Part shown: positions 1 to 64,000 of the stretch, piece by piece | How positions within the stretch are numbered: the first letter of the stretch is position 1 | Layout of the letters: each line of letters opens with the position of its first letter | Source: Candidatus Binatia bacterium | GTDB taxonomy: Bacteria; Desulfobacterota; Binatia; UBA1149; JAJCZL01 | DNA length: 64,000 bases | Reading direction: 5' to 3' | Assembly: GCA_028278325.1 (NCBI GenBank) | Contig: JANQEO010000361.1 | Span: 202 to 64,201, forward strand | Program-made: the position numbers and the translations under genes | Notes under the pieces: generated by a model | The model's input: only the letters and a program-made list of their open reading frames with translations | The model's database searches: none | Told to the model about the DNA's origin: nothing

Positions 1-1120
1 GGCGATCGCCGGACGTCCGCCGGTCGCCGATCGTCCGCCTGCGGCAGATGGAGCGGCGCAGAAACCGCATGACCGTCCACGCGCGGAGGATTAGCCAGAA
101 GTACAGCATTCCGGAGACCAGAAAGGACCCGGCAAGCAGGAGGTCCGAGACCCCGTACCAGGTGCCGGCGAGCCCCACCATGACCCCTATCGCGGCCAGG
201 CCACCCATCGTCAGCACGGTCTCCGTGACCGTGAAGCCGGCCATCAGGAAAACGTGGTGCAGGTGCTCCTTGTCGGCGCTGAAGATCGGCCGCCGCCGGA
301 GCAGCCGCCGGAATGTCATGCAGACGGCGTCGAATATCGGCAACGTCAGGAACCAGAGCGCGGCGGCGGGGGAAATCGCAGCGTCCGGGCCCTGTGAAAG
401 ACGGATGGCAAACCACGCAAGCGCCATGCCAAGCAGCATGCTGCCCGAGTCGCCCAAGAAGATCAGGGCCCTGCGCTTGCCGGGCACCGTTACGTTGAAC
501 AGCAGGAAAGCAATGATGCTGGCCGCGAAACACCACAGCAGCACCAGGTCCTTGCCGTTGCCCAGGAACAGTGTCGCGACGATGAATCCGAGGACCGGCA
601 CGAGACTCAGAGTGCCCGCAAGCCCGTCCAGCCCGTCGGACATGTTGACGGCGTTGATGAGCGCGACGATGGCGAACACCGTGAACGGTATGGCCAGCAC
701 CCCAAGGGACAGGGTTTCGCCGTCGAGCGCCATCGTTCCGAAGCTGCGCACGGCGACATTCGCGCCCAGAATGATGATCAACGCGGCGGCGACCTCACAG
801 ACGAGGCGAAAAAGCGGAGATAATCCGCGAAAATCGTCGGCGATGCCGAGCATGACCAGCACGCCCCCCGCCACGTAGAAGCTCGTATAATTGCCGAACG
901 CGCCGGTACCCGGAAAGACCCACTGCGAAACCACGTGAGCGGCAACGACGGCGATGTAGATCGCGATTCCGCCGACGACCGGAATCGACCCCTCGTGCAC
1001 CTTCCGCTCGTTCGGCACGTCGACCAGACCGAGCATCGGGGCAACGGGCCGCAGGCACAGGATCAACGCCGTCGTCGTCGCGAATGCCAAGATCGCGCTG
1101 ATGCAGAAAGACAGGATCAC
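1..1120 (-). CDS. MraY/WecA-family polyprenyl-phosphate N-acetylhexosamine-1-phosphate transferase (initiating enzyme). The 5' end is complete and the C-terminus runs off the window.
   Basis: This gene is absent from the ORF track because it has no stop inside the window. I translated the minus strand from GTG at 1120-1118; an in-frame TAA lies at 1144-1142. The product reads VILSFCISAILAF...VDVPNERKVHEGSIPVVGGIAIY...LGIADDFRGLSP...INAVNMSDGLDGLAG...FLGDSGSMLLG. These are the conserved loop motifs of the MraY/WecA family, set in a multi-TM protein. The listed 48..878 + ORF is its antisense shadow. Confidence 0.85.
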   Translation of the reverse strand, partial: MILSFCISAILAFATTTALILCLRPVAPMLGLVDVPNERKVHEGSIPVVGGIAIYIAVVAAHVVSQWVFPGTGAFGNYTSFYVAGGVLVMLGIADDFRGLSPLFRLVCEVAAALIIILGANVAVRSFGTMALDGETLSLGVLAIPFTVFAIVALINAVNMSDGLDGLAGTLSLVPVLGFIVATLFLGNGKDLVLLWCFAASIIAFLLFNVTVPGKRRALIFLGDSGSMLLGMALAWFAIRLSQGPDAAISPAAALWFLTLPIFDAVCMTFRRLLRRRPIFSADKEHLHHVFLMAGFTVTETVLTMGGLAAIGVMVGLAGTWYGVSDLLLAGSFLVSGMLYFWLILRAWTVMRFLRRSICRRRTIGDRRTSGDR

Positions 1121-1873
1121 AGCGTGTCTAGAATCGAATAATTAATCTTTCCCGCAGACGCCGATAGTTGCAGGTCGATGCCAACGATGGACGGCGCCAT
1201 AGCCGTCAGTTGTTTTTGCGACGCTTGATTGACCGATTGCAGTATGCCGACGACAGGCTAGCACCTCGGCGCTATGTCGTAAATGCCCTCCGGTTTCACC
1301 AACCGGGCGTTCTGACAAAACCCTTGGTCGATTGCAAACTCGCGACTGTACTCTATCGGGCCCCGACCAGTATGAATGTGGTCGAACAATTGAGGTCGTA
1401 ATGCGTTAGATCGCGCCACCTTTGCGCCGATTGTTCCCGGGCGATTTCGTCCGTCCGCAGGTGTTGAAAATCTCAGAGTAGGTCGAAGCCGTTTTCCAGA
1501 ATCAGCGCTCGGTGCGTCGAGTTAGGCTCCCGGTAGATTAGATGGTCACGCCGCCACATCAAATTCCGTCAAACCGGTTCCAAAGAGCGACGACAACCGC
1601 TCCACAGTCTTGACAGCCCGTGAGACGTGAAGTCGATCTGGTGTGACATAATCCCGCGCGCGCCTAGCCATCGATACGGCACGGCGTAGGCGCCGCCCAA
1701 GTCGACTCCAAGCTCCAGCACCGAGTACTGAATCAACATGTCTATTGAGCCCGACTCGATCACGGAGTCGTCGGATCGCGGCACGGTGTACCGTATGCCG
1801 ACATCGCCGTTATCCTGACGTTGCAGCGCCCGCTGCCCGGGACACTGGTACCACCGTACTCTTCGTAATCGGA

Positions 1874-2947
1874 TTATTCGCGCTGGTAGAATTCGAAGCC
1901 TGTGTCCGAGACCGCCCGGGAGCGGTAGAAAGCATACCTGCCAAACCAGCGAAGGTAGGCAACGTGTCCAATCACCCGGGCGCCCACGTGCTTGCCCAGC
2001 GCAAGACTGGAATAGTTGGTTGTAGCAACGAACCCGATTCTGTCCGCGTAGCCCATCGTGGCCATGTAGTCGTCAGAGAAAAGCATTACCGCAGGCATAA
2101 TCCCGTTGCCGCGATAGTCAACGCGCGTGAACGATTTGTACGCGTAGCAGAAAGGTTCCTTCACCCGCACCCACAAATCGCCATTGTGAGGGGCCGTCGT
2201 GGTCGTTCGCCAGTAGTAGGCAACGATGACCTCGCCGTCGAATGCGCCGAACGCAATATCGCCGCGGGCGGTCGCGTCATCAACGAACCCACGATCGAGA
2301 CCGAGGTGCGGATCGTCAACGGCCGCGACCAGTTCGGCCGGCGCAACCCTGCGGATCTCCAAGCCCGGCAATCTGCACTGACCGGAGACCGAAATGTCCG
2401 GATCTCTCTTGCGCACGACGAACACGTGCAGGCCGAGCCATCGGCCGCTGATCCTCATGAACGCATGTTTCACGGTCCGCCACCAGCCCCATCGCTGTGC
2501 GTGTCCTCTTAGTCTTGTCAATTTCGGCAACATCGCTAGCGACTGTCTGTTGCAGGCTTGCCGATGAGCCTTCGTGTCGCCCCTGGCGGCGACCTGTACA
2601 TCGTCCACAATCGCGGGCATCGGATCGTTCCTTCGAAGAATATCAGACTGGTACCCGGGGTCGAAGGCCCGCAGGTATGCCCAGATCACTTTCCTCGAAT
2701 TGTACTCGGTCGTGCTGATGGGGGAAGGCCCGCCACCCAGGTAGTTCACAAGCAACGACATGTCCTCGGTGCGGTAATTGATGATGCCCCGCCCCTGCCA
2801 AGTATCGAACGGCGTCGGGCGCCTGTTGTTCGACGCCAGCATGTAAGCGCAGCGCAACGCGCTGTGGGAACCGTCTTGCCTGCGACTGCGAGACCGCGGT
2901 CTCAGCAGGACGGGCGCCTTCATCGCATTGAGCCGCGAGCTCGCCAA
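1874..2947 (-). CDS. GNAT-type acyltransferase (C-terminal domain); the N-terminal part is of unknown function and the start is uncertain.
   Basis: This is the 357 aa ORF. The C-terminal half contains YKSFTRVDYRGNGIMPAVMLFSDDYMATMGY, which resembles the GNAT acetyl-CoA-binding motif R-G-x-G-I. Several internal Met codons could be the true start. Confidence 0.5.
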   Translation of the reverse strand: MASSRLNAMKAPVLLRPRSRSRRQDGSHSALRCAYMLASNNRRPTPFDTWQGRGIINYRTEDMSLLVNYLGGGPSPISTTEYNSRKVIWAYLRAFDPGYQSDILRRNDPMPAIVDDVQVAARGDTKAHRQACNRQSLAMLPKLTRLRGHAQRWGWWRTVKHAFMRISGRWLGLHVFVVRKRDPDISVSGQCRLPGLEIRRVAPAELVAAVDDPHLGLDRGFVDDATARGDIAFGAFDGEVIVAYYWRTTTTAPHNGDLWVRVKEPFCYAYKSFTRVDYRGNGIMPAVMLFSDDYMATMGYADRIGFVATTNYSSLALGKHVGARVIGHVAYLRWFGRYAFYRSRAVSDTGFEFYQRE

Positions 2948-3229
2948 AGTCTGCTTCGCGTTGCTTCAGAACGACTCTCACTTCGATCCCCGTCAACACG
3001 AGCCGGCCTGCTTGTCGACATAGAATCTTGTGTGCAGTAGCCTTAATGATCGGCTTGCGATTTGCGCTCTTCGACGTTGGAACGGTATGGCAACATAATT
3101 CCGCCATTCGTCGCTCTAACGTCAGTCGACGGCAAACCAAACGAGGCTGCGGATTTCCGATCTATCCGCTTGTATTGCCGCCTGCCCGATCGGATACTCT
3201 GCGATCCTTGGCCGCAGGAAGCCTGATAC

Positions 3230-4171
3230 GTGGGACCATCGCACAACCGACTACCAAACCTGATTATCTGCGGTGTCCACAAAGCCGGCACGACGTCGCT
3301 GTTCAGCTATCTTGGCATGCACCCGGACATATGCGCGTCATACAAGAAGGAAATCGACTTTTTCAAACCGCTGTCGTCAGGCGAGGCGTTGCCACCCGAG
3401 ACGGAGTACGCCGGGCACTTTTCACACTGTGGCAAGCAAAGTTATCGTCTGGAAGCAAGTCCAAGTTACCTTTACGGCAAGGAGTCGATCGCCGGGGCCA
3501 TCCAGCGGCAGCTCGTAAATCCGAGGACAATCGCCATCCTGCGTGACCCTACTGATCGATTCGTCTCGTACTACAGCCGGGCCGTTTCATATTCCCTGAT
3601 CAGCGATGTGTCGAGTTTTGACGAGTACGTTTCTCTGTGCCTGCAGGAATTTCATTCCGGCGAAACGAGCCAGCACGCCCGGAATGTCCGTGACGACATT
3701 TACGTCGACTATATCGGATCTTGGCAGCAATGCTTCGGCGAGAGTCTACGCATCGTCTTTTTCGGTCACTTGCGGAGTAATTCGGGCTCCGTCGTTCGCG
3801 ACATCTGCCGATGGCTCGATCTGGACCCCGGCATGTTCTCACCGGGTGATTCCTCCATCGAGAACCGCACGCTGCACTACCGCCGCAAGGCACTCCATCG
3901 CCGGGTGCAAAACTGGTACGTGCGGCACGAGACGTTCTGGCGGCGGCACTACAACCTGAAGCGGGTGCTTCGCCGGTTCTACAACATCGCCAATTGCGCG
4001 TCATCCGGGAGCTCGCTCGAGGTCGTAGACGAAGAAGGGACGGCGCGCCTGAGGCGTCCTTACGAGCCATACAGCCTGCGGCTGTCGTCTCTCCTACGGG
4101 ACCGTCGCTGTATGCAGTTGCCTGCCTGGCTCGACGAGGCCATGACCGGGAATACGCGTGTCCAACCCTGA
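3230..4171 (+). CDS. PAPS-dependent sulfotransferase
   Basis: NLIICGVHKAGTTSLFSYL matches the 5'-PSB loop (PKxGTT-like). ILRDPTDRFVSYYSR matches the 3'-PB motif (R-x-P-x-D-R-x-x-S). The gene overlaps the next gene by 14 nt, which suggests an operon. Confidence 0.85.
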   Translation: MGPSHNRLPNLIICGVHKAGTTSLFSYLGMHPDICASYKKEIDFFKPLSSGEALPPETEYAGHFSHCGKQSYRLEASPSYLYGKESIAGAIQRQLVNPRTIAILRDPTDRFVSYYSRAVSYSLISDVSSFDEYVSLCLQEFHSGETSQHARNVRDDIYVDYIGSWQQCFGESLRIVFFGHLRSNSGSVVRDICRWLDLDPGMFSPGDSSIENRTLHYRRKALHRRVQNWYVRHETFWRRHYNLKRVLRRFYNIANCASSGSSLEVVDEEGTARLRRPYEPYSLRLSSLLRDRRCMQLPAWLDEAMTGNTRVQP

Positions 4172-5399
4172 CGGGAGCGCTGTCTGCATCGTCTACACCG
4201 CGGATCCCCTGGGCGATACGACGGGTGGCATCGACTCGATCATTCGCGGAGTTCTGCAGTATGCGCCTCCGGACATCCGAATGTCTGTCGTCGGCGTGAC
4301 AACAGATCGCCAACAGCGGCCGGTGCGCCGATGGACGGCCTGCAGCATTGCCGGACGAGCTTTCGACTTCTACCCTGTCGTCGGAATCAGGAACTCTACG
4401 AGCCAGGCCCGGATCCCCGTCACGCTGCGCTTCCTGGCGGCACTCGGGCTGCGGCGGCCGGCGATAAACGCCGACGTGCTGGAGTTTCATCGAATAGAGC
4501 CTTGCCTTGCGTTCCTGAAAGATCCCCGTCCCAAGACCCTCGTCATGCACCAGAACATGGAAGTCATCCGCAATGCGGAATCGGACATCCGCTGGAAGCA
4601 CTGGCCCGGCCTGTATTTCGGCCTGGAAGATCGTCTGCTGCCGAAGTTCGAGTCCGTGTACTGCGTGCGCGAGGATGCGGCGAAAGCGTACCGGGATCGG
4701 TATCCTGAACTCGCGGATCGATTCTCGTTCACGCCCACCTGGGTGGACACCCGACTGTTCAGCGAACCGGGGGTCGAGCAGCGCCGGCAGCAGCACCGGG
4801 GGATCCGGGAAGAATTCGGGTTTTCCGAGGATTCGTTCGTCCTGGTCACCGTGGGCCGGCTCGACAAGCAGAAGAACCCGCTGCGGCTGCTGGAGGCATT
4901 CCGTCTGCTCCAGGAGCGCATGCCGGATGCCCGGCTCGTGTACGTAGGCGAAGGCGTCCTGCGCGCACCGCTCGAAGACAAGGTGAAACAACTCGGTCTC
5001 GGGCCTGCCGTGAAGCTTGCCGGCGCGAAGCCGCCCGCGCAGGTCTCCCGGTACCTACAGGGCGCGGATATGTTCGTCCTGTCCTCGGACTACGAGGGCA
5101 TGCCGATTTGCGTGCTGGAGGCGCTGGCGTCGGGCCTGCCGGTGGCCTCGACGGCGGTCGGCGAGGTACCGCGTGTCGTGAAGCCGGGCGCCAACGGCGA
5201 ACTGGCGGGCGAGCTGACGGCAGACGCGCTCGCCAGCGCCATCGGGCGGTGCCGGGACCGGCTGGAAAGCTATGTCGGTGCGCCCGCCGTAGCCTCGATC
5301 CGGGAATTCACGCCTGCGACCGTCCTCTCGCCGATTTATGACAACTACCGGAAACTGGCAGGCCGGGCGCACCGGCAAACCCAGGGGTCGGCGCGGTAG
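4158..5399 (+). CDS. Glycosyltransferase family 4 (GT-B, retaining)
   Basis: The C-terminal segment FVLSSDYEGMPICVLEALASGLPVASTAVGEVPRVV is the E-x7-E region typical of GT4. Confidence 0.85.
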   Translation: MSNPDGSAVCIVYTADPLGDTTGGIDSIIRGVLQYAPPDIRMSVVGVTTDRQQRPVRRWTACSIAGRAFDFYPVVGIRNSTSQARIPVTLRFLAALGLRRPAINADVLEFHRIEPCLAFLKDPRPKTLVMHQNMEVIRNAESDIRWKHWPGLYFGLEDRLLPKFESVYCVREDAAKAYRDRYPELADRFSFTPTWVDTRLFSEPGVEQRRQQHRGIREEFGFSEDSFVLVTVGRLDKQKNPLRLLEAFRLLQERMPDARLVYVGEGVLRAPLEDKVKQLGLGPAVKLAGAKPPAQVSRYLQGADMFVLSSDYEGMPICVLEALASGLPVASTAVGEVPRVVKPGANGELAGELTADALASAIGRCRDRLESYVGAPAVASIREFTPATVLSPIYDNYRKLAGRAHRQTQGSAR

Positions 5400-5687
5400 A
5401 AACGAATGCGGCGAGGCGTTCCCACTATGCGACCATTCTTGCGATCGTTCGAGGAGCATTGTGGTTACTATGTGACGAGAAGGATCGCAAAAATGGCCCG
5501 AAGTGGGGGCTCCGCAGATCGTTCGGCGTCTAAGGCGCAGACCCCTTGCCATACTGCTCCGGAAACCGATCAGGGCTTTCCATTCTGCGACCTACGCAGC
5601 CCCAACCGGGATAGATTCGACTACAATTCAGCGCCGATCGGCGTATGGGCAGACCGCCGCATCGCGCAGCCATGGCAATAGGAACAC

Positions 5688-6473
5688 ATGAAACCCCTGC
5701 AACTGGAAACGGAGAGCATTAACGGATATCCCGTCTGCCGGGAATCGGCGCCTCACATCATTGAATCGATCATGGCGCACATCGAGGATACCGGCCGCCC
5801 TTGCCGCTATTTCAGCTGCCTCAATCCGCACTCGGCGGAGATGGCGGCCTCGGAGCCGGCGTTTCACGACGCCTTGCTCAATTCCGACATCCTGACGCCG
5901 GACGGGGTCGGTGTGGTCATCGTATCCAGACTGACGGGCGGCAACATCCACCGGCGGGTAACCGGCATGGACATCTTCGAGACGCTGACGCGACGCATGG
6001 ACGCGAACGGCGGCATGAGCTGTTTCTTTCTCGGCTCCACGGAGGAAACGCTGGCGAAAATCCGCGCACGCATGGCTGCGGATTATCCGGGAGTGACCGT
6101 CGCCGGCACGCTCTCCCCACCGTTCAAACCCGCGTTCGATGCCGCCGACTCCGAGGAAATGCTCGGGCGCATAAACGAATCCGGCGCCGACGTGCTGTGG
6201 GTAGGACTGACCGCCCCGAAGCAGGAGAAATGGCTGCACGAGCATCGCGACCGGCTCGACGTCGCCTTTGCCGGCGCGATCGGCGCGGCCTTTGATTTCT
6301 ACGCGGGCAATATTCGACGGGCCGGTCCCGTCTTGCAGAACCTGGGGCTCGAATGGCTTCCGCGTCTGCTTCAGGAGCCGCGCCGGCTGTGGAGGCGCTC
6401 GCTTGTGTCGGCGCCCCGGTTTTTCATACGCAGCCTTCGTCATCGACCGTCGGAAACCCATGGCGGGAGATGA
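5688..6473 (+). CDS. WecB/TagA/CpsF-family glycosyltransferase (GT26, ManNAc/ManNAcA-type transferase)
   Basis: The product contains LNPHSAEMAASEPAFHDALLNSDILTPDGVGVV...FFLGSTEETL...GADVLWVGLTAPKQEKWL...GAAFDFYAGNIRRAP-like. This matches the characteristic GT26 layout. Confidence 0.85.
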   Translation: MKPLQLETESINGYPVCRESAPHIIESIMAHIEDTGRPCRYFSCLNPHSAEMAASEPAFHDALLNSDILTPDGVGVVIVSRLTGGNIHRRVTGMDIFETLTRRMDANGGMSCFFLGSTEETLAKIRARMAADYPGVTVAGTLSPPFKPAFDAADSEEMLGRINESGADVLWVGLTAPKQEKWLHEHRDRLDVAFAGAIGAAFDFYAGNIRRAGPVLQNLGLEWLPRLLQEPRRLWRRSLVSAPRFFIRSLRHRPSETHGGR

Positions 6474-6660
6474 GGAGAGTATCGGCTTGAGGGACGAACG
6501 GTCGCCGAGTGTTCATCATCGGCGGGTCCCGGACCGGCTCGGACGTGGATCCCAGTTCACTCGAACGCTGGAGAACCTCGCTGAATCCGCTGACGGCGGG
6601 GACGATCGAGCTGATGCATCCTTTCGCGCGGCGCCGCCTCGGCTATCGTCGGTGAACTGA

Positions 6661-8535
6661 ATGTGTGGCATCACCGGCATCTGGCGACGCAAGGTCGGGC
6701 CCGCAGACCTTCAGGGTGAGCTGGAAGAGTCGGTCGCATCCATGCGCCATCGCGGTCCGGACGACAACGGCATCTGGCAGAATGCCTCCGGGCTAGGGTT
6801 CGGATTCACACGCTTGTCGATTCTGGACCTGTCGGAACTCGGCCACCAGCCGATGATTTCTCCGGACGGACGTTACGTGCTCGTATTCAACGGCGAAGTC
6901 TATAACTTCGCCGAGATCCGCAGGGACCTTGTCGGCCTCGGACACAATTTCGCCGGCAGCGGGGATACCGAAGTAATCCTGCACGCCCTTGCGGAATGGG
7001 GCTCACAAGCTGTCGAGCGGTTTGTCGGCATGTTCGCATTTGCTATTTGGGATGAGCGCGAGCAGCGACTCGAACTGGTACGCGACCGCGCGGGCGTCAA
7101 GCCTCTGCACTACGGCTGGGACGGCGAGACGCTGTGTTTTGGATCCGAGTTGAAAGCGCTGCGAGCTTACCGGCACTGGCGCCCGGAGGTCGACCGGCAG
7201 GCACTGGGTGAATTTCTGCAATACGGCTATGTCGCCGGCGACCGCACGATCTACCGGGGTATCCGCAAGCTCGAGCCGGGACATCGGCTCGTCCTCGAAG
7301 CCGGCGGAGAACCGCGTCTGGAGCGCTACTGGTCCGTGGACGACGCAGTGCGGGATGCCGCGACGGGCAGCGATGCCGATCTCGAAGCGGAGCTCGAAGC
7401 CCTGCTCATCGAATCCTGCCGCCTGCGCATGGTCTCGGATGTGCCGGTCGGCGTGTTCTTGTCGGGCGGCGTCGATTCGTCGCTGGTCACCGCGCTGCTC
7501 GCCAAACACCACGACAGGGAGATCCGCACCTTCACTATCGGCTTTGGCGCGGACAGCCACGACGAATCGCAATGGGCAAAGAAGGTCGCCGATCACTGCG
7601 GTACGCGGCATACCGAGTACATATTGAGCAGCGACGAAGGCCTCTCGATTGCCAAGGATTGGGGCTCGCTGTTCGATGAACCGTTCGGCGACCCCTCCGG
7701 TATCCCGACACTGCTGGTCTCGAGGCTCGCGCGCGAGCAGGTGAAGGTCGTGTTGTCGGCCGACGGCGGCGACGAGTTGTTCAGCGGTTATCGTGTCTAC
7801 GACAGCGTGCTGGAAAGGATGCAGAGTCTGTCTCGTGTGCCCCGCTGGCTGGGCACCGCTGCTGCCGGCGCAACATCAAGTCTCCTCCCCGCTCTTTCCG
7901 GTCGGATCTCCGAGCGGCGGCACCGTCAGCTGCGCCATTTCGGGCAGATGATGGCAAGCCCGACTCCGGGCCGGGTCATGGACATCCGGCTATCGCACTG
8001 GCAACCCGCGGACGTGGACCGCCTGATCGACGGCTATCGGCCACTGCGTCCCCTGGCCGACGACTATCCGGGCCGCGCCGATCAGCAGATGAGCTTGTGG
8101 GATATTCACCACTACCTTCCCGAGGATATCCTGACCAAGGTGGACCGAACGACGATGGCGGTGAGCATGGAAGGGCGTGAACCCCTGCTCGATCATCGCC
8201 TGATGGAATTCGCGCTAGCACTGCCGCTGCATCTCCGGCGCGGCGAACTGGGGCCGAAACACCTGCTGAAGCGGATTCTGCACAGGCACGTGGCCCGCGA
8301 GCTGGTCGATCGCCCCAAGCAGGGTTTCGGCATTCCGCTGGATGACTGGTTGAAACGGGATCTCAGACCGCTGGTGCAGGAATACCTGGCGGCGGATCGA
8401 ATTCGCAACGCGGGCCTGTTCGACCCTGCGACCGTCCGCGAGACAGTCGAGGCTTTCTACCATGGACGGGCGACGCAGAGTACGCCGCTTTGGTTCCTTT
8501 TGGCCTTCGAGATGTGGCGCGAACAGTGGGGCTGA
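6661..8535 (+). CDS. asnB: Asparagine synthase (glutamine-hydrolysing)-family amidotransferase, of the type associated with EPS loci
   Basis: The N-terminal MCGITGIW carries the Ntn catalytic Cys2. VGVFLSGGVDSS is the PP-loop. The length is 624 aa. Amidotransferases of this type are known companions of XrtA/PEP-CTERM EPS loci. Confidence 0.9.
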   Translation: MCGITGIWRRKVGPADLQGELEESVASMRHRGPDDNGIWQNASGLGFGFTRLSILDLSELGHQPMISPDGRYVLVFNGEVYNFAEIRRDLVGLGHNFAGSGDTEVILHALAEWGSQAVERFVGMFAFAIWDEREQRLELVRDRAGVKPLHYGWDGETLCFGSELKALRAYRHWRPEVDRQALGEFLQYGYVAGDRTIYRGIRKLEPGHRLVLEAGGEPRLERYWSVDDAVRDAATGSDADLEAELEALLIESCRLRMVSDVPVGVFLSGGVDSSLVTALLAKHHDREIRTFTIGFGADSHDESQWAKKVADHCGTRHTEYILSSDEGLSIAKDWGSLFDEPFGDPSGIPTLLVSRLAREQVKVVLSADGGDELFSGYRVYDSVLERMQSLSRVPRWLGTAAAGATSSLLPALSGRISERRHRQLRHFGQMMASPTPGRVMDIRLSHWQPADVDRLIDGYRPLRPLADDYPGRADQQMSLWDIHHYLPEDILTKVDRTTMAVSMEGREPLLDHRLMEFALALPLHLRRGELGPKHLLKRILHRHVARELVDRPKQGFGIPLDDWLKRDLRPLVQEYLAADRIRNAGLFDPATVRETVEAFYHGRATQSTPLWFLLAFEMWREQWG

Positions 8536-8548
8536 GCCCGGACGATCG

Positions 8549-9679
8549 TCAACTGCGAAACAGCGTCTTGTAGCCAAGCAACATGCTTTCGAATCGGAAT
8601 CGCTGGATGACCCGTTCTCGCGCGGCATAGCCTATTCGCCGTCGCAGAGACGGGGAGTCGTAGAGCTCGGAGAGAATTCGGGTCAACGCGTCGCAGTCTC
8701 CGGATTCGAACAGGAATCCGCTCTCACGATTCTCGACCATCTCGCTGGCACCGCCGATGTTGCTCAGCACAACCGGTCTCTCAAGGGACATAGCCTCCAG
8801 TGCTGCGTTAGAAAACGTCTCGACGGCGCGAGATGGCAACACGAACATGTCCATGGCCGAAAGTGCGGGCCTGACGTCAGATAGCACCCCGGCGAACACC
8901 ACTTTGTCAGACAATCCCGATTGCTGCGCAACGGCTGCCAGTGCAGGTTTCTCGGCACCTTCCCCCACAAGTAGTAGGTACGCGTCGCGGCCGGCGTCGT
9001 TCAGTGCCGCGACCGCACGGATCAGCAACGCGAAGTCCTTTTCCGGCGCCAGCCGCCCAACGCCGCCGACCACCACGACTCCATCGGGAATCGAGAGGTC
9101 GGCACGAAAGGCCCTTGAACTCGCATCCGATATTTCGGGCGAAAAGCGCTCCACGTCCACGCCGTTGTAGATGAACGAGGATCTCTCCGCGCTAAGCCGG
9201 TACTTACGAGTCCAGGTCTGCAGCTGAGCCTCGCATCCGAAGACAATACGATCGCAACGGCGAAGGAACGGCGCGTACAAGTGTCCCCATATCCACTGCC
9301 CGTCGACGAACTCGGTGGTATTGACCATGGCGACCGCCCTGCCTCGTTTCGGCCGCCGATGCCGCGCGGCCGGCAGCACGTAGAGCACGGGATAGAAGTT
9401 GATCGAGACGAGCGTGTCGTAATCTTTGTCGGCAAGCCGCCTCAGACGCCTAAGGCTGTTCGTCGAGTACTTGCTGCGACGCTGCAGATTGTAGACAGGC
9501 ACGTCCGCGTCGATTCGTTCCAGCAGCGTCTCAGGCGGGTTCAGGTAAGCAATTCCTATCGGAAACCCTTGCCGATTCAGTGCGTTAGCAATACTAACGA
9601 TCTTCGTTTCGGAACCGCCAACTTCCAATGTTCCCAGCACAAACAGTACAGACGGCTCGCCTGTCATTCCTCTCACCAA
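8549..9679 (-). CDS. Glycosyltransferase family 4
   Basis: The product contains VLFVLGTLEVGGSE near the N-terminus and FVLPSRAVETFSNAALEAMSLERPVVLSNIGGASEMV as the E-x7-E region. The ATG at 9667 is an alternative start. Confidence 0.85.
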   Translation of the reverse strand: MVRGMTGEPSVLFVLGTLEVGGSETKIVSIANALNRQGFPIGIAYLNPPETLLERIDADVPVYNLQRRSKYSTNSLRRLRRLADKDYDTLVSINFYPVLYVLPAARHRRPKRGRAVAMVNTTEFVDGQWIWGHLYAPFLRRCDRIVFGCEAQLQTWTRKYRLSAERSSFIYNGVDVERFSPEISDASSRAFRADLSIPDGVVVVGGVGRLAPEKDFALLIRAVAALNDAGRDAYLLLVGEGAEKPALAAVAQQSGLSDKVVFAGVLSDVRPALSAMDMFVLPSRAVETFSNAALEAMSLERPVVLSNIGGASEMVENRESGFLFESGDCDALTRILSELYDSPSLRRRIGYAARERVIQRFRFESMLLGYKTLFRS

Positions 9680-9709
9680 TCCGCAGCCGAACTATGCGAC
9701 AGTGTATCG

Positions 9710-10864
9710 CTAAACACGGTGGTTTCTGGCATCCGCCATCAGCGCCGCCAGCAGCGACTCGTACCGATTGAGCACAGAGGCGGGCGCGTGGTGTCGCTCC
9801 GCATATGCCTTGCCCCGTCGTTCCCACTCCGATCGCGTCGCAGCATCGGCCGTTAGCGAGTCCAGGGTCCCAACCATCTCCGCAGGCGTATCCACCCGAA
9901 TACCCACTGGATCGCCATTCAGCCGCGCGCCGCTGTCGATGAAGGAAACCGTTGCCCTGCCACGCGCCCATGCCTGCAGAAACGTGTTCGGGAAGCCCTC
10001 GCTATCAGATGTATTGACGAACAGCATTGCATTGTCGAAATAGTGTCCGATCTCTGCGTACGGAACGAAGCCCTCGAAACGCAGATTCGGCAACGTGGCT
10101 GCACGCGAGCTCACCTGCTCGTAGAGAGCGCCTTCGCCGATGCTCGGGCCACCGACCATCACGAATTTAAGGTCCGGCAGTGCCTCCACGATGTCCAGGA
10201 AGACGTCCGGGCGCTTTACCTGTCGTATCATGCCGACCCACAGCACGTACGTACCGTGGGTACGGGCCGAGTTCGACCCTGCCGGTTGCATGTTCGGGAT
10301 CAGCTCGCTGCCGCGTCCGAACTCCTCAAGAACGTGGTTTGCCTGTTCTTCGGACTGCACGACGACCCGATCCACGTGCCGGGCACCGTAGCGAAACAAC
10401 CAGCGGTCGCGCCAGAAGCGAATCTTGGTCCGTCCTGCGACCGCGAACACAGACTTCCTGCGGTGCCGACGGCAAAAGGCCGCCGTCACGCCGGTCAGCA
10501 TGCTGGCAGCTCGCTGGTAATAGATGTCGGCATCGGCGAGTTTCATACTTCGCCAAAGACCGGCCAGCCTCGGCCAAAAAAACCGCAGCACCGGCAGGCC
10601 CGCGTCCGGGCGAAATGCGCGATGGACGGTAACGCCGTCAATCGTGCACGCTTCCGGCTGTCCGTAGTCGAGACAAATCATGCTCACCGGGTAGCCTCGT
10701 TCCGCCAAGCCCTTGGCGATTATCACCTGCTGCAATTCGGCGCCGCCGGCGAAGCGGATGGACGAGTCTTGCGCCAGCAGCGGATAGGCATGGGGTGCGA
10801 CGAAACACACGCTCGGTCGGCGACCGGCCGACGCTTGCCGTGCGCCAGCCCCGGCGCTTGTCAT
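9710..10864 (-). CDS. Glycosyltransferase family 4
   Basis: The product contains VCFVAPHAYPLL...GGAELQ at the N-terminus and FVNTSDSEGFPNTFLQAWARG in the C-terminal region. An ATGA start/stop overlap with the upstream gene lies at 10861-10864. Confidence 0.8.
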   Translation of the reverse strand: MTSAGAGARQASAGRRPSVCFVAPHAYPLLAQDSSIRFAGGAELQQVIIAKGLAERGYPVSMICLDYGQPEACTIDGVTVHRAFRPDAGLPVLRFFWPRLAGLWRSMKLADADIYYQRAASMLTGVTAAFCRRHRRKSVFAVAGRTKIRFWRDRWLFRYGARHVDRVVVQSEEQANHVLEEFGRGSELIPNMQPAGSNSARTHGTYVLWVGMIRQVKRPDVFLDIVEALPDLKFVMVGGPSIGEGALYEQVSSRAATLPNLRFEGFVPYAEIGHYFDNAMLFVNTSDSEGFPNTFLQAWARGRATVSFIDSGARLNGDPVGIRVDTPAEMVGTLDSLTADAATRSEWERRGKAYAERHHAPASVLNRYESLLAALMADARNHRV

Positions 10865-12180
10865 GAATGCCGGCTCGATTGGTAGTTGGCGGCCCGGATT
10901 GGCCCGCCTTGATGATGCATAACCGGCATCGGTGCATCGGTACGCGGCATCGCCTGATCCGCTAGGCTATTGACGGCAACTCGCATGCCGACTCCCATGT
11001 ATGCCCAGAGCAAGTATGCGGAGGTATTGTATTCAGAGAACACGATTGCGATCAGGAACCCTAGTAACCCAAAGATTAGAGCGAATAGCAGTTTCCCTTC
11101 CTCCTCGCCAAACGCGGGCCGAAGCGCACGCCTTGCAATGACCAGGATACGTGCGAACACCGACAGAAATAGCACCACGCCGATAGCTCCGAGGTTGTAC
11201 AAATAGAGCAAGTACATATTGTGCGGGGAGCGAAAGAACCTACCAGTCTCGTAGGCGTGGAAACCGAAACCCGTGAGGAAGGACAGAGGACTCTCGACCA
11301 TGGGCCGTAAAAGGGTTGCCCAGATCGTCGACCGGCCACTCGTCACGGCGTGACTGCCTCCACCGACGTTAGTCACGCGTTCAACGTACACCTCCGCATA
11401 TCCGGTTATGAACGTCACCGCAATCACAACAGCGACAACGAACATAGCGGCGGCGCCCGCCCGCACGACAACCCGCGTCGGAATGTAGCGGCGGAGAAAG
11501 ACCGCCGCAACAATCGAACCTACCAGCAAACCGGTGTAGGCGCCGCGAGAACCGGTCAGCACCAGCGCCACGATTGTCGATAACGCGCCAATGGCCGCCA
11601 GCAATCTGACATAGCCACGGTTAGAGGAAAGGAGCACCACGCTCCCTGGAACAAACAGCGCCAGAAACTGCCCGTAGCTATTCGGTTGGCCCAAAAAGCC
11701 CTCGAACCGACCGGCCTTCCTCGGCGTATCCAGGATACCAAGATTGGGTACGTTGAACGTGTCGACAATCGTGATGAAATTGCCAAGGACCACGATCCAA
11801 ATCGTCGCACGCATCAGCCACACGGCATCCCCAAGACGACTCATCCCGTAGAAGAAGATCAAAAAAGTTACGAGCTGGTCGATCAATGCACTCTTCAACG
11901 CGATTCCCGAAGCGCTCATACTGTAGTGCGGATTCGAGACGACGAATGCCAGTACGATCCATGAGAGCAAGGCGTACAGAACGAGCAACACAAAGGGAAT
12001 CACAATGGAAGGCAATTCGAAATCGCGATTGCGGGCGACCGCCGCCTCGACCGCAATACCAGCGAAAATGACATACAGCAAGAGATTCTTGGCACTTACG
12101 CCAGGCACCAGGCCCAAGTTGATCCCAAGGTCGTCGCCCATGTAGAGGAAAAAAAAGAAAAAAGCCATCAGGTAGCGCAT
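10861..12180 (-). CDS. O-antigen ligase/polymerase-like (Wzy_C-type) integral membrane protein
   Basis: The 439 aa product has about 10 or more hydrophobic segments. A central loop reads LVLTGSRGAYTGLLVGSIV...TSGRSTIW, which is typical of the Wzy_C / O-antigen ligase family. Confidence 0.8.
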   Translation of the reverse strand: MRYLMAFFFFFLYMGDDLGINLGLVPGVSAKNLLLYVIFAGIAVEAAVARNRDFELPSIVIPFVLLVLYALLSWIVLAFVVSNPHYSMSASGIALKSALIDQLVTFLIFFYGMSRLGDAVWLMRATIWIVVLGNFITIVDTFNVPNLGILDTPRKAGRFEGFLGQPNSYGQFLALFVPGSVVLLSSNRGYVRLLAAIGALSTIVALVLTGSRGAYTGLLVGSIVAAVFLRRYIPTRVVVRAGAAAMFVVAVVIAVTFITGYAEVYVERVTNVGGGSHAVTSGRSTIWATLLRPMVESPLSFLTGFGFHAYETGRFFRSPHNMYLLYLYNLGAIGVVLFLSVFARILVIARRALRPAFGEEEGKLLFALIFGLLGFLIAIVFSEYNTSAYLLWAYMGVGMRVAVNSLADQAMPRTDAPMPVMHHQGGPIRAANYQSSRHS

Positions 12181-12222
12181 CGCGTTAGCTCCTGTGGGCA
12201 GGCGGTCCGTTCTGGAATCGTA

Positions 12223-13167
12223 TCAGTTAACGATCTTCTCAACCGTGTACTCTTTTATGTCTCTCGCGTGCGTGAAGATGATCAGCTCGCCGAGCAAACC
12301 AAGCGCGAAGATCTGCAGGCCCAGTACGACCATTAACGAAGTCAGCAGCAGGGCCGGCCGGTCTGCCAGCGAAACACCGAAAAACAGCCGCTGCACGACA
12401 AGGTAGGCAAGAATCGCCCCGCCGACCGCGAACACGATGCTCCCGATCGTACCGAAAAAACGCAGTGGTTTCTTGGTGAAGCGCGTGAGGAACACGATGG
12501 CCAAAATGTCGAGCAGACGCGCAGCGTAATCCTTCACTCCGTGCCTGTCGTATATCAGCCCCTGCTCCGCTTCGCGCACAGGTACTTCTCTGACACGGAA
12601 GCCGCGCCGCGTTGCCAGCAGCGGAAAGAAACGATATTGGTCGCCGTAAATCGGCAGCTCGTCCGCGACGCTGCGTTTGAAGGCCCGTAGACCGCAACCG
12701 AGGTCGCGGAAGGATTGCCCGGTCGCGATTCGGACCAGCGAATGAAACAGCTTTCGCCGACCCTTCTTGAAGCGCGACACCGCTTCCTGATGAGGCTCGC
12801 GGACCCCCGCAGCGAAATCGCATCCGTCCAGCTCGTCGATGACTTTGGCTACGTCCGCCACATGGATCTGGGCGTAGGCCGGCAGTGTTACAACCGTGTT
12901 ACCCGAGCTCATCGCAAATCCCGCGGTCAGCGCGGTAGCCTCGCCGAAGTTCTTGGCCAGTTGCACTATGCGCAGTCGCCCGTCCTCGGCCGCGATTCCC
13001 CTGAGCTGTTCCAGCATTGCCGCGTGCTCGCCGTCGAGCACGTACACGAGTTCGAACGGTTTGCCGATGCCCTCGAAGATCTCTATATAGCGACGGGCAA
13101 GGTCGCCCGTTTTGTCGAGTAACTTGACAACCGGCACTATCGCCGAAATTTCCACACGCTCACTCAT
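12223..13167 (-). CDS. GT2 (GtrB/DPM1/ArnC-like) polyprenyl-phosphate glycosyltransferase paralogue lacking the canonical DXD
   Basis: The architecture matches the neighbouring GT2: a GT-A domain plus two C-terminal TM helices (FGTIGSIVFAVGGAILAYL, LLLTSLMVVLGLQIFALGLLGE). It has VLDGEHA where the neighbour has VDDGSVD. It has VTLPAYAQIHV where the neighbour has VTMDGDLQNDP. Confidence 0.8.
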   Translation of the reverse strand: MSERVEISAIVPVVKLLDKTGDLARRYIEIFEGIGKPFELVYVLDGEHAAMLEQLRGIAAEDGRLRIVQLAKNFGEATALTAGFAMSSGNTVVTLPAYAQIHVADVAKVIDELDGCDFAAGVREPHQEAVSRFKKGRRKLFHSLVRIATGQSFRDLGCGLRAFKRSVADELPIYGDQYRFFPLLATRRGFRVREVPVREAEQGLIYDRHGVKDYAARLLDILAIVFLTRFTKKPLRFFGTIGSIVFAVGGAILAYLVVQRLFFGVSLADRPALLLTSLMVVLGLQIFALGLLGELIIFTHARDIKEYTVEKIVN

Positions 13168-14168
13168 TGCGGCCCTTCCGCTCCTTTGCTGGCGCGCCTG
13201 CGGGCCTCACCTGACGGGTGGAACTCCCTGGCTGTAAGCAGCCGGGTAGCCGTCACGTCAAGATTGCCGGTGCGCTTGATGAGCTCTGCGAGCCCGCCGG
13301 TGAATACCAGGAAAATGCAGAGGATGCCGAAAAAGACGCCGGTGCCCGAAATCGGCAGTGACCCCTGCGTGCCCATGAGAAGGAGTCCAATCTGCCAGAC
13401 CAGTATCATGCAGGACAGCAAGAAAAACGGCAGAGCGAGCAGAGCAAACCACGTCAATGGGCGCTCAGCGAATCCCGAGACCATGCGGATGGTGAGTAAG
13501 TCAAACAGCACCTTGTAAACACGTGACAGGCCGTACTTGGACGAGCCGAACTGGCGTGCATGGTGGCGGACCTTGATCTCGGCCAATCTGGGGCCCGCCA
13601 TTGACGCCATCGCCGGAATAAAGCGGTGCATTTCACTGTAGAGCGGTACGTTCTTGATGACATTGGCACGGAAGCCCTTCAGCGAGCAGCCGTTGTCCTT
13701 GATCGGTACCCCGGTCACCTTGCCGATGATCCAGTTGGCGATGCGTGACGGAATCTTGCGTGAGATCAGCTTGTCCTGCCGGTTGAAGCGCCAACCCACG
13801 ACGATGTCGTAACCCTCGTCGAGCTTGTCGACAAAATGACGGATGTCGGCGGGATCATTCTGCAGGTCGCCATCCATCGTAACAATGTACTCTCCCCGGG
13901 CGAGGTCTATTCCGGCAGCCATGGCGGGCGTCTGGCCGTAATTGCGCCGAAACTTCACGACCCGAAGCCTCGGATCCTCTGCGGCCAACGCCTCTGCCCG
14001 GGCAAACGTAGCATCGACGCTACCGTCGTCCACGAATACAATCTCAGACCACCGGGAGATGCCTTCGAGCGAGCGGTCTATAGCCTCGTATAGCGGCCTC
14101 ACGCTATCCTGTTCATTGTAGAGTGGGACAACGACCGATAGATCCACGGTTCCTTTACTGGATTGCAT
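13164..14168 (-). CDS. GT2 (GtrB/DPM1/ArnC-like) polyprenyl-phosphate glycosyltransferase
   Basis: The product contains VVVPLYNEQDS, VFVDDGSVDAT, NYGQTPA, VTMDGDLQNDP and two C-terminal TM helices. An ATGA overlap with the downstream paralogue lies at 13164-13167. Confidence 0.85.
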   Translation of the reverse strand: MQSSKGTVDLSVVVPLYNEQDSVRPLYEAIDRSLEGISRWSEIVFVDDGSVDATFARAEALAAEDPRLRVVKFRRNYGQTPAMAAGIDLARGEYIVTMDGDLQNDPADIRHFVDKLDEGYDIVVGWRFNRQDKLISRKIPSRIANWIIGKVTGVPIKDNGCSLKGFRANVIKNVPLYSEMHRFIPAMASMAGPRLAEIKVRHHARQFGSSKYGLSRVYKVLFDLLTIRMVSGFAERPLTWFALLALPFFLLSCMILVWQIGLLLMGTQGSLPISGTGVFFGILCIFLVFTGGLAELIKRTGNLDVTATRLLTAREFHPSGEARRRASKGAEGPQ

Positions 14169-14891
14169 GCTGAATGAACGCGTCTAGTCTGTCAGTTGTT
14201 TGGAAGAATAGCAGGGCTGTTGCTCGGTTTTCCGACCCGTATCAATGCACGATGCCACAGTAGCAAGGATACTCACTGTCTACCCGGTCACATAGTGAAC
14301 TGTTAAAGCCGTCATCCGGCAAATCGACTCGGCAAATCAGCGATTCACCACGAGCCGATTTACGGGTGACAGCCCTAGTACTTTCGATATCCTGTGAGCT
14401 CAAACGGGGAGTCTCTCGTCCGTAACGCTTTGCCCCCCCATGCGCCATCCCACGCTCGTCGTCCCGCAACGACCGGTGCATACCTCGTCGAAAACCAAAG
14501 CCCCGACAATTTCAGACATGTTGCCCGTACTGCCGCGTTAGATGTCCCCTAGACTCCGGCAGCTAGCTGCAGTCGCGATCGCGAAACCAGCTTACTCAGT
14601 CAGCGGACGTACAACCAATTCTCCTGCGTCGATCTGAGGCGCAACTCTGAAAGACATGCGATTCTCGAGTATGAACGAATAGTTCCTTCTGTACGTCGGC
14701 TACCTCTTGCAGCCAATCTTTGACGCGACCGATCCAGAGATAGCCCGCTGCAACTCGTATTCCGACTCCTTATCGAATACAAGGCGAGTCGCTAGACTCC
14801 CGACTTATGGCGGACGTCTTGTTCTCTTGTTGGTGCTCCAGTCTTCTCAAGAATTGGAGCCTCCGAGAACTCCTGGATCGTACATAGTACG

Positions 14892-15620
14892 CTATTGTCG
14901 GAACTCCTTGTTCTTGACTCGTTCATACATCTGGAAGTCCCTGCGCATAAACTCTTTCAAGTCAGCGAGGAGCGCAGGAGACAGTTCATCTGCAAAGTTT
15001 TCCCCAGACCGAAAACGGTTCGCTCCGACCGTCCGGATGACCCTTCGTTTCGCAAAGTCCACCAACGCCTGCACTCGGCCAGCATTCGCCTGGACTGGCG
15101 AGGGATTCCTGTACGATACCGTCAGAGATTCACCGATTTTCTCGCTCATGTACTCGGCGAACTCATCAATATGTTCATAAAGAAAAATCGAGTCAACGCC
15201 TATTTGATCATCCTCATCCTTAACGAAGTCAAACTGGGGCCTGAACGATGCGTATGCCGGTGGATTTACGGACATATAGTCCTCGACAAACCTCGCAAAT
15301 GACATTCCGTAAGTGCTCGTCCCGTAACTCGGGTGGCTCGGGTTCCTGATTGCCAGCCGTGATCGAAACCGAAAGTGGCTATTTAGCCAGGACAACGGTT
15401 CCCGGACTAGACAGACCGTCTCCAGCGGCCGTTCTCCAATACTCTCTCGCAGGTACGGCCTGAGATACTGACTGAATGTCCTATAGCTTGTATGTCGCAG
15501 CGAGGGTTGACCACCCAAGACGACATTACAGTAGGGTAGCAATGCTGCTTCTATGGAGTTCGATGCGCATTTGGGTACCAGGATTAGCGCAAAGTTGAAT
15601 TCGGTGCTCACAAGCATCAC
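14892..15620 (-). CDS. Sulfotransferase family 2-like protein
   Basis: FALILVPKCASNSIEAAL resembles the PK(x)(G/A)S(T/S)S 5'-PSB loop. VCLVREPLSWLNSHFRF resembles the R-x-P-x-x-R/W-x-x-S 3'-PB motif. The gene lies in the low-GC island. Confidence 0.55.
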   Translation of the reverse strand: MMLVSTEFNFALILVPKCASNSIEAALLPYCNVVLGGQPSLRHTSYRTFSQYLRPYLRESIGERPLETVCLVREPLSWLNSHFRFRSRLAIRNPSHPSYGTSTYGMSFARFVEDYMSVNPPAYASFRPQFDFVKDEDDQIGVDSIFLYEHIDEFAEYMSEKIGESLTVSYRNPSPVQANAGRVQALVDFAKRRVIRTVGANRFRSGENFADELSPALLADLKEFMRRDFQMYERVKNKEFRQ

Positions 15621-16046
15621 ATTAGCCCAGCGAATAAATTCGTTCGATTCGGTCCACGCGGAATACGCCTAATCACGCGATCATTGATCGCTGTACAACT
15701 TCAATGCACTGCTGTATTCGATCCCATATCGCTACCTTGCGACGCAATCTTGGAGGATCTCGAAGGTCTGTGACAGAACACACTGTTGCGGCCTGACCCG
15801 CGTACCAGCTCTAGTGATTTCCAGGACTATACGTACCACGCGAACTATGCTCCAAGCTGCTGTTGTCATAATCTACAAAAGGCTGTGTGGTTGCTGATTG
15901 GAGTAGTGACGTCGCCAGGCGCAGACCTCGTCACGCGCATGCTTAGAGGCAGCTAAGGAAATGCTGCTTGAGAAACGGGTATTGAAAGCTAGCATCGAGC
16001 TCGAAAACGAATGCACTCCAGCCAGAGTACCGAAAAGTGCCAAGTC

Positions 16047-17996
16047 TCATCTGGAAGGTTCTGGCAGGCGTGAATAACGCCACACGCGAGTCGCTCCGTC
16101 ACGGCCAAGGAAAACTTCTTGGAAGCCGACCGCTTCCATAGTACTCCAGATTCCATCGCCGTAGTATCGCATCAGGTTGCCCTCGAGCTCCCCACTACCG
16201 ATAACAAGGACCTGCTTCCCACGGAACTCGGACAAGATGTTCCTCAGCATACTGCCCGACCAAATCTGAGGGACACCGGTATAGAGGTTAAGCATTCGAC
16301 CCTCCCGCATGAATGAAGAGTTTCTGCTTGTATTCAAGGAGCGCATGTAGTAGTCGATTCGGTCTCCAAGGTAGTAGACCTGCTGTTGTGTATCAACTGC
16401 AATGACAATGTCATCTTGGTCCAAGTGCTGTGCCAATACGAACTCCGCAGCACCTTTATGGTCCACTCCGCGATGCCCCGTCAGGCGAGGGAAATCTTCG
16501 TGCCGTGCATTTACGTTGTACCAGAAATCAGAGGGATTCACGAAGGCCAGAAGTACAATGATAGCAGCAGCTATGTAAGCAGCTCTAGGGAATCCAGGCA
16601 GTCGATCGCCAATGCGGTCGAACACTTCCACAACGGCGGCAAGAAGAGCGAGCAGAAACAGCGGCAAGAAACCGATGACGTAGCGGCTCGGAATGTACTG
16701 ACCAGCCAAGAACCCCATGAGGAGGAGGGGAGCGAAAACCGCCATCAAAAAGAACAGCATGTGGTCCGACACAGAGCTACCGCGGCTGAACTGCACAGCA
16801 AGATAGCTAAAGACCAGCCCGTAGATTATGACGCCAAGAGGAGAGTACCTGCTGAAGGAAAGATAGGTTTTTGGATAAGGCGTGCCTGCGAGAGACTCGA
16901 TCAAATCATTGATACTCTGCACTTCCGGGGACTGCCACAGCAGACGAGCGTGTACTACGAACAGCACTGCCAACAGTCCGCCGAGAGCTATCGGAACCTT
17001 CACTGAGCAACCGGCCCGAACGAAGAAAGCCGTTCCGAGCAGGAAGAACAAGCCCGCCAGGTGGTACTGCACGAGAACCCCAAACGTCACAGAGAACCCA
17101 AGGCAGACGACTGCAAGAAGGAGCCAAGTCGTTCCGACGACCGCCAGCTTCCGAATTCTCGCAATCACCAGGGCGGCGCCCGCCGCGAGCGCGGCCCCCA
17201 ACATGCCGACCATCATCGAAGCCAAGTCGATGGGAATAGCCAGCATACCTCCCGGCTCATCTTCCATCGGCGACTGGCGCTCCACCAGCGGAAAGTACTG
17301 CGAACCGATCCACTCGCTGAGCTGGCGCTCAACGAGCACGCAAGCCAAGAAGGCAACCCCACCGGCCAAGAGCATTGGCAAGGATCTTCTCACCAAGCCC
17401 GGGAAAAAGAAGAGCGGAATAGAAAACACGGCGAGGGCATGAAAAGACACCGCGAAGAGCGCAGCAGCAATTGACGAGAGAAAGGAGACGATGGATTTGG
17501 TACGCTCCCACCAAAACAGAGTTACCCCAAACAGCATGATGCAGGTAACGTAAACGCCGTACATCCTGGCCGTCTGGCTATGCTCGATCATGCAGGGTAG
17601 CAACGCAAATACAACGGCGAAGAAGAGTGCCCAGTACACGGACAAGAAACGCCTAGCGAGCCAAAATGCGATGAAGATACCGATACTACCGACAAGTGCT
17701 GAAGGCAGGCGCAGTGCCCATTCGGTGTCCCCGAATACTGACGTCGAAACAGACATCATCAGGAGCTGCGGCAGTGCACGAACATAGTGCATGCCACTCG
17801 GAAGGGTCGGAGATTGCGTCTCGACGAGTGCACGCGTTGCGAGCGCCATAACGTCTTCGTCGCCATGCAGGCCCAGCGTCCCCAGACCCCAGAATCGCAA
17901 GAAAGCTCCGCCAACAACGACGGCACCAAGCAGTGCCCAGTGCTGGATTAACATCTGATCCTCTGGAAAGGACTCAGACCATAGGGATCCCTTCAC
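16047..17996 (-). CDS. GT-C fold glycosyltransferase (ArnT/PMT_2, GT39/GT83-like) using a polyprenyl-phosphate-sugar donor
   Basis: The 649 aa product has about 12 or more TM segments. The N-terminal loop is RFWGLGTLGLHGDEDVMALATRAL (DE/DD motif), followed by GDTEWALRLPSALVGSIGIFIAFWLARR. There is a soluble C-terminal domain. Confidence 0.72.
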   Translation of the reverse strand: MKGSLWSESFPEDQMLIQHWALLGAVVVGGAFLRFWGLGTLGLHGDEDVMALATRALVETQSPTLPSGMHYVRALPQLLMMSVSTSVFGDTEWALRLPSALVGSIGIFIAFWLARRFLSVYWALFFAVVFALLPCMIEHSQTARMYGVYVTCIMLFGVTLFWWERTKSIVSFLSSIAAALFAVSFHALAVFSIPLFFFPGLVRRSLPMLLAGGVAFLACVLVERQLSEWIGSQYFPLVERQSPMEDEPGGMLAIPIDLASMMVGMLGAALAAGAALVIARIRKLAVVGTTWLLLAVVCLGFSVTFGVLVQYHLAGLFFLLGTAFFVRAGCSVKVPIALGGLLAVLFVVHARLLWQSPEVQSINDLIESLAGTPYPKTYLSFSRYSPLGVIIYGLVFSYLAVQFSRGSSVSDHMLFFLMAVFAPLLLMGFLAGQYIPSRYVIGFLPLFLLALLAAVVEVFDRIGDRLPGFPRAAYIAAAIIVLLAFVNPSDFWYNVNARHEDFPRLTGHRGVDHKGAAEFVLAQHLDQDDIVIAVDTQQQVYYLGDRIDYYMRSLNTSRNSSFMREGRMLNLYTGVPQIWSGSMLRNILSEFRGKQVLVIGSGELEGNLMRYYGDGIWSTMEAVGFQEVFLGRDGATRVWRYSRLPEPSR

Positions 17997-18463
17997 TTGG
18001 ACGTCCCGAAACTAGATCAAATCGAATACGAAGAATGCCAAACTCTCTGGCCGGGACTGTATCTCCAGCCGCCTACACGCCTGCCAGATCGAACACCGAT
18101 AGGGTCACCTCACCGCTACGCAACTGCCTGCCTGTGACGCTAGGCATCCACTCTTCGAACAGCCACCGCAGCTGATTTGACATTCACTCCGTCCGTTTGC
18201 AGAGACCGGCTGCTTTATTGGCTCTTTAAAGCCGACCAGTTCCGAACCTCAAGCGGAGTCGCAGAGTTGGCTAATCGGCAATGTCATACCTGGTGGATGC
18301 CCAATTGAGCAAGACGGCTGGCCGCCATGTATGTCAGAGAGTCTCGCGTGGCAAGGCAAATAGAACTCTGCCCTAGCGGTCTCGCCCTAAGTAACCGTCA
18401 TCTTGTCAGCATGCCGACTCTCAGCCCCAAATATAAGCCAAACAGGCTGACAAGTGATGATGC

Positions 18464-19909
18464 CTAGTCTTGAAGTGTGGGCGGTTTCGGCCGGGGCGGT
18501 TCATTTCTCGGAACATCGGACACTATCGGCACATCCGAGTCTGCCGGCACATCCGAGACCGCAGTGCCTTCGACCTCCGCCGCCATAGCTTGTAACCACT
18601 CTTCGACGTTGGTGTACCCATCGCCGTCACTGTCACCATTGGGATCCGACGGAACACTAAGGTTTCGGGTGTTTCTCGCATAGTTCGGCCATCCGCCTGC
18701 GTTCGCAGCGCAACGACTAGTACCGTTGTTGGCAACGCAGTTGATAATCCGACCGGTCCGATTTCTGATATCCGCTATTACTCGTGCATCTACGGCGTTC
18801 CTTTCCGCCGGCCTGGTTCCGGCATTACTCAATACATAGTCCAACGCTCGACCATCGCGGGTGGGACGCACGTCGAGTCCGTCTGTCCATGTAGGCGGGA
18901 CATCTGACACAAAGGTATTCAATGATCGATTCGTACGATTTTCCACGATTGACCACTGATCTGTGCCCATACTTGTCGCCGTGTTGTCAGACAAGTACAC
19001 GCGGCTACTGCTGAGCATCGCGTTTGACCCGTCACCATCCCTTTCACCGAGGATTCGGATTGGTACTGAGGATGCACGCGTATCAGGGCCGTCGATAAAT
19101 ACGTTGCCAACTATGGTATTTCTCGATGATATGCCATGTCTGTTGTACAGCATGACCTGCGCGGTCTCGGTATTGTAAATAACATTGTTGACGAAGACGA
19201 AATCGGAAGCGTTTGTCCTCGGATTTCTCGCATCGTTGTGTGCGAAGATATTGCCGATCATCGCAATACGACTGCGATCTGAATTTGTACTTAGCAGTGC
19301 ACCGTACGAGTGTGCACCTTTGGGATGGATTGACTCGTTCAGAGCTTCGGAAATAATGGAATTTGAAATGGTCACATTGTCCCACGCCCGGTAGGTCGAA
19401 ATGCCCTCGTCAACCGACCAGCTTATGGAGCAGTGATCGATAACGGCGTTTCGAATCGGGTTCGGCGTCTCGATCTTCAGTGTGTCTCGGACACGGGGAT
19501 CGAGGCCACCCGGGTCGTCACCAACTCGGACGGCAATGTGTTGCACCAGAACGTCCGACGCCCGGATGGCGAGAGGAGCTCCGCGAAGCAGAATTCCCGG
19601 TGCAGGGGCTGTTTGTCCAGCAATAGTCAGGTTGGGGTTGCTGACGGTGAGACCAGACGACAAACGGATGACGCCAGATACCTCGAAGATGCAAATACGA
19701 GGCCCTGATGCTGAAACACAGGCCCGCAATGAGCCACTACCATCGTCATTCAGGTTTGTGACCCGGATGATCGAACCGCCTCGGCCGGCGGGTGTAGTCA
19801 TTCCGAACCCGTGTGCACCGGGAATCACTGGCAGATCTGCCAACACGTTCCCGCACAACAGCCCGGTAGTCAATGTAACTATGAACTTCCCACTCAGTTT
19901 GCCAAGCAT
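18464..19909 (-). CDS. Secreted pectate-lyase-like right-handed beta-helix protein with a C-terminal Ca-binding-type (TSP3/dockerin-like) motif
   Basis: The probable start is the ATG at 19909, giving the signal-like MLGKLSGKFIVTLTTGLLCGNVLA; the ORF itself extends to 20056. The product contains GFGMTTPAGRGGSIIRVTNLNDDGSGSLR, a PL1-like N-terminus. It has many N/I/V-rich beta-helix turns. The tail reads DPNGDSDGDGYTNVEEWLQ, followed by an SDVP x3 repeat. Confidence 0.7.
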   Translation of the reverse strand: MLGKLSGKFIVTLTTGLLCGNVLADLPVIPGAHGFGMTTPAGRGGSIIRVTNLNDDGSGSLRACVSASGPRICIFEVSGVIRLSSGLTVSNPNLTIAGQTAPAPGILLRGAPLAIRASDVLVQHIAVRVGDDPGGLDPRVRDTLKIETPNPIRNAVIDHCSISWSVDEGISTYRAWDNVTISNSIISEALNESIHPKGAHSYGALLSTNSDRSRIAMIGNIFAHNDARNPRTNASDFVFVNNVIYNTETAQVMLYNRHGISSRNTIVGNVFIDGPDTRASSVPIRILGERDGDGSNAMLSSSRVYLSDNTATSMGTDQWSIVENRTNRSLNTFVSDVPPTWTDGLDVRPTRDGRALDYVLSNAGTRPAERNAVDARVIADIRNRTGRIINCVANNGTSRCAANAGGWPNYARNTRNLSVPSDPNGDSDGDGYTNVEEWLQAMAAEVEGTAVSDVPADSDVPIVSDVPRNEPPRPKPPTLQD

Positions 19910-20442
19910 CTTGCTTACCCCACATCGTCGTAATGAATTCAACATCGGACTCCATTGGTAGAGCACTGCACCAGTCAGCGAAGCGATGGCGAAACCACGA
20001 AGATGCATCGGCCAACTGGCCGAAGCAAGAGTACCGAGACGTGGCAACCCCGCCATCTTAGGAAGCTAATCCCCTTAGACCGGTGGCTTTGCGTCCTTGC
20101 CTTTCGACAAGTATGCCTTTCGCACGAGAGCATGCTGACACGCTGTTTCTTGAATTGTCAAACGACAAATCCCGATATTTGCCAAAGCCGACAGTTGATA
20201 ATCCCGCCCAAGGTCTACTGACACGTGCTAGCAGCACGTATCGCTGAAATTATGGTGAATTCGGAGACGCCCGTCGCATAGCAGTGCTGCAACTGAGTCA
20301 GAAGAATGGCATACCGTTGCGCCAGATGGAAACTGTCGTCATTGTGCGACAACCAATATTCAGGCCAGTCCGGCAAAACGCCTTTAGGGCCATAATGTGT
20401 GAGACATACAGCGGCATCCAATCCGCTTTCTGGTCGCTAGTG

Positions 20443-21243
20443 CTATATTGCGGCGTTGTCCGGAGCCGAGAATACATAGACGCTGCATCCGCCTTCGGGG
20501 CTAGCCTTCACTCGTTCCAGCGTGAATTCCCTTTTTCTCGCAAAAGTCAAGACTTCGTCTTCTGTTGCAGTTTCATAAGGAAGCCCCCCAAGCCAGTCGA
20601 TCACGTCATGGTAGACGTTCATGCCTCTGCCTAGTTTCTTGTTCCACGCGAATGGGTTCTGAAGATGTCTTGCACGAGACAGCATAAATCTTCCGATTCT
20701 CTTCCACTCCATGAGACGTTTTCCGAATCGGGACGACTTGTTGTACTTCCTTTTCAGTTCCAAGTCGCGACTGTAGCGGGGCCCCTTCTTATATAAGGAA
20801 ATCCATATATGACCGCCGGGGGCAACCAATCCGAACGCGTTGGCTACAGCCTCCCACATCTTTCCGGTGTGGTGCAATACGCCCCAGGAATAGACAACGT
20901 CGAACTTGCCCAAGGATGCACAGTAATCACCGTCGAGAATGGATCCGTGCTCAACCACCCAATTACTTGGCGATCCGGCCCGCTGCCACAGCGTTCTTGT
21001 CGCGCTTACGCTGTGTTCATCGTAGTCAAATGAGTGCACTGACTTCGACCCAAGTCGATGAAACGCCAACGAATGGATACCTGATCCGGATCCAATGTCG
21101 AGCACGGTCCCATCGCCGAAGTCGAGGTTGTCAAGCCACAGCTTTATGTCATCCTCTGCACGCTGTACCTCGTCATCAGCTACCGTATCTAAATAGCTGA
21201 TCCAGTTCTTTCCGAAAGAGAAGGTTACTTTGTCGTTTGGCAT
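20443..21243 (-). CDS. Class I SAM-dependent methyltransferase
   Basis: GTVLDIGSGSGIHSLAFHRLGSKSVHSFDYDEHSV covers motif I and the post-I acidic residue. GKFDVVYSWGVLHHT is motif II/III-like. Confidence 0.85.
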   Translation of the reverse strand: MPNDKVTFSFGKNWISYLDTVADDEVQRAEDDIKLWLDNLDFGDGTVLDIGSGSGIHSLAFHRLGSKSVHSFDYDEHSVSATRTLWQRAGSPSNWVVEHGSILDGDYCASLGKFDVVYSWGVLHHTGKMWEAVANAFGLVAPGGHIWISLYKKGPRYSRDLELKRKYNKSSRFGKRLMEWKRIGRFMLSRARHLQNPFAWNKKLGRGMNVYHDVIDWLGGLPYETATEDEVLTFARKREFTLERVKASPEGGCSVYVFSAPDNAAI

Positions 21244-21339
21244 TGGTGATAAAACTCCGACCGTCCCAGGATAGAGATCGGCTTTTCTTCAGTTACATCG
21301 TTACCTAGTTGAACCCACATGGGTGCGAGCCCGACTGTA

Positions 21340-22461
21340 TCAATTATCCAGTATAGACCGCGTCTTGCGATAACGGCGCTTTAAGCCTGCACCGATCAGC
21401 TCGAGCTCAAACCGCAGCTTTCGCTTCTGAACTTTGGCCCAGATCAGCCTGTTCCGATCCGTGGAAAGAGACCGCTTGTACTGACCGCCGCCGGCGAGAA
21501 AGTCGTAGGCCTTCAGATTGCTTTTTGCGTTGAATCGAACGGCCTCAGCGTGACACAGCCAACCCGGTTTCATCTTCCCGTCCTCACTGTAGACGAGCCC
21601 CCCCTGGTAGAACAGGACCCTGCCGTTGAACACGAAATTGTACAGGCAGCCAACCGTGTGATCGCCGGCCGTGACCCGCAGCAACTGGATTTCTCCGCTG
21701 TCGAAGCGGTTGCGGATCAGCGCCGTGTGGAAGGACAGGGAGTACTGCCGACTGAAAGCGCCCTCGACACCCCTGTGGTCCCAGCGCTCCCTGTGAAGCT
21801 CGACGAGCTCATCAAACATCTCCAACGCCCGGTCGGCGTTCGCTGCAACTTCGCACTCAATAGCGCCGTTCTTCGAGTAGGCTTCGTAGCACCGCCGCAT
21901 TTGTCGACGAGTATTGCTGCTCAATAGACTTGCGTAGTCACCCTCCTTCTCGCGAACGGCCTCCAGGTTCACGTAAGGTGAGGGATCGTCGCGCACGACC
22001 ACCGGCCGCCAGCGCGGTGGGCACCGGCTGATCAGCGAATCCGCCACTGCATCCACCGCATGGCCCGGAAAGACGAATTCGTCCCAGGATTCCGTTCGAT
22101 CGAGCTCCTCCAGCACGTCCCAGATCCTTTCGGGCGGAGTCCCTTTCATGAGTACCTGGTTGTACTCGATCGACAGTCGATCGATCTCCGGTACTCCCGT
22201 GGCGTTGACGAAGACCGAGCGGACGGGGATGACCCGCTTCCGCCACAGGCCGCGGATTCCCGCGAAGAAGGCGAGCACCGGTGACCCGTCGAGGTACCCG
22301 ACCACCAGCTTCAGGGCGACCTCGCGAGGCAAGGAATCGAGCCAAGTCTCGACCCAGCCGGGGGACAGGAAGTAGTCTACCTCGAGCTCGCTGGTCAGTT
22401 CGTTCCAGATTTCGCGAATCTGCTCTCGATCGGTGTGCGCGTCCAGGAAGTGTAGTTTCAT
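21340..22461 (-). CDS. FemAB/CelD-like (BioF2-like, Acetyltransf_6-type) acyltransferase
   Basis: The preferred start is the ATG at 22461, preceded by AGGA; the ORF extends to 22548. The C-terminal segment reads LFYQGGLVYSEDGKMKPGWLCHAEAVRFNAKSNLKAYDFLAGGGQYKRSLS. This matches the SpG...D(F/L)(L/G)xGxxxYK signature shared with the 30487 and 32271 genes. Confidence 0.7.
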   Translation of the reverse strand: MKLHFLDAHTDREQIREIWNELTSELEVDYFLSPGWVETWLDSLPREVALKLVVGYLDGSPVLAFFAGIRGLWRKRVIPVRSVFVNATGVPEIDRLSIEYNQVLMKGTPPERIWDVLEELDRTESWDEFVFPGHAVDAVADSLISRCPPRWRPVVVRDDPSPYVNLEAVREKEGDYASLLSSNTRRQMRRCYEAYSKNGAIECEVAANADRALEMFDELVELHRERWDHRGVEGAFSRQYSLSFHTALIRNRFDSGEIQLLRVTAGDHTVGCLYNFVFNGRVLFYQGGLVYSEDGKMKPGWLCHAEAVRFNAKSNLKAYDFLAGGGQYKRSLSTDRNRLIWAKVQKRKLRFELELIGAGLKRRYRKTRSILDN

Positions 22462-22592
22462 TGTATCCTGCTGACTGCCTGGCGGGATGCCCCGACCGGC
22501 ATCCGCATCCTGCCCCGCGCCGCCCTCTACGTCCTTGAATTGAATCACATTCGACTATCAGGAATCTGCGACCCGCGGCGGAATCCCGTCGA

Positions 22593-24272
22593 CTAACGGA
22601 AGCGGCTGCGCAGAATCCGGGCATCCGCCAGTGTCAGCCCGCGCGAATAGGATAATGTGTGGACACCGGTTACCGAGCGGTCCCACAGTGGTTCGATAGA
22701 CGTGACCGGCTCCTCGGCATACTCGGTCGGGCTGAGAGCCGTGATCCTCATGATGTTGATGCCGTAACCGTAGCGGCCGCTGCAGTTCTGGGCTGGCCTG
22801 AACAGCTCGCCGTTCCGCTCGACTATCCGGCCCGCCGGTCGTGCGGCCTTGACGTCGGAGGCGACGGGATTGAGCGGATGCGGCGTCCACGGACCGGAGA
22901 TCGGATTGTTCGTATGAAACAGGAACAGCTCGTCGTAGGTCGACGACCCCGGGTTTTCGGCCATACCGAGGAACAGGTACCAAATACCCGCGCGCTGGAG
23001 AAGCGTCGGGTCCACGGCCCGGACGCCCTCGAACAGGTTCGCGTGGAATTCCCATTTGTAAGGAAAGTCGACACAGCGGTAGATCGGAACCACTTCTGCC
23101 TGCCGGGCCTCCGCCAGCATGTACCAGGCCCCTTCGTAGCTGAACACGAACGGATACGACAGGTGATGCGGCTCCTCGATGAGCGTAGTCGGCCTCTCGT
23201 GCTTGCCCTCCGGATCCATCGCGATGTGCGCAATGCGCCCCGTGCCCTCGGCGTATACCAGTTCCTCGATAAAAACGTGGTGCGTACTCCCGTCGTGGAC
23301 GACGAATGGGTCCGCCCAGAACCGGTCGCGCGGCGGCACGAGACGCGTGAATCGATGCATCGACGTCGCGATGTCCGGCTCGAAGGCATACAACAGGTTC
23401 CATTGCTCGAACCTGAAGTAGCCCGCGACCCGTCGCCTGACTCGCTGCAGGAACTTCTTCGCGAGCAACGCTGCAAGCTCCCTGTTTCGGGGCCGCTTAT
23501 AGAGCCTGTGGCTGTAGAACGCCGGGAAAGGGTTTTTTCGCCTGACTTCCTCGAAGAATCGCTCCTCTCCGAGCGCGCCCAGCCGATCCACCATCCTCGG
23601 CAGGAATGACGCGGCCGTCCAGAAGCGGGGATTGTTGTTCAGGATCATCGAACGATCGTTGGTGTGGGCCCAAGAGCGATACAGGACCGTGCCACCGTCC
23701 AGGTCCTCGCCCAGGATCTGCAGGACGGCCCCGGACTCCGGCCACGATTCCATCACCTCCCAGAAGCCGAACGGTCCGCCGCGGTTCACGAGACTGTCGC
23801 CGTGATGGTAGGACCACACGCCGTACTTCGCCGCCTCCAGGACGTCGCCTTTGAGTATACGGAAACCGAGCCTCACCAGTATGTCGAGACGATGATCCCT
23901 GATCTGCTCGACATCGTCGTCGGACAGGTAATCGCAAAATCTGGTCTGCCGCGGCAGGACGCCGATCTCGACGACGCCGGGCAGGAGAGTCTTCACATCC
24001 GTCGTCGCGAAAGCGTCCGGCTCGCAGTGCACATTCTCCATCAGCCTGCGCCTGAAACGGTGCAGACCGCGCGCGATCAAGGCCGAAGGAATCTCCCGCC
24101 ATCTCTCCCGGATCTTCTCCGGCAGACTGTACGCTTTCCGCTGAGCTCGATTGCGGACCACCAGCACGATTCCGGCGTTGTCGCTGTTCAGGAGCCGGGT
24201 GATCATCAAATGCACCCACGCGGGCTGATCGTAGTCGTCGATCAGCAGGCCTATCCTCAGCTTTTCCTTCAT
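22593..24272 (-). CDS. Fusion protein with an N-terminal formyltransferase-fold domain and a C-terminal beta-propeller-like (GH43-like / glucosamine-inositolphosphorylceramide-transferase-like) domain
   Basis: The N-terminal half contains DILVRLGFRILKGDVLEAAKYGVWSYHHGDSLVNRGGP...SGAVLQILGEDLDGGTVL. This aligns by eye to the N-x-H-x-SLLPxxRG ... D-x-G formyltransferase core, with Ser in place of the Asn. The C-terminal half contains RFWADPFVVHDG...YPFVFSYEGAWYML...DPTLLQRAGIWYLF...RPAGRIVERNGELFRPAQ. Confidence 0.6.
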   Translation of the reverse strand: MKEKLRIGLLIDDYDQPAWVHLMITRLLNSDNAGIVLVVRNRAQRKAYSLPEKIRERWREIPSALIARGLHRFRRRLMENVHCEPDAFATTDVKTLLPGVVEIGVLPRQTRFCDYLSDDDVEQIRDHRLDILVRLGFRILKGDVLEAAKYGVWSYHHGDSLVNRGGPFGFWEVMESWPESGAVLQILGEDLDGGTVLYRSWAHTNDRSMILNNNPRFWTAASFLPRMVDRLGALGEERFFEEVRRKNPFPAFYSHRLYKRPRNRELAALLAKKFLQRVRRRVAGYFRFEQWNLLYAFEPDIATSMHRFTRLVPPRDRFWADPFVVHDGSTHHVFIEELVYAEGTGRIAHIAMDPEGKHERPTTLIEEPHHLSYPFVFSYEGAWYMLAEARQAEVVPIYRCVDFPYKWEFHANLFEGVRAVDPTLLQRAGIWYLFLGMAENPGSSTYDELFLFHTNNPISGPWTPHPLNPVASDVKAARPAGRIVERNGELFRPAQNCSGRYGYGINIMRITALSPTEYAEEPVTSIEPLWDRSVTGVHTLSYSRGLTLADARILRSRFR

Positions 24273-24611
24273 GCGTCCCCTGAAGCCGTTCGGCGGCGGC
24301 GGGCGGCAATTGTACCCCGTTGGTACAGGGCGTCGACGTCGCGGTTCACGCTTGCCGACGACACTCGCCGGGAATCAGTTCACGCGGGTAACTGTGATTC
24401 CGCTCTCGGAATCCCAGAGAACGCACAGCTACGATTTTCCCGCTCTTACGGACCTGTGTTATTTTGCCGAGCGGTGTGCGCAACGCCCCGCCGGCCCGCA
24501 ATCAAGACCATCGACTGGCCGGCTCGATTCGCGGCGTCGTTGCACGTCGGGACGTCAGCCAAAACGCAAGATCATGAAGACAGAGGCTTCAAATGACTGA
24601 CAGCCCGCAAC

Positions 24612-24979
24612 ATGGAGATCGAGATCTGGGGCAACGGCTAGCAGACCCGATCCTTCATGTACATCGATGACTGCATCGAAGGTATCCGGAAGATCGCCGA
24701 GTCCGACGTCTCGAACCCATCAATCTCGGCTCCGACGAGCTCGTGACCATCAACGGTCTCGTCGACATCGTGGAATCCATCGCCGGCGTCAAGCTCGAAC
24801 GGAACTACAATCTGGACGCACCCAAAGGGGTGAACGGCCGCAACAGCGACAACACGATGATCATGGAACGACTGGGCTGGGCGCCGCCGACCAGCCTGGC
24901 AGACGGCATGGATCGCACCTACCGCTGGATCGCGGAGCAGTACGATCGTCGGGCCGCCGGCGAGACCACCCGAATCTGA
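24612..24979 (+). pseudogene. Remnant of an NAD-dependent sugar epimerase (GDP-mannose 3,5-epimerase-like); C-terminal third only, with an in-frame stop and a frameshift
   Basis: The frame from 24612 reads MEIEIWGNG*QTRSFMYIDDCIEGIRKIAESDVS. After a frame change near 24715-24720 it continues as EPINLGSDELVTINGLVDIVESIAGVKLERNYNLDAPKGVNGRNSDNTMIMERLGWAPPTSLADGMDRTYRWIAEQ. This follows the GME pattern ...WGDGxQTRSF..ID(D/E)C(V/I)EG...S(D)xxEPVNIGSDEMVSMN...G(V)RGRNSDN..I...LGW.P. No Rossmann N-terminus is present upstream. Confidence 0.7.
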
Positions 24980-25109
24980 TCACTCCGGTACCGGGCAGGC
25001 TTCCACGTCGCGGTAATGAGACCTGTTCCGACGCACTATACCGCCAGGCTTCCTATGATTGCCGCTTTGGTCGGCAGCCGCAGGTCAGGCGTGCCAAAGG
25101 TTGCTCAGG

Positions 25110-26369
25110 ATGAAGCAAGTGGCGTCGTCAGCCGAGCGGAACGACAAGGTATCTCATCTCGACCGGCGGCGGCCGGATCCGCCGCGGCTACGCGTACTCT
25201 GCCTGAACTACGAATACCCGCCCATGGGCGGCGGCGCCGGCAACGCAACCCAGTATACGGCTCTCGAACTCACTCGGCTGGGCCACACGGTCCACGTCCT
25301 GACGGCACGCCTGCCCGGCCAGTCCGACGTAGACACCGGCGACGGTCTCGTCGTACACCGTACGTTCAGCCGAAGAATCCACCTTCACCAGGCAGGCCTG
25401 ATCGGTGCGCTCACCTTTCTGCCGAGCGCGTTCCTGAGGCTCCGGAAGCTGGCGAAAGCGCACGACTACGACATCTTTCATTTCTACTTCGGCCTGCCTA
25501 CCGGCATGCTGGCGCTGTACGTCCGCTGGGTGCTGAAGAAGCCCTATATCATTGCCCTCCGGGGCTCGGACGTCCCGGGATATGACAACACCCGCTGGTA
25601 TCTGAGACCGCTACACGGTCTCCTCGCTCCTCTCAACCGGTACGTCTGGTCGCGAGCGGCTGCGGTGACGGCGCTGAGCAACAATCTGCGCGAGCTGGCC
25701 CTGGCCACGGCGCCGAACCTGCCGATTCGCGTCGTCGGCAACGGCATCGACACCGAAGTCTTCCCTCGGCGGCCGAAGCCGCCGACAGGCAAGCGGATAC
25801 GACTGCTGTGCGTCTGCAGACTGGTGCGCAGGAAGGGTCTCGAGTACCTGCTGAGGGCCATGCCCGAACTGGCCCGATCCGGCATGACGCTCGATATAGT
25901 CGGCACCGGCGAATGCTCCGACGAAGTCGAATCGCTGGTTGAACGTCTCGATCTGACGGAATCCGTGAATCTGGTCGGCTACGTGCCACGGGACGGCCTG
26001 GCGGACTATTACAACAGAGCGGACATCTTCATCCTGCCGTCCACGAGCGAGTCCTTCGGGCAGGTACTTCTCGAGGCGATGAGCTGCGGGTTGCCGGTCG
26101 TCGCATCCCGCGTAGGCGGCGTGCCGGAAACGCTGCATGACGGAGACGGCGGGCTGCTGATAGACCCCGCCAGTTCCGAGTCGATCGTCGCCGCAATCCG
26201 GAGACTCGCGTCGGATCCCGCTGCACGAACCGCCATGGGCGCATACAATCACGAGCTTGCGCGCAATGCCTTCCAGTGGTCCGGCGTGGCCGAGAAGTAC
26301 GAAGCCCTTTATCTGCAATGTCTTGGCGAAAGCAATCCAAAGGCGCGCGCACGCCTGCAGCAAGACTGA
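25110..26369 (+). CDS. Glycosyltransferase family 4
   Basis: The product contains LRVLCLNYEYPPMGGGAGNA at the N-terminus and FILPSTSESFGQVLLEAMSCGLPVVASRVGGVPETL as the E-x7-E region. I chose the ATG at 25110 as start; the ORF opens at 25059. Confidence 0.85.
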   Translation: MKQVASSAERNDKVSHLDRRRPDPPRLRVLCLNYEYPPMGGGAGNATQYTALELTRLGHTVHVLTARLPGQSDVDTGDGLVVHRTFSRRIHLHQAGLIGALTFLPSAFLRLRKLAKAHDYDIFHFYFGLPTGMLALYVRWVLKKPYIIALRGSDVPGYDNTRWYLRPLHGLLAPLNRYVWSRAAAVTALSNNLRELALATAPNLPIRVVGNGIDTEVFPRRPKPPTGKRIRLLCVCRLVRRKGLEYLLRAMPELARSGMTLDIVGTGECSDEVESLVERLDLTESVNLVGYVPRDGLADYYNRADIFILPSTSESFGQVLLEAMSCGLPVVASRVGGVPETLHDGDGGLLIDPASSESIVAAIRRLASDPAARTAMGAYNHELARNAFQWSGVAEKYEALYLQCLGESNPKARARLQQD

Positions 26370-26453
26370 TACGGCAGCGCGTTTCCAGCCGGCGACCGAG
26401 GCCGGCCGTGCGGCCCTTCTCGCGGGGCGCAGCCGGCACGCGGATCGAATGAC

Positions 26454-27728
26454 GTGAGTTTCGCCGAACGCCTGCGCGTCATCGCAAAGACCTCGCACTT
26501 GCTGCGTACGCAATGGTGGCCGGGCGACCGAATAGAGTCGTACCAGGACGCCCGTCTGCGGGAGATCCTGTCGTGGGCATCATCGCGAGTCCCGTACTAT
26601 CGGGACCTCGGGATTGCGAACGACGGCTTGCCCCCCCGGCAGTGGCTGAACAGGTTTCCAGTGCTTTCCAAGGCGCAGGTTCAATGCCGCACCGAAGACC
26701 TGTGTTCAAAGGACGAGATCGAGCGCGGCGTCTTTACGTCTCGCACTTCCGGAACGAGCGGAGAGCCGACTACCACCTATTTCGACAAGGAATCGTGGCT
26801 ACTCTGCAAGTATGCCCTGAAGGCGAGGCGCGTCTTTGCGGCAATCCGTCCTTTCGGCCAACGGCTGCTGTTCGTATCCGAACGTGCCGACGGCGCCGAG
26901 TTCTCAGCACCCGGCCGGAGACTTGCGGATCCCGTGCTTGCGGCGCGGCGCCTCTACATCGACTCACCGGTTTCGGAAAACGTCGGGGCGTTGATCGAGT
27001 TCAGACCCACGGTCCTTCAGGGGCCGCCCTCATATCTCGAATACATGGCCGAAGAATGCGGCAGGAGCGATGCCCCGGCTCTCAGGATTCCCGTCGCCTT
27101 CACGAGTTCCGAACTGCTGACAAAGGCGACTCGGGACAGACTCGAGTCGAGTTTCGGCAGCCGCGTCATAGACGTCTACGGCTCGACCGAATTCAAAGAG
27201 ATGGCGGTTCAGTGCCCGTACGGGCGTTACCATATCAACTTCGAGAGCGTGTTCCTGGAAGAACGGGCGGACCCGTCGACCGGGTTCCCGCGCCTCCTGA
27301 TCACGACTCTCGTGAACAAGGCCATGCCGCTCATCCGCTTCGACATAGGGGATCACGGATCGATCGGTTTCGAGCCCTGCGAATGCGGGAGGGAGAGCCC
27401 TCACATCAAGAGCCTGCACGGCAGGGAAGCCGAGCTCCTCCGGTTCGACGATGGCCGCGCTATCTCCCCGTTCGTTCTGACGACGCTCATCGGCAGATTC
27501 AGCGAAGTCAGGAATTTTTCCGTCCTGCACACGGCGCCGGATCAGGTCGTCGTGAAGGTGTTCGCCGAACCGTCACTACCCGTTCACCGGCAGACGGCAC
27601 TGCTCGACGAGATTCGGGCCCACTTGCCGGCCGGTACGTCCCTGACGCTCGCGATGCTCGAAACCCGTCTTCCGCCGGGGAAGCGAATAGCGGTGCGGCG
27701 AACGTTCGACGCAGTTGAGAGCGAATGA
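26454..27728 (+). CDS. PaaK/CapK-like adenylate-forming enzyme (phenylacetate-CoA ligase family)
   Basis: The product contains LREILSWASSRVPYYRDLG and RTSGTSGEPTTTYFDKESW (the P-loop-like AMP motif). It also has VIDVYGSTEF and C-terminal PPGKRIAVRR. Length and layout fit the CapK/F390-synthetase-like group. Confidence 0.8.
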   Translation: MSFAERLRVIAKTSHLLRTQWWPGDRIESYQDARLREILSWASSRVPYYRDLGIANDGLPPRQWLNRFPVLSKAQVQCRTEDLCSKDEIERGVFTSRTSGTSGEPTTTYFDKESWLLCKYALKARRVFAAIRPFGQRLLFVSERADGAEFSAPGRRLADPVLAARRLYIDSPVSENVGALIEFRPTVLQGPPSYLEYMAEECGRSDAPALRIPVAFTSSELLTKATRDRLESSFGSRVIDVYGSTEFKEMAVQCPYGRYHINFESVFLEERADPSTGFPRLLITTLVNKAMPLIRFDIGDHGSIGFEPCECGRESPHIKSLHGREAELLRFDDGRAISPFVLTTLIGRFSEVRNFSVLHTAPDQVVVKVFAEPSLPVHRQTALLDEIRAHLPAGTSLTLAMLETRLPPGKRIAVRRTFDAVESE

Positions 27729-28963
27729 CATTGATCGTCGAGACGGGCGGCTGCCTGGTCTATTGCGGTGACGACCTGTCCCTGGCGGCGGCGAACAGCG
27801 AAGTATCGGCGAAGTCGCCGCTCCGTCGAACCCGCCGGACGCCGGACGCCTTATCGCGTCTACTGAGCGACGCGCGCAACGTGCGATGGCGCGAGCTCGT
27901 GCCGCGCGCGTGCGTGATCCGCGCGCCCGAACGGGACTCGGGAGAGATCCTGACGGTTGGGTTCTCCGGGTCTTTACGCATCGTCGATGCCTTCGCCGCC
28001 GGCGTCTTCGGCCACGGCGACTATGACGCCGAACCCGCCCGCCTGAGCGCAATTCACGGCGTCGACATACTGATCTCGGACCATGCTCTGGCCGATCTGC
28101 CTACGCGATTCAGTCGGCCGTGCATTCGTATCCCTCCGTGGGTTCGGCAGGAGCGGCCCATCGCCGCGGATTGGACGGAGACCCTCGCCGGGCTGTCGTC
28201 GAAGCTGAGAAGCGAGCTCCGCCGCTGGATCAGACGCCAGGGCTACACAGTCGCTATCAGCGCCGGTGACGCCGCGATCCGCGATTATTATCGGGAGCTG
28301 CACCGTCCGTATCTCAGCGGTCGTTTCGGCGATGCAGCGATCGTGGCCCCGGAGTCGGCGTTCGTCCGGCAGCGCCGCGATGCGCTCCGCCTCGACCTGC
28401 TTCGGAATCGGTCACCCGTCGCGGCCAGCTTGCTGGAAGTGCACCAGCAGCGGCTGGCGATTCGCAGCAGCGCCATGCACCCGGACGCGCCTCCCCTGCC
28501 CGGCCGAGCCGACGTTCTGGACTACTTCAGCCTACTGATGGGGCAGCTGCTCGATTGCCGGACTCTCGATTTCGGCCTCAGCCGTCCGCATCTCGACAAC
28601 GGCGCGTTCCGCTACAAGACGAAGTGGGGCGCACGGCCCCAGGCCGTCGGCGGGCTGCTAAAGGCCGACGTCCGCGTTTATCCGCTCGAAAGGACCGAGG
28701 CGACGCTCGCGTTCCTCAGACGCAATCGCTTCCTGCAACGCGGCGAAGAAGGCCTGGTGCTTCGCATGCTCTACGATCGCGCCGCCGCGTGCAGGGATGA
28801 GGATTTGCCGGAGCCGCTCGGCCGGCTCACCCGGCCGGCGGGCGTCGAACGCGTTTACGACCCCGACGAGCTGCCGGCGCCCAAGGCCGAAACGCCCGGC
28901 GTCGTCTATCGCCCGCTGCGTGGCGCGAACGATCCCTACCGCATACCCGGACCGAGGCGATGA
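27725..28963 (+). CDS. FemAB/GNAT-like acyltransferase candidate (uncharacterised)
   Basis: ATGA overlaps at both ends (27725-27728 and 28960-28963) couple it translationally to its neighbours. The C-terminal third reads DVLDYFSLLMGQLLDCRTLDFGLSRPHLDNGAFRYKTKWGARP. This resembles the FemAB-like F(R/K)xKWGA ending. The N-terminal 150 aa are unrecognisable. Confidence 0.45.
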   Translation: MTLIVETGGCLVYCGDDLSLAAANSEVSAKSPLRRTRRTPDALSRLLSDARNVRWRELVPRACVIRAPERDSGEILTVGFSGSLRIVDAFAAGVFGHGDYDAEPARLSAIHGVDILISDHALADLPTRFSRPCIRIPPWVRQERPIAADWTETLAGLSSKLRSELRRWIRRQGYTVAISAGDAAIRDYYRELHRPYLSGRFGDAAIVAPESAFVRQRRDALRLDLLRNRSPVAASLLEVHQQRLAIRSSAMHPDAPPLPGRADVLDYFSLLMGQLLDCRTLDFGLSRPHLDNGAFRYKTKWGARPQAVGGLLKADVRVYPLERTEATLAFLRRNRFLQRGEEGLVLRMLYDRAAACRDEDLPEPLGRLTRPAGVERVYDPDELPAPKAETPGVVYRPLRGANDPYRIPGPRR

Positions 28964-30483
28964 GCCGCGCCGGCCGCTTCCTGAGGAACGTCTCGTCGAA
29001 CTACGCGGTCACCGCGGTCGACGCGCTGGTTTTCATTCTGCTGACGCCGTTTATCGTCCACCACCTGGGCATCGAGCTCTACGCGGTCTGGGTGATCATG
29101 CAGACGATCGCCTACTACCTCGATTTCCTGGACGTCGGCCTGCCGGACGCGCAGGTGCGCCAGCACGCTATTCTGGTGGCAAGAAACGACCCTGACGGCG
29201 TCGCAAAGCTCCAGGGCACCGTTTTCGTGCTCTACCTCGCCGCGGGCGCCGCGGCCATGCTCGCGGCGGCCGGACTCGTCGCAATGCCGACTCGGGAGTG
29301 GCTCGACATACCGGCATCGGCCGATGCCGCCTTTGCGCCGGTGCTGCTCCTCTTCGGCCTTGCCGCATCGCTTGCGTTCCTCGAGGGCGGGCTGGACAAC
29401 GTATTCGAGGGCTACCAGCGCTTCGACGTCATGAACGCCGTGCATGTCGTCTTTCAGGTGCTCTCGGCCCTGGCGACCGTCATCGTGCTCGACCTCGGCT
29501 TCGGCCTCGTCGCGCTCGCCCTCATCAAGTGCGTGGACACGGCGCTCGGCGCGATCGTCAAGCTGCTTCTGGTCCGACGGCTGTTTCCGCCCGAGGCCCG
29601 GCCCGGTCTGGGTTTCGACCGTGAAAGCTGGCAATCGATCAAGAGCTACAGTCTATGGAACAGCCTCAATGACTTCATGACCGAAGGCACGGCGCAATTC
29701 GACAAGATATTCATCCCCGTGCTGCTCTCCAGCGTCCTGGTGACGCCCTACTCGCTCGTCGTCGCGCTCGCCGCCGCGATCTTCCTGCTCGCCGAGCCGA
29801 TTACCGACACCTTCCTGCCCATCGCTGCCGAACGCCATGACAAGAACGACAGGCACGGTCTGACCGCTTTCCTTACCCGAGGGACCAAGCTCGTCACGCT
29901 GGCCACCCTGCCCGTGACGATCGTCGTGGCGGTTTTCGGGACATCCATCCTGGATCTTTGGGTGGGCGGCGAGTATACCGATGTGCCGGTGCCGGTCCTC
30001 TGGTTCACGGCCGCGAACTTCTTCTTTTCCACCTACCTCTGGACGGCGTTGAGCCTGCTGATGGCTGCCGGTGAGCTGAAGCGGATATTCTGGATGTCTG
30101 TGTTCGAAGTGGCGCTCGTTCTCCTGCTCATCCTGGCACTGGTCCCGCGGCTCGGTCTGCCGGGGCTCGCGCTTGCGGGCCTGATCGCCAATGTATTGAC
30201 CGGTGCCGGACTGTTCATCCCGGCCGCCTGCCGATGCACCCTGCTGGCGCCCGGGCCGTTCATCGGCCGCACGCTCGTGCCGCTCTGCCTCGCTGCTCTC
30301 CCCGGACTCGGCTTCGCCGTCTGGCTCGAAGTCCGCTTCGCGCCGTCCACCTGGGTCGGCACCTTGTCCGCCGGCGCGATGACGGTCGCCGTAGCGCTGA
30401 CCTCGCTGTTGATGTTCGGCACTACCCGGCGCGAGAGGCGGCGTTATTTCGTGACCGTCCGTCGCCTGGCAGGTCGGAGATAG
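28960..30483 (+). CDS. Wzx-like oligosaccharide flippase (MOP superfamily)
   Basis: The 507 aa product has about 12-14 TM segments. The N-terminus reads RNVSSNYAVTAVDALVFILLTPFIVHHLG, as expected for polysaccharide biosynthesis flippases. Confidence 0.75.
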   Translation: MSRAGRFLRNVSSNYAVTAVDALVFILLTPFIVHHLGIELYAVWVIMQTIAYYLDFLDVGLPDAQVRQHAILVARNDPDGVAKLQGTVFVLYLAAGAAAMLAAAGLVAMPTREWLDIPASADAAFAPVLLLFGLAASLAFLEGGLDNVFEGYQRFDVMNAVHVVFQVLSALATVIVLDLGFGLVALALIKCVDTALGAIVKLLLVRRLFPPEARPGLGFDRESWQSIKSYSLWNSLNDFMTEGTAQFDKIFIPVLLSSVLVTPYSLVVALAAAIFLLAEPITDTFLPIAAERHDKNDRHGLTAFLTRGTKLVTLATLPVTIVVAVFGTSILDLWVGGEYTDVPVPVLWFTAANFFFSTYLWTALSLLMAAGELKRIFWMSVFEVALVLLLILALVPRLGLPGLALAGLIANVLTGAGLFIPAACRCTLLAPGPFIGRTLVPLCLAALPGLGFAVWLEVRFAPSTWVGTLSAGAMTVAVALTSLLMFGTTRRERRRYFVTVRRLAGRR

Positions 30484-30486
30484 CCT

Positions 30487-32262
30487 GTGGGTCGGGTCAC
30501 CTACGTGCGTTATCTCCGGCATGAGGACGCGCGCGCCATCGCGCGACTCGAGCGCAGGGCCTATCCCCGCGACCAGCGGAACGGCCGTCGCGAGATCGCC
30601 GCAGACCTCAGAGAGGCCGAGCTCGACGGCACGAACCTGTCTGTCGGGGTGTTCGAAGGTACACGTCTCACCGGCTGTATCCTCGCGTTCCTGCGCAAAG
30701 ACCGGCCCGCGCTGTTCGAGGAATTCGAGGTCCGGCTCGATACCGCGTCCGACCTCGACGGCGCCTGTATCTACGTCGAAGACATCATCGTTCGGCCCGG
30801 CTTCCGACGCTGCGCCTTTCTGATGAACGCCAAATGGCAGCGGGAGCTGACGCTACACGCAGCCGGTCTACCCATGGACGCCTTCTGTACACCGGAGGTG
30901 CGCGAGCGCTGGAAGGCACACGGACGCTTGTTCAGCCGCAAGGGACTCGCACTCGACCGCGAGATGAAGGTCCGCGATCTGACCGGCAAGCAGGACTGGT
31001 ACTGGATGAGCTGGCGCCCGGCCGCCGACGGGCTGCCGCCAGAGCAATCGTCAGAGCAATTGCCGGGGCGGCCAGGCAAGCGGCTAGAGCAGGCCGCACT
31101 GCCGCCCGGCTACGAGGCCCGCCTGATGAATACGGCGGCGGAGTGGGCGCGGGTTCGCGAGGTCTGGGACGAGCTCGTCGACAAAATGCCCGAGGCCAGC
31201 GGCTTCCTCGGCTACGACTTCCTCTCGACCTGGTGGCGCCACAACGGCATGTCCCGGCATCTGGTCCTGCTCGGACTGTACCGCGACGGCCGTGCCGTCG
31301 GATTCGCACCGCTGATGCTGGCACCGAAGCGCATTCTTGGCGTGTATCGCTGGCGCCTGGAGTTCATCGGCGATCAGGTGAATATGGAACGGCCGGACCT
31401 CGTCGTCGACCCCGACGAGCCCGATGCGCGCAGGCTTTTATGGCGCGCCGCGATGAGCACGGCGTCGAAATGGGATGCCGCCTATTTGCGCGAGCAGACC
31501 AAACGGCCCGCCGATCATCCGGTGGCGCAGGAAATCGATGGCCAGCGGTTCTCCTTGTCCCGCTCAACGGGCATGGACTCTCCGCACGTGGTCGTAAGCA
31601 AGGATTGGGACGGCTATCTGGCGACACGGTCGCGCACGCTGCGCAAAGGATACAGACGCAAGCTTCGGCAGCTGGAACGCCTGGGCGAGTTCCGCTACGC
31701 GGGATACGACGGTCTTCAGAACGGCGACGATTGCCTGAACGCCTATCTGGACGTCGAATCCAGGAGCTGGAAGCGCGCCGGCAAGGTCGGCATTGGCAAC
31801 AACCGCTTCCGCCTGGCCTTCTACAGAGCTCTGGTCGCCTCCCTGGCGCCGTCCGGCCGTATTCGCTTCCGGTTCCTGACGATCGACGACAAGGCGATCG
31901 CCGCAACCTTCGGCGTGTTCCAACGAGGCCGCTTCGCGTCGCTGGAGATCTGCCACGATCAGGCCTACGACAGGTATTCGCCCGGCGTCGTCCTGACGGG
32001 CCTCGAGCTCGAGGAATGCCATCAATCGGGAGCCTACACGGACTACGACTTCCTGATCGGCACGTACAACAACAAAACCACCTGGGGAACGGACGCCCAC
32101 CGCGCCTGGCACCTGTACATCCTGCCGCGCACGCCCTGGGGCTGGTTGAATCGCTGGCTGATCTTCACGGTCAAGCCGGCCGTGAACCGGCTCATCGAGC
32201 GCTTCGACCTTCGGGACACGGTTGATCGCTGGCGCGGCAGGATCGAAGGCTATCTGCGCTGA
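30487..32262 (+). CDS. Two-domain acyltransferase with an N-terminal GNAT and a C-terminal FemAB/CelD-like (Acetyltransf_6-type) domain
   Basis: The N-terminal part contains IYVEDIIVRPGFRRCAF, which is GNAT motif A-like. The C-terminal part contains ESRSWKRAGKVG...IAATFGVFQRGRFASLEICHDQAYDRYSPGVVLTGLELEECHQSGAYTDYDFLIGTYNNKTTW. Confidence 0.65.
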   Translation: MGRVTYVRYLRHEDARAIARLERRAYPRDQRNGRREIAADLREAELDGTNLSVGVFEGTRLTGCILAFLRKDRPALFEEFEVRLDTASDLDGACIYVEDIIVRPGFRRCAFLMNAKWQRELTLHAAGLPMDAFCTPEVRERWKAHGRLFSRKGLALDREMKVRDLTGKQDWYWMSWRPAADGLPPEQSSEQLPGRPGKRLEQAALPPGYEARLMNTAAEWARVREVWDELVDKMPEASGFLGYDFLSTWWRHNGMSRHLVLLGLYRDGRAVGFAPLMLAPKRILGVYRWRLEFIGDQVNMERPDLVVDPDEPDARRLLWRAAMSTASKWDAAYLREQTKRPADHPVAQEIDGQRFSLSRSTGMDSPHVVVSKDWDGYLATRSRTLRKGYRRKLRQLERLGEFRYAGYDGLQNGDDCLNAYLDVESRSWKRAGKVGIGNNRFRLAFYRALVASLAPSGRIRFRFLTIDDKAIAATFGVFQRGRFASLEICHDQAYDRYSPGVVLTGLELEECHQSGAYTDYDFLIGTYNNKTTWGTDAHRAWHLYILPRTPWGWLNRWLIFTVKPAVNRLIERFDLRDTVDRWRGRIEGYLR

Positions 32263-32270
32263 GGGCAACG

Positions 32271-33371
32271 ATGACGTCGCAAGATGAATCCGCGGAAATC
32301 GTCACCGATCTCGAGGGCTGGGCGGCGCTGAAAGAGGCCTGGGCCAGGTGCCTGTCTTCGGCGCCAGGGGCAACGGCCTTTCAGAGCCATGAGTTTCTGC
32401 GCTGCTGGTGGGATCACTTCGGCGGCGACCAGACGCCCTTTGTGCTCGCCCTGCGCGAGACCGACCGGGTCCTCGGGATTGCGCCGCTGCAGCTCGTCAG
32501 GCGCCGGATCCTGGGCAGGCAGTACCGGGTGCTCGAGTTCATGGGCATGCCGGACGAACTGGACCGGCCGCAGTTCCTGGTCGGCGAGAACGACCGGACG
32601 ACGCTCGAGGGTCTGCTGGACGCCCTTGCCGCGCATCGAGACTGGGACATGATCCGGCTCGATGAACTGCCTGCCGAGAGCTGGCAACTGCCCGTGCTCG
32701 AGGCCTGGGCCGAGCGAAACGACTTCCGTTTCCGCAGTGAGCCGCTGCACCCGGTCCCCTTTCTCGTCAAGGGCGGCGACTGGAACTGGTACGTCGCGCA
32801 ACGTTCCCGGCGATTCGCCAAACGACTGCGGGAGACGGAGAGAAGGCTCGCCAGGGACTACAGCGTGAGCTATCGCTGGTGCCACGGCGGCGAAGCGTCG
32901 AAAGCGCTGCTCGAGGACTTCCTTGCCGTCGAATACAACAGCTGGAAGGCCTACGAAGGATTCGACGTCGGCGTCGAGCAGGCGTACCGGACCTTTTACG
33001 AGGATTTGCTGTGCCGCGAGTCAGAGGCGCTGCACGGCCATGTGCTGGTGCAGTACCTCGACGCAAACCCGAGCGCGGCGACGCTGGCGTTCAGCAGCGA
33101 AGGCGTTTACTACTCCCTACAGATTGCTCACGACAAAGCCTACGAGCGCTACTCTCCGGGCACGTTGCTCGAAGCCGTCGAGATGCGCTGGTTCTTCGAA
33201 CAGGACTGGCTGCGTCGCTACGAGTTCCTCGGCGGCGGCGGCGGCAACAAGGAGCGATGGACGAAGACCTCGGTCGACACCCGCACCGTCATCATTCGCA
33301 GACGCAGCAAGCGTCTGGCCCTCGGCGACCTCTCCGGCAGGTTTCTCCGCCCGATATTCGCACCGGAGTGA
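32271..33371 (+). CDS. FemAB/CelD-like (Acetyltransf_6-type) acyltransferase
   Basis: The product contains EYNSWKAYEG...ATLAFSSEGVYYSLQIAHDKAYERYSPGTLLEAVEMRWFFEQDWLRRYEFLGGGGGNKERW. This is the same signature as the 30487 C-terminal domain and the 21340 gene. Confidence 0.7.
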   Translation: MTSQDESAEIVTDLEGWAALKEAWARCLSSAPGATAFQSHEFLRCWWDHFGGDQTPFVLALRETDRVLGIAPLQLVRRRILGRQYRVLEFMGMPDELDRPQFLVGENDRTTLEGLLDALAAHRDWDMIRLDELPAESWQLPVLEAWAERNDFRFRSEPLHPVPFLVKGGDWNWYVAQRSRRFAKRLRETERRLARDYSVSYRWCHGGEASKALLEDFLAVEYNSWKAYEGFDVGVEQAYRTFYEDLLCRESEALHGHVLVQYLDANPSAATLAFSSEGVYYSLQIAHDKAYERYSPGTLLEAVEMRWFFEQDWLRRYEFLGGGGGNKERWTKTSVDTRTVIIRRRSKRLALGDLSGRFLRPIFAPE

Positions 33372-33408
33372 GACTCCGGGATCGCGCCTGCGTCCGGTCC
33401 GCGGAGGT

Positions 33409-35454
33409 TCAGTCCGTGCGCGGCAAGCGGACGGAAAACGTGGCCCCCTCACCGGCCTGCGACACCACCTCGAGCTGACCGCCGAGCGATTTGACATATT
33501 CCCTGGCCTGGTACGCGCCGATACCCATGCTGGCGCTGCCCTTCGTGCTGTCGAACGGCCGAAACAGGCGCTCGCGGACGAATTCCGGGCTCATGCCGGC
33601 CCCGTTATCCGTTATCGACACCGTGATCGAATCGTGCCGACTGACCGCGTCGACGCGCACCCGGCCGTCTGCAGGGGTCGCATCCTGCGCGTTTCGGATC
33701 AGATGCTCGAACACGTTGGCCAGGCGATCCCTGTCCGCGTACACGTAGCCTGACAGGTCGCCGTCGGTCAGCTCGGGCCTCGGGCACCGGTTTGCGCAGC
33801 CCGCGACCACGCCTTCGAGGATCTCCCGCAGCGCCACGCGCCGGTTTCTCGGTGCCTTCGAGCCCCGGCTGAGCTGCTCCATCAGCCGGCGCATCCGGGC
33901 GACCGAGTTGGCAATGGTGCCGATTGCGTCGTCGACGAACTCCGGGTTGTCCCGATGCCGCTCGGCGTTGCTCACGACCAGCGACTGTTGGGCGATCAGG
34001 TTGTTCAGATCGTGCATCAGGAACGCCGTCAGGCGGTTGTAAGCGCCGAACTGGCGGCTTTCGGCGAGGCGCTGGTCGGAGTCCGCCTGATTGATGTGCA
34101 TGGCGACGTGGCGGCCAACGGTCTTCAGGAGATCGTGATCTTCGAAATTGAGGCTCGGCGGAATCCTGGGGCGGAGCAGCACGATGAAGCCGAGCAGCTG
34201 ACGGCCGAGAAACACCGGTACGACCAGCCACCAGTTCTGGCCCTCCACGAGCCAGTCGCTGAGTTCGAGGCCCTCGTACCGGGACGGATGTCGGCGCAGC
34301 TCCTGCAGATCGATCACCCACTGGCGGGCGGTCAGAAACTGGACCAGTCCCGATTCCGCCGGGATGCCGGGCACCGGCGGCGGCGTTGCCTGCCATGCAC
34401 CGGAGGGCTTGTATTCCCGGCTGTCGGGATCGGCCAGGAACATCACGCCGCCCGGGCTGTTGACGATCTGAGCCACTGCCCGGACCGCGGTGGCGGCGAC
34501 GTCCTCGAAGCCGGATTCGGACAGGGTGCCGATGAAGCGCAGCCACTCCTCGCGGTAGTCGTACTTGTACTGGAAAAAGGTCTTGAGCAGCGCGACGCGC
34601 ACGCGCGAGCGCAGACTGGCCGAGGCCAGCAGCACGACCCCGGCGACGATCGCGCCGGCCAGCAGCACGGCGCTGCCGACGGTGCCCCAGGAGCCGCCGT
34701 AGTCCCGCACGTATCGATAGCCGATGATCACCAGCAGGACGTATAGCGCCAGCACCGTGGCGCCGAAGGAATACAACACGATGCGCCGCGGCAGCCGCCC
34801 TTCGGACACGGCCTCCGACCGACGCCAGACGCCGAGCAGCAGCGGCAGGGTCAGCAGCGCGCTGACATAGCCTCGCGCCGACAGCAGGTCCGAATTCAGC
34901 GGTGCGCCGGCGATCCCGGCGACAAAAAAGACGAGGTCGAAGAGGAAGAAGCCGGCAATGGCGATACAGAGATAGGTCGTGCTGGAGCGGAGTTCGGGAG
35001 ACGAGTTGCGGAACACCTGTTCGACGCCGAGGACCGTCAACAGCGACAACGCGTAGCCGCCGGCGACCCAGGCGCTGACGTCGCCCGGCACCTCGGGCTG
35101 GCCGATCCAGAAGAACACCGGTGCGACCACCAACACGAGCACGAGCACAGCGAAGCCTGAGCGCAGCGGATTGCGATCGCCGAGCCCGCCGACGGCCCCC
35201 AGCAAGCCGACCGTCGCCGCCAGCCATGCGCCGCCGCGCACCGCGTCGGCAACGAACGCAGCCAGGCCGGGCCCGAGCGGGTTCAGATCGGCCAGCAGCC
35301 AAACGCCCGCCCAGACGGTGCTGACGCCGGCCGCGACCAACAGAATGCCGGCTGCCGGCACGCGATCGCGGCGCAGGAGTATCAGCACGGCGAGCGCAGC
35401 ATGCGTGAGCAGCGCAAGCCCGAATCCGCTTGCGCCAAGGTAGTGAGCTTGCAT
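33409..35454 (-). CDS. prsK: PrsK-type (XrtA/PEP-CTERM system) sensor histidine kinase
   Basis: The N-terminal 300 aa or so are polytopic. A GAF-like region follows. The H-box is FLMHDLNNLIAQQSLVVSNAERHRDNPEFVDD, which matches my recollection of the PrsK family H-box. The HATPase tail reads ITDNGAGMSPEF...GMGIGAYQAREY. Confidence 0.8.
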   Translation of the reverse strand: MQAHYLGASGFGLALLTHAALAVLILLRRDRVPAAGILLVAAGVSTVWAGVWLLADLNPLGPGLAAFVADAVRGGAWLAATVGLLGAVGGLGDRNPLRSGFAVLVLVLVVAPVFFWIGQPEVPGDVSAWVAGGYALSLLTVLGVEQVFRNSSPELRSSTTYLCIAIAGFFLFDLVFFVAGIAGAPLNSDLLSARGYVSALLTLPLLLGVWRRSEAVSEGRLPRRIVLYSFGATVLALYVLLVIIGYRYVRDYGGSWGTVGSAVLLAGAIVAGVVLLASASLRSRVRVALLKTFFQYKYDYREEWLRFIGTLSESGFEDVAATAVRAVAQIVNSPGGVMFLADPDSREYKPSGAWQATPPPVPGIPAESGLVQFLTARQWVIDLQELRRHPSRYEGLELSDWLVEGQNWWLVVPVFLGRQLLGFIVLLRPRIPPSLNFEDHDLLKTVGRHVAMHINQADSDQRLAESRQFGAYNRLTAFLMHDLNNLIAQQSLVVSNAERHRDNPEFVDDAIGTIANSVARMRRLMEQLSRGSKAPRNRRVALREILEGVVAGCANRCPRPELTDGDLSGYVYADRDRLANVFEHLIRNAQDATPADGRVRVDAVSRHDSITVSITDNGAGMSPEFVRERLFRPFDSTKGSASMGIGAYQAREYVKSLGGQLEVVSQAGEGATFSVRLPRTD

Positions 35455-35478
35455 CGTCAGCCGCTGGCGCGGTGCGCG

Positions 35479-36837
35479 TCAGGCCATCTCGGCGAGCAGG
35501 GCGAGGATCTCGTCGGTGCGGGCCTGGACCAGGGCCGGGTCGCCGCGCGCCTCCAGGTTCAGACGGATAACCGGCTCGGTATTCGACGCGCGCAGGTTGA
35601 AGCGCCAGTCGTCGAACTCCAGGCTGACGCCATCGGTCTCGTCTATGGCTATCGCGTCCGCCGCGTAGCGGGCCTTGATCGCCTCGATCGCGGCGCGCGC
35701 GTCCGCGACTTCGCGGTTGATCTCACCGCTGCTCGGATACTTCGCGATGCGTTCACCGACGAGTTCGGACAGCGATTTGCCCGACGTGCATAACAGCTGG
35801 GCCACCAGGAGCCACGGGATCATCCCGCTGTCGGCATAAGCGAAATCCCTGAAATAGTGGTGCGCGCTCATCTCGCCGCCGTAGACGGCGTCTACGCGGC
35901 GCATCGTCTCCTTGATGAACGAATGCCCGGACTTGCTTTGTACCGCCTCGCCGCCGGCGGCCCCGACGATGTCCAGCGTATTCCAGGTGAGCCGCGGATC
36001 GTGGACGATCCTCGCGCCAGCGTGGGTCTTGAGCAAGCTTGCGGCCAGCAGGCCGACGATGTAGTAGCCCTCGATGAATACACCGTTCTCGTCGAACAGG
36101 AAGCAGCGGTCAAAGTCACCGTCCCAGGCGATGCCCATGTCGGCGCCGTGCTGCACGACTGCATCGGCGGTCTCGCTGCGATTCTCGGGCAGCAGCGGGT
36201 TGGGAATGCCGTTCGGGAACCGGCCGTCGGGCTCGTTGTGTATCTTGACGAACTCGAAAGGCAGATGCGGCTCGAGGCCGTCTACGGCCATTCCCGCCGT
36301 GCCGTTGCCGGCGTTGACGACCAGCTTCAGCGGCCCGAGCTTGGCCGAATCCACGTAGCCGAGCATGTGGGCGACGTAGTCGTCGAACACGTTGATGCGC
36401 TGGCGGCTGCCAAAGCCCTTGTCGTCCTTGCGCTTGTCGCGTTCCGCGAGCTTGCGGATGTCCTGAAGACCGGTATCGCCGCTGATCGGCTTTGCGTCCT
36501 CGCGAACCAGTTTCAGGCCGTTGTAGTCGGCCGGATTGTGGCTGGCAGTTACCATAATGCCGCCATCGGCGGACAGGTGCCGGGTCGCGAAATAGACCAT
36601 CTCGGTGCCGCAGAGTCCGATGTCCAGCACCTCGACGCCCGCCTCGACCAGTCCGATAGCCACGGAATCGGCAAGCTCGGAGCTCGAGAGCCGCATGTCG
36701 CGGCCGACGACGATGCGATCGGCCGCCAGGAACTCGGCTGTGGCATTGCCGATACGATAGGCAATGTCGTCGTTGAGCTGCGTCGGAATCTGACCGCGCA
36801 CATCGTATGCCTTGAAGCAGTCGATCGAAATCGGCAT
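35479..36837 (-). CDS. manB: Phosphomannomutase/phosphoglucomutase
   Basis: I set the start at the ATG at 36837 ([15 protein letters not shown]); the ORF track extends to 37110. The product contains [17 protein letters not shown] (active-site Ser loop), [11 protein letters not shown] (Mg loop) and [11 protein letters not shown]. Confidence 0.9.
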
Positions 36838-37143
36838 GCACTTGTGTCCGTTTGATAATGTCGAGGATTGGCCCAGCTGCGGGCCGAAAATCAATGCCTT
36901 ATAGTCGCATCCGGCGTTGTCGCGCGCAATCTTTGGTCCATTTGCACCAATCGTAAACAGGACTTCCCGAGATCGGGAGCCTGGCCCGCTTCCGTCGCCG
37001 ATTCGTGCGATTCTCGCACAGTCATTTGTTCGCACAGCGGATTTTGCGATCGAGCGGAATACCGGCTGTGTTTTGGAGTGAGGAGAGTCCGCCGTGCGGA
37101 CAAACGGCAAGCGAGACTCCGCGTAACCGGTGACTCATGCGGA

Positions 37144-38577
37144 CTAGGTATTCGTGCCGGCCCGCCCATAGTCGTCCTCGATCCGCACGATGTCGTCCTC
37201 GCCGAGGTAGTCGCCACACTGCACTTCGATGATGTGCAGCTCTATCTCCCCAGGGTTTTCGATGCGATGTACAGCTCCGATCGGGATGTAGCAGGACTCG
37301 TTGACGCCCAGGTCGAAGACCTCGTCATTGCGCGTGATGCGCGCGATTCCACGCACGACGACCCAGTGCTCGGCGCGGTGGGCGTGCTTCTGCAGCGACA
37401 AGACGGCGCCGGGTTTGACGATGAGCCGTTTGACCTGGAAGCCCTCTTCGGCGTCGATCGAGTCGTAGCTGCCCCAGGGACGGAATACCTGTCGATGCAG
37501 CTTGGGCTCGTCCCGGCCCATGCGCTCGAGCTCCTCCACGATCTTCTTGACGTCCTGGCTGTGGCCGCGCCTCGTCACCAGCACGGAGTCCTTGTCCTCC
37601 ACGATGACGAGATTCTTGACGCCGACCGCGGCAACCAGCCGGCTGCTGCCGCGGATCAGTGTCTTCTCGCAGTCGATCGCGAGCACGTCGCCGTCGACGC
37701 TGTTGCCGTGCTCGTCCTTCGGGCTCAGGTCGTGCACGGCTGACCAGGAGCCAACGTCGCTCCAGCCCGCATCGAGGGGCACGACCTTACCTCGATCAGT
37801 GCGCTCCATAACGGCGTAGTCGATCGAATCGCTCGGACAGGCCGCAAAGGCCCTGGCGTCTGGCCGAACGAAGTCCGTATCCACGATGGCCAGGTCGAAA
37901 GCTTGCGTCACGGCCTTGAGCGTTGCCGGTGCATACCGGCCCAGTTCTTCGAGCCAGGCATCGGCGCGCATGAGGAAGATCCCGGCATTCCAGAAGTGGC
38001 GATTGGTCTCGAGCAGCCTCACTGCGTTCTTCTTGTCCGGTTTCTCGATAAACGAGCCGATTGCTGCGGCCGAGTGCCCGAGTGAATCGCACTCGATGTA
38101 ACCGTAGCCCGTCGCCGGATAGGTCGGCACGATGCCGAAACAAACGAGCGCGCCGTCGGCCGCGGCCTCAGCCCCGATTTCGACGGCGGAGCGAAACGCA
38201 TCGACGTTTTCTATCACATGGTCAGCCGGAGACACGAGCATTAGCGGAATCTCACCCCCGCCGGCCTCTTTCAGAGCCAATAGCGCAGCCAGCGCAGTTG
38301 CGGGCGCCGTGTTTCGTCCAACGGGCTCGAGGACGATGGTCGCCTGCTTGCCAACCGCCATCAGCTGATCGGCGACCAGAAATCGATGCTCCTCGTTGCA
38401 CACCACGATGGGCTGGCCTGTGTCGACATCAGCCGCGTCGAGCCTGAGCGCCGTGTCCTGGAGCATGGTTCGCTCGCCGTTCATGGGCAGGAGCTGCTTC
38501 GGGTACGCGGCGCGGGAAACCGGCCAGAGCCTGCTGCCGTTGCCACCGGCGAGAATTACGTGCGAGACAGATAACAT
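37144..38577 (-). CDS. manC: Bifunctional mannose-1-phosphate guanylyltransferase / mannose-6-phosphate isomerase
   Basis: The N-terminus is MLSVSHVILAGGNGSRLWPVSR from the ATG at 38577; the ORF extends to 38610. The C-terminal cupin reads RPWGSYDSI...VKRLIVKPGAVLSLQKHAHRAEHWVVVRG...IPIGAVHRIENPG. Confidence 0.9.
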   Translation of the reverse strand: MLSVSHVILAGGNGSRLWPVSRAAYPKQLLPMNGERTMLQDTALRLDAADVDTGQPIVVCNEEHRFLVADQLMAVGKQATIVLEPVGRNTAPATALAALLALKEAGGGEIPLMLVSPADHVIENVDAFRSAVEIGAEAAADGALVCFGIVPTYPATGYGYIECDSLGHSAAAIGSFIEKPDKKNAVRLLETNRHFWNAGIFLMRADAWLEELGRYAPATLKAVTQAFDLAIVDTDFVRPDARAFAACPSDSIDYAVMERTDRGKVVPLDAGWSDVGSWSAVHDLSPKDEHGNSVDGDVLAIDCEKTLIRGSSRLVAAVGVKNLVIVEDKDSVLVTRRGHSQDVKKIVEELERMGRDEPKLHRQVFRPWGSYDSIDAEEGFQVKRLIVKPGAVLSLQKHAHRAEHWVVVRGIARITRNDEVFDLGVNESCYIPIGAVHRIENPGEIELHIIEVQCGDYLGEDDIVRIEDDYGRAGTNT

Positions 38578-38774
38578 AGTCCGGGCGACCTGATCCGATA
38601 GGTGTTCCACTTTACAGAATCGATACCAAACTAGCCTCTGATCTGGTTCTCATTCGAGGCTCAAAACCGCTTGCTTTTCTGCCTTCGAGCGCTCCGAATC
38701 GCTCCAGCTTGCCGTTCGATTGGCGGTCATTAACACGCCACTTTCCACTAACGTGACACCAGATCCCGCACCGG

Positions 38775-39737
38775 CTAGCCACTTGCGTCCGCGATTACGC
38801 CGGGTTCTTCACGCCAATGCTCGACGAACCACCTGTAGGTTTCTGTGATTCCATCGCGCAGCGACCACTCGGGCGCCCACCCAAGATCGCGGAGTCGTGA
38901 AACATCGAGCAGCTTTCGCGGCGTACCGTCAGGCCTGGTGGTATCGAAACTCAGCTCCCCGGTGAATCCCACGACATCGGCGACCAATGCCGCAAGCTCG
39001 CCGATTTCGATGTCTTGGCCGACCCCGACGTTGATAATCTCGGGGGCGCTGTAGTTTTCCGTCAAGTACAGCACCGCGCTTGCCAGATCGTCGGCGTACA
39101 GAAACTCGCGCTTTGGCCGGCCCGTTCCCCAAATCTCGACAACAGAAGATCCGTTGTACTTCGCTTCGTGGAATTTCCGAATCAGTGCCGGCAGCACATG
39201 GGAGTTCTCCAGGTCGAAGTTGTCGTTCGGGCCGAACAGGTTGGTGGGCATCAGGGAAATCGCGTCGAATCCGTACTGCTTTCGATAGGCTTGACACATC
39301 TTTATCCCGGCGATTTTCGCCACAGCATAGGCGTCGTTCGTCTGCTCGAGCGGTCCGGTCAGAAGGGAGTCTTCACAGATCGGCTGCTCCGCGAACTTCG
39401 GATAAATGCACGACGAGCCCAGAAACACGAACTTTCTCGCTCCTGATTCATAGGCGTACTGAATCAGATTCGTCTGGATTCGAAGGTTGTCTCTGATGAA
39501 GTCGGCCGAATACGTGTCGTTGGCGAGAATACCGCCGACCCTGGCAGCGGCATCGATCACGATTTCGGGTTTCTCCGATTGCAGGAACTCGGCGACCTCG
39601 GACTCCCTTGTCAGATCGACCTCTGACCTTGAACGCGTGATGACCTTCCGGAATCCCTGTCGTTGAAGCGCACGAACCACGGCGGATCCGACGAGCCCCC
39701 GGTGTCCCGCTACGAAGACAGACGAACCCTTATTCAT
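38775..39737 (-). CDS. fcl: GDP-L-fucose synthase (GDP-4-keto-6-deoxymannose 3,5-epimerase/4-reductase)
   Basis: The product contains [31 protein letters not shown] and [11 protein letters not shown]. It overlaps gmd by 8 nt. Confidence 0.9.
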
Positions 39738-40815
39738 GGTAATTGTAGGCTCGAAAGCCCTCCCGCTCGATCAGGGCATCCCGTTCCGCCGCCTCAAAAT
39801 CCGCCTTTACCATCTCCTCGACCAGCTTCTCGAAGCTCGTAGCCGGCTTCCAACCCAGTCGGGTTTGTGCTTTCGACGCATCGCCCAGCAGCGTATCGAC
39901 TTCGGTCGGCCTGAAGTATCGCGGATCAATTCTGACTATAACTCTGCCGTCCTGATCAGTGCCTGTCTCTTCGGCACCGGAACCCTGCCATGTGACCTTC
40001 ATGCCCAACTGTTCGGCGGCAACCTGTACGAATTTCCGTACCGAATGCTGCTGCCCCGTCGCGATGACGAAATCCTCAGGCTGCTCTTGCTGCAGCATTA
40101 GCCACTGCATTTCGACGTAATCCCGAGCATGTCCCCAATCCCGAAGGGCGTCCATGTTGCCGAGGTAGAGGCAATCCTGAAGGCCCATCTTGATTCGCGC
40201 AAGGGCACGGGTGATCTTCCGGGTCACGAACGTCTCGCCGCGTATCGGCGACTCATGATTGAACAGAATTCCGTTGCAAGCGTACATTCCGTACGCCTCA
40301 CGATAGTTGACGGTGATCCAGTAGGAATAGAGCTTGGCAACTCCGTACGGCGATCGCGGGTAGAAAGGCGTCTTCTCGGTCTGAGGCGTTTCCTGGACCA
40401 TCCCATAGAGTTCGGAGGTCGATGCCTGATAGAAACGGGTCTTGCCTTCGAGACCAAGAATACGGATGGCCTCCAGAATGCGCAGCGTTCCCAGCGCATC
40501 CGCGTTCGCCGTGTACTCCGGCGTCTCGAACGAGACCGCAACGTGGCTCTGCGCTGCCAGGTTGTAGATTTCGTCGGGCTGAACTTCCTGGACGACCCGA
40601 ATCAGGTTCGTGGAATCGGTCAAGTCGCCGTAGTGCAGCCGAAAACGCTGCTCCGGTTCGTGCGGATCCTGATAGAGATGATCGATACGGTCAGTGTTGA
40701 ATGACGATGCCCGTCGCTTGATGCCGTGGACCTCGTATCCTTTCTTGAGCAGGAATTCGGAGAGGTAAGCCCCGTCTTGACCTGTCACTCCGGTGATGAG
40801 TGCAACTTTAGCCAT
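39730..40815 (-). CDS. gmd: GDP-mannose 4,6-dehydratase
   Basis: The product contains [57 protein letters not shown] and [24 protein letters not shown]. Confidence 0.95.
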
Positions 40816-41068
40816 GGACCTGTAAGACTCCTTAGGGCGTTTCGTTCAGCGGACCGATCCGAGTTGACGCGCGGACCGAATCGACGACTACGCGTCGTGG
40901 GTCTTTGCTCGGCGACTAGCGATGATCGCTATCCATGAGCCGAGTATTGTACCTGAGGTTTGTCGGGATCAAATGCGACAGGGGTCCATTCTTGACCGAG
41001 AGCGCCGTCAATATACAACGAAGGAACTAACCGCTCCGTCGGCCCGTCAAACCGGTCGCGGTTGCGGG

Positions 41069-42457
41069 CTAGCTGGACAGTGACACCCGGTCCGTCTTGC
41101 GCCGACCGTACGCCTGCTTCTCTTCCGGCGCATCGTTGCTGCGCCCGATCGCGAAATAGCGGATTCCGAAGCCCGACATCAGCTCCGGGTCGTAGAGATT
41201 ACGGCCGTCGAAGATCACCGGATCTGTCAGGGTCTTCTTGATGAGTTGGAAATCGGGGCTGCGGAATTCCTGCCATTCGGTGACGATAGCCAGCGCGTCG
41301 GCGCCTTCGATTGCGGCATGCGCGGACTCACAGAGTTCGAGGCCCGTCTGGTCTGGGTAGATGCGCCGGGTCTCGTCCATGGCCTCCGGATCGTAGGCCC
41401 GTACCGCCGCGCCCGCCTCCCAAAGCGCCTCCATCAGCGCGCGGCTGGACGCCTCGCGCATGTCGTCGGTCTTCGGTTTGAAGGACAGTCCCCATAGCGC
41501 AATGGTCTTGCCGCCCAGGTCGCCGGCGTAGAATTCCGAGATTTTCTCGAACAGGCGGCGCTTCTGACGCTCGTTCACGTCCTCGACGGCATCGAGCAAC
41601 CGGGCCTCGTAGCCCCAGTCCGCCGCGGAGCGGCCCAGCGCTCTCACGTCCTTCGGAAAACAAGACCCGCCGTAGCCGGCGCCGGGATAGATGAAGTGAT
41701 AGCCGATACGCGGGTCCGAGCCGATACCGATCCGCACCTTCTCGATGTCCGCTCCGCAGCGTTCGGCGATATTGGCCACCTCGTTCATGAAGCTGATCTT
41801 GGTCGCCAGCATGGCGTTGGCCGCGTACTTGGTCAGCTCGGCGGAGCGCACGTCCATCGCGATCATCCGGTCGTGACTGCGGTTGAAGGGCTCGTACAGC
41901 GCCCGCAGGAGCTCAGTGGTGCGCGGATTGTCCGTCCCGACGATGATTCGATCCGGCTTCATGAAATCGTCGATCGCCGCGCCTTCTTTCAGGAATTCCG
42001 GGTTTGAAACCACGTCGAATTCCAGCGCGGCCGAGCGCTCGTTGAGCGTCGCGCGTATCGCCTCTCGAACCTTGTCCGCGGTGCCAACCGGCACCGTGGA
42101 CTTGTCCACGATGATCCGATACTCGTTCATGTGCTCGCCGATCGACTTTGCGACGGCAAGTACGTGCTTCAGATCCGCCGAGCCGTCCTCGTCGGGCGGC
42201 GTGCCAACGGCGATGAACTGGAACAGGCCGTGGTCGACGCCCTTCTGGACGTCGGTCGTAAACTCGAGGCGGCCCGCTTCGGCGTTTCGCTCGAGGTAGT
42301 CGTCGAGGCCGGGCTCGTAGATCGGAACCTGACCTCGTTTCAACCGCTCGATCTTGTCCGCGTCGATGTCGACGCAGACGACGTGGTTGCCCATTTCCGC
42401 CATGCAGGCGCCGGTGACCAGACCGACGTAGCCGGAGCCGAAGATAGTCAGATTCAT
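41069..42457 (-). CDS. ugd: UDP-glucose 6-dehydrogenase
   Basis: The product contains [44 protein letters not shown] and [16 protein letters not shown]. Confidence 0.9.
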
Positions 42458-42596
42458 TGCGTGTAGACCGATCCCTCCCTAGAAGCGGCGATTATACAAG
42501 GTGTGCTCGCAGCGTGATTGCGAAAGAGATCACAGCGCTGCCGATGAATTTGCCCGTGAAACCGGCATCAGCGCCTGAGGCTTTTTCTGCACGCTG

Positions 42597-44573
42597 CTAG
42601 CTCGTCCGGCGCTTGGACAGCTCCGTAACCGTCGCGCCCGGCTTGGCCGATGCAAGCGCTTGCCGCCGCTGCCAGACGAGGTCTTCGATGCCGTTCGTCG
42701 GCTGATACTCATCGACCGTATGCAAGAGGATCTGCCTTGCCGTCTCGCAGTCCGTCTGCTTCGATGCATCCCAAAGCCCGCGGATTCGGGGCTCGAGCTC
42801 GCTCCACGGCAGATAGTCCTCCGCGGCCCGCATGATCCTCTGATGCTCGGTCCCGACAACCTCGTTTCCGATCAGTAGCTCCTCGAAGAGCTTCTCGGCC
42901 GGGCGCAGGCCGGTGTACTGGATCTCGATATCGCCGTCGGGGTTGTCTTCGTCCCGCACCGTGAAGCCCATGAGATTGACCATCCGGTAAGCAAGATCGC
43001 GGATCAAAACCGGCTTGCCCATGTCCAGCACGAAGACATCGCCGCCCTGACCCATCGACCCAGCCTGTATAACGAGCTGGGCGGCTTCCGGTATCGTCAT
43101 GAAATAACGGATGATTTCCGGGTGGGTCACAGTGACCGGGCCTCCCTGACGGATCTGTTCCCGGAAAAGCGGCACGACGGAGCCGGATGACGCCAGCACG
43201 TTGCCGAAGCGGACCATGCAGAACGTCGTACTCTCCGACCGCTCCTGCAGCGCCTGAAGCACGAGCTCGGCAAACCGCTTCGTCGCACCCATGGTATTCG
43301 TCGGGTTGACCGCCTTGTCGGTGGAAATCAGGACAAAGGTCTCGACACCGGCCTCCATCGCCGCTTCCGCCGCATGCAGCGTCCCGAAAACGTTGTTGTG
43401 GATGCCCTCGAGCACGTTGTGCTCGACTATGGGCACGTGCTTGTAGGCGGCGGCATGATAAACGGTGTTCACGGAATAGGACCCGAGGAGGTTTCGCACC
43501 CTTGGCTTGTGATGCGCCGAGCCGAGCAGTGGAACGAGGTCGAAGTCCAGCGACTCGGTCTCCTTCAGCCGCCGCAGCTCTTTTTCGATGTTGTAGAGCG
43601 CGATTTCCGACATCTCCAACAGCACCAGGCTCCTCGGCTTCAATCTCGCGATCTGGCGACACAGCTCGGAGCCGATCGATCCACCCGCGCCCGTGACCAA
43701 GACGGATTTGTCGAAAACGCAGGCGTCCAACAGGCCCGGCACGGGCGGGACGGAATCACGGCCTAGCAGGTCTTCGACGTCCACTTCCTGGATGGAGTCG
43801 ACCCTCGCCCTGCCCGTCACCAGGTCACCGATGTCCGGGACCGTCTGTACGTGCACCGGCAGCGATTCGAGCTTCAGCAATATGTCGCGCCGGCGGCGAC
43901 GCGAAGCACTGGGAAGCGCGAGGAGGACTCTCGATACAGCCAGGTCCGAAACCAGCTCGGGGAGGGAGCGCGGCGAATGGACTTCGAGCCCGTTGAATAC
44001 GCTGCCCCATAGCCCGTCGTTGTCGTCGACGAAGCAAACCGGCACGTATTCGGAACTGCCGGCCAACGAGGTTGTGAGCCTTACGCCGGACTCACCCGCG
44101 CCATAGACGATGACGCGGTCTCCGCGCCGGCTCGAGCCGCGGAGTAGCAGGCGGCTCATCATTCGGCTGCCGGCAATCCAGATCAGCACGCCTGCCCAAA
44201 TGACCAGAATCGTGCGCAACGGCAGTTCCAGCGTCGGCAGCACTATGCTGACCAGCGTCAGAACTGCGGCCGAGAGCGCAGCTATCCGGAACGCATTCAC
44301 GAACAGGTCGAGGCCCATGAATCGAACCACGGACCGGTGCAGACCCATGCCCCACATGATCGGCAGCGTGACCAGGAGAGCGATGCCGGCAACGAGAGAC
44401 GCGAGCGTCGCGGAGGGCCACCCCGGCGCCAGAGTGACGGCGAGCGAAACGACGGCAATGACGGGGATAGCCACGGCGTCGGACGCCAGCATGATCGCCT
44501 GCTTCGCTGGCCTCGATAACTGGACTACCGTTGACCTGAACTGCCCCAAGGACCCTTGTATCTCGTCGCCCAC
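42597..44573 (-). CDS. Membrane-anchored CapD/WbpM/PglF-family UDP-GlcNAc 4,6-dehydratase
   Basis: The N-terminus has four TM segments, followed by a Rossmann region (VIVYGAGESG). The SDR core reads VLVTGAGGSIGSEL...STDKAVNPTNTMGATKR. Confidence 0.85.
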   Translation of the reverse strand: MGDEIQGSLGQFRSTVVQLSRPAKQAIMLASDAVAIPVIAVVSLAVTLAPGWPSATLASLVAGIALLVTLPIMWGMGLHRSVVRFMGLDLFVNAFRIAALSAAVLTLVSIVLPTLELPLRTILVIWAGVLIWIAGSRMMSRLLLRGSSRRGDRVIVYGAGESGVRLTTSLAGSSEYVPVCFVDDNDGLWGSVFNGLEVHSPRSLPELVSDLAVSRVLLALPSASRRRRRDILLKLESLPVHVQTVPDIGDLVTGRARVDSIQEVDVEDLLGRDSVPPVPGLLDACVFDKSVLVTGAGGSIGSELCRQIARLKPRSLVLLEMSEIALYNIEKELRRLKETESLDFDLVPLLGSAHHKPRVRNLLGSYSVNTVYHAAAYKHVPIVEHNVLEGIHNNVFGTLHAAEAAMEAGVETFVLISTDKAVNPTNTMGATKRFAELVLQALQERSESTTFCMVRFGNVLASSGSVVPLFREQIRQGGPVTVTHPEIIRYFMTIPEAAQLVIQAGSMGQGGDVFVLDMGKPVLIRDLAYRMVNLMGFTVRDEDNPDGDIEIQYTGLRPAEKLFEELLIGNEVVGTEHQRIMRAAEDYLPWSELEPRIRGLWDASKQTDCETARQILLHTVDEYQPTNGIEDLVWQRRQALASAKPGATVTELSKRRTS

Positions 44574-44910
44574 GCGTGCCCCAATGCAACATCAGCGAAA
44601 CATTGTTTTTCTGAGCTGCTTCAATGATTTGCCGATGCTTTTTCGTATAGTATAACGTTAACGGAGGGAAATGTGTGCATTATGTCCCAGATCATGTCGA
44701 ATCATGTCGGCGCCCTTTTCTCCTGCTCTGATCCCCGCTCGCAGCCGGTCCGAAACGCCGGCTGACCGGCATACGACGCCGGGACCGAGCCCCGTTATCA
44801 CCGGTGGGATAATGTCGCGATTGCAATCTGCCCGCAATGTTGTCGTTACCAGGAATGCCAATGGAAGATTTGATGTAGACTTGCGGCGCGCTCTTCCCGC
44901 CCGATGCCGG

Positions 44911-46011
44911 ATGAATCCTCAGACTGTTCACCTGATTGCCGCGGCACGCCCGAACTTCATGAAAGTCGCGCCGCTCTTTCACGCTTTGAAGGCCACGGAC
45001 TGGGCGAAGCCCGTGCTCGTTCATACCGGCCAGCACTACGATCACAACATGTCGGATGCCATCCTCGGCGACCTCGGAATCCCGACAACGGACTTTCATC
45101 TCGGGGTCGGCAGCGGTTCCCATGCCGAGCAGACCGGAAAGGTCATGATCGCCTACGAAGAACTGTGCCTCGACGCCCGCCCGGACTGGACAGTCGTCGT
45201 CGGCGACGTCAACTCGACGGCTGCGTGTGCCATGGTCGGCGCCAAGCTCTGGATTCCGGTCGTACATCTCGAGGCCGGGCTACGCAGCGGCGACCGCAGC
45301 ATGCCGGAGGAGATAAACCGGCTGGTAACCGACGCGATTTCGGACCTGTTGTGGACGCCGTCCGCCGATGCCGACGAAAACCTGTTGCGTGAGGGTGTCG
45401 CGCGAGACAAGATCGAGATGGTCGGCAACATCATGATCGACTCCTTCGAAATGCTGCGGGACAGGATCGAGGCCGCCGGCGCTCGCGAGGGCCTGGGGCT
45501 CGAGACCGGCGGCTATGCGCTGGTCACCCTGCACCGTCCCTCCAACGTGGATTCCGCGGAATCGCTGCAACCGATCGTCGAGGAATTGATCCTGACCGCC
45601 CGTAGGATGCCCGTCGTGTTCGTTGCGCATCCTCGCACGATCAACGCCTTACAGCGCTTCGGTCTCCATGAAGCGCTGTCCGCCGCCCCCGCTCTCGAGC
45701 TGCTCGAGCCCGTGCCATACATCCACTTTATGAACATCGTCGCCGGCGCCGGACTCGTCATCACCGATTCCGGCGGCCTGCAGGAGGAAACGACCTACCT
45801 CGACATCCCCTGCCTGACCTTGCGCGAGAACACCGAAAGGCCGATCACGGTCGCCCAGGGAACCAACCGCCTCGTACGCGCGACGAATCTCGCGGAGCAC
45901 GTCGACAAGGTTCTTGCAGGCGATTGGCCCAGCAGCATTTGCCCACCCTCGTGGGACGGCAACACGGCGCATCGGGCGGCGGAGTCGCTGCGGCGTCGCG
46001 CAGCTGTTTGA
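44911..46011 (+). CDS. wecB: UDP-N-acetylglucosamine 2-epimerase (non-hydrolysing)
   Basis: I set the start at the ATG at 44911 (MNPQTVHLIAAARPNFMKVAPL). The product contains TGQHYD, VVGDVNSTAACA, HLEAGLRSGDRSMPEEINR, SGGLQEE and ERP. Confidence 0.9.
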   Translation: MNPQTVHLIAAARPNFMKVAPLFHALKATDWAKPVLVHTGQHYDHNMSDAILGDLGIPTTDFHLGVGSGSHAEQTGKVMIAYEELCLDARPDWTVVVGDVNSTAACAMVGAKLWIPVVHLEAGLRSGDRSMPEEINRLVTDAISDLLWTPSADADENLLREGVARDKIEMVGNIMIDSFEMLRDRIEAAGAREGLGLETGGYALVTLHRPSNVDSAESLQPIVEELILTARRMPVVFVAHPRTINALQRFGLHEALSAAPALELLEPVPYIHFMNIVAGAGLVITDSGGLQEETTYLDIPCLTLRENTERPITVAQGTNRLVRATNLAEHVDKVLAGDWPSSICPPSWDGNTAHRAAESLRRRAAV

Positions 46012-46176
46012 TCCGCTGCGGCAGGTCCCGGGTTAGGTCGCCGAGCGTTGAAAACTCACGACGGTACCGGCACGGTGACTTGGAAAAGTCTGACGAAGTA
46101 CCGGCTGCAGAAGAATTGGGCGTTGGCAAAGACCCAGCAGGCAGTGACGAGCATCTTTGCTGCCCGTGGCGGAGAC

Positions 46177-47545
46177 ATGAGGAACACTTTCAGCGCTTCC
46201 GCTCATATCGCGCTGCCGGTGATTGGCTCGTCCAAAAAACTGCTCACCCTGCTGTCCGTCAGGGAACGCCGCCAGGCAGCCTTGCTGCTCGTGCTGATGG
46301 CCGTCATGGCTATTCTCGAGGCATTGGGCATCGCTGCAATAATGCCCTTTCTGGCCGTTCTGGGTAACCCCGAGCTGGTCAATTCCAACCCGTATCTCGC
46401 TCTTGTCTACGAAGCGCTGGGGTTTAGTTCGGATTCCGATTTCCTTTTCTTTCTCGGCTTGTCGGCTCTCGTCGTAGTGGTTGCCGCAACGCTCTTTCGA
46501 ACGCTGTCACACTACGCCATATCCAGATTCACGCAGATGTGACGCCACGCGATCGGCAGAAGACTTCTGGAGTTGTATCTACGTCAACCTTATCCGTTCT
46601 TCCTCGGACGCAACAGCGCCGAGTTGTCGAAGACCGTATTGTCGGAAGTCGATCAGGTAATCGCGAACGTGCTTTTGCCGGCGGCGGTTGTAGTCGCATA
46701 CTCGCTGGTCGTCCTCCTTATAGTGGTTGTGCTCGTCATGGTAGAACCGCTGCTGGCGTTTACGGCCGGAATCATCCTCCTTGTCTTATACGCCGCTATT
46801 TTCTTTGCGACCCGCCGCATCCTGCAGACAGCCGGAGCCGGCCGAGTCGAGGCAAATAGGCAGCGATTCATAGCCGCGAACGAGAGTCTGGGCGGTATCA
46901 AGGAGATCAAGCTGCTAGGCGCCGAGGCAGCTTATCTCGGGACGTTTCAGGACGCGTCGATGCGCTTCTCGAAACACCAGGTCACGAACCTCGTGATTGC
47001 CGATCGCCTCGATTCGTCGTCGAGGCGATCGGCGTGGGCGGAATCCTGCTACTGGCCTTGTACCTGTTGGCGACACGCGGTTCTCTGGGAGAGATATTCC
47101 CGCTGCTGGGTCTTTATACTCTCGCCGGATATCGCTTACTGCCTGCAATGCAGCGAATCTACGGCAGCCTGACGAACCTGCGCTTCGGCAGCGCGGCAAT
47201 CGACCGCATATACGACGATATGGTCTCGTTGGAAGTAACGGCCGAGACCACCGAAACTGTGGCGACGGTTCCGCTCGAGAAGCAGATCTGCCTCGTCGAC
47301 GTGGGTTTCAGCTACGACCAAAGCGGTCGGCGCGCAGTCAGCGGCGTCAACATCACGATTCCGCTTCGGTCGACGGTCGCCTTCGTTGGTCCCACAGGTT
47401 CCGGCAAGACGACCTTCGTGGACGTTCTCCTCGGTCTGCTTGCTCCGACCGAAGGTCATCTGCGCCTCGACGATACGGTGATTGGAGCCGACAACGTTCG
47501 CGGCTGGCAACAGAACCTCGGTTATGTACCGCAGCACATAGGCTT
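46177..47545 (+). pseudogene. Degraded fused TMD-NBD ABC exporter (MsbA-like type 1 exporter) with a nonsense codon, a frameshift and a 3' truncation
   Basis: The ATG at 46177 is preceded by GGAGA. The TMD reads through to ...HYAISRFTQM, then TGA at 46540-46542, and continues in the same frame as RHAIGRRLLELYLRQPYPFFLGRNSAELSK.... Near 47005-47035 the sense frame shifts from ...HQVTNLVIA to SPRFVVEAIGVGGILLLALY.... Walker A (GPTGSGKTT) is present. The sequence stops making sense after LGYVPQHI near 47545. No Q-loop, LSGGQ or Walker B follows, and the convergent GT4 gene ends at 47573. Confidence 0.75.
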
Positions 47546-47572
47546 CGACGCCGAGACGCCCCGGTTCCTTAC

Positions 47573-48805
47573 TCATACCGCCGGTTCATTGTATGTTTGC
47601 TCGAGAAAATCGACGAAGTCCTGCGCCAATCGGCGGCGATCGAACTCCCGCTCACCGAGTGCGCGTGCGTTGCTAGCCATCGCGTCGCGTGTGCGGGGCT
47701 CGTCGGCGAGCCGCTGCAGGGCATCGGCCAGCAGCTCCGGTTGACCTCCGGGCACGGCGATGCCGCAGTCGTGCTCGCCAATCATTTGTGCCAGCCAACC
47801 CCCGTAGTTGTTCACTACGGGCAGGCCCGCTGCGAGATAGTCGAAGAACTTGTTCGGCGATGTGCCGTAGTAGAAAGCCGGTACGTCGGCGAGCATCATG
47901 ATGCCAGCGTCGCATTTCCACAGCTCGGTAGCGAGCTGTCTCTTGGGAACCGGCTCTCGGAACTCGCAGTTGTCGAGCCGTTCCGTTGCGGCACGGCGCT
48001 GCAGCTCCGGCTTGAGCTTGCCATCGCCGATCATCAACAGGCGAATGTCGTCTCGCCCCCTTCGCTTCAAAACGGCTGCACAATCGAGCAGGGCATCGAG
48101 CCCGTTGGCGATGCCGTGAGCTCCGGTGAAGACGGCGGTGAACGGCGTGTTCCCATCCCGCGCTCTTGACGCCGAGTCCCCTGCGTTCCCGCCGAACAGC
48201 GCGAGGTCGCAGCCGTTGGGGATCATCCGCAACGGCTTTCCCGAACCCGAGCGGCGGCGTATGCCGTCTACTATGCCGGGTGAAAGACCGATGCAGGCGT
48301 CGGCGGTCCGATAGCTCAGCCACTCCAGCCAGTCCAGCAGCAGGAGCACGACAGGATTGGTGATGACACCCATTTCACGTGGAAGCTCAGGCCATAGATC
48401 GCGGACCTCGAACACGAACGGCTTTCGCCGCAGCAGCCGCGCGGCGATTCCGGGCAATCCCGCGGTCAACGGCGTGGAGCTGGCGAAAACGATGTCGTAC
48501 CGCCTCGTCAGAGCGATGCCGACGCTGCGCAACGCGTAGCGAACGAAGACCAGGCTGCGGCGCAGGAAACCGTCGCGGTTCCGGTAAGGCAGACGCAGCT
48601 CGATGACGTGAATCCCGTCGACGATGCCCTGCCTGCGGCCCATGACAAAATCCGCCGTCAAGCCGGAGGAGCCATCGCCGTAACTGCCGCAGACCACCGT
48701 CACGCGATGACCGCGAGCGATCAGTTCCCGGGCCATTTCGTACGAACGGGTGCCGGCGGCGCCGTCAGGCGTCGAGAAATGCTGATGATAGTAGAGGACG
48801 TCCAT
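47573..48805 (-). CDS. Glycosyltransferase family 4, WbuB-like
   Basis: The N-terminus is MDVLYYHQHFSTPDGAAGTRSYEMARELIARGHRVTVVCG. The product also contains GAHGIANGLD and SPNKFFDYLAAGLPVV. Confidence 0.8.
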   Translation of the reverse strand: MDVLYYHQHFSTPDGAAGTRSYEMARELIARGHRVTVVCGSYGDGSSGLTADFVMGRRQGIVDGIHVIELRLPYRNRDGFLRRSLVFVRYALRSVGIALTRRYDIVFASSTPLTAGLPGIAARLLRRKPFVFEVRDLWPELPREMGVITNPVVLLLLDWLEWLSYRTADACIGLSPGIVDGIRRRSGSGKPLRMIPNGCDLALFGGNAGDSASRARDGNTPFTAVFTGAHGIANGLDALLDCAAVLKRRGRDDIRLLMIGDGKLKPELQRRAATERLDNCEFREPVPKRQLATELWKCDAGIMMLADVPAFYYGTSPNKFFDYLAAGLPVVNNYGGWLAQMIGEHDCGIAVPGGQPELLADALQRLADEPRTRDAMASNARALGEREFDRRRLAQDFVDFLEQTYNEPAV

Positions 48806-48810
48806 GCAGC

Positions 48811-50703
48811 TTACTCAGGCAGGCGTATCTCGGTAAGCACGGAATGCTCACCCGGACCGAATTCGACCTCGAGCACCGGGATCGGCGAGCGCTGCATGTA
48901 GTAAAGCGATTCCCAGCCCTGTACGAGCTCGAAGCGCCGGATGGGCGACTCGCTCCGGATGGTTATCCGTATTCCATACGCCGCCAAAGAGAGCGCCCGC
49001 GCCTGCCAGTCACCGGGCACGAGCCGCCATCGCAACACGGCGCGTTCTTTGAATCCGCCGATGCAATCTTCGACCTGCCAGGCGCTGCCGTGCGCGCTGA
49101 CACGTCGCTGGTGACGGCAGCCGCGATGGTCGGTGTAGGAGCCGGCCCATTCGACATGGTCGTCGCTTGCGGAGACGGGGCTGACGGAGTCGGGGCTGAG
49201 CCATTCGGCAAACAGGAACCGCCCGATGCGCGGCATCTGGTCTTCCCCGTCGAACTCCACGGTGTTGTGGGAACGCGTGCCTGGGAAGTAGCTGTACCAT
49301 GGCTCCTCGGCGGCGTAGCTGAAGGTGCCACCGTCGCGAAGGACGTTACGGCCGCGGTGCCACAGATCCATATGCAGCGCATCGGCCTGGCTGGGACGAA
49401 ACCGAAAGCGCGGATACCGGATTGCTGCCCATGTATCCGCACGAGGCGGCCGTAACGTCACGATGCCGCCGCCATCGAGCAGCGTCGAGCGCGGCGGCCG
49501 CGATGTGCTGCCTGCAGGAGAAAGCTCGAGCCAGTGCAAGGCCTCGTCCCACGGTCCTTCCCCAAACATTCGCTCGTCGAGGAACAGCGCCGCCGCCAGT
49601 TGCAGCGTCGGGCGAAAATCGCGATAGTCGGTCTCGCAAAGCGGAAACAACATAGCGCCGTCATTGGCTCCGATGTTGGGTACGTGACCGCTGCGCAGGT
49701 CGAGTAACTGATACAACCATTCCGCGGCGGCGCGGGCACGGCCGTAAAACGACGCCGAGAAAGCCGGAAGCCTCAAACGCCGCCGCCAGAACTCGGCATT
49801 GCAAAGCGTGTCGAGCAATACGCGGTGGTAGTTCGTCGAGTACTGGGAGAAGCTGCCGTCCAAGGCGATCAGGCGTTCGACGCGCTCCTCCAGCCGCTTG
49901 AGCCCGATCGTATGCCAGCAACGCGCGTCGCGATGCACCCGGCCGCCATTATCGGCAAACTGTTGCAGAAACGCGCCGCCGACGTAGAGGGCTGCCGCCT
50001 CACTCGTGCCGTGGTTGTTGTCCTGTGCCGATCCGTAACCCATCGCAGGCGCAATGCGCCTGCAATGCTCTTCGACGAATCGTTGCAGCGCAGGCGCGGC
50101 CTCACTTGCCTTGTTCAGCAGATACTGCGCGAGCAGCACGTGAAGCAAGCGCAGGCTCGCCTCCTGGGCGCATCGCCAGTTGGGCCCGCGATTGGCGGGA
50201 TTACGCTCGAGCCAGTCGGCCGCCCACAGATTCATGAGTGCAATGAGTCCGGCATCCCCGGAAGCCTTGCAGGCGCGCGCAAGAACCACCGACCAGTCGA
50301 AGCGCGATAGCTCCCAGATGCACTTTATGTCGGATCCAGCGTCCTCGAACTCGTGCACCTTCGACCAGTGTCGGGTATTGGCGTCAAAGCGACCGCCTGA
50401 AAACGGGTCGCGAAACCAGTCGGGCGGCGAGCCGGTTTCGTGCAGGGCATAGGAAAAATACCGGTAGTAGCCCCTGGCCAATTCGGTTGCCTGGCGGCTC
50501 GGAGTCGTGTCGGACGTCGCCGGCCGGGCTTCGAAGCCCGGTCCGCCGCTAAAGAGATCGCCTTCGACGGGCGGTCGTACGGGTGTCAGATACCCGAAGA
50601 GTCCCGACGCGAGTTTGGCACGATAGAGTGCGATGGCGGCGAGATTGCCGAGACCCAGACGCAGCATAGTCCCCATGGTCCAGCGCAGGGTCGTGATCGT
50701 CAT
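48811..50703 (-). CDS. Heparinase II/III-family (alginate-lyase-superfamily) protein
   Basis: The 630 aa product contains PDWFRDPFSG...WSKVHEF...DIKCIWELSRFDW. This is typical of the N-terminal alpha/alpha toroid. HNNHG is present, and the C-terminal beta-sandwich region contains SHNTVEFDGEDQ. Confidence 0.7.
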   Translation of the reverse strand: MTITTLRWTMGTMLRLGLGNLAAIALYRAKLASGLFGYLTPVRPPVEGDLFSGGPGFEARPATSDTTPSRQATELARGYYRYFSYALHETGSPPDWFRDPFSGGRFDANTRHWSKVHEFEDAGSDIKCIWELSRFDWSVVLARACKASGDAGLIALMNLWAADWLERNPANRGPNWRCAQEASLRLLHVLLAQYLLNKASEAAPALQRFVEEHCRRIAPAMGYGSAQDNNHGTSEAAALYVGGAFLQQFADNGGRVHRDARCWHTIGLKRLEERVERLIALDGSFSQYSTNYHRVLLDTLCNAEFWRRRLRLPAFSASFYGRARAAAEWLYQLLDLRSGHVPNIGANDGAMLFPLCETDYRDFRPTLQLAAALFLDERMFGEGPWDEALHWLELSPAGSTSRPPRSTLLDGGGIVTLRPPRADTWAAIRYPRFRFRPSQADALHMDLWHRGRNVLRDGGTFSYAAEEPWYSYFPGTRSHNTVEFDGEDQMPRIGRFLFAEWLSPDSVSPVSASDDHVEWAGSYTDHRGCRHQRRVSAHGSAWQVEDCIGGFKERAVLRWRLVPGDWQARALSLAAYGIRITIRSESPIRRFELVQGWESLYYMQRSPIPVLEVEFGPGEHSVLTEIRLPE

Positions 50704-50758
50704 CGGCAGACACCGACTCCGGGCTGTCGATGTGTGTACCAGCGGCGCCGGAGCCGTC

Positions 50759-51862
50759 TCATTGCATCAAGCCCTCATAGTCGCTGACCATTCTCTCGAG
50801 CGACAGGGCTTTCACTGCGTAGCTGCGCGCTTCGACACCCAGGCTGCGGTATTGTCCGTCATCGAGTTCCGCGAGCCAGGCGATCGAGTCGGCACTGGAG
50901 CGCGGATCGCCGGGCTCGAAGCAGCGGCCGCGGCTCTCACCCACGAGTGTCACATTGTCGCCGGCATTGGAGGCCAGCACGGCCTTCCCGCACGCGAGCG
51001 CCTCGCAGACCGCATTCGGCAGACCTTTGCGGAATGCGGGATGAACGAGTGCCGTACACGTGCGCAGACGGTTCGGCACATCGTCGCATGCGCCGAGAAA
51101 ACGCCACTGATCCTCGAGCCTCAGCGCCTCCACTCGAGCCTGCAGCGACTCCCGATAGCTGCGCGCGGCAGGCGTATCGTCTACTCGGCCCGCCCATTCC
51201 ACTTGCACACGGAGCCGCATCTGATCCCTGCAGAGCGCAACGGCTTCGATCAACCCGTGAGCATTTTTTTTGCGAACCAATGTCCCCAACGCCAGCAAGC
51301 GAGGGTGTCGGTGGTCGTGATGCCCGGTTTCCTTCGGCGGAGCAAAAGCTTCCGTGTCGACGCCGTTGTGGATGACGCGGATGCGTTCGCGAATCCAAGG
51401 GTAGGCCTCGATCATCTCTGTTGCGTGCGTTTGCGAGTTGGTGACGACGTAGTCGGCGAGTCGGTGTAGCTGGCTGCGAACGCGGACAGGCAGCGGTAGC
51501 TTTGAGGTGCCGTAGTCGATTCGCTCGGTGGCGATGATCAGCGTATTTCGGGAGAGAATACCTGCGAGCTCCGCGTAGACGTTTGGCGTGTCGAGATACG
51601 AGATGCAGGCATCGAACTCTCCCCGTCGAAGCAGCGCGGCGAGCCTCACCGGTAACGCCGGCGAATACCTTGCGAGCTTTCGCAACTCGTGTACGACGAC
51701 TCCGGCAGCTTGCAGCCGCCCGCGGAGCTGCTGCCTGTCGGGATAGTACAGCGCAAGCTTGACTTCGTGACGACGCTCGCTGAGCCCCACGGCGAGATTC
51801 GCCATCTGACGTTGAGCGCCGCCCATGCCCAAATGGTCTATGACCAGGAGAATACGATGCAT
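50759..51862 (-). CDS. Glycosyltransferase family 4
   Basis: The product contains MHRILLVIDHLGMGGAQRQ at the N-terminus and LVHPAFRKGLPNAVCEALACGKAVLASNAGDN in the C-terminal region. Confidence 0.8.
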   Translation of the reverse strand: MHRILLVIDHLGMGGAQRQMANLAVGLSERRHEVKLALYYPDRQQLRGRLQAAGVVVHELRKLARYSPALPVRLAALLRRGEFDACISYLDTPNVYAELAGILSRNTLIIATERIDYGTSKLPLPVRVRSQLHRLADYVVTNSQTHATEMIEAYPWIRERIRVIHNGVDTEAFAPPKETGHHDHRHPRLLALGTLVRKKNAHGLIEAVALCRDQMRLRVQVEWAGRVDDTPAARSYRESLQARVEALRLEDQWRFLGACDDVPNRLRTCTALVHPAFRKGLPNAVCEALACGKAVLASNAGDNVTLVGESRGRCFEPGDPRSSADSIAWLAELDDGQYRSLGVEARSYAVKALSLERMVSDYEGLMQ

Positions 51863-51908
51863 GTTCGCTGCCGGCGGTGAACCTCGGGCATTCAGTCGCC
51901 GCGTTTCA

Positions 51909-52778
51909 TCAAATGACGTGCCAGGCGCTGTCGCCGCAACCTCCGAAGACCGAGACCTTCCGCTGGAACGGGGCGAGAACCACGTCGAACCGACTCAAGT
52001 ATCCCTGAACCTGCCCGGGCGCCACGAAGCCGCAAAAATGGACGTTGCCGGACTCTTCGAGCTTGCCGCGCCAGCGAGCGACGTCCTGTTCCGTTCCACC
52101 GATGATGTGAAACTTGGCGTCCGGGCACGCCTGCGCGAGGGGGCCGATCAATTCGATTCCCTTGCCGGGGTAGAGCTGACCGATGTAGCCTACCTGCAAT
52201 CCAGACGGCGAGCCCTGCAAGTCGACGTGTTCCGATGGTCCCGAGACCTGATCGGCGCCGTCGTGGGCGACTAGGATCCTGTCCTCTAACTCGGGATAGT
52301 CTACGGCAAAGCGCCGTTGCAGCGCCGCAGTGATGACGACGACGCGCTTGAGCGCGGGGTGCCTGCGGAGCACGCCGAACAATGAACGGGTGCCGCGCGC
52401 GAGATCATGGACTGGTTGGTGCGCCTCGTAGATGACGGGTGAGCCGGTGAGCGCCGCTGCTACGCCCCCGCTCAGAAAGCGGGTGTAAACGATGTCCGCG
52501 CGATTGCGTCGCGCACGCCGGGCCGCAAGCATCGCGTAAATGTAGGAGCTCCCCCGGATCCCCGGCCAGGCCAGGAACTGCACGTCGAACGACTCCTCGA
52601 CCCCGTAATACTTGAAGACGTCCCCGCTACCGATGTCGAGATCGCGCCCGGGCCGGGACGGGGCCAGCAGTCGCACGTCGTGACCGTTGGCGCTGAACGC
52701 GGCGCACATTCTCATAACGTGGATACTGTTGGCCGTTCGGGAGGGAATCAGCGAATTCGACAGGTATACGATCTTCAA
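51909..52778 (-). CDS. Glycosyltransferase family 4, apparently 3'-truncated (possible pseudogene)
   Basis: The N-terminus is normal for GT4: MKIVYLSNSLIPSRTANSIHVMRMCAAFSANGHDV. The ORF ends at ...FQRKVSVFGGCGDSAWHVI*, before any E-x7-E motif. Only 46 nt remain before the next gene's start codon. Confidence 0.55.
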   Translation of the reverse strand: MKIVYLSNSLIPSRTANSIHVMRMCAAFSANGHDVRLLAPSRPGRDLDIGSGDVFKYYGVEESFDVQFLAWPGIRGSSYIYAMLAARRARRNRADIVYTRFLSGGVAAALTGSPVIYEAHQPVHDLARGTRSLFGVLRRHPALKRVVVITAALQRRFAVDYPELEDRILVAHDGADQVSGPSEHVDLQGSPSGLQVGYIGQLYPGKGIELIGPLAQACPDAKFHIIGGTEQDVARWRGKLEESGNVHFCGFVAPGQVQGYLSRFDVVLAPFQRKVSVFGGCGDSAWHVI

Positions 52779-53649
52779 TCGTGAGTCCGGTCACTGGAAA
52801 GGCGCCAAGCATATGCGATATCGCCGATGCCTTGCCAGCCGGCGTCGATTCCGACGCGATCTGCGCGCCTATCGCGACGGCCAAGCACGGGGCGGACAGC
52901 TATCAGGCCGTGCCACCTTCGATTCAGAACCGCGACTTAGCACACTGCCCGCGGTCCGGAATGAAACCCGTAACGGATATCACACTTGCGTTTGCTGCTA
53001 TGCTCGCGCTGCGGACGGCTCTTGCTGCCAATAGTGCTGATTATCCTCCTGACGATGCGTCAACCGGTGTTGTCTACGCAAGTGCTTCCTTGGCCGGGGC
53101 GATTACGTCACAGCGATAGCCGTCGCCGCGCGAGGCCCGAACCGGCGCGTAACCCACGATAAAGGAGTAGACCTCTTCTGCTCAATCCAAAGGAGGATGA
53201 TGCCTCCGATACCGGAGGCCATAAAGTCGAGCCCGGAAATCTCACCGATGGGATAGAAAATAATCTCTATAACTTCCCGGGTTGGCAGGCAAGATTGGCC
53301 GAGGAAGCCGGCGCGGGACTGATACTGAGCGCCGATGACCCGGACGAGGCCGCCGCCCGACTCGCGGCCGTCGATGTGATTGCGATCACTCGCGGTCGTG
53401 GTAAATCCACCGATCTCGGGGCGCAAGGGACATACAACAAGTTTGCGGGGTACATCAGAAGTAGCCGCCGGGCCGGAATAGATGGTGGTTGACCTCCGAA
53501 GATATCGTCCGCTATTTTGTGGAATGCGAGTCGGCCAAAGGCTGTACCCTCGAGTATCGTATACCGCGGTCGGATTTTCCTGAGCTTCTATTGTTCGAAT
53601 GCATGGATAAGGATCAAAGAGGTTCCCCGTTGAGCTTGCTGCAGTCCGT

Positions 53650-54240
53650 GTGAAGCGGCCGTTCGACATAATTGTTGCGGCGACCGGTATCGTCGTGCTG
53701 GCGCCTCTGCTGCTGACGATTGCGGTTCTCGTACGCGTCGTGCACGGTAGTCCGGTCCTGTTCCGCCAGCAGCGGGCAGGCATCAAGGGTGAGCCGTTCC
53801 GCGTCGTGAAGTTTCGCACCATGCGCAACTGCAGCAACGCCGTCGTCGACCCGATACAGGATGGAAAAAGGCTCACCACTCTAGGGCGAGCGCTGCGGGC
53901 CAGCAGCCTGGACGAGCTGCCGACGCTGTGGAACGTCCTGCGCGGCGATATGAGTCTCGTCGGTCCGCGACCACTGCTGATGGAGTATCTGCCGCTGTAC
54001 ACGGACGAGCAGCGGCGCAGGCACGACGTGCGGCCCGGTATAACGGGATGGGCCCAGGTGAACGGCCGCAACGAACTCACCTGGGAAGAGAAGTTCGCTC
54101 TCGACGTCTGGTACGTCGACAACCGCTCCTTCGTCCTGGACCTGAGGATTTTGTGGATGACGGTAGGAAAAGTGCTCATCTCCGAAGGCATCAGTCAGAG
54201 CGGCACGGCGACGGCCGAACCGTTTCGCGGCTCCCGCTAG
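53650..54240 (+). CDS. Small monotopic initiating phosphoglycosyltransferase (bacterial sugar transferase, PglC/WbaP C-terminal type)
   Basis: The start is GTG. The product reads MKRPFDIIVAATGIVVLAPLLLTIAVLV...SPVLFRQQRAGIKGEPFRVVKFRTM...LDELPTLWNVLRGDMSLVGPRP...RPGITGWAQVNGRN. Confidence 0.9.
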   Translation: MKRPFDIIVAATGIVVLAPLLLTIAVLVRVVHGSPVLFRQQRAGIKGEPFRVVKFRTMRNCSNAVVDPIQDGKRLTTLGRALRASSLDELPTLWNVLRGDMSLVGPRPLLMEYLPLYTDEQRRRHDVRPGITGWAQVNGRNELTWEEKFALDVWYVDNRSFVLDLRILWMTVGKVLISEGISQSGTATAEPFRGSR

Positions 54241-54848
54241 TGCGCGGTCTGCTGGTACTCGGTGCCGGAGGGCACGGGCGTGTCGTCGCGGACGCCGCGT
54301 CAGGAGAATTCGACCGGATCGCGTTTCTGGATGATGCAGGCGACGCCCAGCCGGGGCACTGGCCGGTGCTGGGCCCGATCGAGGAACTGGCCGAGCATCG
54401 ACAGGCGTTCGGAGCGGCGGCGGTGTCGGTCGGCGACAACCGACGGCGGCTGGCCCTGCTCGACCGGCTGGCCGCAACCGAGTTCCGGATCGTGACCATC
54501 CTGCATCCGTCCGCATTCGTCAGCCAGCGGGCGCGGCTCGGAGCAGGCAGCGTCATCCTGGCGCAGGCCGCCGTGAACATCGGCGCACACATCGGACGAG
54601 GCTGCATCGTCAATACAGGTGCGACGGTCGATCACGATTGCGTCCTGGGAGACGGCGTGCACGTATCGCCGGGCGCGCACGTTGCCGGCGGCGTCACAGT
54701 CGGAGAGCGTTCATGGATCGGGATCGGAGCCGTCGTAAGAGAGGGGACCGCGATCGGTTCCGACGTCATCGTCGGAGCGGGTGCCGCTGTCGTCAAGGAC
54801 GTCGAGGCAGGCGAGACCGTGATCGGCGTACCGGCGGGACGGGCATAG
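54240..54848 (+). CDS. NeuD/PglD-family left-handed beta-helix sugar N-acetyltransferase
   Basis: The GTG at 54240 overlaps the TAG of the previous gene. The N-terminal Rossmann-like segment is LLVLGAGGHGRVVADAA. Hexapeptide repeats follow: IGAHIGRGCIVNTGATVDHDCVLGDGVHVSPGAHVAGGVTVGERSWIGIGAVV. Confidence 0.85.
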   Translation: MRGLLVLGAGGHGRVVADAASGEFDRIAFLDDAGDAQPGHWPVLGPIEELAEHRQAFGAAAVSVGDNRRRLALLDRLAATEFRIVTILHPSAFVSQRARLGAGSVILAQAAVNIGAHIGRGCIVNTGATVDHDCVLGDGVHVSPGAHVAGGVTVGERSWIGIGAVVREGTAIGSDVIVGAGAAVVKDVEAGETVIGVPAGRA

Positions 54849-56074
54849 TGGCCCGGCGTATTCATCGTGACGGTCCGAAGCTTGCCGTCGACGGCGGTCG
54901 TCCGGTCAGGGACAAGCCGTTTCCGAGCTGGCCGAACTATGGCCGCGACGAGATCGACAAGGTCGCAGACGTTTTGCGGTCCGCTCGGGTGAACTACTGG
55001 ACCGGCGATGAAGCGCGTCAGTTCGAACGGGAGTTCGCCCGCTACACTCAAAGGCGGCACGGTATTGCCGTCGCGAACGGAACGGTCGCGCTCGAGCTCG
55101 GGCTACGGGCGCTGGGCATCGGCACGGGCGACGAGGTCCTCGTCACGTCGCGGTCTTTCGTGGCATCGGCGAGTGCCGTGGTCCAGTGCGGGGCGACGCC
55201 GGTCTTCGTCGACGTCGACCCGGTTTCGCAGAACGTCACGGCCGACACGATCAAGCCGGCGATAAACGCCCGCACGCGCGCGATCGTGCTCGTTCATCTG
55301 GCTGGCTGGCCCTGCGATATGCGCGCCATAGGCGAACTCGCGAGCCGTCACGGACTCAAGCTGCTGGAAGACTGCGCTCAGGCACACGGCGCTGCGGACG
55401 GCGATCGGCCGGTGGGGTCGTTCGGAGATGCGGCGGCGTTTTCGTTCTGCCAGGACAAGATCATCTCGACCTGCGGCGAAGGCGGGATCCTGTTGACGGA
55501 CGACGACTCCGTTTGGGAAACAGCGTGGGCCTACAAGGATCACGGCAAGTCCTATCGTTCGGTCTACCAGAGCGAGCATCCAATCGGTTACCGCTGGCTG
55601 CACGAGAGCATAGGCACGAACTGGAGAATCACCGAGCCGCAGGCTGCGGTAGGCCGCATACAGCTCGGGAAGCTCGGCTCGTGGGTAGCCCAGCGAAATC
55701 GTGCCGCAAGCCGGCTGAATGCGGCGCTGGCTTCTGTTCCTGGCCTGCGTCTGACGCTGCCTTCGGAGAACGTGCGGCACGCCTATTACAAGTACTACCT
55801 GTTCGTCGAGCCGGACGAGCTGCGCGATGACTGGACCCGGGACGACGTGCTGAGCGCGATTTGCGCAGAGGGCGTTCCCTGCTACTCCGGCTCTTGTCCG
55901 GAGATCTATCGCGAGCAGGGATACACGGCCTTTGCGCCGAACGTGCGGCATCCCGTCGCCAGGAGGCTTGGTGAAACGTCCCTGATGTTCGAATCACATC
56001 CCATGTTGACCGATGACGACGTGGACGATGTCTGCCGCGCGATCGCGAAAGTCATGCGCGTCGCCGCGCGCTGA
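54848..56074 (+). CDS. DegT/DnrJ/EryC1/StrS-family PLP-dependent sugar aminotransferase (PglE-like)
   Basis: The GTG at 54848 overlaps the previous stop. The product contains FEREFARYTQRRHGIAVANGTVALELGLRALGIGTGDEVLV. It also has FSFCQDKIISTCGEGGILLT (the catalytic Lys region) and NWRITEPQAAVG. Confidence 0.9.
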   Translation: MARRIHRDGPKLAVDGGRPVRDKPFPSWPNYGRDEIDKVADVLRSARVNYWTGDEARQFEREFARYTQRRHGIAVANGTVALELGLRALGIGTGDEVLVTSRSFVASASAVVQCGATPVFVDVDPVSQNVTADTIKPAINARTRAIVLVHLAGWPCDMRAIGELASRHGLKLLEDCAQAHGAADGDRPVGSFGDAAAFSFCQDKIISTCGEGGILLTDDDSVWETAWAYKDHGKSYRSVYQSEHPIGYRWLHESIGTNWRITEPQAAVGRIQLGKLGSWVAQRNRAASRLNAALASVPGLRLTLPSENVRHAYYKYYLFVEPDELRDDWTRDDVLSAICAEGVPCYSGSCPEIYREQGYTAFAPNVRHPVARRLGETSLMFESHPMLTDDDVDDVCRAIAKVMRVAAR

Positions 56075-56222
56075 TACTGACTCCTCACCCGTATTGCAAC
56101 ACCGGGCGCAACGGCAGTTGGCGCGGTCACCGGTCGGCCGTTCTCGGCACCCGCCGTTAAGTCAACGGGCCAGGCCATGACTCGATGACCTCGGCTGCAT
56201 CGGGCGACGCAGGCTCGACGCT

Positions 56223-59081
56223 TCAGTTGTTAAAGGTTTCAACCGCGGCCACGGCAATGGCTGCCTGATATAGAATCTGAGTAACCTGAGCCCAAAACGT
56301 CAGCGGTCGAATTCGGTCGGTTTCCAGCGGGACGACGATCGTGTCGCCGGGCCGAATGTCGGAGCGCCCGGTGCTTCGCCGGCCAAACCATCGGGACCGA
56401 TGGCCTGCCTCCACTGCACCGCTGGCTCGAACGATATAGATCAGCTTGCTGTCCGCCCTGCGCGTCAAGCCGCCGCTCTTCGCGATATAGTGATCCCGGG
56501 AGAGGTCCGGTTCGTAGAGATGCGATGTGTTCTGCTGTGTCTCGCCGATGACCGTGACGGATTGAGCCTGCTTCGGTACGAGCAATTGATCGCCATCACG
56601 GAGCTCCAGGGGAAGTCCGGCCTCACGGTTCTGTGTAATGCCCTCGAGGTCGATGACGAGGCGGCCCACCGCTTCCGTGTCACGCAGTTGACCGAGGAGC
56701 GCCTGACCGGTTTCCAGTGTCTCGCTGCCGGTGGTGTCCACTGACTCGAGCGACAGTGACGCAAGATCCGCCTGCAATCGCCCCGCAAGCAACTCGATCT
56801 GCTCCTGCTCCTGCCTCCTGAGGGACTCCCTCAGGAATATCGCGCCTTCGGGGAAGGCCGCGTCCGTGAGTCCGCCCGCGCGCTCGAGCAGCTCCGCAAG
56901 CGTCTCCCCACGCCTTATCCGGTACTCTCCGGGAAACGTCACCTCGCCCTCCAGCGTGACCGTCCAGAGGGTATCCCACTCGGGCAGGCCGCTGATGCGC
57001 AGGTTGTCGTGCTCGGTGAGCAATGCGTCTTTCGTGTCGTCACCACCAAGGATAGCGCCGAGATCGATTTCCTGAATGTCGGTAGAGCGGAACTCGTCAT
57101 TGACGACGTCGTATCGGACCAACTCGGCCTTGACCGCATAGGCCTCTTCCGACAGATCGCCCGCAGCCCGGATCAGGTCGCTGACGCGCATGCCGGGTTC
57201 GAGCGGATAGGTGCCCGGAGCCTTTACGCGACCGGAAACGGTCACGATCGAATTCGGATTGCCGTAGCGCGATTGAAGCTCGAGCTCGTCGAGAATGGGT
57301 TGGATCACGCGCTGGCGACCGAATTCGAGACTGAAAACGTAGATCCTGTCTCTGGGCCGCAGTTCAGTGTTGTCGGACGATGCCCGGTTCTCGAGCGCCT
57401 GCGCCAGGTCGGCCGAGGCGACACTGATCGCCCGGTTGTCCGGGTCTTCGCGGCGGATCAGAACGTAGCCCTTGTCGGCCCCGGGACGCAGCATCTGCAC
57501 GGATTGGATGACATCCGTCAGCCGCATGCCCGGCCGCCACTCGTACGGACCCTGCCGATACACGTGTCCGACGAGCTCGACCGTTTGCTGGTATTCGGGC
57601 AACACGTTCGGTACGAAGACCGCATCGCCGGGCCGGGATGTCATCGAGCGCAGCTCGGCCGAACTGGCATCGACAGACACCACCACGCGTCCCGCCCCGG
57701 AGCCGATCCGCTCCACTCGGGCGCCTTCTGGAAAAGCATCGGCGGTAAACCCGCCGGCCAGGGCGATGACGTCCGCGACCGACGTCTGTCCCCTGGCCTC
57801 GTAGATCGCCGGGCGCTTGACGGCGCCGTCGACGCTGACCTGAGGCCCTACCGGCGGCACGAAGATGACGTCACCCGGCTGCAGGCGCACGTCATCTGTC
57901 GTATCCCCGCGCAACAGCAGGTCGTAGAGATCGAGACGTGTTACGACCTCGCCCTGGCGCTTGAGTTGTATGTCCCGCAGCGTGCCGATCTCACTGATGC
58001 CGCCGGCGGCATAGATCGCGCTGCTGATCGTCGCCAGGCTGCCGACGACGTAGGAACCGGGCCGATTCGCGTCTCCGAGCACGAATACGCGGATGGTCCG
58101 CAGCTGCCCCATGGTTGCGCTGACCTGCGTGCCGATCAGCATCTGCTCGACACGCGTATTGAGATCCACCCGGAATTCGGAGAACGGCAGTCCGGCAACC
58201 GTAATCGGTCCGATCTCGGGCAGGTTCAGCACGCCGTCCCGGCTGACCTCGAATTCGTAAATGCCGTTTACGTTGCCGAAGAGCTGCACGCGCACGCTGT
58301 CACCAGGTCCGAGCACGTAGTCCGGGGGCACCGGGCCGGTTATCACCGGTTCGAAATTCGCCTCAACCGATTCGAAGACGTCGTAGCCGAACGGCTCCAG
58401 CGCGGCGGTACCGGTCGCCGTCGTCTGCAGGATCGCCACCGTGATTTCGAAGGGCCGCAAAGCCCGCTCGGCACCCAGCCGAAGCTCGATCTCGGCCGCC
58501 GACAGGCCGCGAACCGGAACGACCGCCACGCCGGGCAATTCGAGCTGACCGGCCTCGTCCACCCGATAGACGCCGCTGCCCTCCAGCTCGGCGAGTGCAG
58601 GATCTTCCGCGATTCGGATCTCCGGAACCGCCGGTCGTAATTCGGCCAGCTGGAACTGAATGACCAGCGTGGATCCCGGCTCGGCGCGGGCCGTCTCCCC
58701 GACCTCGCCTTCCTGGCTTTCGGCGTCCGGCACCGACTGAGGATCGTTCCGCCCCGCTTGTTCGTTCAGCGACGAAAAGGGCTGTTGGGCCCCGTTCGTG
58801 CTCCGGCCCTGGGCCTCACGAAGCGCCTGCATGGCCTGCTGACGCTGCGCAGGCGGCAACTGATTCAGCATGCGCTGTTGCTCAGGCGACAGCTGTATCG
58901 ATTGCGCACCGGCACGAGGCAATCCGCCCAGCAGACCGGCGATTGCCAGGCAGACGAGAATCAAGTGCCGTGAAAAACCACCGCTCGACACGGAGCCCCG
59001 CCCCTCTTCAGACCAAGTGTATGCCCAACTCGGAGCCGGCAACCGACGCAGCGTCGGATTGAGGCCCCGAAAGCGCGGCAT
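56223..59081 (-). CDS. Very large outer-membrane polysaccharide export (OPX/Wza-family) protein with multiple SLBB repeats
   Basis: The signal-like segment is LILVCLAIAGLLGGLPRAGAQ. The Poly_export motif is YVLGPGDSVRVQLFGNVNG...VSRDGVLNLPEIGPITVAGL. At least six SLBB-like units follow: VLGDANRPGSYVV, VDGAVKRPAIYEA, LVGHVYRQGPYEW, VSGRVKAPGTYPL, LEGEVTFPGEYRI and VIGETQQNTSHLY. The tail is hydrophobic or amphipathic: TFWAQVTQILYQAAIAVAAVETF. Confidence 0.85.
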   Translation of the reverse strand: MPRFRGLNPTLRRLPAPSWAYTWSEEGRGSVSSGGFSRHLILVCLAIAGLLGGLPRAGAQSIQLSPEQQRMLNQLPPAQRQQAMQALREAQGRSTNGAQQPFSSLNEQAGRNDPQSVPDAESQEGEVGETARAEPGSTLVIQFQLAELRPAVPEIRIAEDPALAELEGSGVYRVDEAGQLELPGVAVVPVRGLSAAEIELRLGAERALRPFEITVAILQTTATGTAALEPFGYDVFESVEANFEPVITGPVPPDYVLGPGDSVRVQLFGNVNGIYEFEVSRDGVLNLPEIGPITVAGLPFSEFRVDLNTRVEQMLIGTQVSATMGQLRTIRVFVLGDANRPGSYVVGSLATISSAIYAAGGISEIGTLRDIQLKRQGEVVTRLDLYDLLLRGDTTDDVRLQPGDVIFVPPVGPQVSVDGAVKRPAIYEARGQTSVADVIALAGGFTADAFPEGARVERIGSGAGRVVVSVDASSAELRSMTSRPGDAVFVPNVLPEYQQTVELVGHVYRQGPYEWRPGMRLTDVIQSVQMLRPGADKGYVLIRREDPDNRAISVASADLAQALENRASSDNTELRPRDRIYVFSLEFGRQRVIQPILDELELQSRYGNPNSIVTVSGRVKAPGTYPLEPGMRVSDLIRAAGDLSEEAYAVKAELVRYDVVNDEFRSTDIQEIDLGAILGGDDTKDALLTEHDNLRISGLPEWDTLWTVTLEGEVTFPGEYRIRRGETLAELLERAGGLTDAAFPEGAIFLRESLRRQEQEQIELLAGRLQADLASLSLESVDTTGSETLETGQALLGQLRDTEAVGRLVIDLEGITQNREAGLPLELRDGDQLLVPKQAQSVTVIGETQQNTSHLYEPDLSRDHYIAKSGGLTRRADSKLIYIVRASGAVEAGHRSRWFGRRSTGRSDIRPGDTIVVPLETDRIRPLTFWAQVTQILYQAAIAVAAVETFNN

Positions 59082-59137
59082 TGTACCAGCACTGGCGCGC
59101 TAAGGTACTGAAAATCGGGACTTTGATCACGGTTCGG

Positions 59138-60784
59138 CTAATAGCTGCTGCGCCATTGGATGAAGAATCGCACGTCGTCATCGGTGTCGCCGCCAAGCTC
59201 GTTCTCTATGCGTTCGAATCCGACTCCGGCGGTGATCTCGCCGAAACTGAAGACTCGGGAATGGCGGACGTCGATGCTGACGATGTCCTGCTGCGTCGGC
59301 GTCAGGCTTTGCCGGTCGTCGGGCGGGCCACCGGTATTCAGTTCACCGATCCGAATCGTCGCTGCCCACTCGGTTTCGTCTTCGTCGATCGCGATGAGGC
59401 CCGCCGAGACGACCCTCGCGTCATTGTCCGCCGGATGGCCGACGCTGCGGCCGCGGTACCGGTATCCGGTCCGATAGATGCTGTTGTTGTAAGCGCAGTT
59501 GAATCTCTCGCTGGATTCGTAGAACTGGCAGCTGGTGCCGGCGAATTCTCCGAACCAGCGGTACGACCAGCGGTCGCGGAACAGCCCGGTGCCCTCGACG
59601 CCGACCTGCCCCAGATAGCGGCTCGGAAAACCGCCCGCTTCGTCTTCGCCGATGAACTGGCCGTAGAACGCGACCGGAACGTCGAGAATACGGGTCGCCC
59701 AACGAACGTCGAAGCCGGCCAGCTGGTTGCCGGGCTCGTTCTCGCGCGAAATGTCGTCGTCGCCGACGTTGTCGCGGCCGAGAAACAGATCGATGAACGC
59801 GTCGGAGTTGCAGGGCCTGTCCTCGCCGCACCATTGCGCTGTCCGCGAGAGCCCGATCTCCAGCGACGGGATCGGCCGGAAACTGAATCGCAGACCGAAG
59901 AACTGCGCGTCCGGCACGAACCGATCGCTTTCCATTTGCCCGAAGTGCATGGAGAGGTCCCACGGGCCGAGCCAGGACAGCAAGGGTGTCGCGAAGGGGT
60001 CGGTGAAGTTCCGGTCGATGGAGATCGCGGGAATCGGCCGCGCGTTGTTGGACAGGATCAGGCTGCCGTCCCAGCCCGGGCCCCACCACCGGTCCAGCGT
60101 GTTGACGCCTATCGACCAGTTGCCGACAGAGGCAGCAATGACCGAGCGATCGGCGCGGAATTCCTCGAACTCGTCAGCCACGTCCAGCCACTGGCCGTTG
60201 ATCGAAGCTGTGAACCAGTCACCCGTATAGGTGAAGCCGCCGCTCAGCTCGCCGCGGCCGCGCGGCGTGTCCTCGAACGAACGGATGCGCTTGGGCTTCT
60301 CAGCCCCGCTGACGCGGGCGTTGAAAAAGGCCTCGCCGCTGCGTGTGTCCCAGCTCGCACGTGCTTTGACACGTGCCAGCGCATCGACCACGTCCCGCGG
60401 CGTGTCGCCCGCCAGGTCGAACGCATTGAGATCGGCGAGTATTGGCCCCCACGCCAGCGGCCAGGTCGTGGTCGGCCCCGTAATGACACCGTGGTCCGCG
60501 AGCCGCTGGATGTCGTTGCGCAGCGCCGTATCGCCAGCGCCGATGAACGGGCTGGCGTAGACGCTGCCGGCCACTAGCGGCATCAGCAGTGCCCATGTCA
60601 CAGCGACGAAAATCGGTCTTCGAATCGGGCCGATAATGAGACTCTCCTTGTTGCGGATTCGCAAACGAACGTCCAAAGTGCGGCAGATGCTAACAATTTT
60701 GGCGAAATCGTCGTAGTCGAAATCTCGTCTGAAACAGAGATCGAACGAGCGGACGACACCGCGTCGATCCCGGCGACCCTTCAA
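59138..60784 (-). CDS. wzi: Wzi-family capsule assembly outer-membrane protein (start uncertain)
   Basis: After a signal-like VAVTWALLMPLVAGSVYA comes FIGAGDTALRNDIQRLADHGVITGPTTTWPLAWGPILADL. This matches the Wzi N-terminal pattern LRxDLxWLxDRGVI....TWPL.W. The rest is rich in aromatic-terminated beta-strands and ends in WRSSY. Confidence 0.7.
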   Translation of the reverse strand: MKGRRDRRGVVRSFDLCFRRDFDYDDFAKIVSICRTLDVRLRIRNKESLIIGPIRRPIFVAVTWALLMPLVAGSVYASPFIGAGDTALRNDIQRLADHGVITGPTTTWPLAWGPILADLNAFDLAGDTPRDVVDALARVKARASWDTRSGEAFFNARVSGAEKPKRIRSFEDTPRGRGELSGGFTYTGDWFTASINGQWLDVADEFEEFRADRSVIAASVGNWSIGVNTLDRWWGPGWDGSLILSNNARPIPAISIDRNFTDPFATPLLSWLGPWDLSMHFGQMESDRFVPDAQFFGLRFSFRPIPSLEIGLSRTAQWCGEDRPCNSDAFIDLFLGRDNVGDDDISRENEPGNQLAGFDVRWATRILDVPVAFYGQFIGEDEAGGFPSRYLGQVGVEGTGLFRDRWSYRWFGEFAGTSCQFYESSERFNCAYNNSIYRTGYRYRGRSVGHPADNDARVVSAGLIAIDEDETEWAATIRIGELNTGGPPDDRQSLTPTQQDIVSIDVRHSRVFSFGEITAGVGFERIENELGGDTDDDVRFFIQWRSSY

Positions 60785-60790
60785 AATCCC

Positions 60791-62131
60791 ATGCTCGAGA
60801 AGCCTGCACAGGAAACGGAGCGAGTAAGCTCGGAACCAACCGGTGCGGCACGAAGCCTTGCCAGCACCGTGCTTCGCAGCGGCGCGGGCAGTTTGGTCGT
60901 CAAGCTCCTTTCCCTGACCCTGGGATTTCTGGTCGTCGTGGTACTTGCGCGCAGTCTGGGGCCGGACGAATACGGCGTGTATACCTACGCCTACGCCCTG
61001 ATCGCCGCGCTGAGCATCCCGGCGACGTTCGGCGTCCCGACACTGGTGGTTCGGGAGACGGCGAAGGCGCAGGCGAAGCGGGACTGGGCGACGATGCTGG
61101 GCCTTTGGCGCTGGTCCCGATCGCTCATGCTGCGCATCTCGATGCCGCTGGCCGTCTTGTCCGCTGTCGTCGCCTGGCTCGTGTCGGACCGGTTCGCTCC
61201 GAACGGCCTTACCGTATTTCTCATTGCGCTCGCCTTTCTGCCATTGAACTCGCTCGGTGCCCTGCGTAGCGCACAGCTGAGGGGGCTGAACTTCACCGTT
61301 TGGGGACAGATACCCGAGCTGATCATCCGGCCCGGACTACTCGCCCTGCTGGCCGGCGGCACCTACTGGTGGCTGGCTCCGCGCCAACTGACCGCGCCGG
61401 ATGCGATGTGGCTGCATGCCGGCGCGGCATTCGTCGCCGTCGTGCTGGGCTCCATTGCGTTGAAGGTGCTGCAACCCCTCCAGGCAACGGGCGGAACCTA
61501 CGAAGCCGAGCACAAACGTGACTGGTTCCGCGCCGTACTGCCGCTCGCACTCGTCTCCGGCATGCAGACGATCAACAACAACCTCGACGTGCTGATGCTA
61601 GGACTTTACTATCCTGCCGCAGAGGTCGGTATTCTGAAGGTCGTCCTTCAATTCGGTATGCTCGTCGTGCTCGGGCTCCAGGCGATAAACGTCGTTGTCG
61701 CACCGCAGATTGCAAAGCTCCACAGTAACGGTGACTACGGCGGCTTGCGCAGGATAGCGGCGCTCAGTGCCGGCGTTGCACTGCTCACGGCCGTGCCGGT
61801 GACCGGGGTCTTCCTGCTGTTCGGCAGTCAGATACTCGCGTTCGTGTTTGGCGAGGCCTACACGGCCGGCAGTACGGCACTGATGATCATCGCTCTCGGT
61901 CAAACGGCGAACGCCGGCGCCGGCTCGGTCGGCATCATGCTAAGCATGACGGGCAACGAACGACTATCGGCGCGCGGCGTCGCAATAGCAACGGTTGCCA
62001 ATCTCGTCCTGAATCTCGTCCTGATACCGCCATACGGCTTGAACGGTGCCGCGGCAGCGACTGCGGTAACATTGGTCGTCTGGAACGTCCTGTTGTGGCG
62101 CTACGTCCGGCGGAACGTCTGGACACGATAG
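60791..62131 (+). CDS. Second Wzx-like flippase / polysaccharide biosynthesis protein (MOP superfamily)
   Basis: The 446 aa product has about 12 TM segments. The N-terminus reads GSLVVKLLSLTLGFLVVVVLARSLGPDEYGVY. The C-terminal region contains GLNGAAAATAVTLVVWNVLLW. Confidence 0.75.
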   Translation: MLEKPAQETERVSSEPTGAARSLASTVLRSGAGSLVVKLLSLTLGFLVVVVLARSLGPDEYGVYTYAYALIAALSIPATFGVPTLVVRETAKAQAKRDWATMLGLWRWSRSLMLRISMPLAVLSAVVAWLVSDRFAPNGLTVFLIALAFLPLNSLGALRSAQLRGLNFTVWGQIPELIIRPGLLALLAGGTYWWLAPRQLTAPDAMWLHAGAAFVAVVLGSIALKVLQPLQATGGTYEAEHKRDWFRAVLPLALVSGMQTINNNLDVLMLGLYYPAAEVGILKVVLQFGMLVVLGLQAINVVVAPQIAKLHSNGDYGGLRRIAALSAGVALLTAVPVTGVFLLFGSQILAFVFGEAYTAGSTALMIIALGQTANAGAGSVGIMLSMTGNERLSARGVAIATVANLVLNLVLIPPYGLNGAAAATAVTLVVWNVLLWRYVRRNVWTR

Positions 62132-62208
62132 CCGGCATCCGGCCTGTCTGGAACGACCTTCACGAAATCGATCAGAGCAGCCGAGCACCGAAAGGAAGAT
62201 CCGACCCA

Positions 62209-63060
62209 ATGCACGCCAGCGACGATGCAACCGAGGAATCCGAGTCCGCGTGGGCCCGGATGAGCCGGATGGCTCTAACGGCTTGGCAGAACGCCCCGAA
62301 TTTCCTGGTCCCGCCCCTCGAAACCGACAAGGGTTTCTGCTTCGTATGCGGTTGCGGCCACAGCGGCACGACGTTGCTCGCAGCGCGCCTGGGCAATCAT
62401 CCGAACGTCTATCTCGTGGGGCGGGAATCGGGGGCGTTCCGGCCGCAGAACGGCGCGCTCTGCTCCCGGCAGATTTCGACCGAGTGGGTGTTCCAGGCTT
62501 CCGCCGCCGGCAAGAGGGTCATCGTCGAGAAGACGCCCAGACACGTCCACTCCGTTCGCGCCATCAGGCGGGTGTTGCCGGCCGCAAAACTGATCCTGAT
62601 TACACGCAATCCGCTGGATACGGTGGCTTCTCTGCGGAAGCGGCTCGGGACTCTGCAAGCCAGCGTTTCCCGATGGCAAACCGACAACAGGCAGGTCCTC
62701 CGCTTGCGAAGGCAACCCAACACGCTGCTTCTCCGCTACGAAGACCTGACCGGCAGTCCGGAGTCCAGCCTCCGGGAGGCTATAGAGTTTCTCGATCTTG
62801 GCTGGAACGCGGCGGTCCTCGAGGCCGGAAGATCGGCCTACGACCGGGTGGATCACTCCGGCAACATGAAGACCCGTGCCGCGCAGGTGCGCGAGGAGAT
62901 TCGGCCCCGAATAGGGACATGGAACGAGGCGCTCACGCCGGATGAAGCTCGCCACGTCTGGAAATCGACCGAGGAGCTGGCCGCCGAACTCGGTTACCGG
63001 GCCGACGGCTTCAATCCCGACGGGCTGGTCGGGGACTTGGCGCAGGCACAGACGGACTGA
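62209..63060 (+). CDS. PAPS-dependent sulfotransferase
   Basis: I chose the ATG at 62209, with AAAGGAAG upstream, which avoids overlap with the flippase. FVCGCGHSGTTLLAARLG is the 5'-PSB P-loop. LITRNPLDTVASLRKR is the 3'-PB motif. Confidence 0.8.
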   Translation: MHASDDATEESESAWARMSRMALTAWQNAPNFLVPPLETDKGFCFVCGCGHSGTTLLAARLGNHPNVYLVGRESGAFRPQNGALCSRQISTEWVFQASAAGKRVIVEKTPRHVHSVRAIRRVLPAAKLILITRNPLDTVASLRKRLGTLQASVSRWQTDNRQVLRLRRQPNTLLLRYEDLTGSPESSLREAIEFLDLGWNAAVLEAGRSAYDRVDHSGNMKTRAAQVREEIRPRIGTWNEALTPDEARHVWKSTEELAAELGYRADGFNPDGLVGDLAQAQTD

Positions 63061-63118
63061 GGGGCCGCCGGCCGATTTCTCTCGGCTCTAGCCCGTACCT
63101 GTCACCGATCCAGGGGCG

Positions 63119-63919
63119 CTAATCGGAGGTCCCGGACGATATCGCCTGTCGACGCATTCGGGATGCTTGGACGGCCTGCTCGAATAGTGCGTCGAGCTGC
63201 GCGAAGAGTTCCCGGTCGATATCGGCCACCGCCGATTTTGGCTGACGGGGGTTCCTCTGCGGCAATCGGATATCGACACCGACGAAACGCGAGATCTCGT
63301 CGGTACGTTCCCAAAGCTCGTCGAAGGGAATCATGAACACGTCATCGGCTCGCACCGACATCCACGCGTTCACCTGGGATTCGAAGTTGAGCACGTCGGC
63401 ACGGAATAGATCAGATACAAACCCATGCGCGCGCAGATGGTGAAGGTGTTTCTCGAACCAGGCGTTGCCCCTCGATCGGGCCGTTCGCACGACGGACTGC
63501 GCAGACTCCAGCGGAGGGCCGAATACGAACAGATACTTGCCGTCCGGGAGCGTGCCGTCCTGCGGGAAATCGTGGGTCTTGAGAACAGGATAATCGAGGC
63601 CGTCTATGTCCGCGAGGCGGTCTGCGAACTCCATCGCGACATACCGCAGGGCTCGCATGAACAACGGCGGTAACCGTCGCCCGAAGCGATGCGCAATCAG
63701 ACCGTCGGCGATGCTGTCACACAGCAGGGTCGAGCCGCTCCGGCCGGTACTGGCGACCACGATGGGCGGCCTGCCAACACCGAAGAGGACTCTCGAAGAC
63801 ACTCGCTTCAAGCGGCTTCCGACTTCGACCAACAGTCGATTCAGCGTGTATGCAAGCGCCGTCAGACGATTACGAAGGCCCATCCTGGCCTCGTACCAGC
63901 GCGTCAAACCATCGTTCAC
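63119..63919 (-). CDS. Sulfotransferase-like P-loop protein (Stf0-like)
   Basis: The product contains IVVASTGRSGSTLLCDSI as the 5'-PSB-type loop and YPVLKTHDFP. It has no other recognisable domain and lies convergent with the 62209 sulfotransferase. Confidence 0.55.
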   Translation of the reverse strand: MNDGLTRWYEARMGLRNRLTALAYTLNRLLVEVGSRLKRVSSRVLFGVGRPPIVVASTGRSGSTLLCDSIADGLIAHRFGRRLPPLFMRALRYVAMEFADRLADIDGLDYPVLKTHDFPQDGTLPDGKYLFVFGPPLESAQSVVRTARSRGNAWFEKHLHHLRAHGFVSDLFRADVLNFESQVNAWMSVRADDVFMIPFDELWERTDEISRFVGVDIRLPQRNPRQPKSAVADIDRELFAQLDALFEQAVQASRMRRQAISSGTSD

Positions 63920-64000
63920 CTCAATCGGGCCCGTGTCGCCGGAATTGGTGAACGGCCGGGTCGGCAGGTGCAGATTGGAGCCGCCGCTCGTATGTGTTGC

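Follow-up and report, generated by a model that had tools for sequence, protein, structure and literature searches.

The window (the whole 64,000-nt stretch of DNA analysed here) contains a conserved cassette of six genes, from position 25059 to 33371, within an exopolysaccharide locus of the PEP-CTERM type (Table 1). The five ORFs between 26454 and 33371, all on the plus strand, have GC3 values of 0.75-0.84. The gene for the 412-aa protein is translationally coupled on both sides, to the ligase gene by an ATGA overlap at 27725-27728 and to the flippase gene by another at 28960-28963, both read directly. The flippase gene ends with TAG (30481-30483) and is followed, after a 3-nt spacer, by the GTG start of the 591-aa gene at 30487; the latter ends with TGA (32260-32262), with an 8-nt spacer before the ATG of the 366-aa gene at 32271. 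An earlier note on this DNA had described a unit of five genes with two ATGA overlaps, short spacers and the motifs TSGTSGEPT and FRYKTKWGA. All of these features are present on direct reading, but the unit is larger, as the conserved cassette also includes the GT4 gene upstream.

Table 1. Cassette genes and other relevant genes of the window
Feature	Positions	Strand	Evidence
AsnB-like glutamine amidotransferase, XrtA/PEP-CTERM type	6661-8535	+	TIGR03108, 538.8 bits (under cut-off, 816.9); TIGR01536, 459 bits (over cut-off)
Fourth Acetyltransf_6 paralogue, 402 aa as ORF	21340-22548	-	PF13480, 2.9e-25
GT4 glycosyltransferase, first cassette gene	25059-26369	+	Glycos_transf_1, 3.9e-41; Glyco_transf_4, 2.4e-20
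PaaK/CapK-family adenylate-forming ligase, 424 aa	26454-27728	+	ANL motifs, PaaK-family matches
Predicted double-GNAT, FemX-like protein, 412 aa	27725-28963	+	Predicted structure and family profile
Wzx-type MOP flippase, 507 aa	28960-30483	+	PF13440, 1.5e-11
GNAT-like + Acetyltransf_6 fusion, 591 aa	30487-32262	+	PF13480, 2.1e-25
Acetyltransf_6 (CelD/BcsL-type) protein, 366 aa, last cassette gene	32271-33371	+	PF13480, 1.7e-17
PrsK, XrtA/PEP-CTERM system histidine kinase, convergent with the cassette	33409-35454	-	TIGR02916, 583 bits (cut-off 300)
UDP-glucose 6-dehydrogenase (Ugd)	41069-42457	-	TIGR03026, 468 bits
DegT-family sugar aminotransferase	54638-56074	+	PF01041, 2.8e-98
Second MOP-family flippase	60791-62131	+	PF01943, 9.3e-20; PF13440, 6.9e-13

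The window resembles the XrtA/PEP-CTERM system with its FemAB (TIGR03019) and AsnB-like (TIGR03108) proteins in encoding PrsK, stp2-like GT4 proteins and an AsnB-like protein, the last of which had been recognized in the earlier note and is borne out by the TIGR01536 score. To our knowledge, TIGR03019 proteins are uncharacterized, and we know of no described PEP-CTERM gene set that includes the arrangement of ligase, Wzx and fusion protein found here. Among the other genes of the window, the DegT aminotransferase is a possible source of an amine acceptor, and Ugd is a possible source of uronic acid and hence of a candidate carboxylate substrate. The cassette flippase (PF13440, 44.5 bits against a cut-off of 23; weak matches to MurJ and Wzx models of NCBIfam) is probably dedicated to the cassette. 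No tRNA or aaRS-like gene was found in the 64,000 nt, and no protein of the window matches PF02388.

Ligase and Fem-like proteins of the cassette

By its sequence, the ligase is assigned to the PaaK/CapK family of adenylating enzymes. It contains the ANL core motifs of the family (TSGTSGEPT at residue 98, YGSTE at residue 242 and the PPGK lysine at residue 410), matches the DVU1553 family model (1.4e-30), and has its best PDB sequence matches in the same family, namely PaaK (9s3l, 1.4e-22), AjiA1 (4.7e-21) and a NatL2-type enzyme (6siw, 1.2e-19; all phmmer). Its 838 homologues include many named phenylacetate-CoA ligase and some with the CapK_C domain (PF27533). A PaaK equivalog was ruled out: the scores are 45-66 bits, far below the NCBIfam equivalog cut-offs of 646-700, and every PaaK-type model remains under its cut-off. 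The cassette ligase belongs to a polysaccharide operon, not to a cluster for aromatic catabolism or benzoxazoles. Within the PaaK family, an acid can be joined to a nucleophile without CoA, as by NatL2 (PMC7204872). A C-terminal extension blocks CoA use in NatL2; the cassette ligase, in contrast, stops 14 residues past the catalytic lysine and lacks such an extension.

The 412-aa protein had been considered FemAB-like, which holds for the predicted fold, but not for membership in the established families. The protein has no Pfam matches and is not recognized directly by any FemAB or PF04339 model; because its sole curated match, TIGR03019 (3.8e-5), yields 22.9 bits where the cut-off is 260, it is not a member of that family either. 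The AF2 model (pLDDT 81.7, pTM 0.81) has Sbb17/Sba18 (best, 1.6e-10), A-PGS/MprF and FemX as top Foldseek matches, with modest TM-scores (0.35/0.48) and high rmsd. When the profile of the 412-aa family was compared with the PDB, Sbb17/Sba18 was recovered (E=0.0012), the remaining matches being a designed protein and a ribosomal protein. PF13480 is matched by 13 of 30 spread relatives, and hhalign connects the family to that of the 591-aa protein (E=5e-4). The motif LDFGLSRPHL..G..YK.KW is invariant in the 412-aa family, and its invariant lysine, within [FY]K..W, aligns with NK..W of the 591-aa family. In sequence, it is reminiscent of the FK motif, which is reported to contain the catalytic lysine of FemX (Lys305) and of DhpH-C (Phe328, Lys329) (PMC12945691). 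Taken together, the predicted structure and the profile searches indicate that the 412-aa protein is a double-GNAT, FemX-like protein of a divergent, ligase-associated branch.

Unlike the 412-aa protein, which is outside the PF13480 model, the 591-aa, 366-aa and 402-aa proteins all exceed the PF13480 gathering score, so that the first two, previously described as CelD-like, can be assigned on sequence grounds to Acetyltransf_6 (CelD/BcsL). We are not aware of any established polysaccharide chemistry for the CelD/BcsL family; one homologue is named CelD/BcsL family acetyltransferase by its source, and the nearest NCBIfam model for both cassette proteins is BspF, named a crotonyl transferase. 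In the 591-aa protein, the PF13480 match covers residues 385-528, in a C-terminal double-GNAT, FemX-like module; a single GNAT-like domain (about residues 1-180), which is additional to the family, precedes it and is matched by PF00583 in 7 of 11 orthologues (best 1.3e-4; AANAT, E ~0.06). The FemX-like character of this protein is predicted from its AF2 model (pLDDT 87.3), which matches FemX (Foldseek 1.4e-10, TMt 0.65) and Sba18 (TMt 0.69). The 366-aa protein is a paralogue of its C-terminal part (phmmer cross-matches of ~1e-40). Both the 412-aa family (pI 8.9-10.4) and the 591-aa family (pI mostly 8.2-9.6) are uniformly basic. All four paralogues attributed to the locus in the earlier note are present, but the conserved cassette takes in only three of them; no orthologue of the paralogue at 21340-22548 was found in any cassette locus.

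Conservation and variants of the cassette

At least six further independent contigs, from distantly related sediment bacteria, show the same gene order: GT4, ligase, 412-aa protein, 507-aa Wzx, 587-591-aa fusion and ~366-aa protein. Order and strand of all six genes are retained in L001, L003, L005, L007 and L028, and the order is kept in L004 up to the contig limit. Compared with their counterparts in the window, the cassette proteins are only 43-65% identical, and the flanking genes differ between loci. The co-occurrence of ligase, 412-aa protein and flippase, which the earlier note had proposed to check, extends to a common order in many diverged contigs. The flippase is the best conserved of the proteins (60-65% identity; 506-507 aa wherever the gene is complete), compared with 58-64% for GT4 in the ligase-bearing loci measured and 48-52% for the 366-aa protein across cassette loci. 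GT4 is encoded directly upstream of the ligase or 412-family gene in the six contigs listed above as well as in L034 and L037. The cassette always resides within polysaccharide loci; ManB, ManC, Ugd, WecB, Wzy, Bac_transf and PrsK are encoded close by.

Among about 40 distinct loci bearing a 412-family gene, 18 also encode a PaaK-like ligase; the two genes are no more than 1.4 kb apart in 17 of these 18 and on the same strand in 17 of 18. Other phyla are represented in this set, which includes loci from Armatimonadota (two ligases and five paralogues), Omnitrophota, Planctomycetia and Syntrophobacteraceae. AsnB-like genes directly adjoin distant 412-family members in L019, L039 and L047.

Several variants differ in gene content. 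L029 has the same gene set, rearranged, along with DegT and Cupin_8 genes. L034, L037 and L006 encode orthologues of the 412-family, flippase, 591-type and 366-type proteins without an adjacent ligase, and these cassettes nest among the ligase-bearing ones in a rough NJ tree. Conversely, L031 contains a cassette of GT4, ligase and Wzx without any Fem-like gene. The related cassette of L052 consists of genes for GT4, a CapK-like ligase, two FemAB_like proteins, two ATP-grasp proteins, a 429-aa protein of no assigned family, Wzx and, at its end, DegT. A DegT gene also directly follows the cassette in L029 and L037.

Predicted role in decoration before export

The earlier note viewed the locus as a cytoplasmic, pre-flipping, non-sugar decoration pathway, and the genomic context supports this view well: we put the probability that the cassette is such a pathway, with its own flippase, at about 70%. 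The complete scheme, comprising cytoplasmic sugar addition, amide- (possibly, ester-) linked decoration and Wzx export, with the donor assignment included, is more tentative, at somewhat less than even odds. The lipid-linked acceptor, tRNA donor, ligase substrate and order of steps that we infer are as follows. GT4 would add a sugar to a lipid-linked intermediate at the cytoplasmic face. The 412-aa, 591-aa and 366-aa FemX-like proteins would then form one bond each, most likely transferring an aminoacyl group from aminoacyl-tRNA to an amine, either that of a DegT-derived amino sugar or that of a residue added earlier, and the N-terminal GNAT-like domain of the 591-aa protein could cap a free amine with an acyl group. 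The ligase would catalyze a neighbouring ATP-dependent step, adenylating a small carboxylic acid (organic, hydroxy or amino) and joining it, directly or via CoA, to the growing substituent, after which the Wzx flippase would export the decorated unit. The enzymes that decorate sugars with amino acids or organic acids are largely uncharacterized, and the cassette offers a testable case.

The nearest solved folds to the 412-aa and 591-aa models are aminoacyl-tRNA-dependent transferases (FemX, Sbb17/Sba18, aaPGS/MprF). However, the fold alone does not fix the donor because other double-GNAT structural matches, VipF and the tandem GNAT of the clavulanate pathway, bind acetyl-CoA or CoA, and because the nearest NCBIfam model to the two Acetyltransf_6 proteins is the BspF crotonyl transferase. 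FemX, a top Foldseek match of both models, acts like FemA, FemB and MurM on cytoplasmic nucleotide- or lipid-linked glycan precursors before flipping, with several double-GNAT paralogues adding residues in turn; those enzymes serve the cell wall without a PaaK-type ligase, whereas the cassette, for which tRNA use is predicted by analogy, is ligase-coupled and located in an exopolysaccharide locus. Orf11/Sba18/Sbb17, the best structural match of the 412-aa protein and the sole meaningful PDB profile match of its family, perform Gly-tRNA-dependent aminoacylation of the amino sugar streptothrisamine in the BD-12 pathway, the acceptor being the amino-sugar amine (PMC12945691). These proteins differ from the 412-aa protein in their length (about 310 aa), in their role in a small-molecule antibiotic pathway of Streptomyces and in having no ligase, GT4 or flippase partner.

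The earlier note implied a different division of labour, in which the ligase makes the donor for the Fem-like transfer. In such a relay, acyl-AMP would be formed from a carboxylic or amino acid and probably passed on as acyl-CoA, the 412-aa protein, having abandoned tRNA donors, would move the acyl group to the sugar, and the Acetyltransf_6 pair would use the same or common acyl-CoA donors. We consider this relay somewhat less likely than the scheme above; it is the closest competitor. The ATGA coupling and the close pairing of the ligase and 412-family genes are equally expected of a donor-supplying pair. The relay is also consistent with the position of the L018 ligases beside an amino-acid dehydrogenase and a D-2-hydroxyacid dehydrogenase, would-be producers of small organic acids; with the CapK-like ligases (40-45% identity) directly followed by FemAB_like genes in L030 and L052; with the lack of a CoA-blocking extension in the ligase; and with the BspF similarity. 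The cassette, however, encodes no carrier protein, the ligase-less cassettes retain the 412-family orthologue (although a ligase could be encoded elsewhere in these genomes), L031 has a ligase and no Fem-like gene, and the proteins closest in structure and profile depend on aminoacyl-tRNA and thus do not require a ligase of their own. Therefore, we favour successive bond-forming steps over a strict relay from ligase to transferase.

It appears improbable that the ligase instead adenylates the C6 carboxylate of a uronic acid, on a nucleotide- or lipid-linked sugar, for attack by an amine such as an amino acid or taurine, possibly assisted by the 412-aa protein, to yield an amino-acid uronamide. 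The S. aureus type 1 capsule locus, from which the name CapK derives, directs the synthesis of a taurine-amidated GalNAcA polymer, which fits this chemistry. Amino-acid uronamides do occur in exopolysaccharides, as in Vibrio VPS, where GulNAcA carries a glycine amide (PMC12993940). Besides the Ugd gene of the window, Ugd genes lie close to the cassette in L001, L028, L029, L034 and L037; in L018, the ligase genes come directly after one for an NDP-sugar dehydrogenase-like protein; and AsnB-like enzymes, a second carboxylate-adenylating class, also pair with 412-family relatives. Ugd, however, stays nearby even in the ligase-less variants, three separate Fem-like proteins would be left without a role, and the characterized Fem-fold enzymes named here use an ester as the acyl donor. 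We know of no PaaK-family member with a sugar acid substrate and of no Fem-fold enzyme that activates the carboxylate of its own acceptor.

Production and flipping of an aminoacylated glycolipid or other envelope lipid, by analogy with MprF, is very improbable. In its favour, MprF and aaPGS rank high among the structural matches, some GT4 enzymes are glycolipid synthases, with GlcN-PG synthase among the weak matches of the cassette GT4, L006 has a PF03706 (LPG_synthase_TM) gene upstream of its variant cassette, and the second flippase of the window could serve the main repeat unit. Against it, the cassette is confined to polysaccharide loci, its flippase is of the Wzx/Polysacc_synt_3 type, and the best NCBIfam matches of GT4 are EPS glycosyltransferases. 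MprF is itself a tRNA-dependent double-GNAT enzyme tied to a flippase of its own product, but it is a fusion protein with a PF03706 flippase that modifies a lipid head group, whereas the cassette is an operon with a MOP flippase.

Decoration of a glycan, as favoured here, has a parallel in the type B flagellin cluster of C. difficile, which encodes the FemAB-like CDR20291_0244, the ATP-grasp protein 0245 and the FdtB-like 0247, and the product of which is a peptidylamido-sugar (PMC5207246). In both glycan loci, a Fem-like protein is encoded together with a sugar aminotransferase and an ATP-dependent carboxylate-amine ligase; the C. difficile cluster makes a protein O-glycan, with an ATP-grasp ligase and a putative role for the Fem-like gene, whereas the cassette belongs to an exopolysaccharide locus and encodes an ANL ligase. 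L052 repeats the logic of the C. difficile cluster, with a CapK-like ligase added.

Gene layout and conservation of the cassette

The five ORFs that the earlier note had read as an adenylate-forming ligase coupled to FemAB/CelD-like acyltransferases around a flippase are present exactly so, all on the plus strand, and the motifs quoted there were found in the sequence. Their GC3 values (0.75-0.84, at a window GC of 62%) are as expected of real genes. The junctions, read directly, are tight: the stop codon of the ligase and the start codon of the 412-aa gene share an ATGA (27725-27728), the 412-aa stop and the flippase start share another (28960-28963), 3 nt lie between the flippase stop and the 591-aa gene, and 8 nt between the latter and the 366-aa gene. 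No plus-strand terminator-like sites were found within the operon run, a scan of little weight; the promoter/terminator scan of the operon was uninformative, with one site each, both on the minus strand and not above the shuffle expectation.

The gene count of the unit was one short: the conserved unit consists of six genes and includes the GT4 glycosyltransferase gene upstream of the ligase. The order GT4, ligase, 412-family gene, 507-aa Wzx, 587-591-aa fusion and ~366-aa gene is kept on one strand in the homologous loci L001, L003, L005, L007 and L028; L004 keeps it up to the end of its contig. Identities to the window proteins are 58-64% for GT4, 47-52% for the ligase, 43-51% for the 412-aa protein, 60-65% for Wzx, 50-52% for the 591-aa protein and 48-52% for the 366-aa protein; the co-occurrence of ligase, 412-aa protein and flippase, proposed earlier as a check, is therefore positive, with order kept across loci at 43-65% identity. 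The flanks of the cassette vary from locus to locus, and L029 carries the same genes in another arrangement over both strands, together with genes for a Cupin_8 protein and a DegT aminotransferase. The nearest named relatives are Woeseiaceae MAGs. Of the cassette proteins, the ligase and the 412-aa, 591-aa and 366-aa proteins were looked up, and none bears a name in the sources.

Two genes upstream of GT4 were considered as cassette members and rejected. The 402-aa paralogue has no counterpart in any cassette locus, and the place of the GINT1_N-like gene, directly upstream of GT4, is taken by a different gene in every locus. The 559-aa product of the latter gene, which is divergent from the cassette and unconserved, matches in its C-terminal half GINT1_N (1.9e-33), the N-terminal domain of the eukaryotic glucosamine inositolphosphorylceramide transferase, and has no NCBIfam match.

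Coordinates of the cassette, of other features of the window and of segments of related loci
Feature	Coordinates	Strand	Remark
GT4 glycosyltransferase	25059-26369	+	cassette
Ligase	26454-27728	+	cassette, 424 aa
412-aa protein	27725-28963	+	cassette
Wzx flippase	28960-30483	+	cassette
591-aa fusion protein	30487-32262	+	cassette
366-aa protein	32271-33371	+	cassette
402-aa Acetyltransf_6 paralogue	21340-22548	-	
GINT1_N-like gene	22593-24272	-	559 aa
Sulfotransferase-family gene	3230-4171	+	
Two ArnC-like polyprenyl-phosphate glycosyltransferases	12223-14168	-	
Low-GC island	14000-21300		GC 0.52-0.55
PMT_2-like GT-C	16047-17996	-	within low-GC island
530-aa ORF	18464-20056	-	within low-GC island
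c-di-GMP-I riboswitch	20040-20127	-	RF01051
Methyltransferase	20443-21243	-	within low-GC island
Short ORF, first	46048-46542	+	
Short ORF, second	46573-47172	+	partial ABC_membrane match
Second MOP flippase	60791-62131	+	PF01943, 9.3e-20
Sulfotransferase-family gene	62095-63060	+	
FemAB_like/ATP-grasp operon	L052:3097-14414		JGI metagenome
Three-ligase locus	L018:2508-15404		
Candidate Dlt-like segment by the GT4/ligase/Wzx trio	L031:3620-7475		

Protein families of the cassette

The ligase falls in the PaaK/CapK branch of the ANL superfamily. The ANL core was taken as a P-loop T/S-S-G-T-T/S-G-x-P, a YG.TE motif and a C-terminal catalytic lysine, and the ligase has all three: TSGTSGEPT begins at residue 98 and YGSTE at residue 242, and the PPGK lysine is residue 410 of the 424. 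Its nearest relatives of solved structure, matched in the PDB at 1e-19 to 1e-22, are chains of PaaK, AjiA1 and the NatL2 type, the last two being ligases that form esters independently of CoA. That the protein is PaaK itself is ruled out because it scores 45.3 bits against the TIGR02155 equivalog cut-off of 646.3 and 66.3 bits against the NF041878 cut-off of 700. A search for its homologues gave 838 scored matches, many of them called phenylacetate-CoA ligase by their sources and some with the new Pfam model CapK_C; this domain (PF27533) was not reported for the window ligase and is present in homologues P0220, P0228 and P0235 (40-45% identity). Ligases of the PaaK family can produce a CoA thioester or couple the acid straight to a nucleophile (PMC7204872). 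The blocking extension of NatL2 is absent from the cassette ligase, which could therefore use CoA.

The 412-aa protein has no Pfam match at E<=0.01, PF13480 included, and its direct sequence search of the PDB gave noise only. TIGR03019 scores 22.9 bits against it (E=3.8e-5), below the equivalog cut-off of 260.35, and matches none of the other Fem-like paralogues of the window. Similarly, none of the 17 close homologues from a word-indexed search carries a precomputed Pfam domain. An exhaustive search with the family profile retrieved 1,913 clusters at E<=1e-3, 118 of these at E<=1e-30. The locus search used the close alignment. Thirty spread members, which are distant relatives, were sampled: 13 of the 30 weakly match PF13480 (best, 4.6e-10), and one matches PF02388 FemAB (2.4e-6), a family matched by no window protein. 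The family is basic throughout, with pI 8.9-10.4, an indirect sign at most of a tRNA donor.

The AF2 model of the 412-aa protein (pLDDT 81.7) is a double GNAT, and its best PDB matches, Sbb17/Sba18, A-PGS/L-PGS/MprF and FemX, are all aminoacyl-tRNA-dependent (Sbb17, 1.6e-10; FemX, 3.5e-8; TM-scores modest). The sequence profile of the family reaches Sbb17/Sba18 at E=0.0012, and hhalign aligns residues 143-342 with the Acetyltransf_6 part of the 591-aa family (E=5e-4); two invariant lysines are paired in this alignment, K298 (YK.KW) and K530 of the 591-aa protein (NK..W). The Sbb17 profile alignment to the 412 family ends just before the lysine motif, and none to FemX was obtained. BLASTP detected no similarity between the 412-aa and 366-aa proteins, and hhalign detected no link between the 412 family and the single FemAB_like protein of locus L030. 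Because of the double-GNAT model, the Sbb17/Sba18 profile match and the hhalign alignment, we assign the 412-aa protein as a putative FemX-like transferase of a divergent branch that is largely missed by domain libraries and is related to PF13480, yet separate from it.

The cassette flippase scores 44.5 bits against PF13440 (cut-off, 23), and the 591-aa, 366-aa and 402-aa proteins score 90.0, 64.4 and 89.5 bits, respectively, against PF13480 (gathering threshold, 22). The earlier description of the 591-aa protein as a fusion of GNAT and CelD-like parts is right, although sequence comparison supports the GNAT part weakly: a conserved, divergent, single GNAT-like domain occupies the N-terminal ~180 residues, and PF00583 matches it weakly in 7 of 11 orthologues, with AANAT at E about 0.06. 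The 591-aa family profile reaches only AANAT in the PDB, via this domain. In the AF2 model (pLDDT 87.3), the C-terminal ~390 residues resemble FemX (TM 0.65) and Sba18 (TM 0.69); the FemX match has E 1.4e-10, TMt 0.65 and rmsd 4.8.

The modelled 412-aa and 591-aa proteins share the double-GNAT fold of FemABX, in which the substrate cleft lies between the two domains. K298 and K530 are candidate counterparts of the catalytic lysines in the C-terminal GNAT domain of DhpH-C (Phe328-Lys329) and FemX (Lys305). A tRNA donor is predicted for both proteins. The window holds no tRNA gene; scans of the window for a dedicated tRNA, with tRNA and Rfam models, found none.

The proposed decoration pathway and the possible role of the ligase

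We propose that the cassette encodes a cytoplasmic pathway of non-sugar decoration with its own flippase (probability about 0.7). GT4 would add a sugar, each of the three double-GNAT enzymes would place an aminoacyl group on an amine, the GNAT-like domain at the N terminus of the 591-aa protein would cap an amine, the ligase would add or join a carboxylic acid in a neighbouring step, and the dedicated Wzx would flip the finished unit. The folds and the profile matches favour aminoacyl-tRNA as the donor; with this donor assignment included, the full statement is tentative, at somewhat less than even odds. As a precedent in glycans, a Fem-like protein, an ATP-dependent ligase and a sugar aminotransferase together yield a peptidylamido-sugar (PMC5207246).

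A different division of labour, in which the ligase supplies the donor to the Fem-like enzymes, draws on their proximity. A ligase was found in 18 of ~40 distinct loci, many of the remaining contigs being too short to judge; in 17 of these 18 it adjoins the 412-family gene (gap, <=1.4 kb), and in 17 of 18 the two are on the same strand. Adjacency and translational coupling are, however, compatible with both successive steps and a ligase-fed transfer. In L034 and L037, GT4, 412-family, Wzx and 591-type genes follow one another, GT4 and the 412-family gene lying too close together for a ligase to fit between them, and L037 continues with a 366-type gene and DegT. L006, where the cassette adjoins PrsK, ManB and ManC as in the window, also lacks the ligase and consists of GT4, a 412-family gene, an ABC exporter, Cupin_8, a second 412-like gene and a 555-aa Acetyltransf_6 fusion. 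These absences hold at the level of the cassette, and a ligase elsewhere in the genome is possible. In a rough NJ tree without support values, the ligase-less members nest among ligase-bearing ones.

Sampling in the reverse direction covered three ligases at 40-45% identity. In L031, GT4, ligase and Wzx occur with the Fem-like gene absent; in L030, a PF04339 FemAB_like gene is ATGA-coupled to the ligase, with GT4 nearby; and in L052 the order is GT4, ligase, two FemAB_like genes, two ATP-grasp genes, a 429-aa gene of no known family, Wzx and DegT. Members of the 412 family at 23-30% identity occur in other phyla: L011 (Armatimonadota) has two ligases and five paralogues beside a pyruvyl transferase; L012 (Omnitrophota), two ligases and a GNAT-fused paralogue; and L018 (Planctomycetia), three ligases with an NDP-sugar dehydrogenase-like gene, an amino-acid dehydrogenase and a D-2-hydroxyacid dehydrogenase. 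L016 combines two ligases with an AsnB-like gene, and in L019, L039 and L047 an AsnB-like gene directly adjoins the 412-family member.

Ligase and Fem-like genes are thus strongly associated but separable, and therefore fit successive steps, in which each enzyme forms its own bond, better than an obligate donor-supplier pair. Given the ligase-less cassettes and the Fem-less L031, a ligase that feeds the Fem-like enzymes is unlikely. A slightly less likely variant is that the 412-aa family would have dropped tRNA and would take acyl or aminoacyl groups, as acyl-AMP or acyl-CoA, from the coupled CapK/PaaK-type ligase. If true, this would be a hitherto undescribed two-enzyme, ribosome- and tRNA-independent system writing amide-linked acids onto polysaccharide precursors in at least five phyla, and its versions with several ligases and transferases could assemble short peptide-like chains. 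Activation of a uronate is improbable, and a glycolipid product still less probable.

Three of these loci merit separate description. In L052, the FemAB_like pair belongs to PF04339, the ATP-grasp genes to ATPgrasp_Ter and the flippase is MurJ-like, so that three different amide-forming enzyme classes occur in one glycan operon. In L018, three PaaK-like ligases surround a 1000-aa 412-family protein, and the flanks (the NDP-sugar dehydrogenase-like gene, a Glu/Leu/Phe/Val dehydrogenase, the D-2-hydroxyacid dehydrogenase and GT2) hint that the ligase substrates there are amino-acid-derived 2-hydroxy acids. The L031 trio lies beside MBOAT, an 85-aa ORF of carrier-protein size without a domain match and an FkbH_N protein, and looks like a Dlt-like system for ester-linked polysaccharide decoration.

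Each component of the cassette lies within or near a known family, and FemAB-like and AsnB-like genes are established in silico as companions of PEP-CTERM loci. In the literature, we found no description or characterization of the conserved six-gene cassette, of the double-GNAT branch that the 412-aa family forms and that is associated with the ligase, or of a GT4/CapK-like ligase/Fem-like/Wzx architecture (sometimes with DegT) in which varied Fem-like families occupy one slot; searches for CapK or Acetyltransf_6 with polysaccharide and for F390 synthetase with capsule gave nothing usable. Amide-linked amino acids and small organic acids are common on O-antigens, capsules and biofilm polysaccharides, where they set charge, recognition by phages and lyases, and matrix cross-linking, and the enzymes installing them are mostly unidentified. 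Glycine on Vibrio VPS, for example, is read by the lyase RbmB (PMC12993940). The cassette brings together a small, conserved group of candidate enzymes with assayable predictions, namely RNase-sensitive transfer, ATP-PPi exchange and acyl-CoA formation, and the analysis delimits a double-GNAT family that comprises about a thousand sequence clusters or more. Few unexplained genes of polysaccharide loci are as common as those for CapK-like ligases and CelD/FemAB-like proteins; knowing if the ligase supplies the Fem-like enzyme or acts alongside would give both an assigned function.

The surrounding exopolysaccharide locus

All 64 kb of the window belong to a single large exopolysaccharide locus. 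PrsK, the histidine kinase of XrtA/PEP-CTERM systems, scores 583 bits against a cut-off of 300; the AsnB-like amidotransferase (TIGR03108, 538.8 bits, below 816.9) and the stp2-like GT4 genes fall below their cut-offs, and none of the genes in the window was recognised as an exosortase. The window also holds many GT4 genes, GDP-mannose/GDP-fucose genes, Ugd, WecB, a PglF-like dehydratase, a DegT aminotransferase, a small Bac_transf initiating enzyme, Wza, Wzi and a Wzy-like gene. Given this sugar gene set, both uronic acids and 4-amino sugars can occur in the polymer, and non-sugar groups could plausibly have either of them as acceptor or partner.

The two ArnC-like GT2 genes, together with the PMT_2-like GT-C, are the hallmark of a glycosylation branch that acts in the periplasm after flipping and is distinct from the cassette. 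The presence of a second MOP flippase suggests that two different lipid-linked units are exported. The two short adjacent ORFs are homologous to the intact ~590-aa ABC exporter that replaces Wzx in the variant cassettes of L006, L033, L035 and L036, and are probably the broken remnant of such an exporter.

The low-GC island (about 0.62 elsewhere) looks like a separately acquired block. Within it, a full-length c-di-GMP-I riboswitch (79.9 bits, E 4.4e-14) lies directly upstream of the 530-aa ORF, slightly overlapping the called start; this ORF, with weak beta-helix and pectate-lyase matches, may encode a c-di-GMP-controlled polysaccharide-cleaving or -binding protein. The cassette of L003 has a sulfotransferase gene at its flank. 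With two sulfotransferase-family genes in the window, the polysaccharide is probably sulfated.
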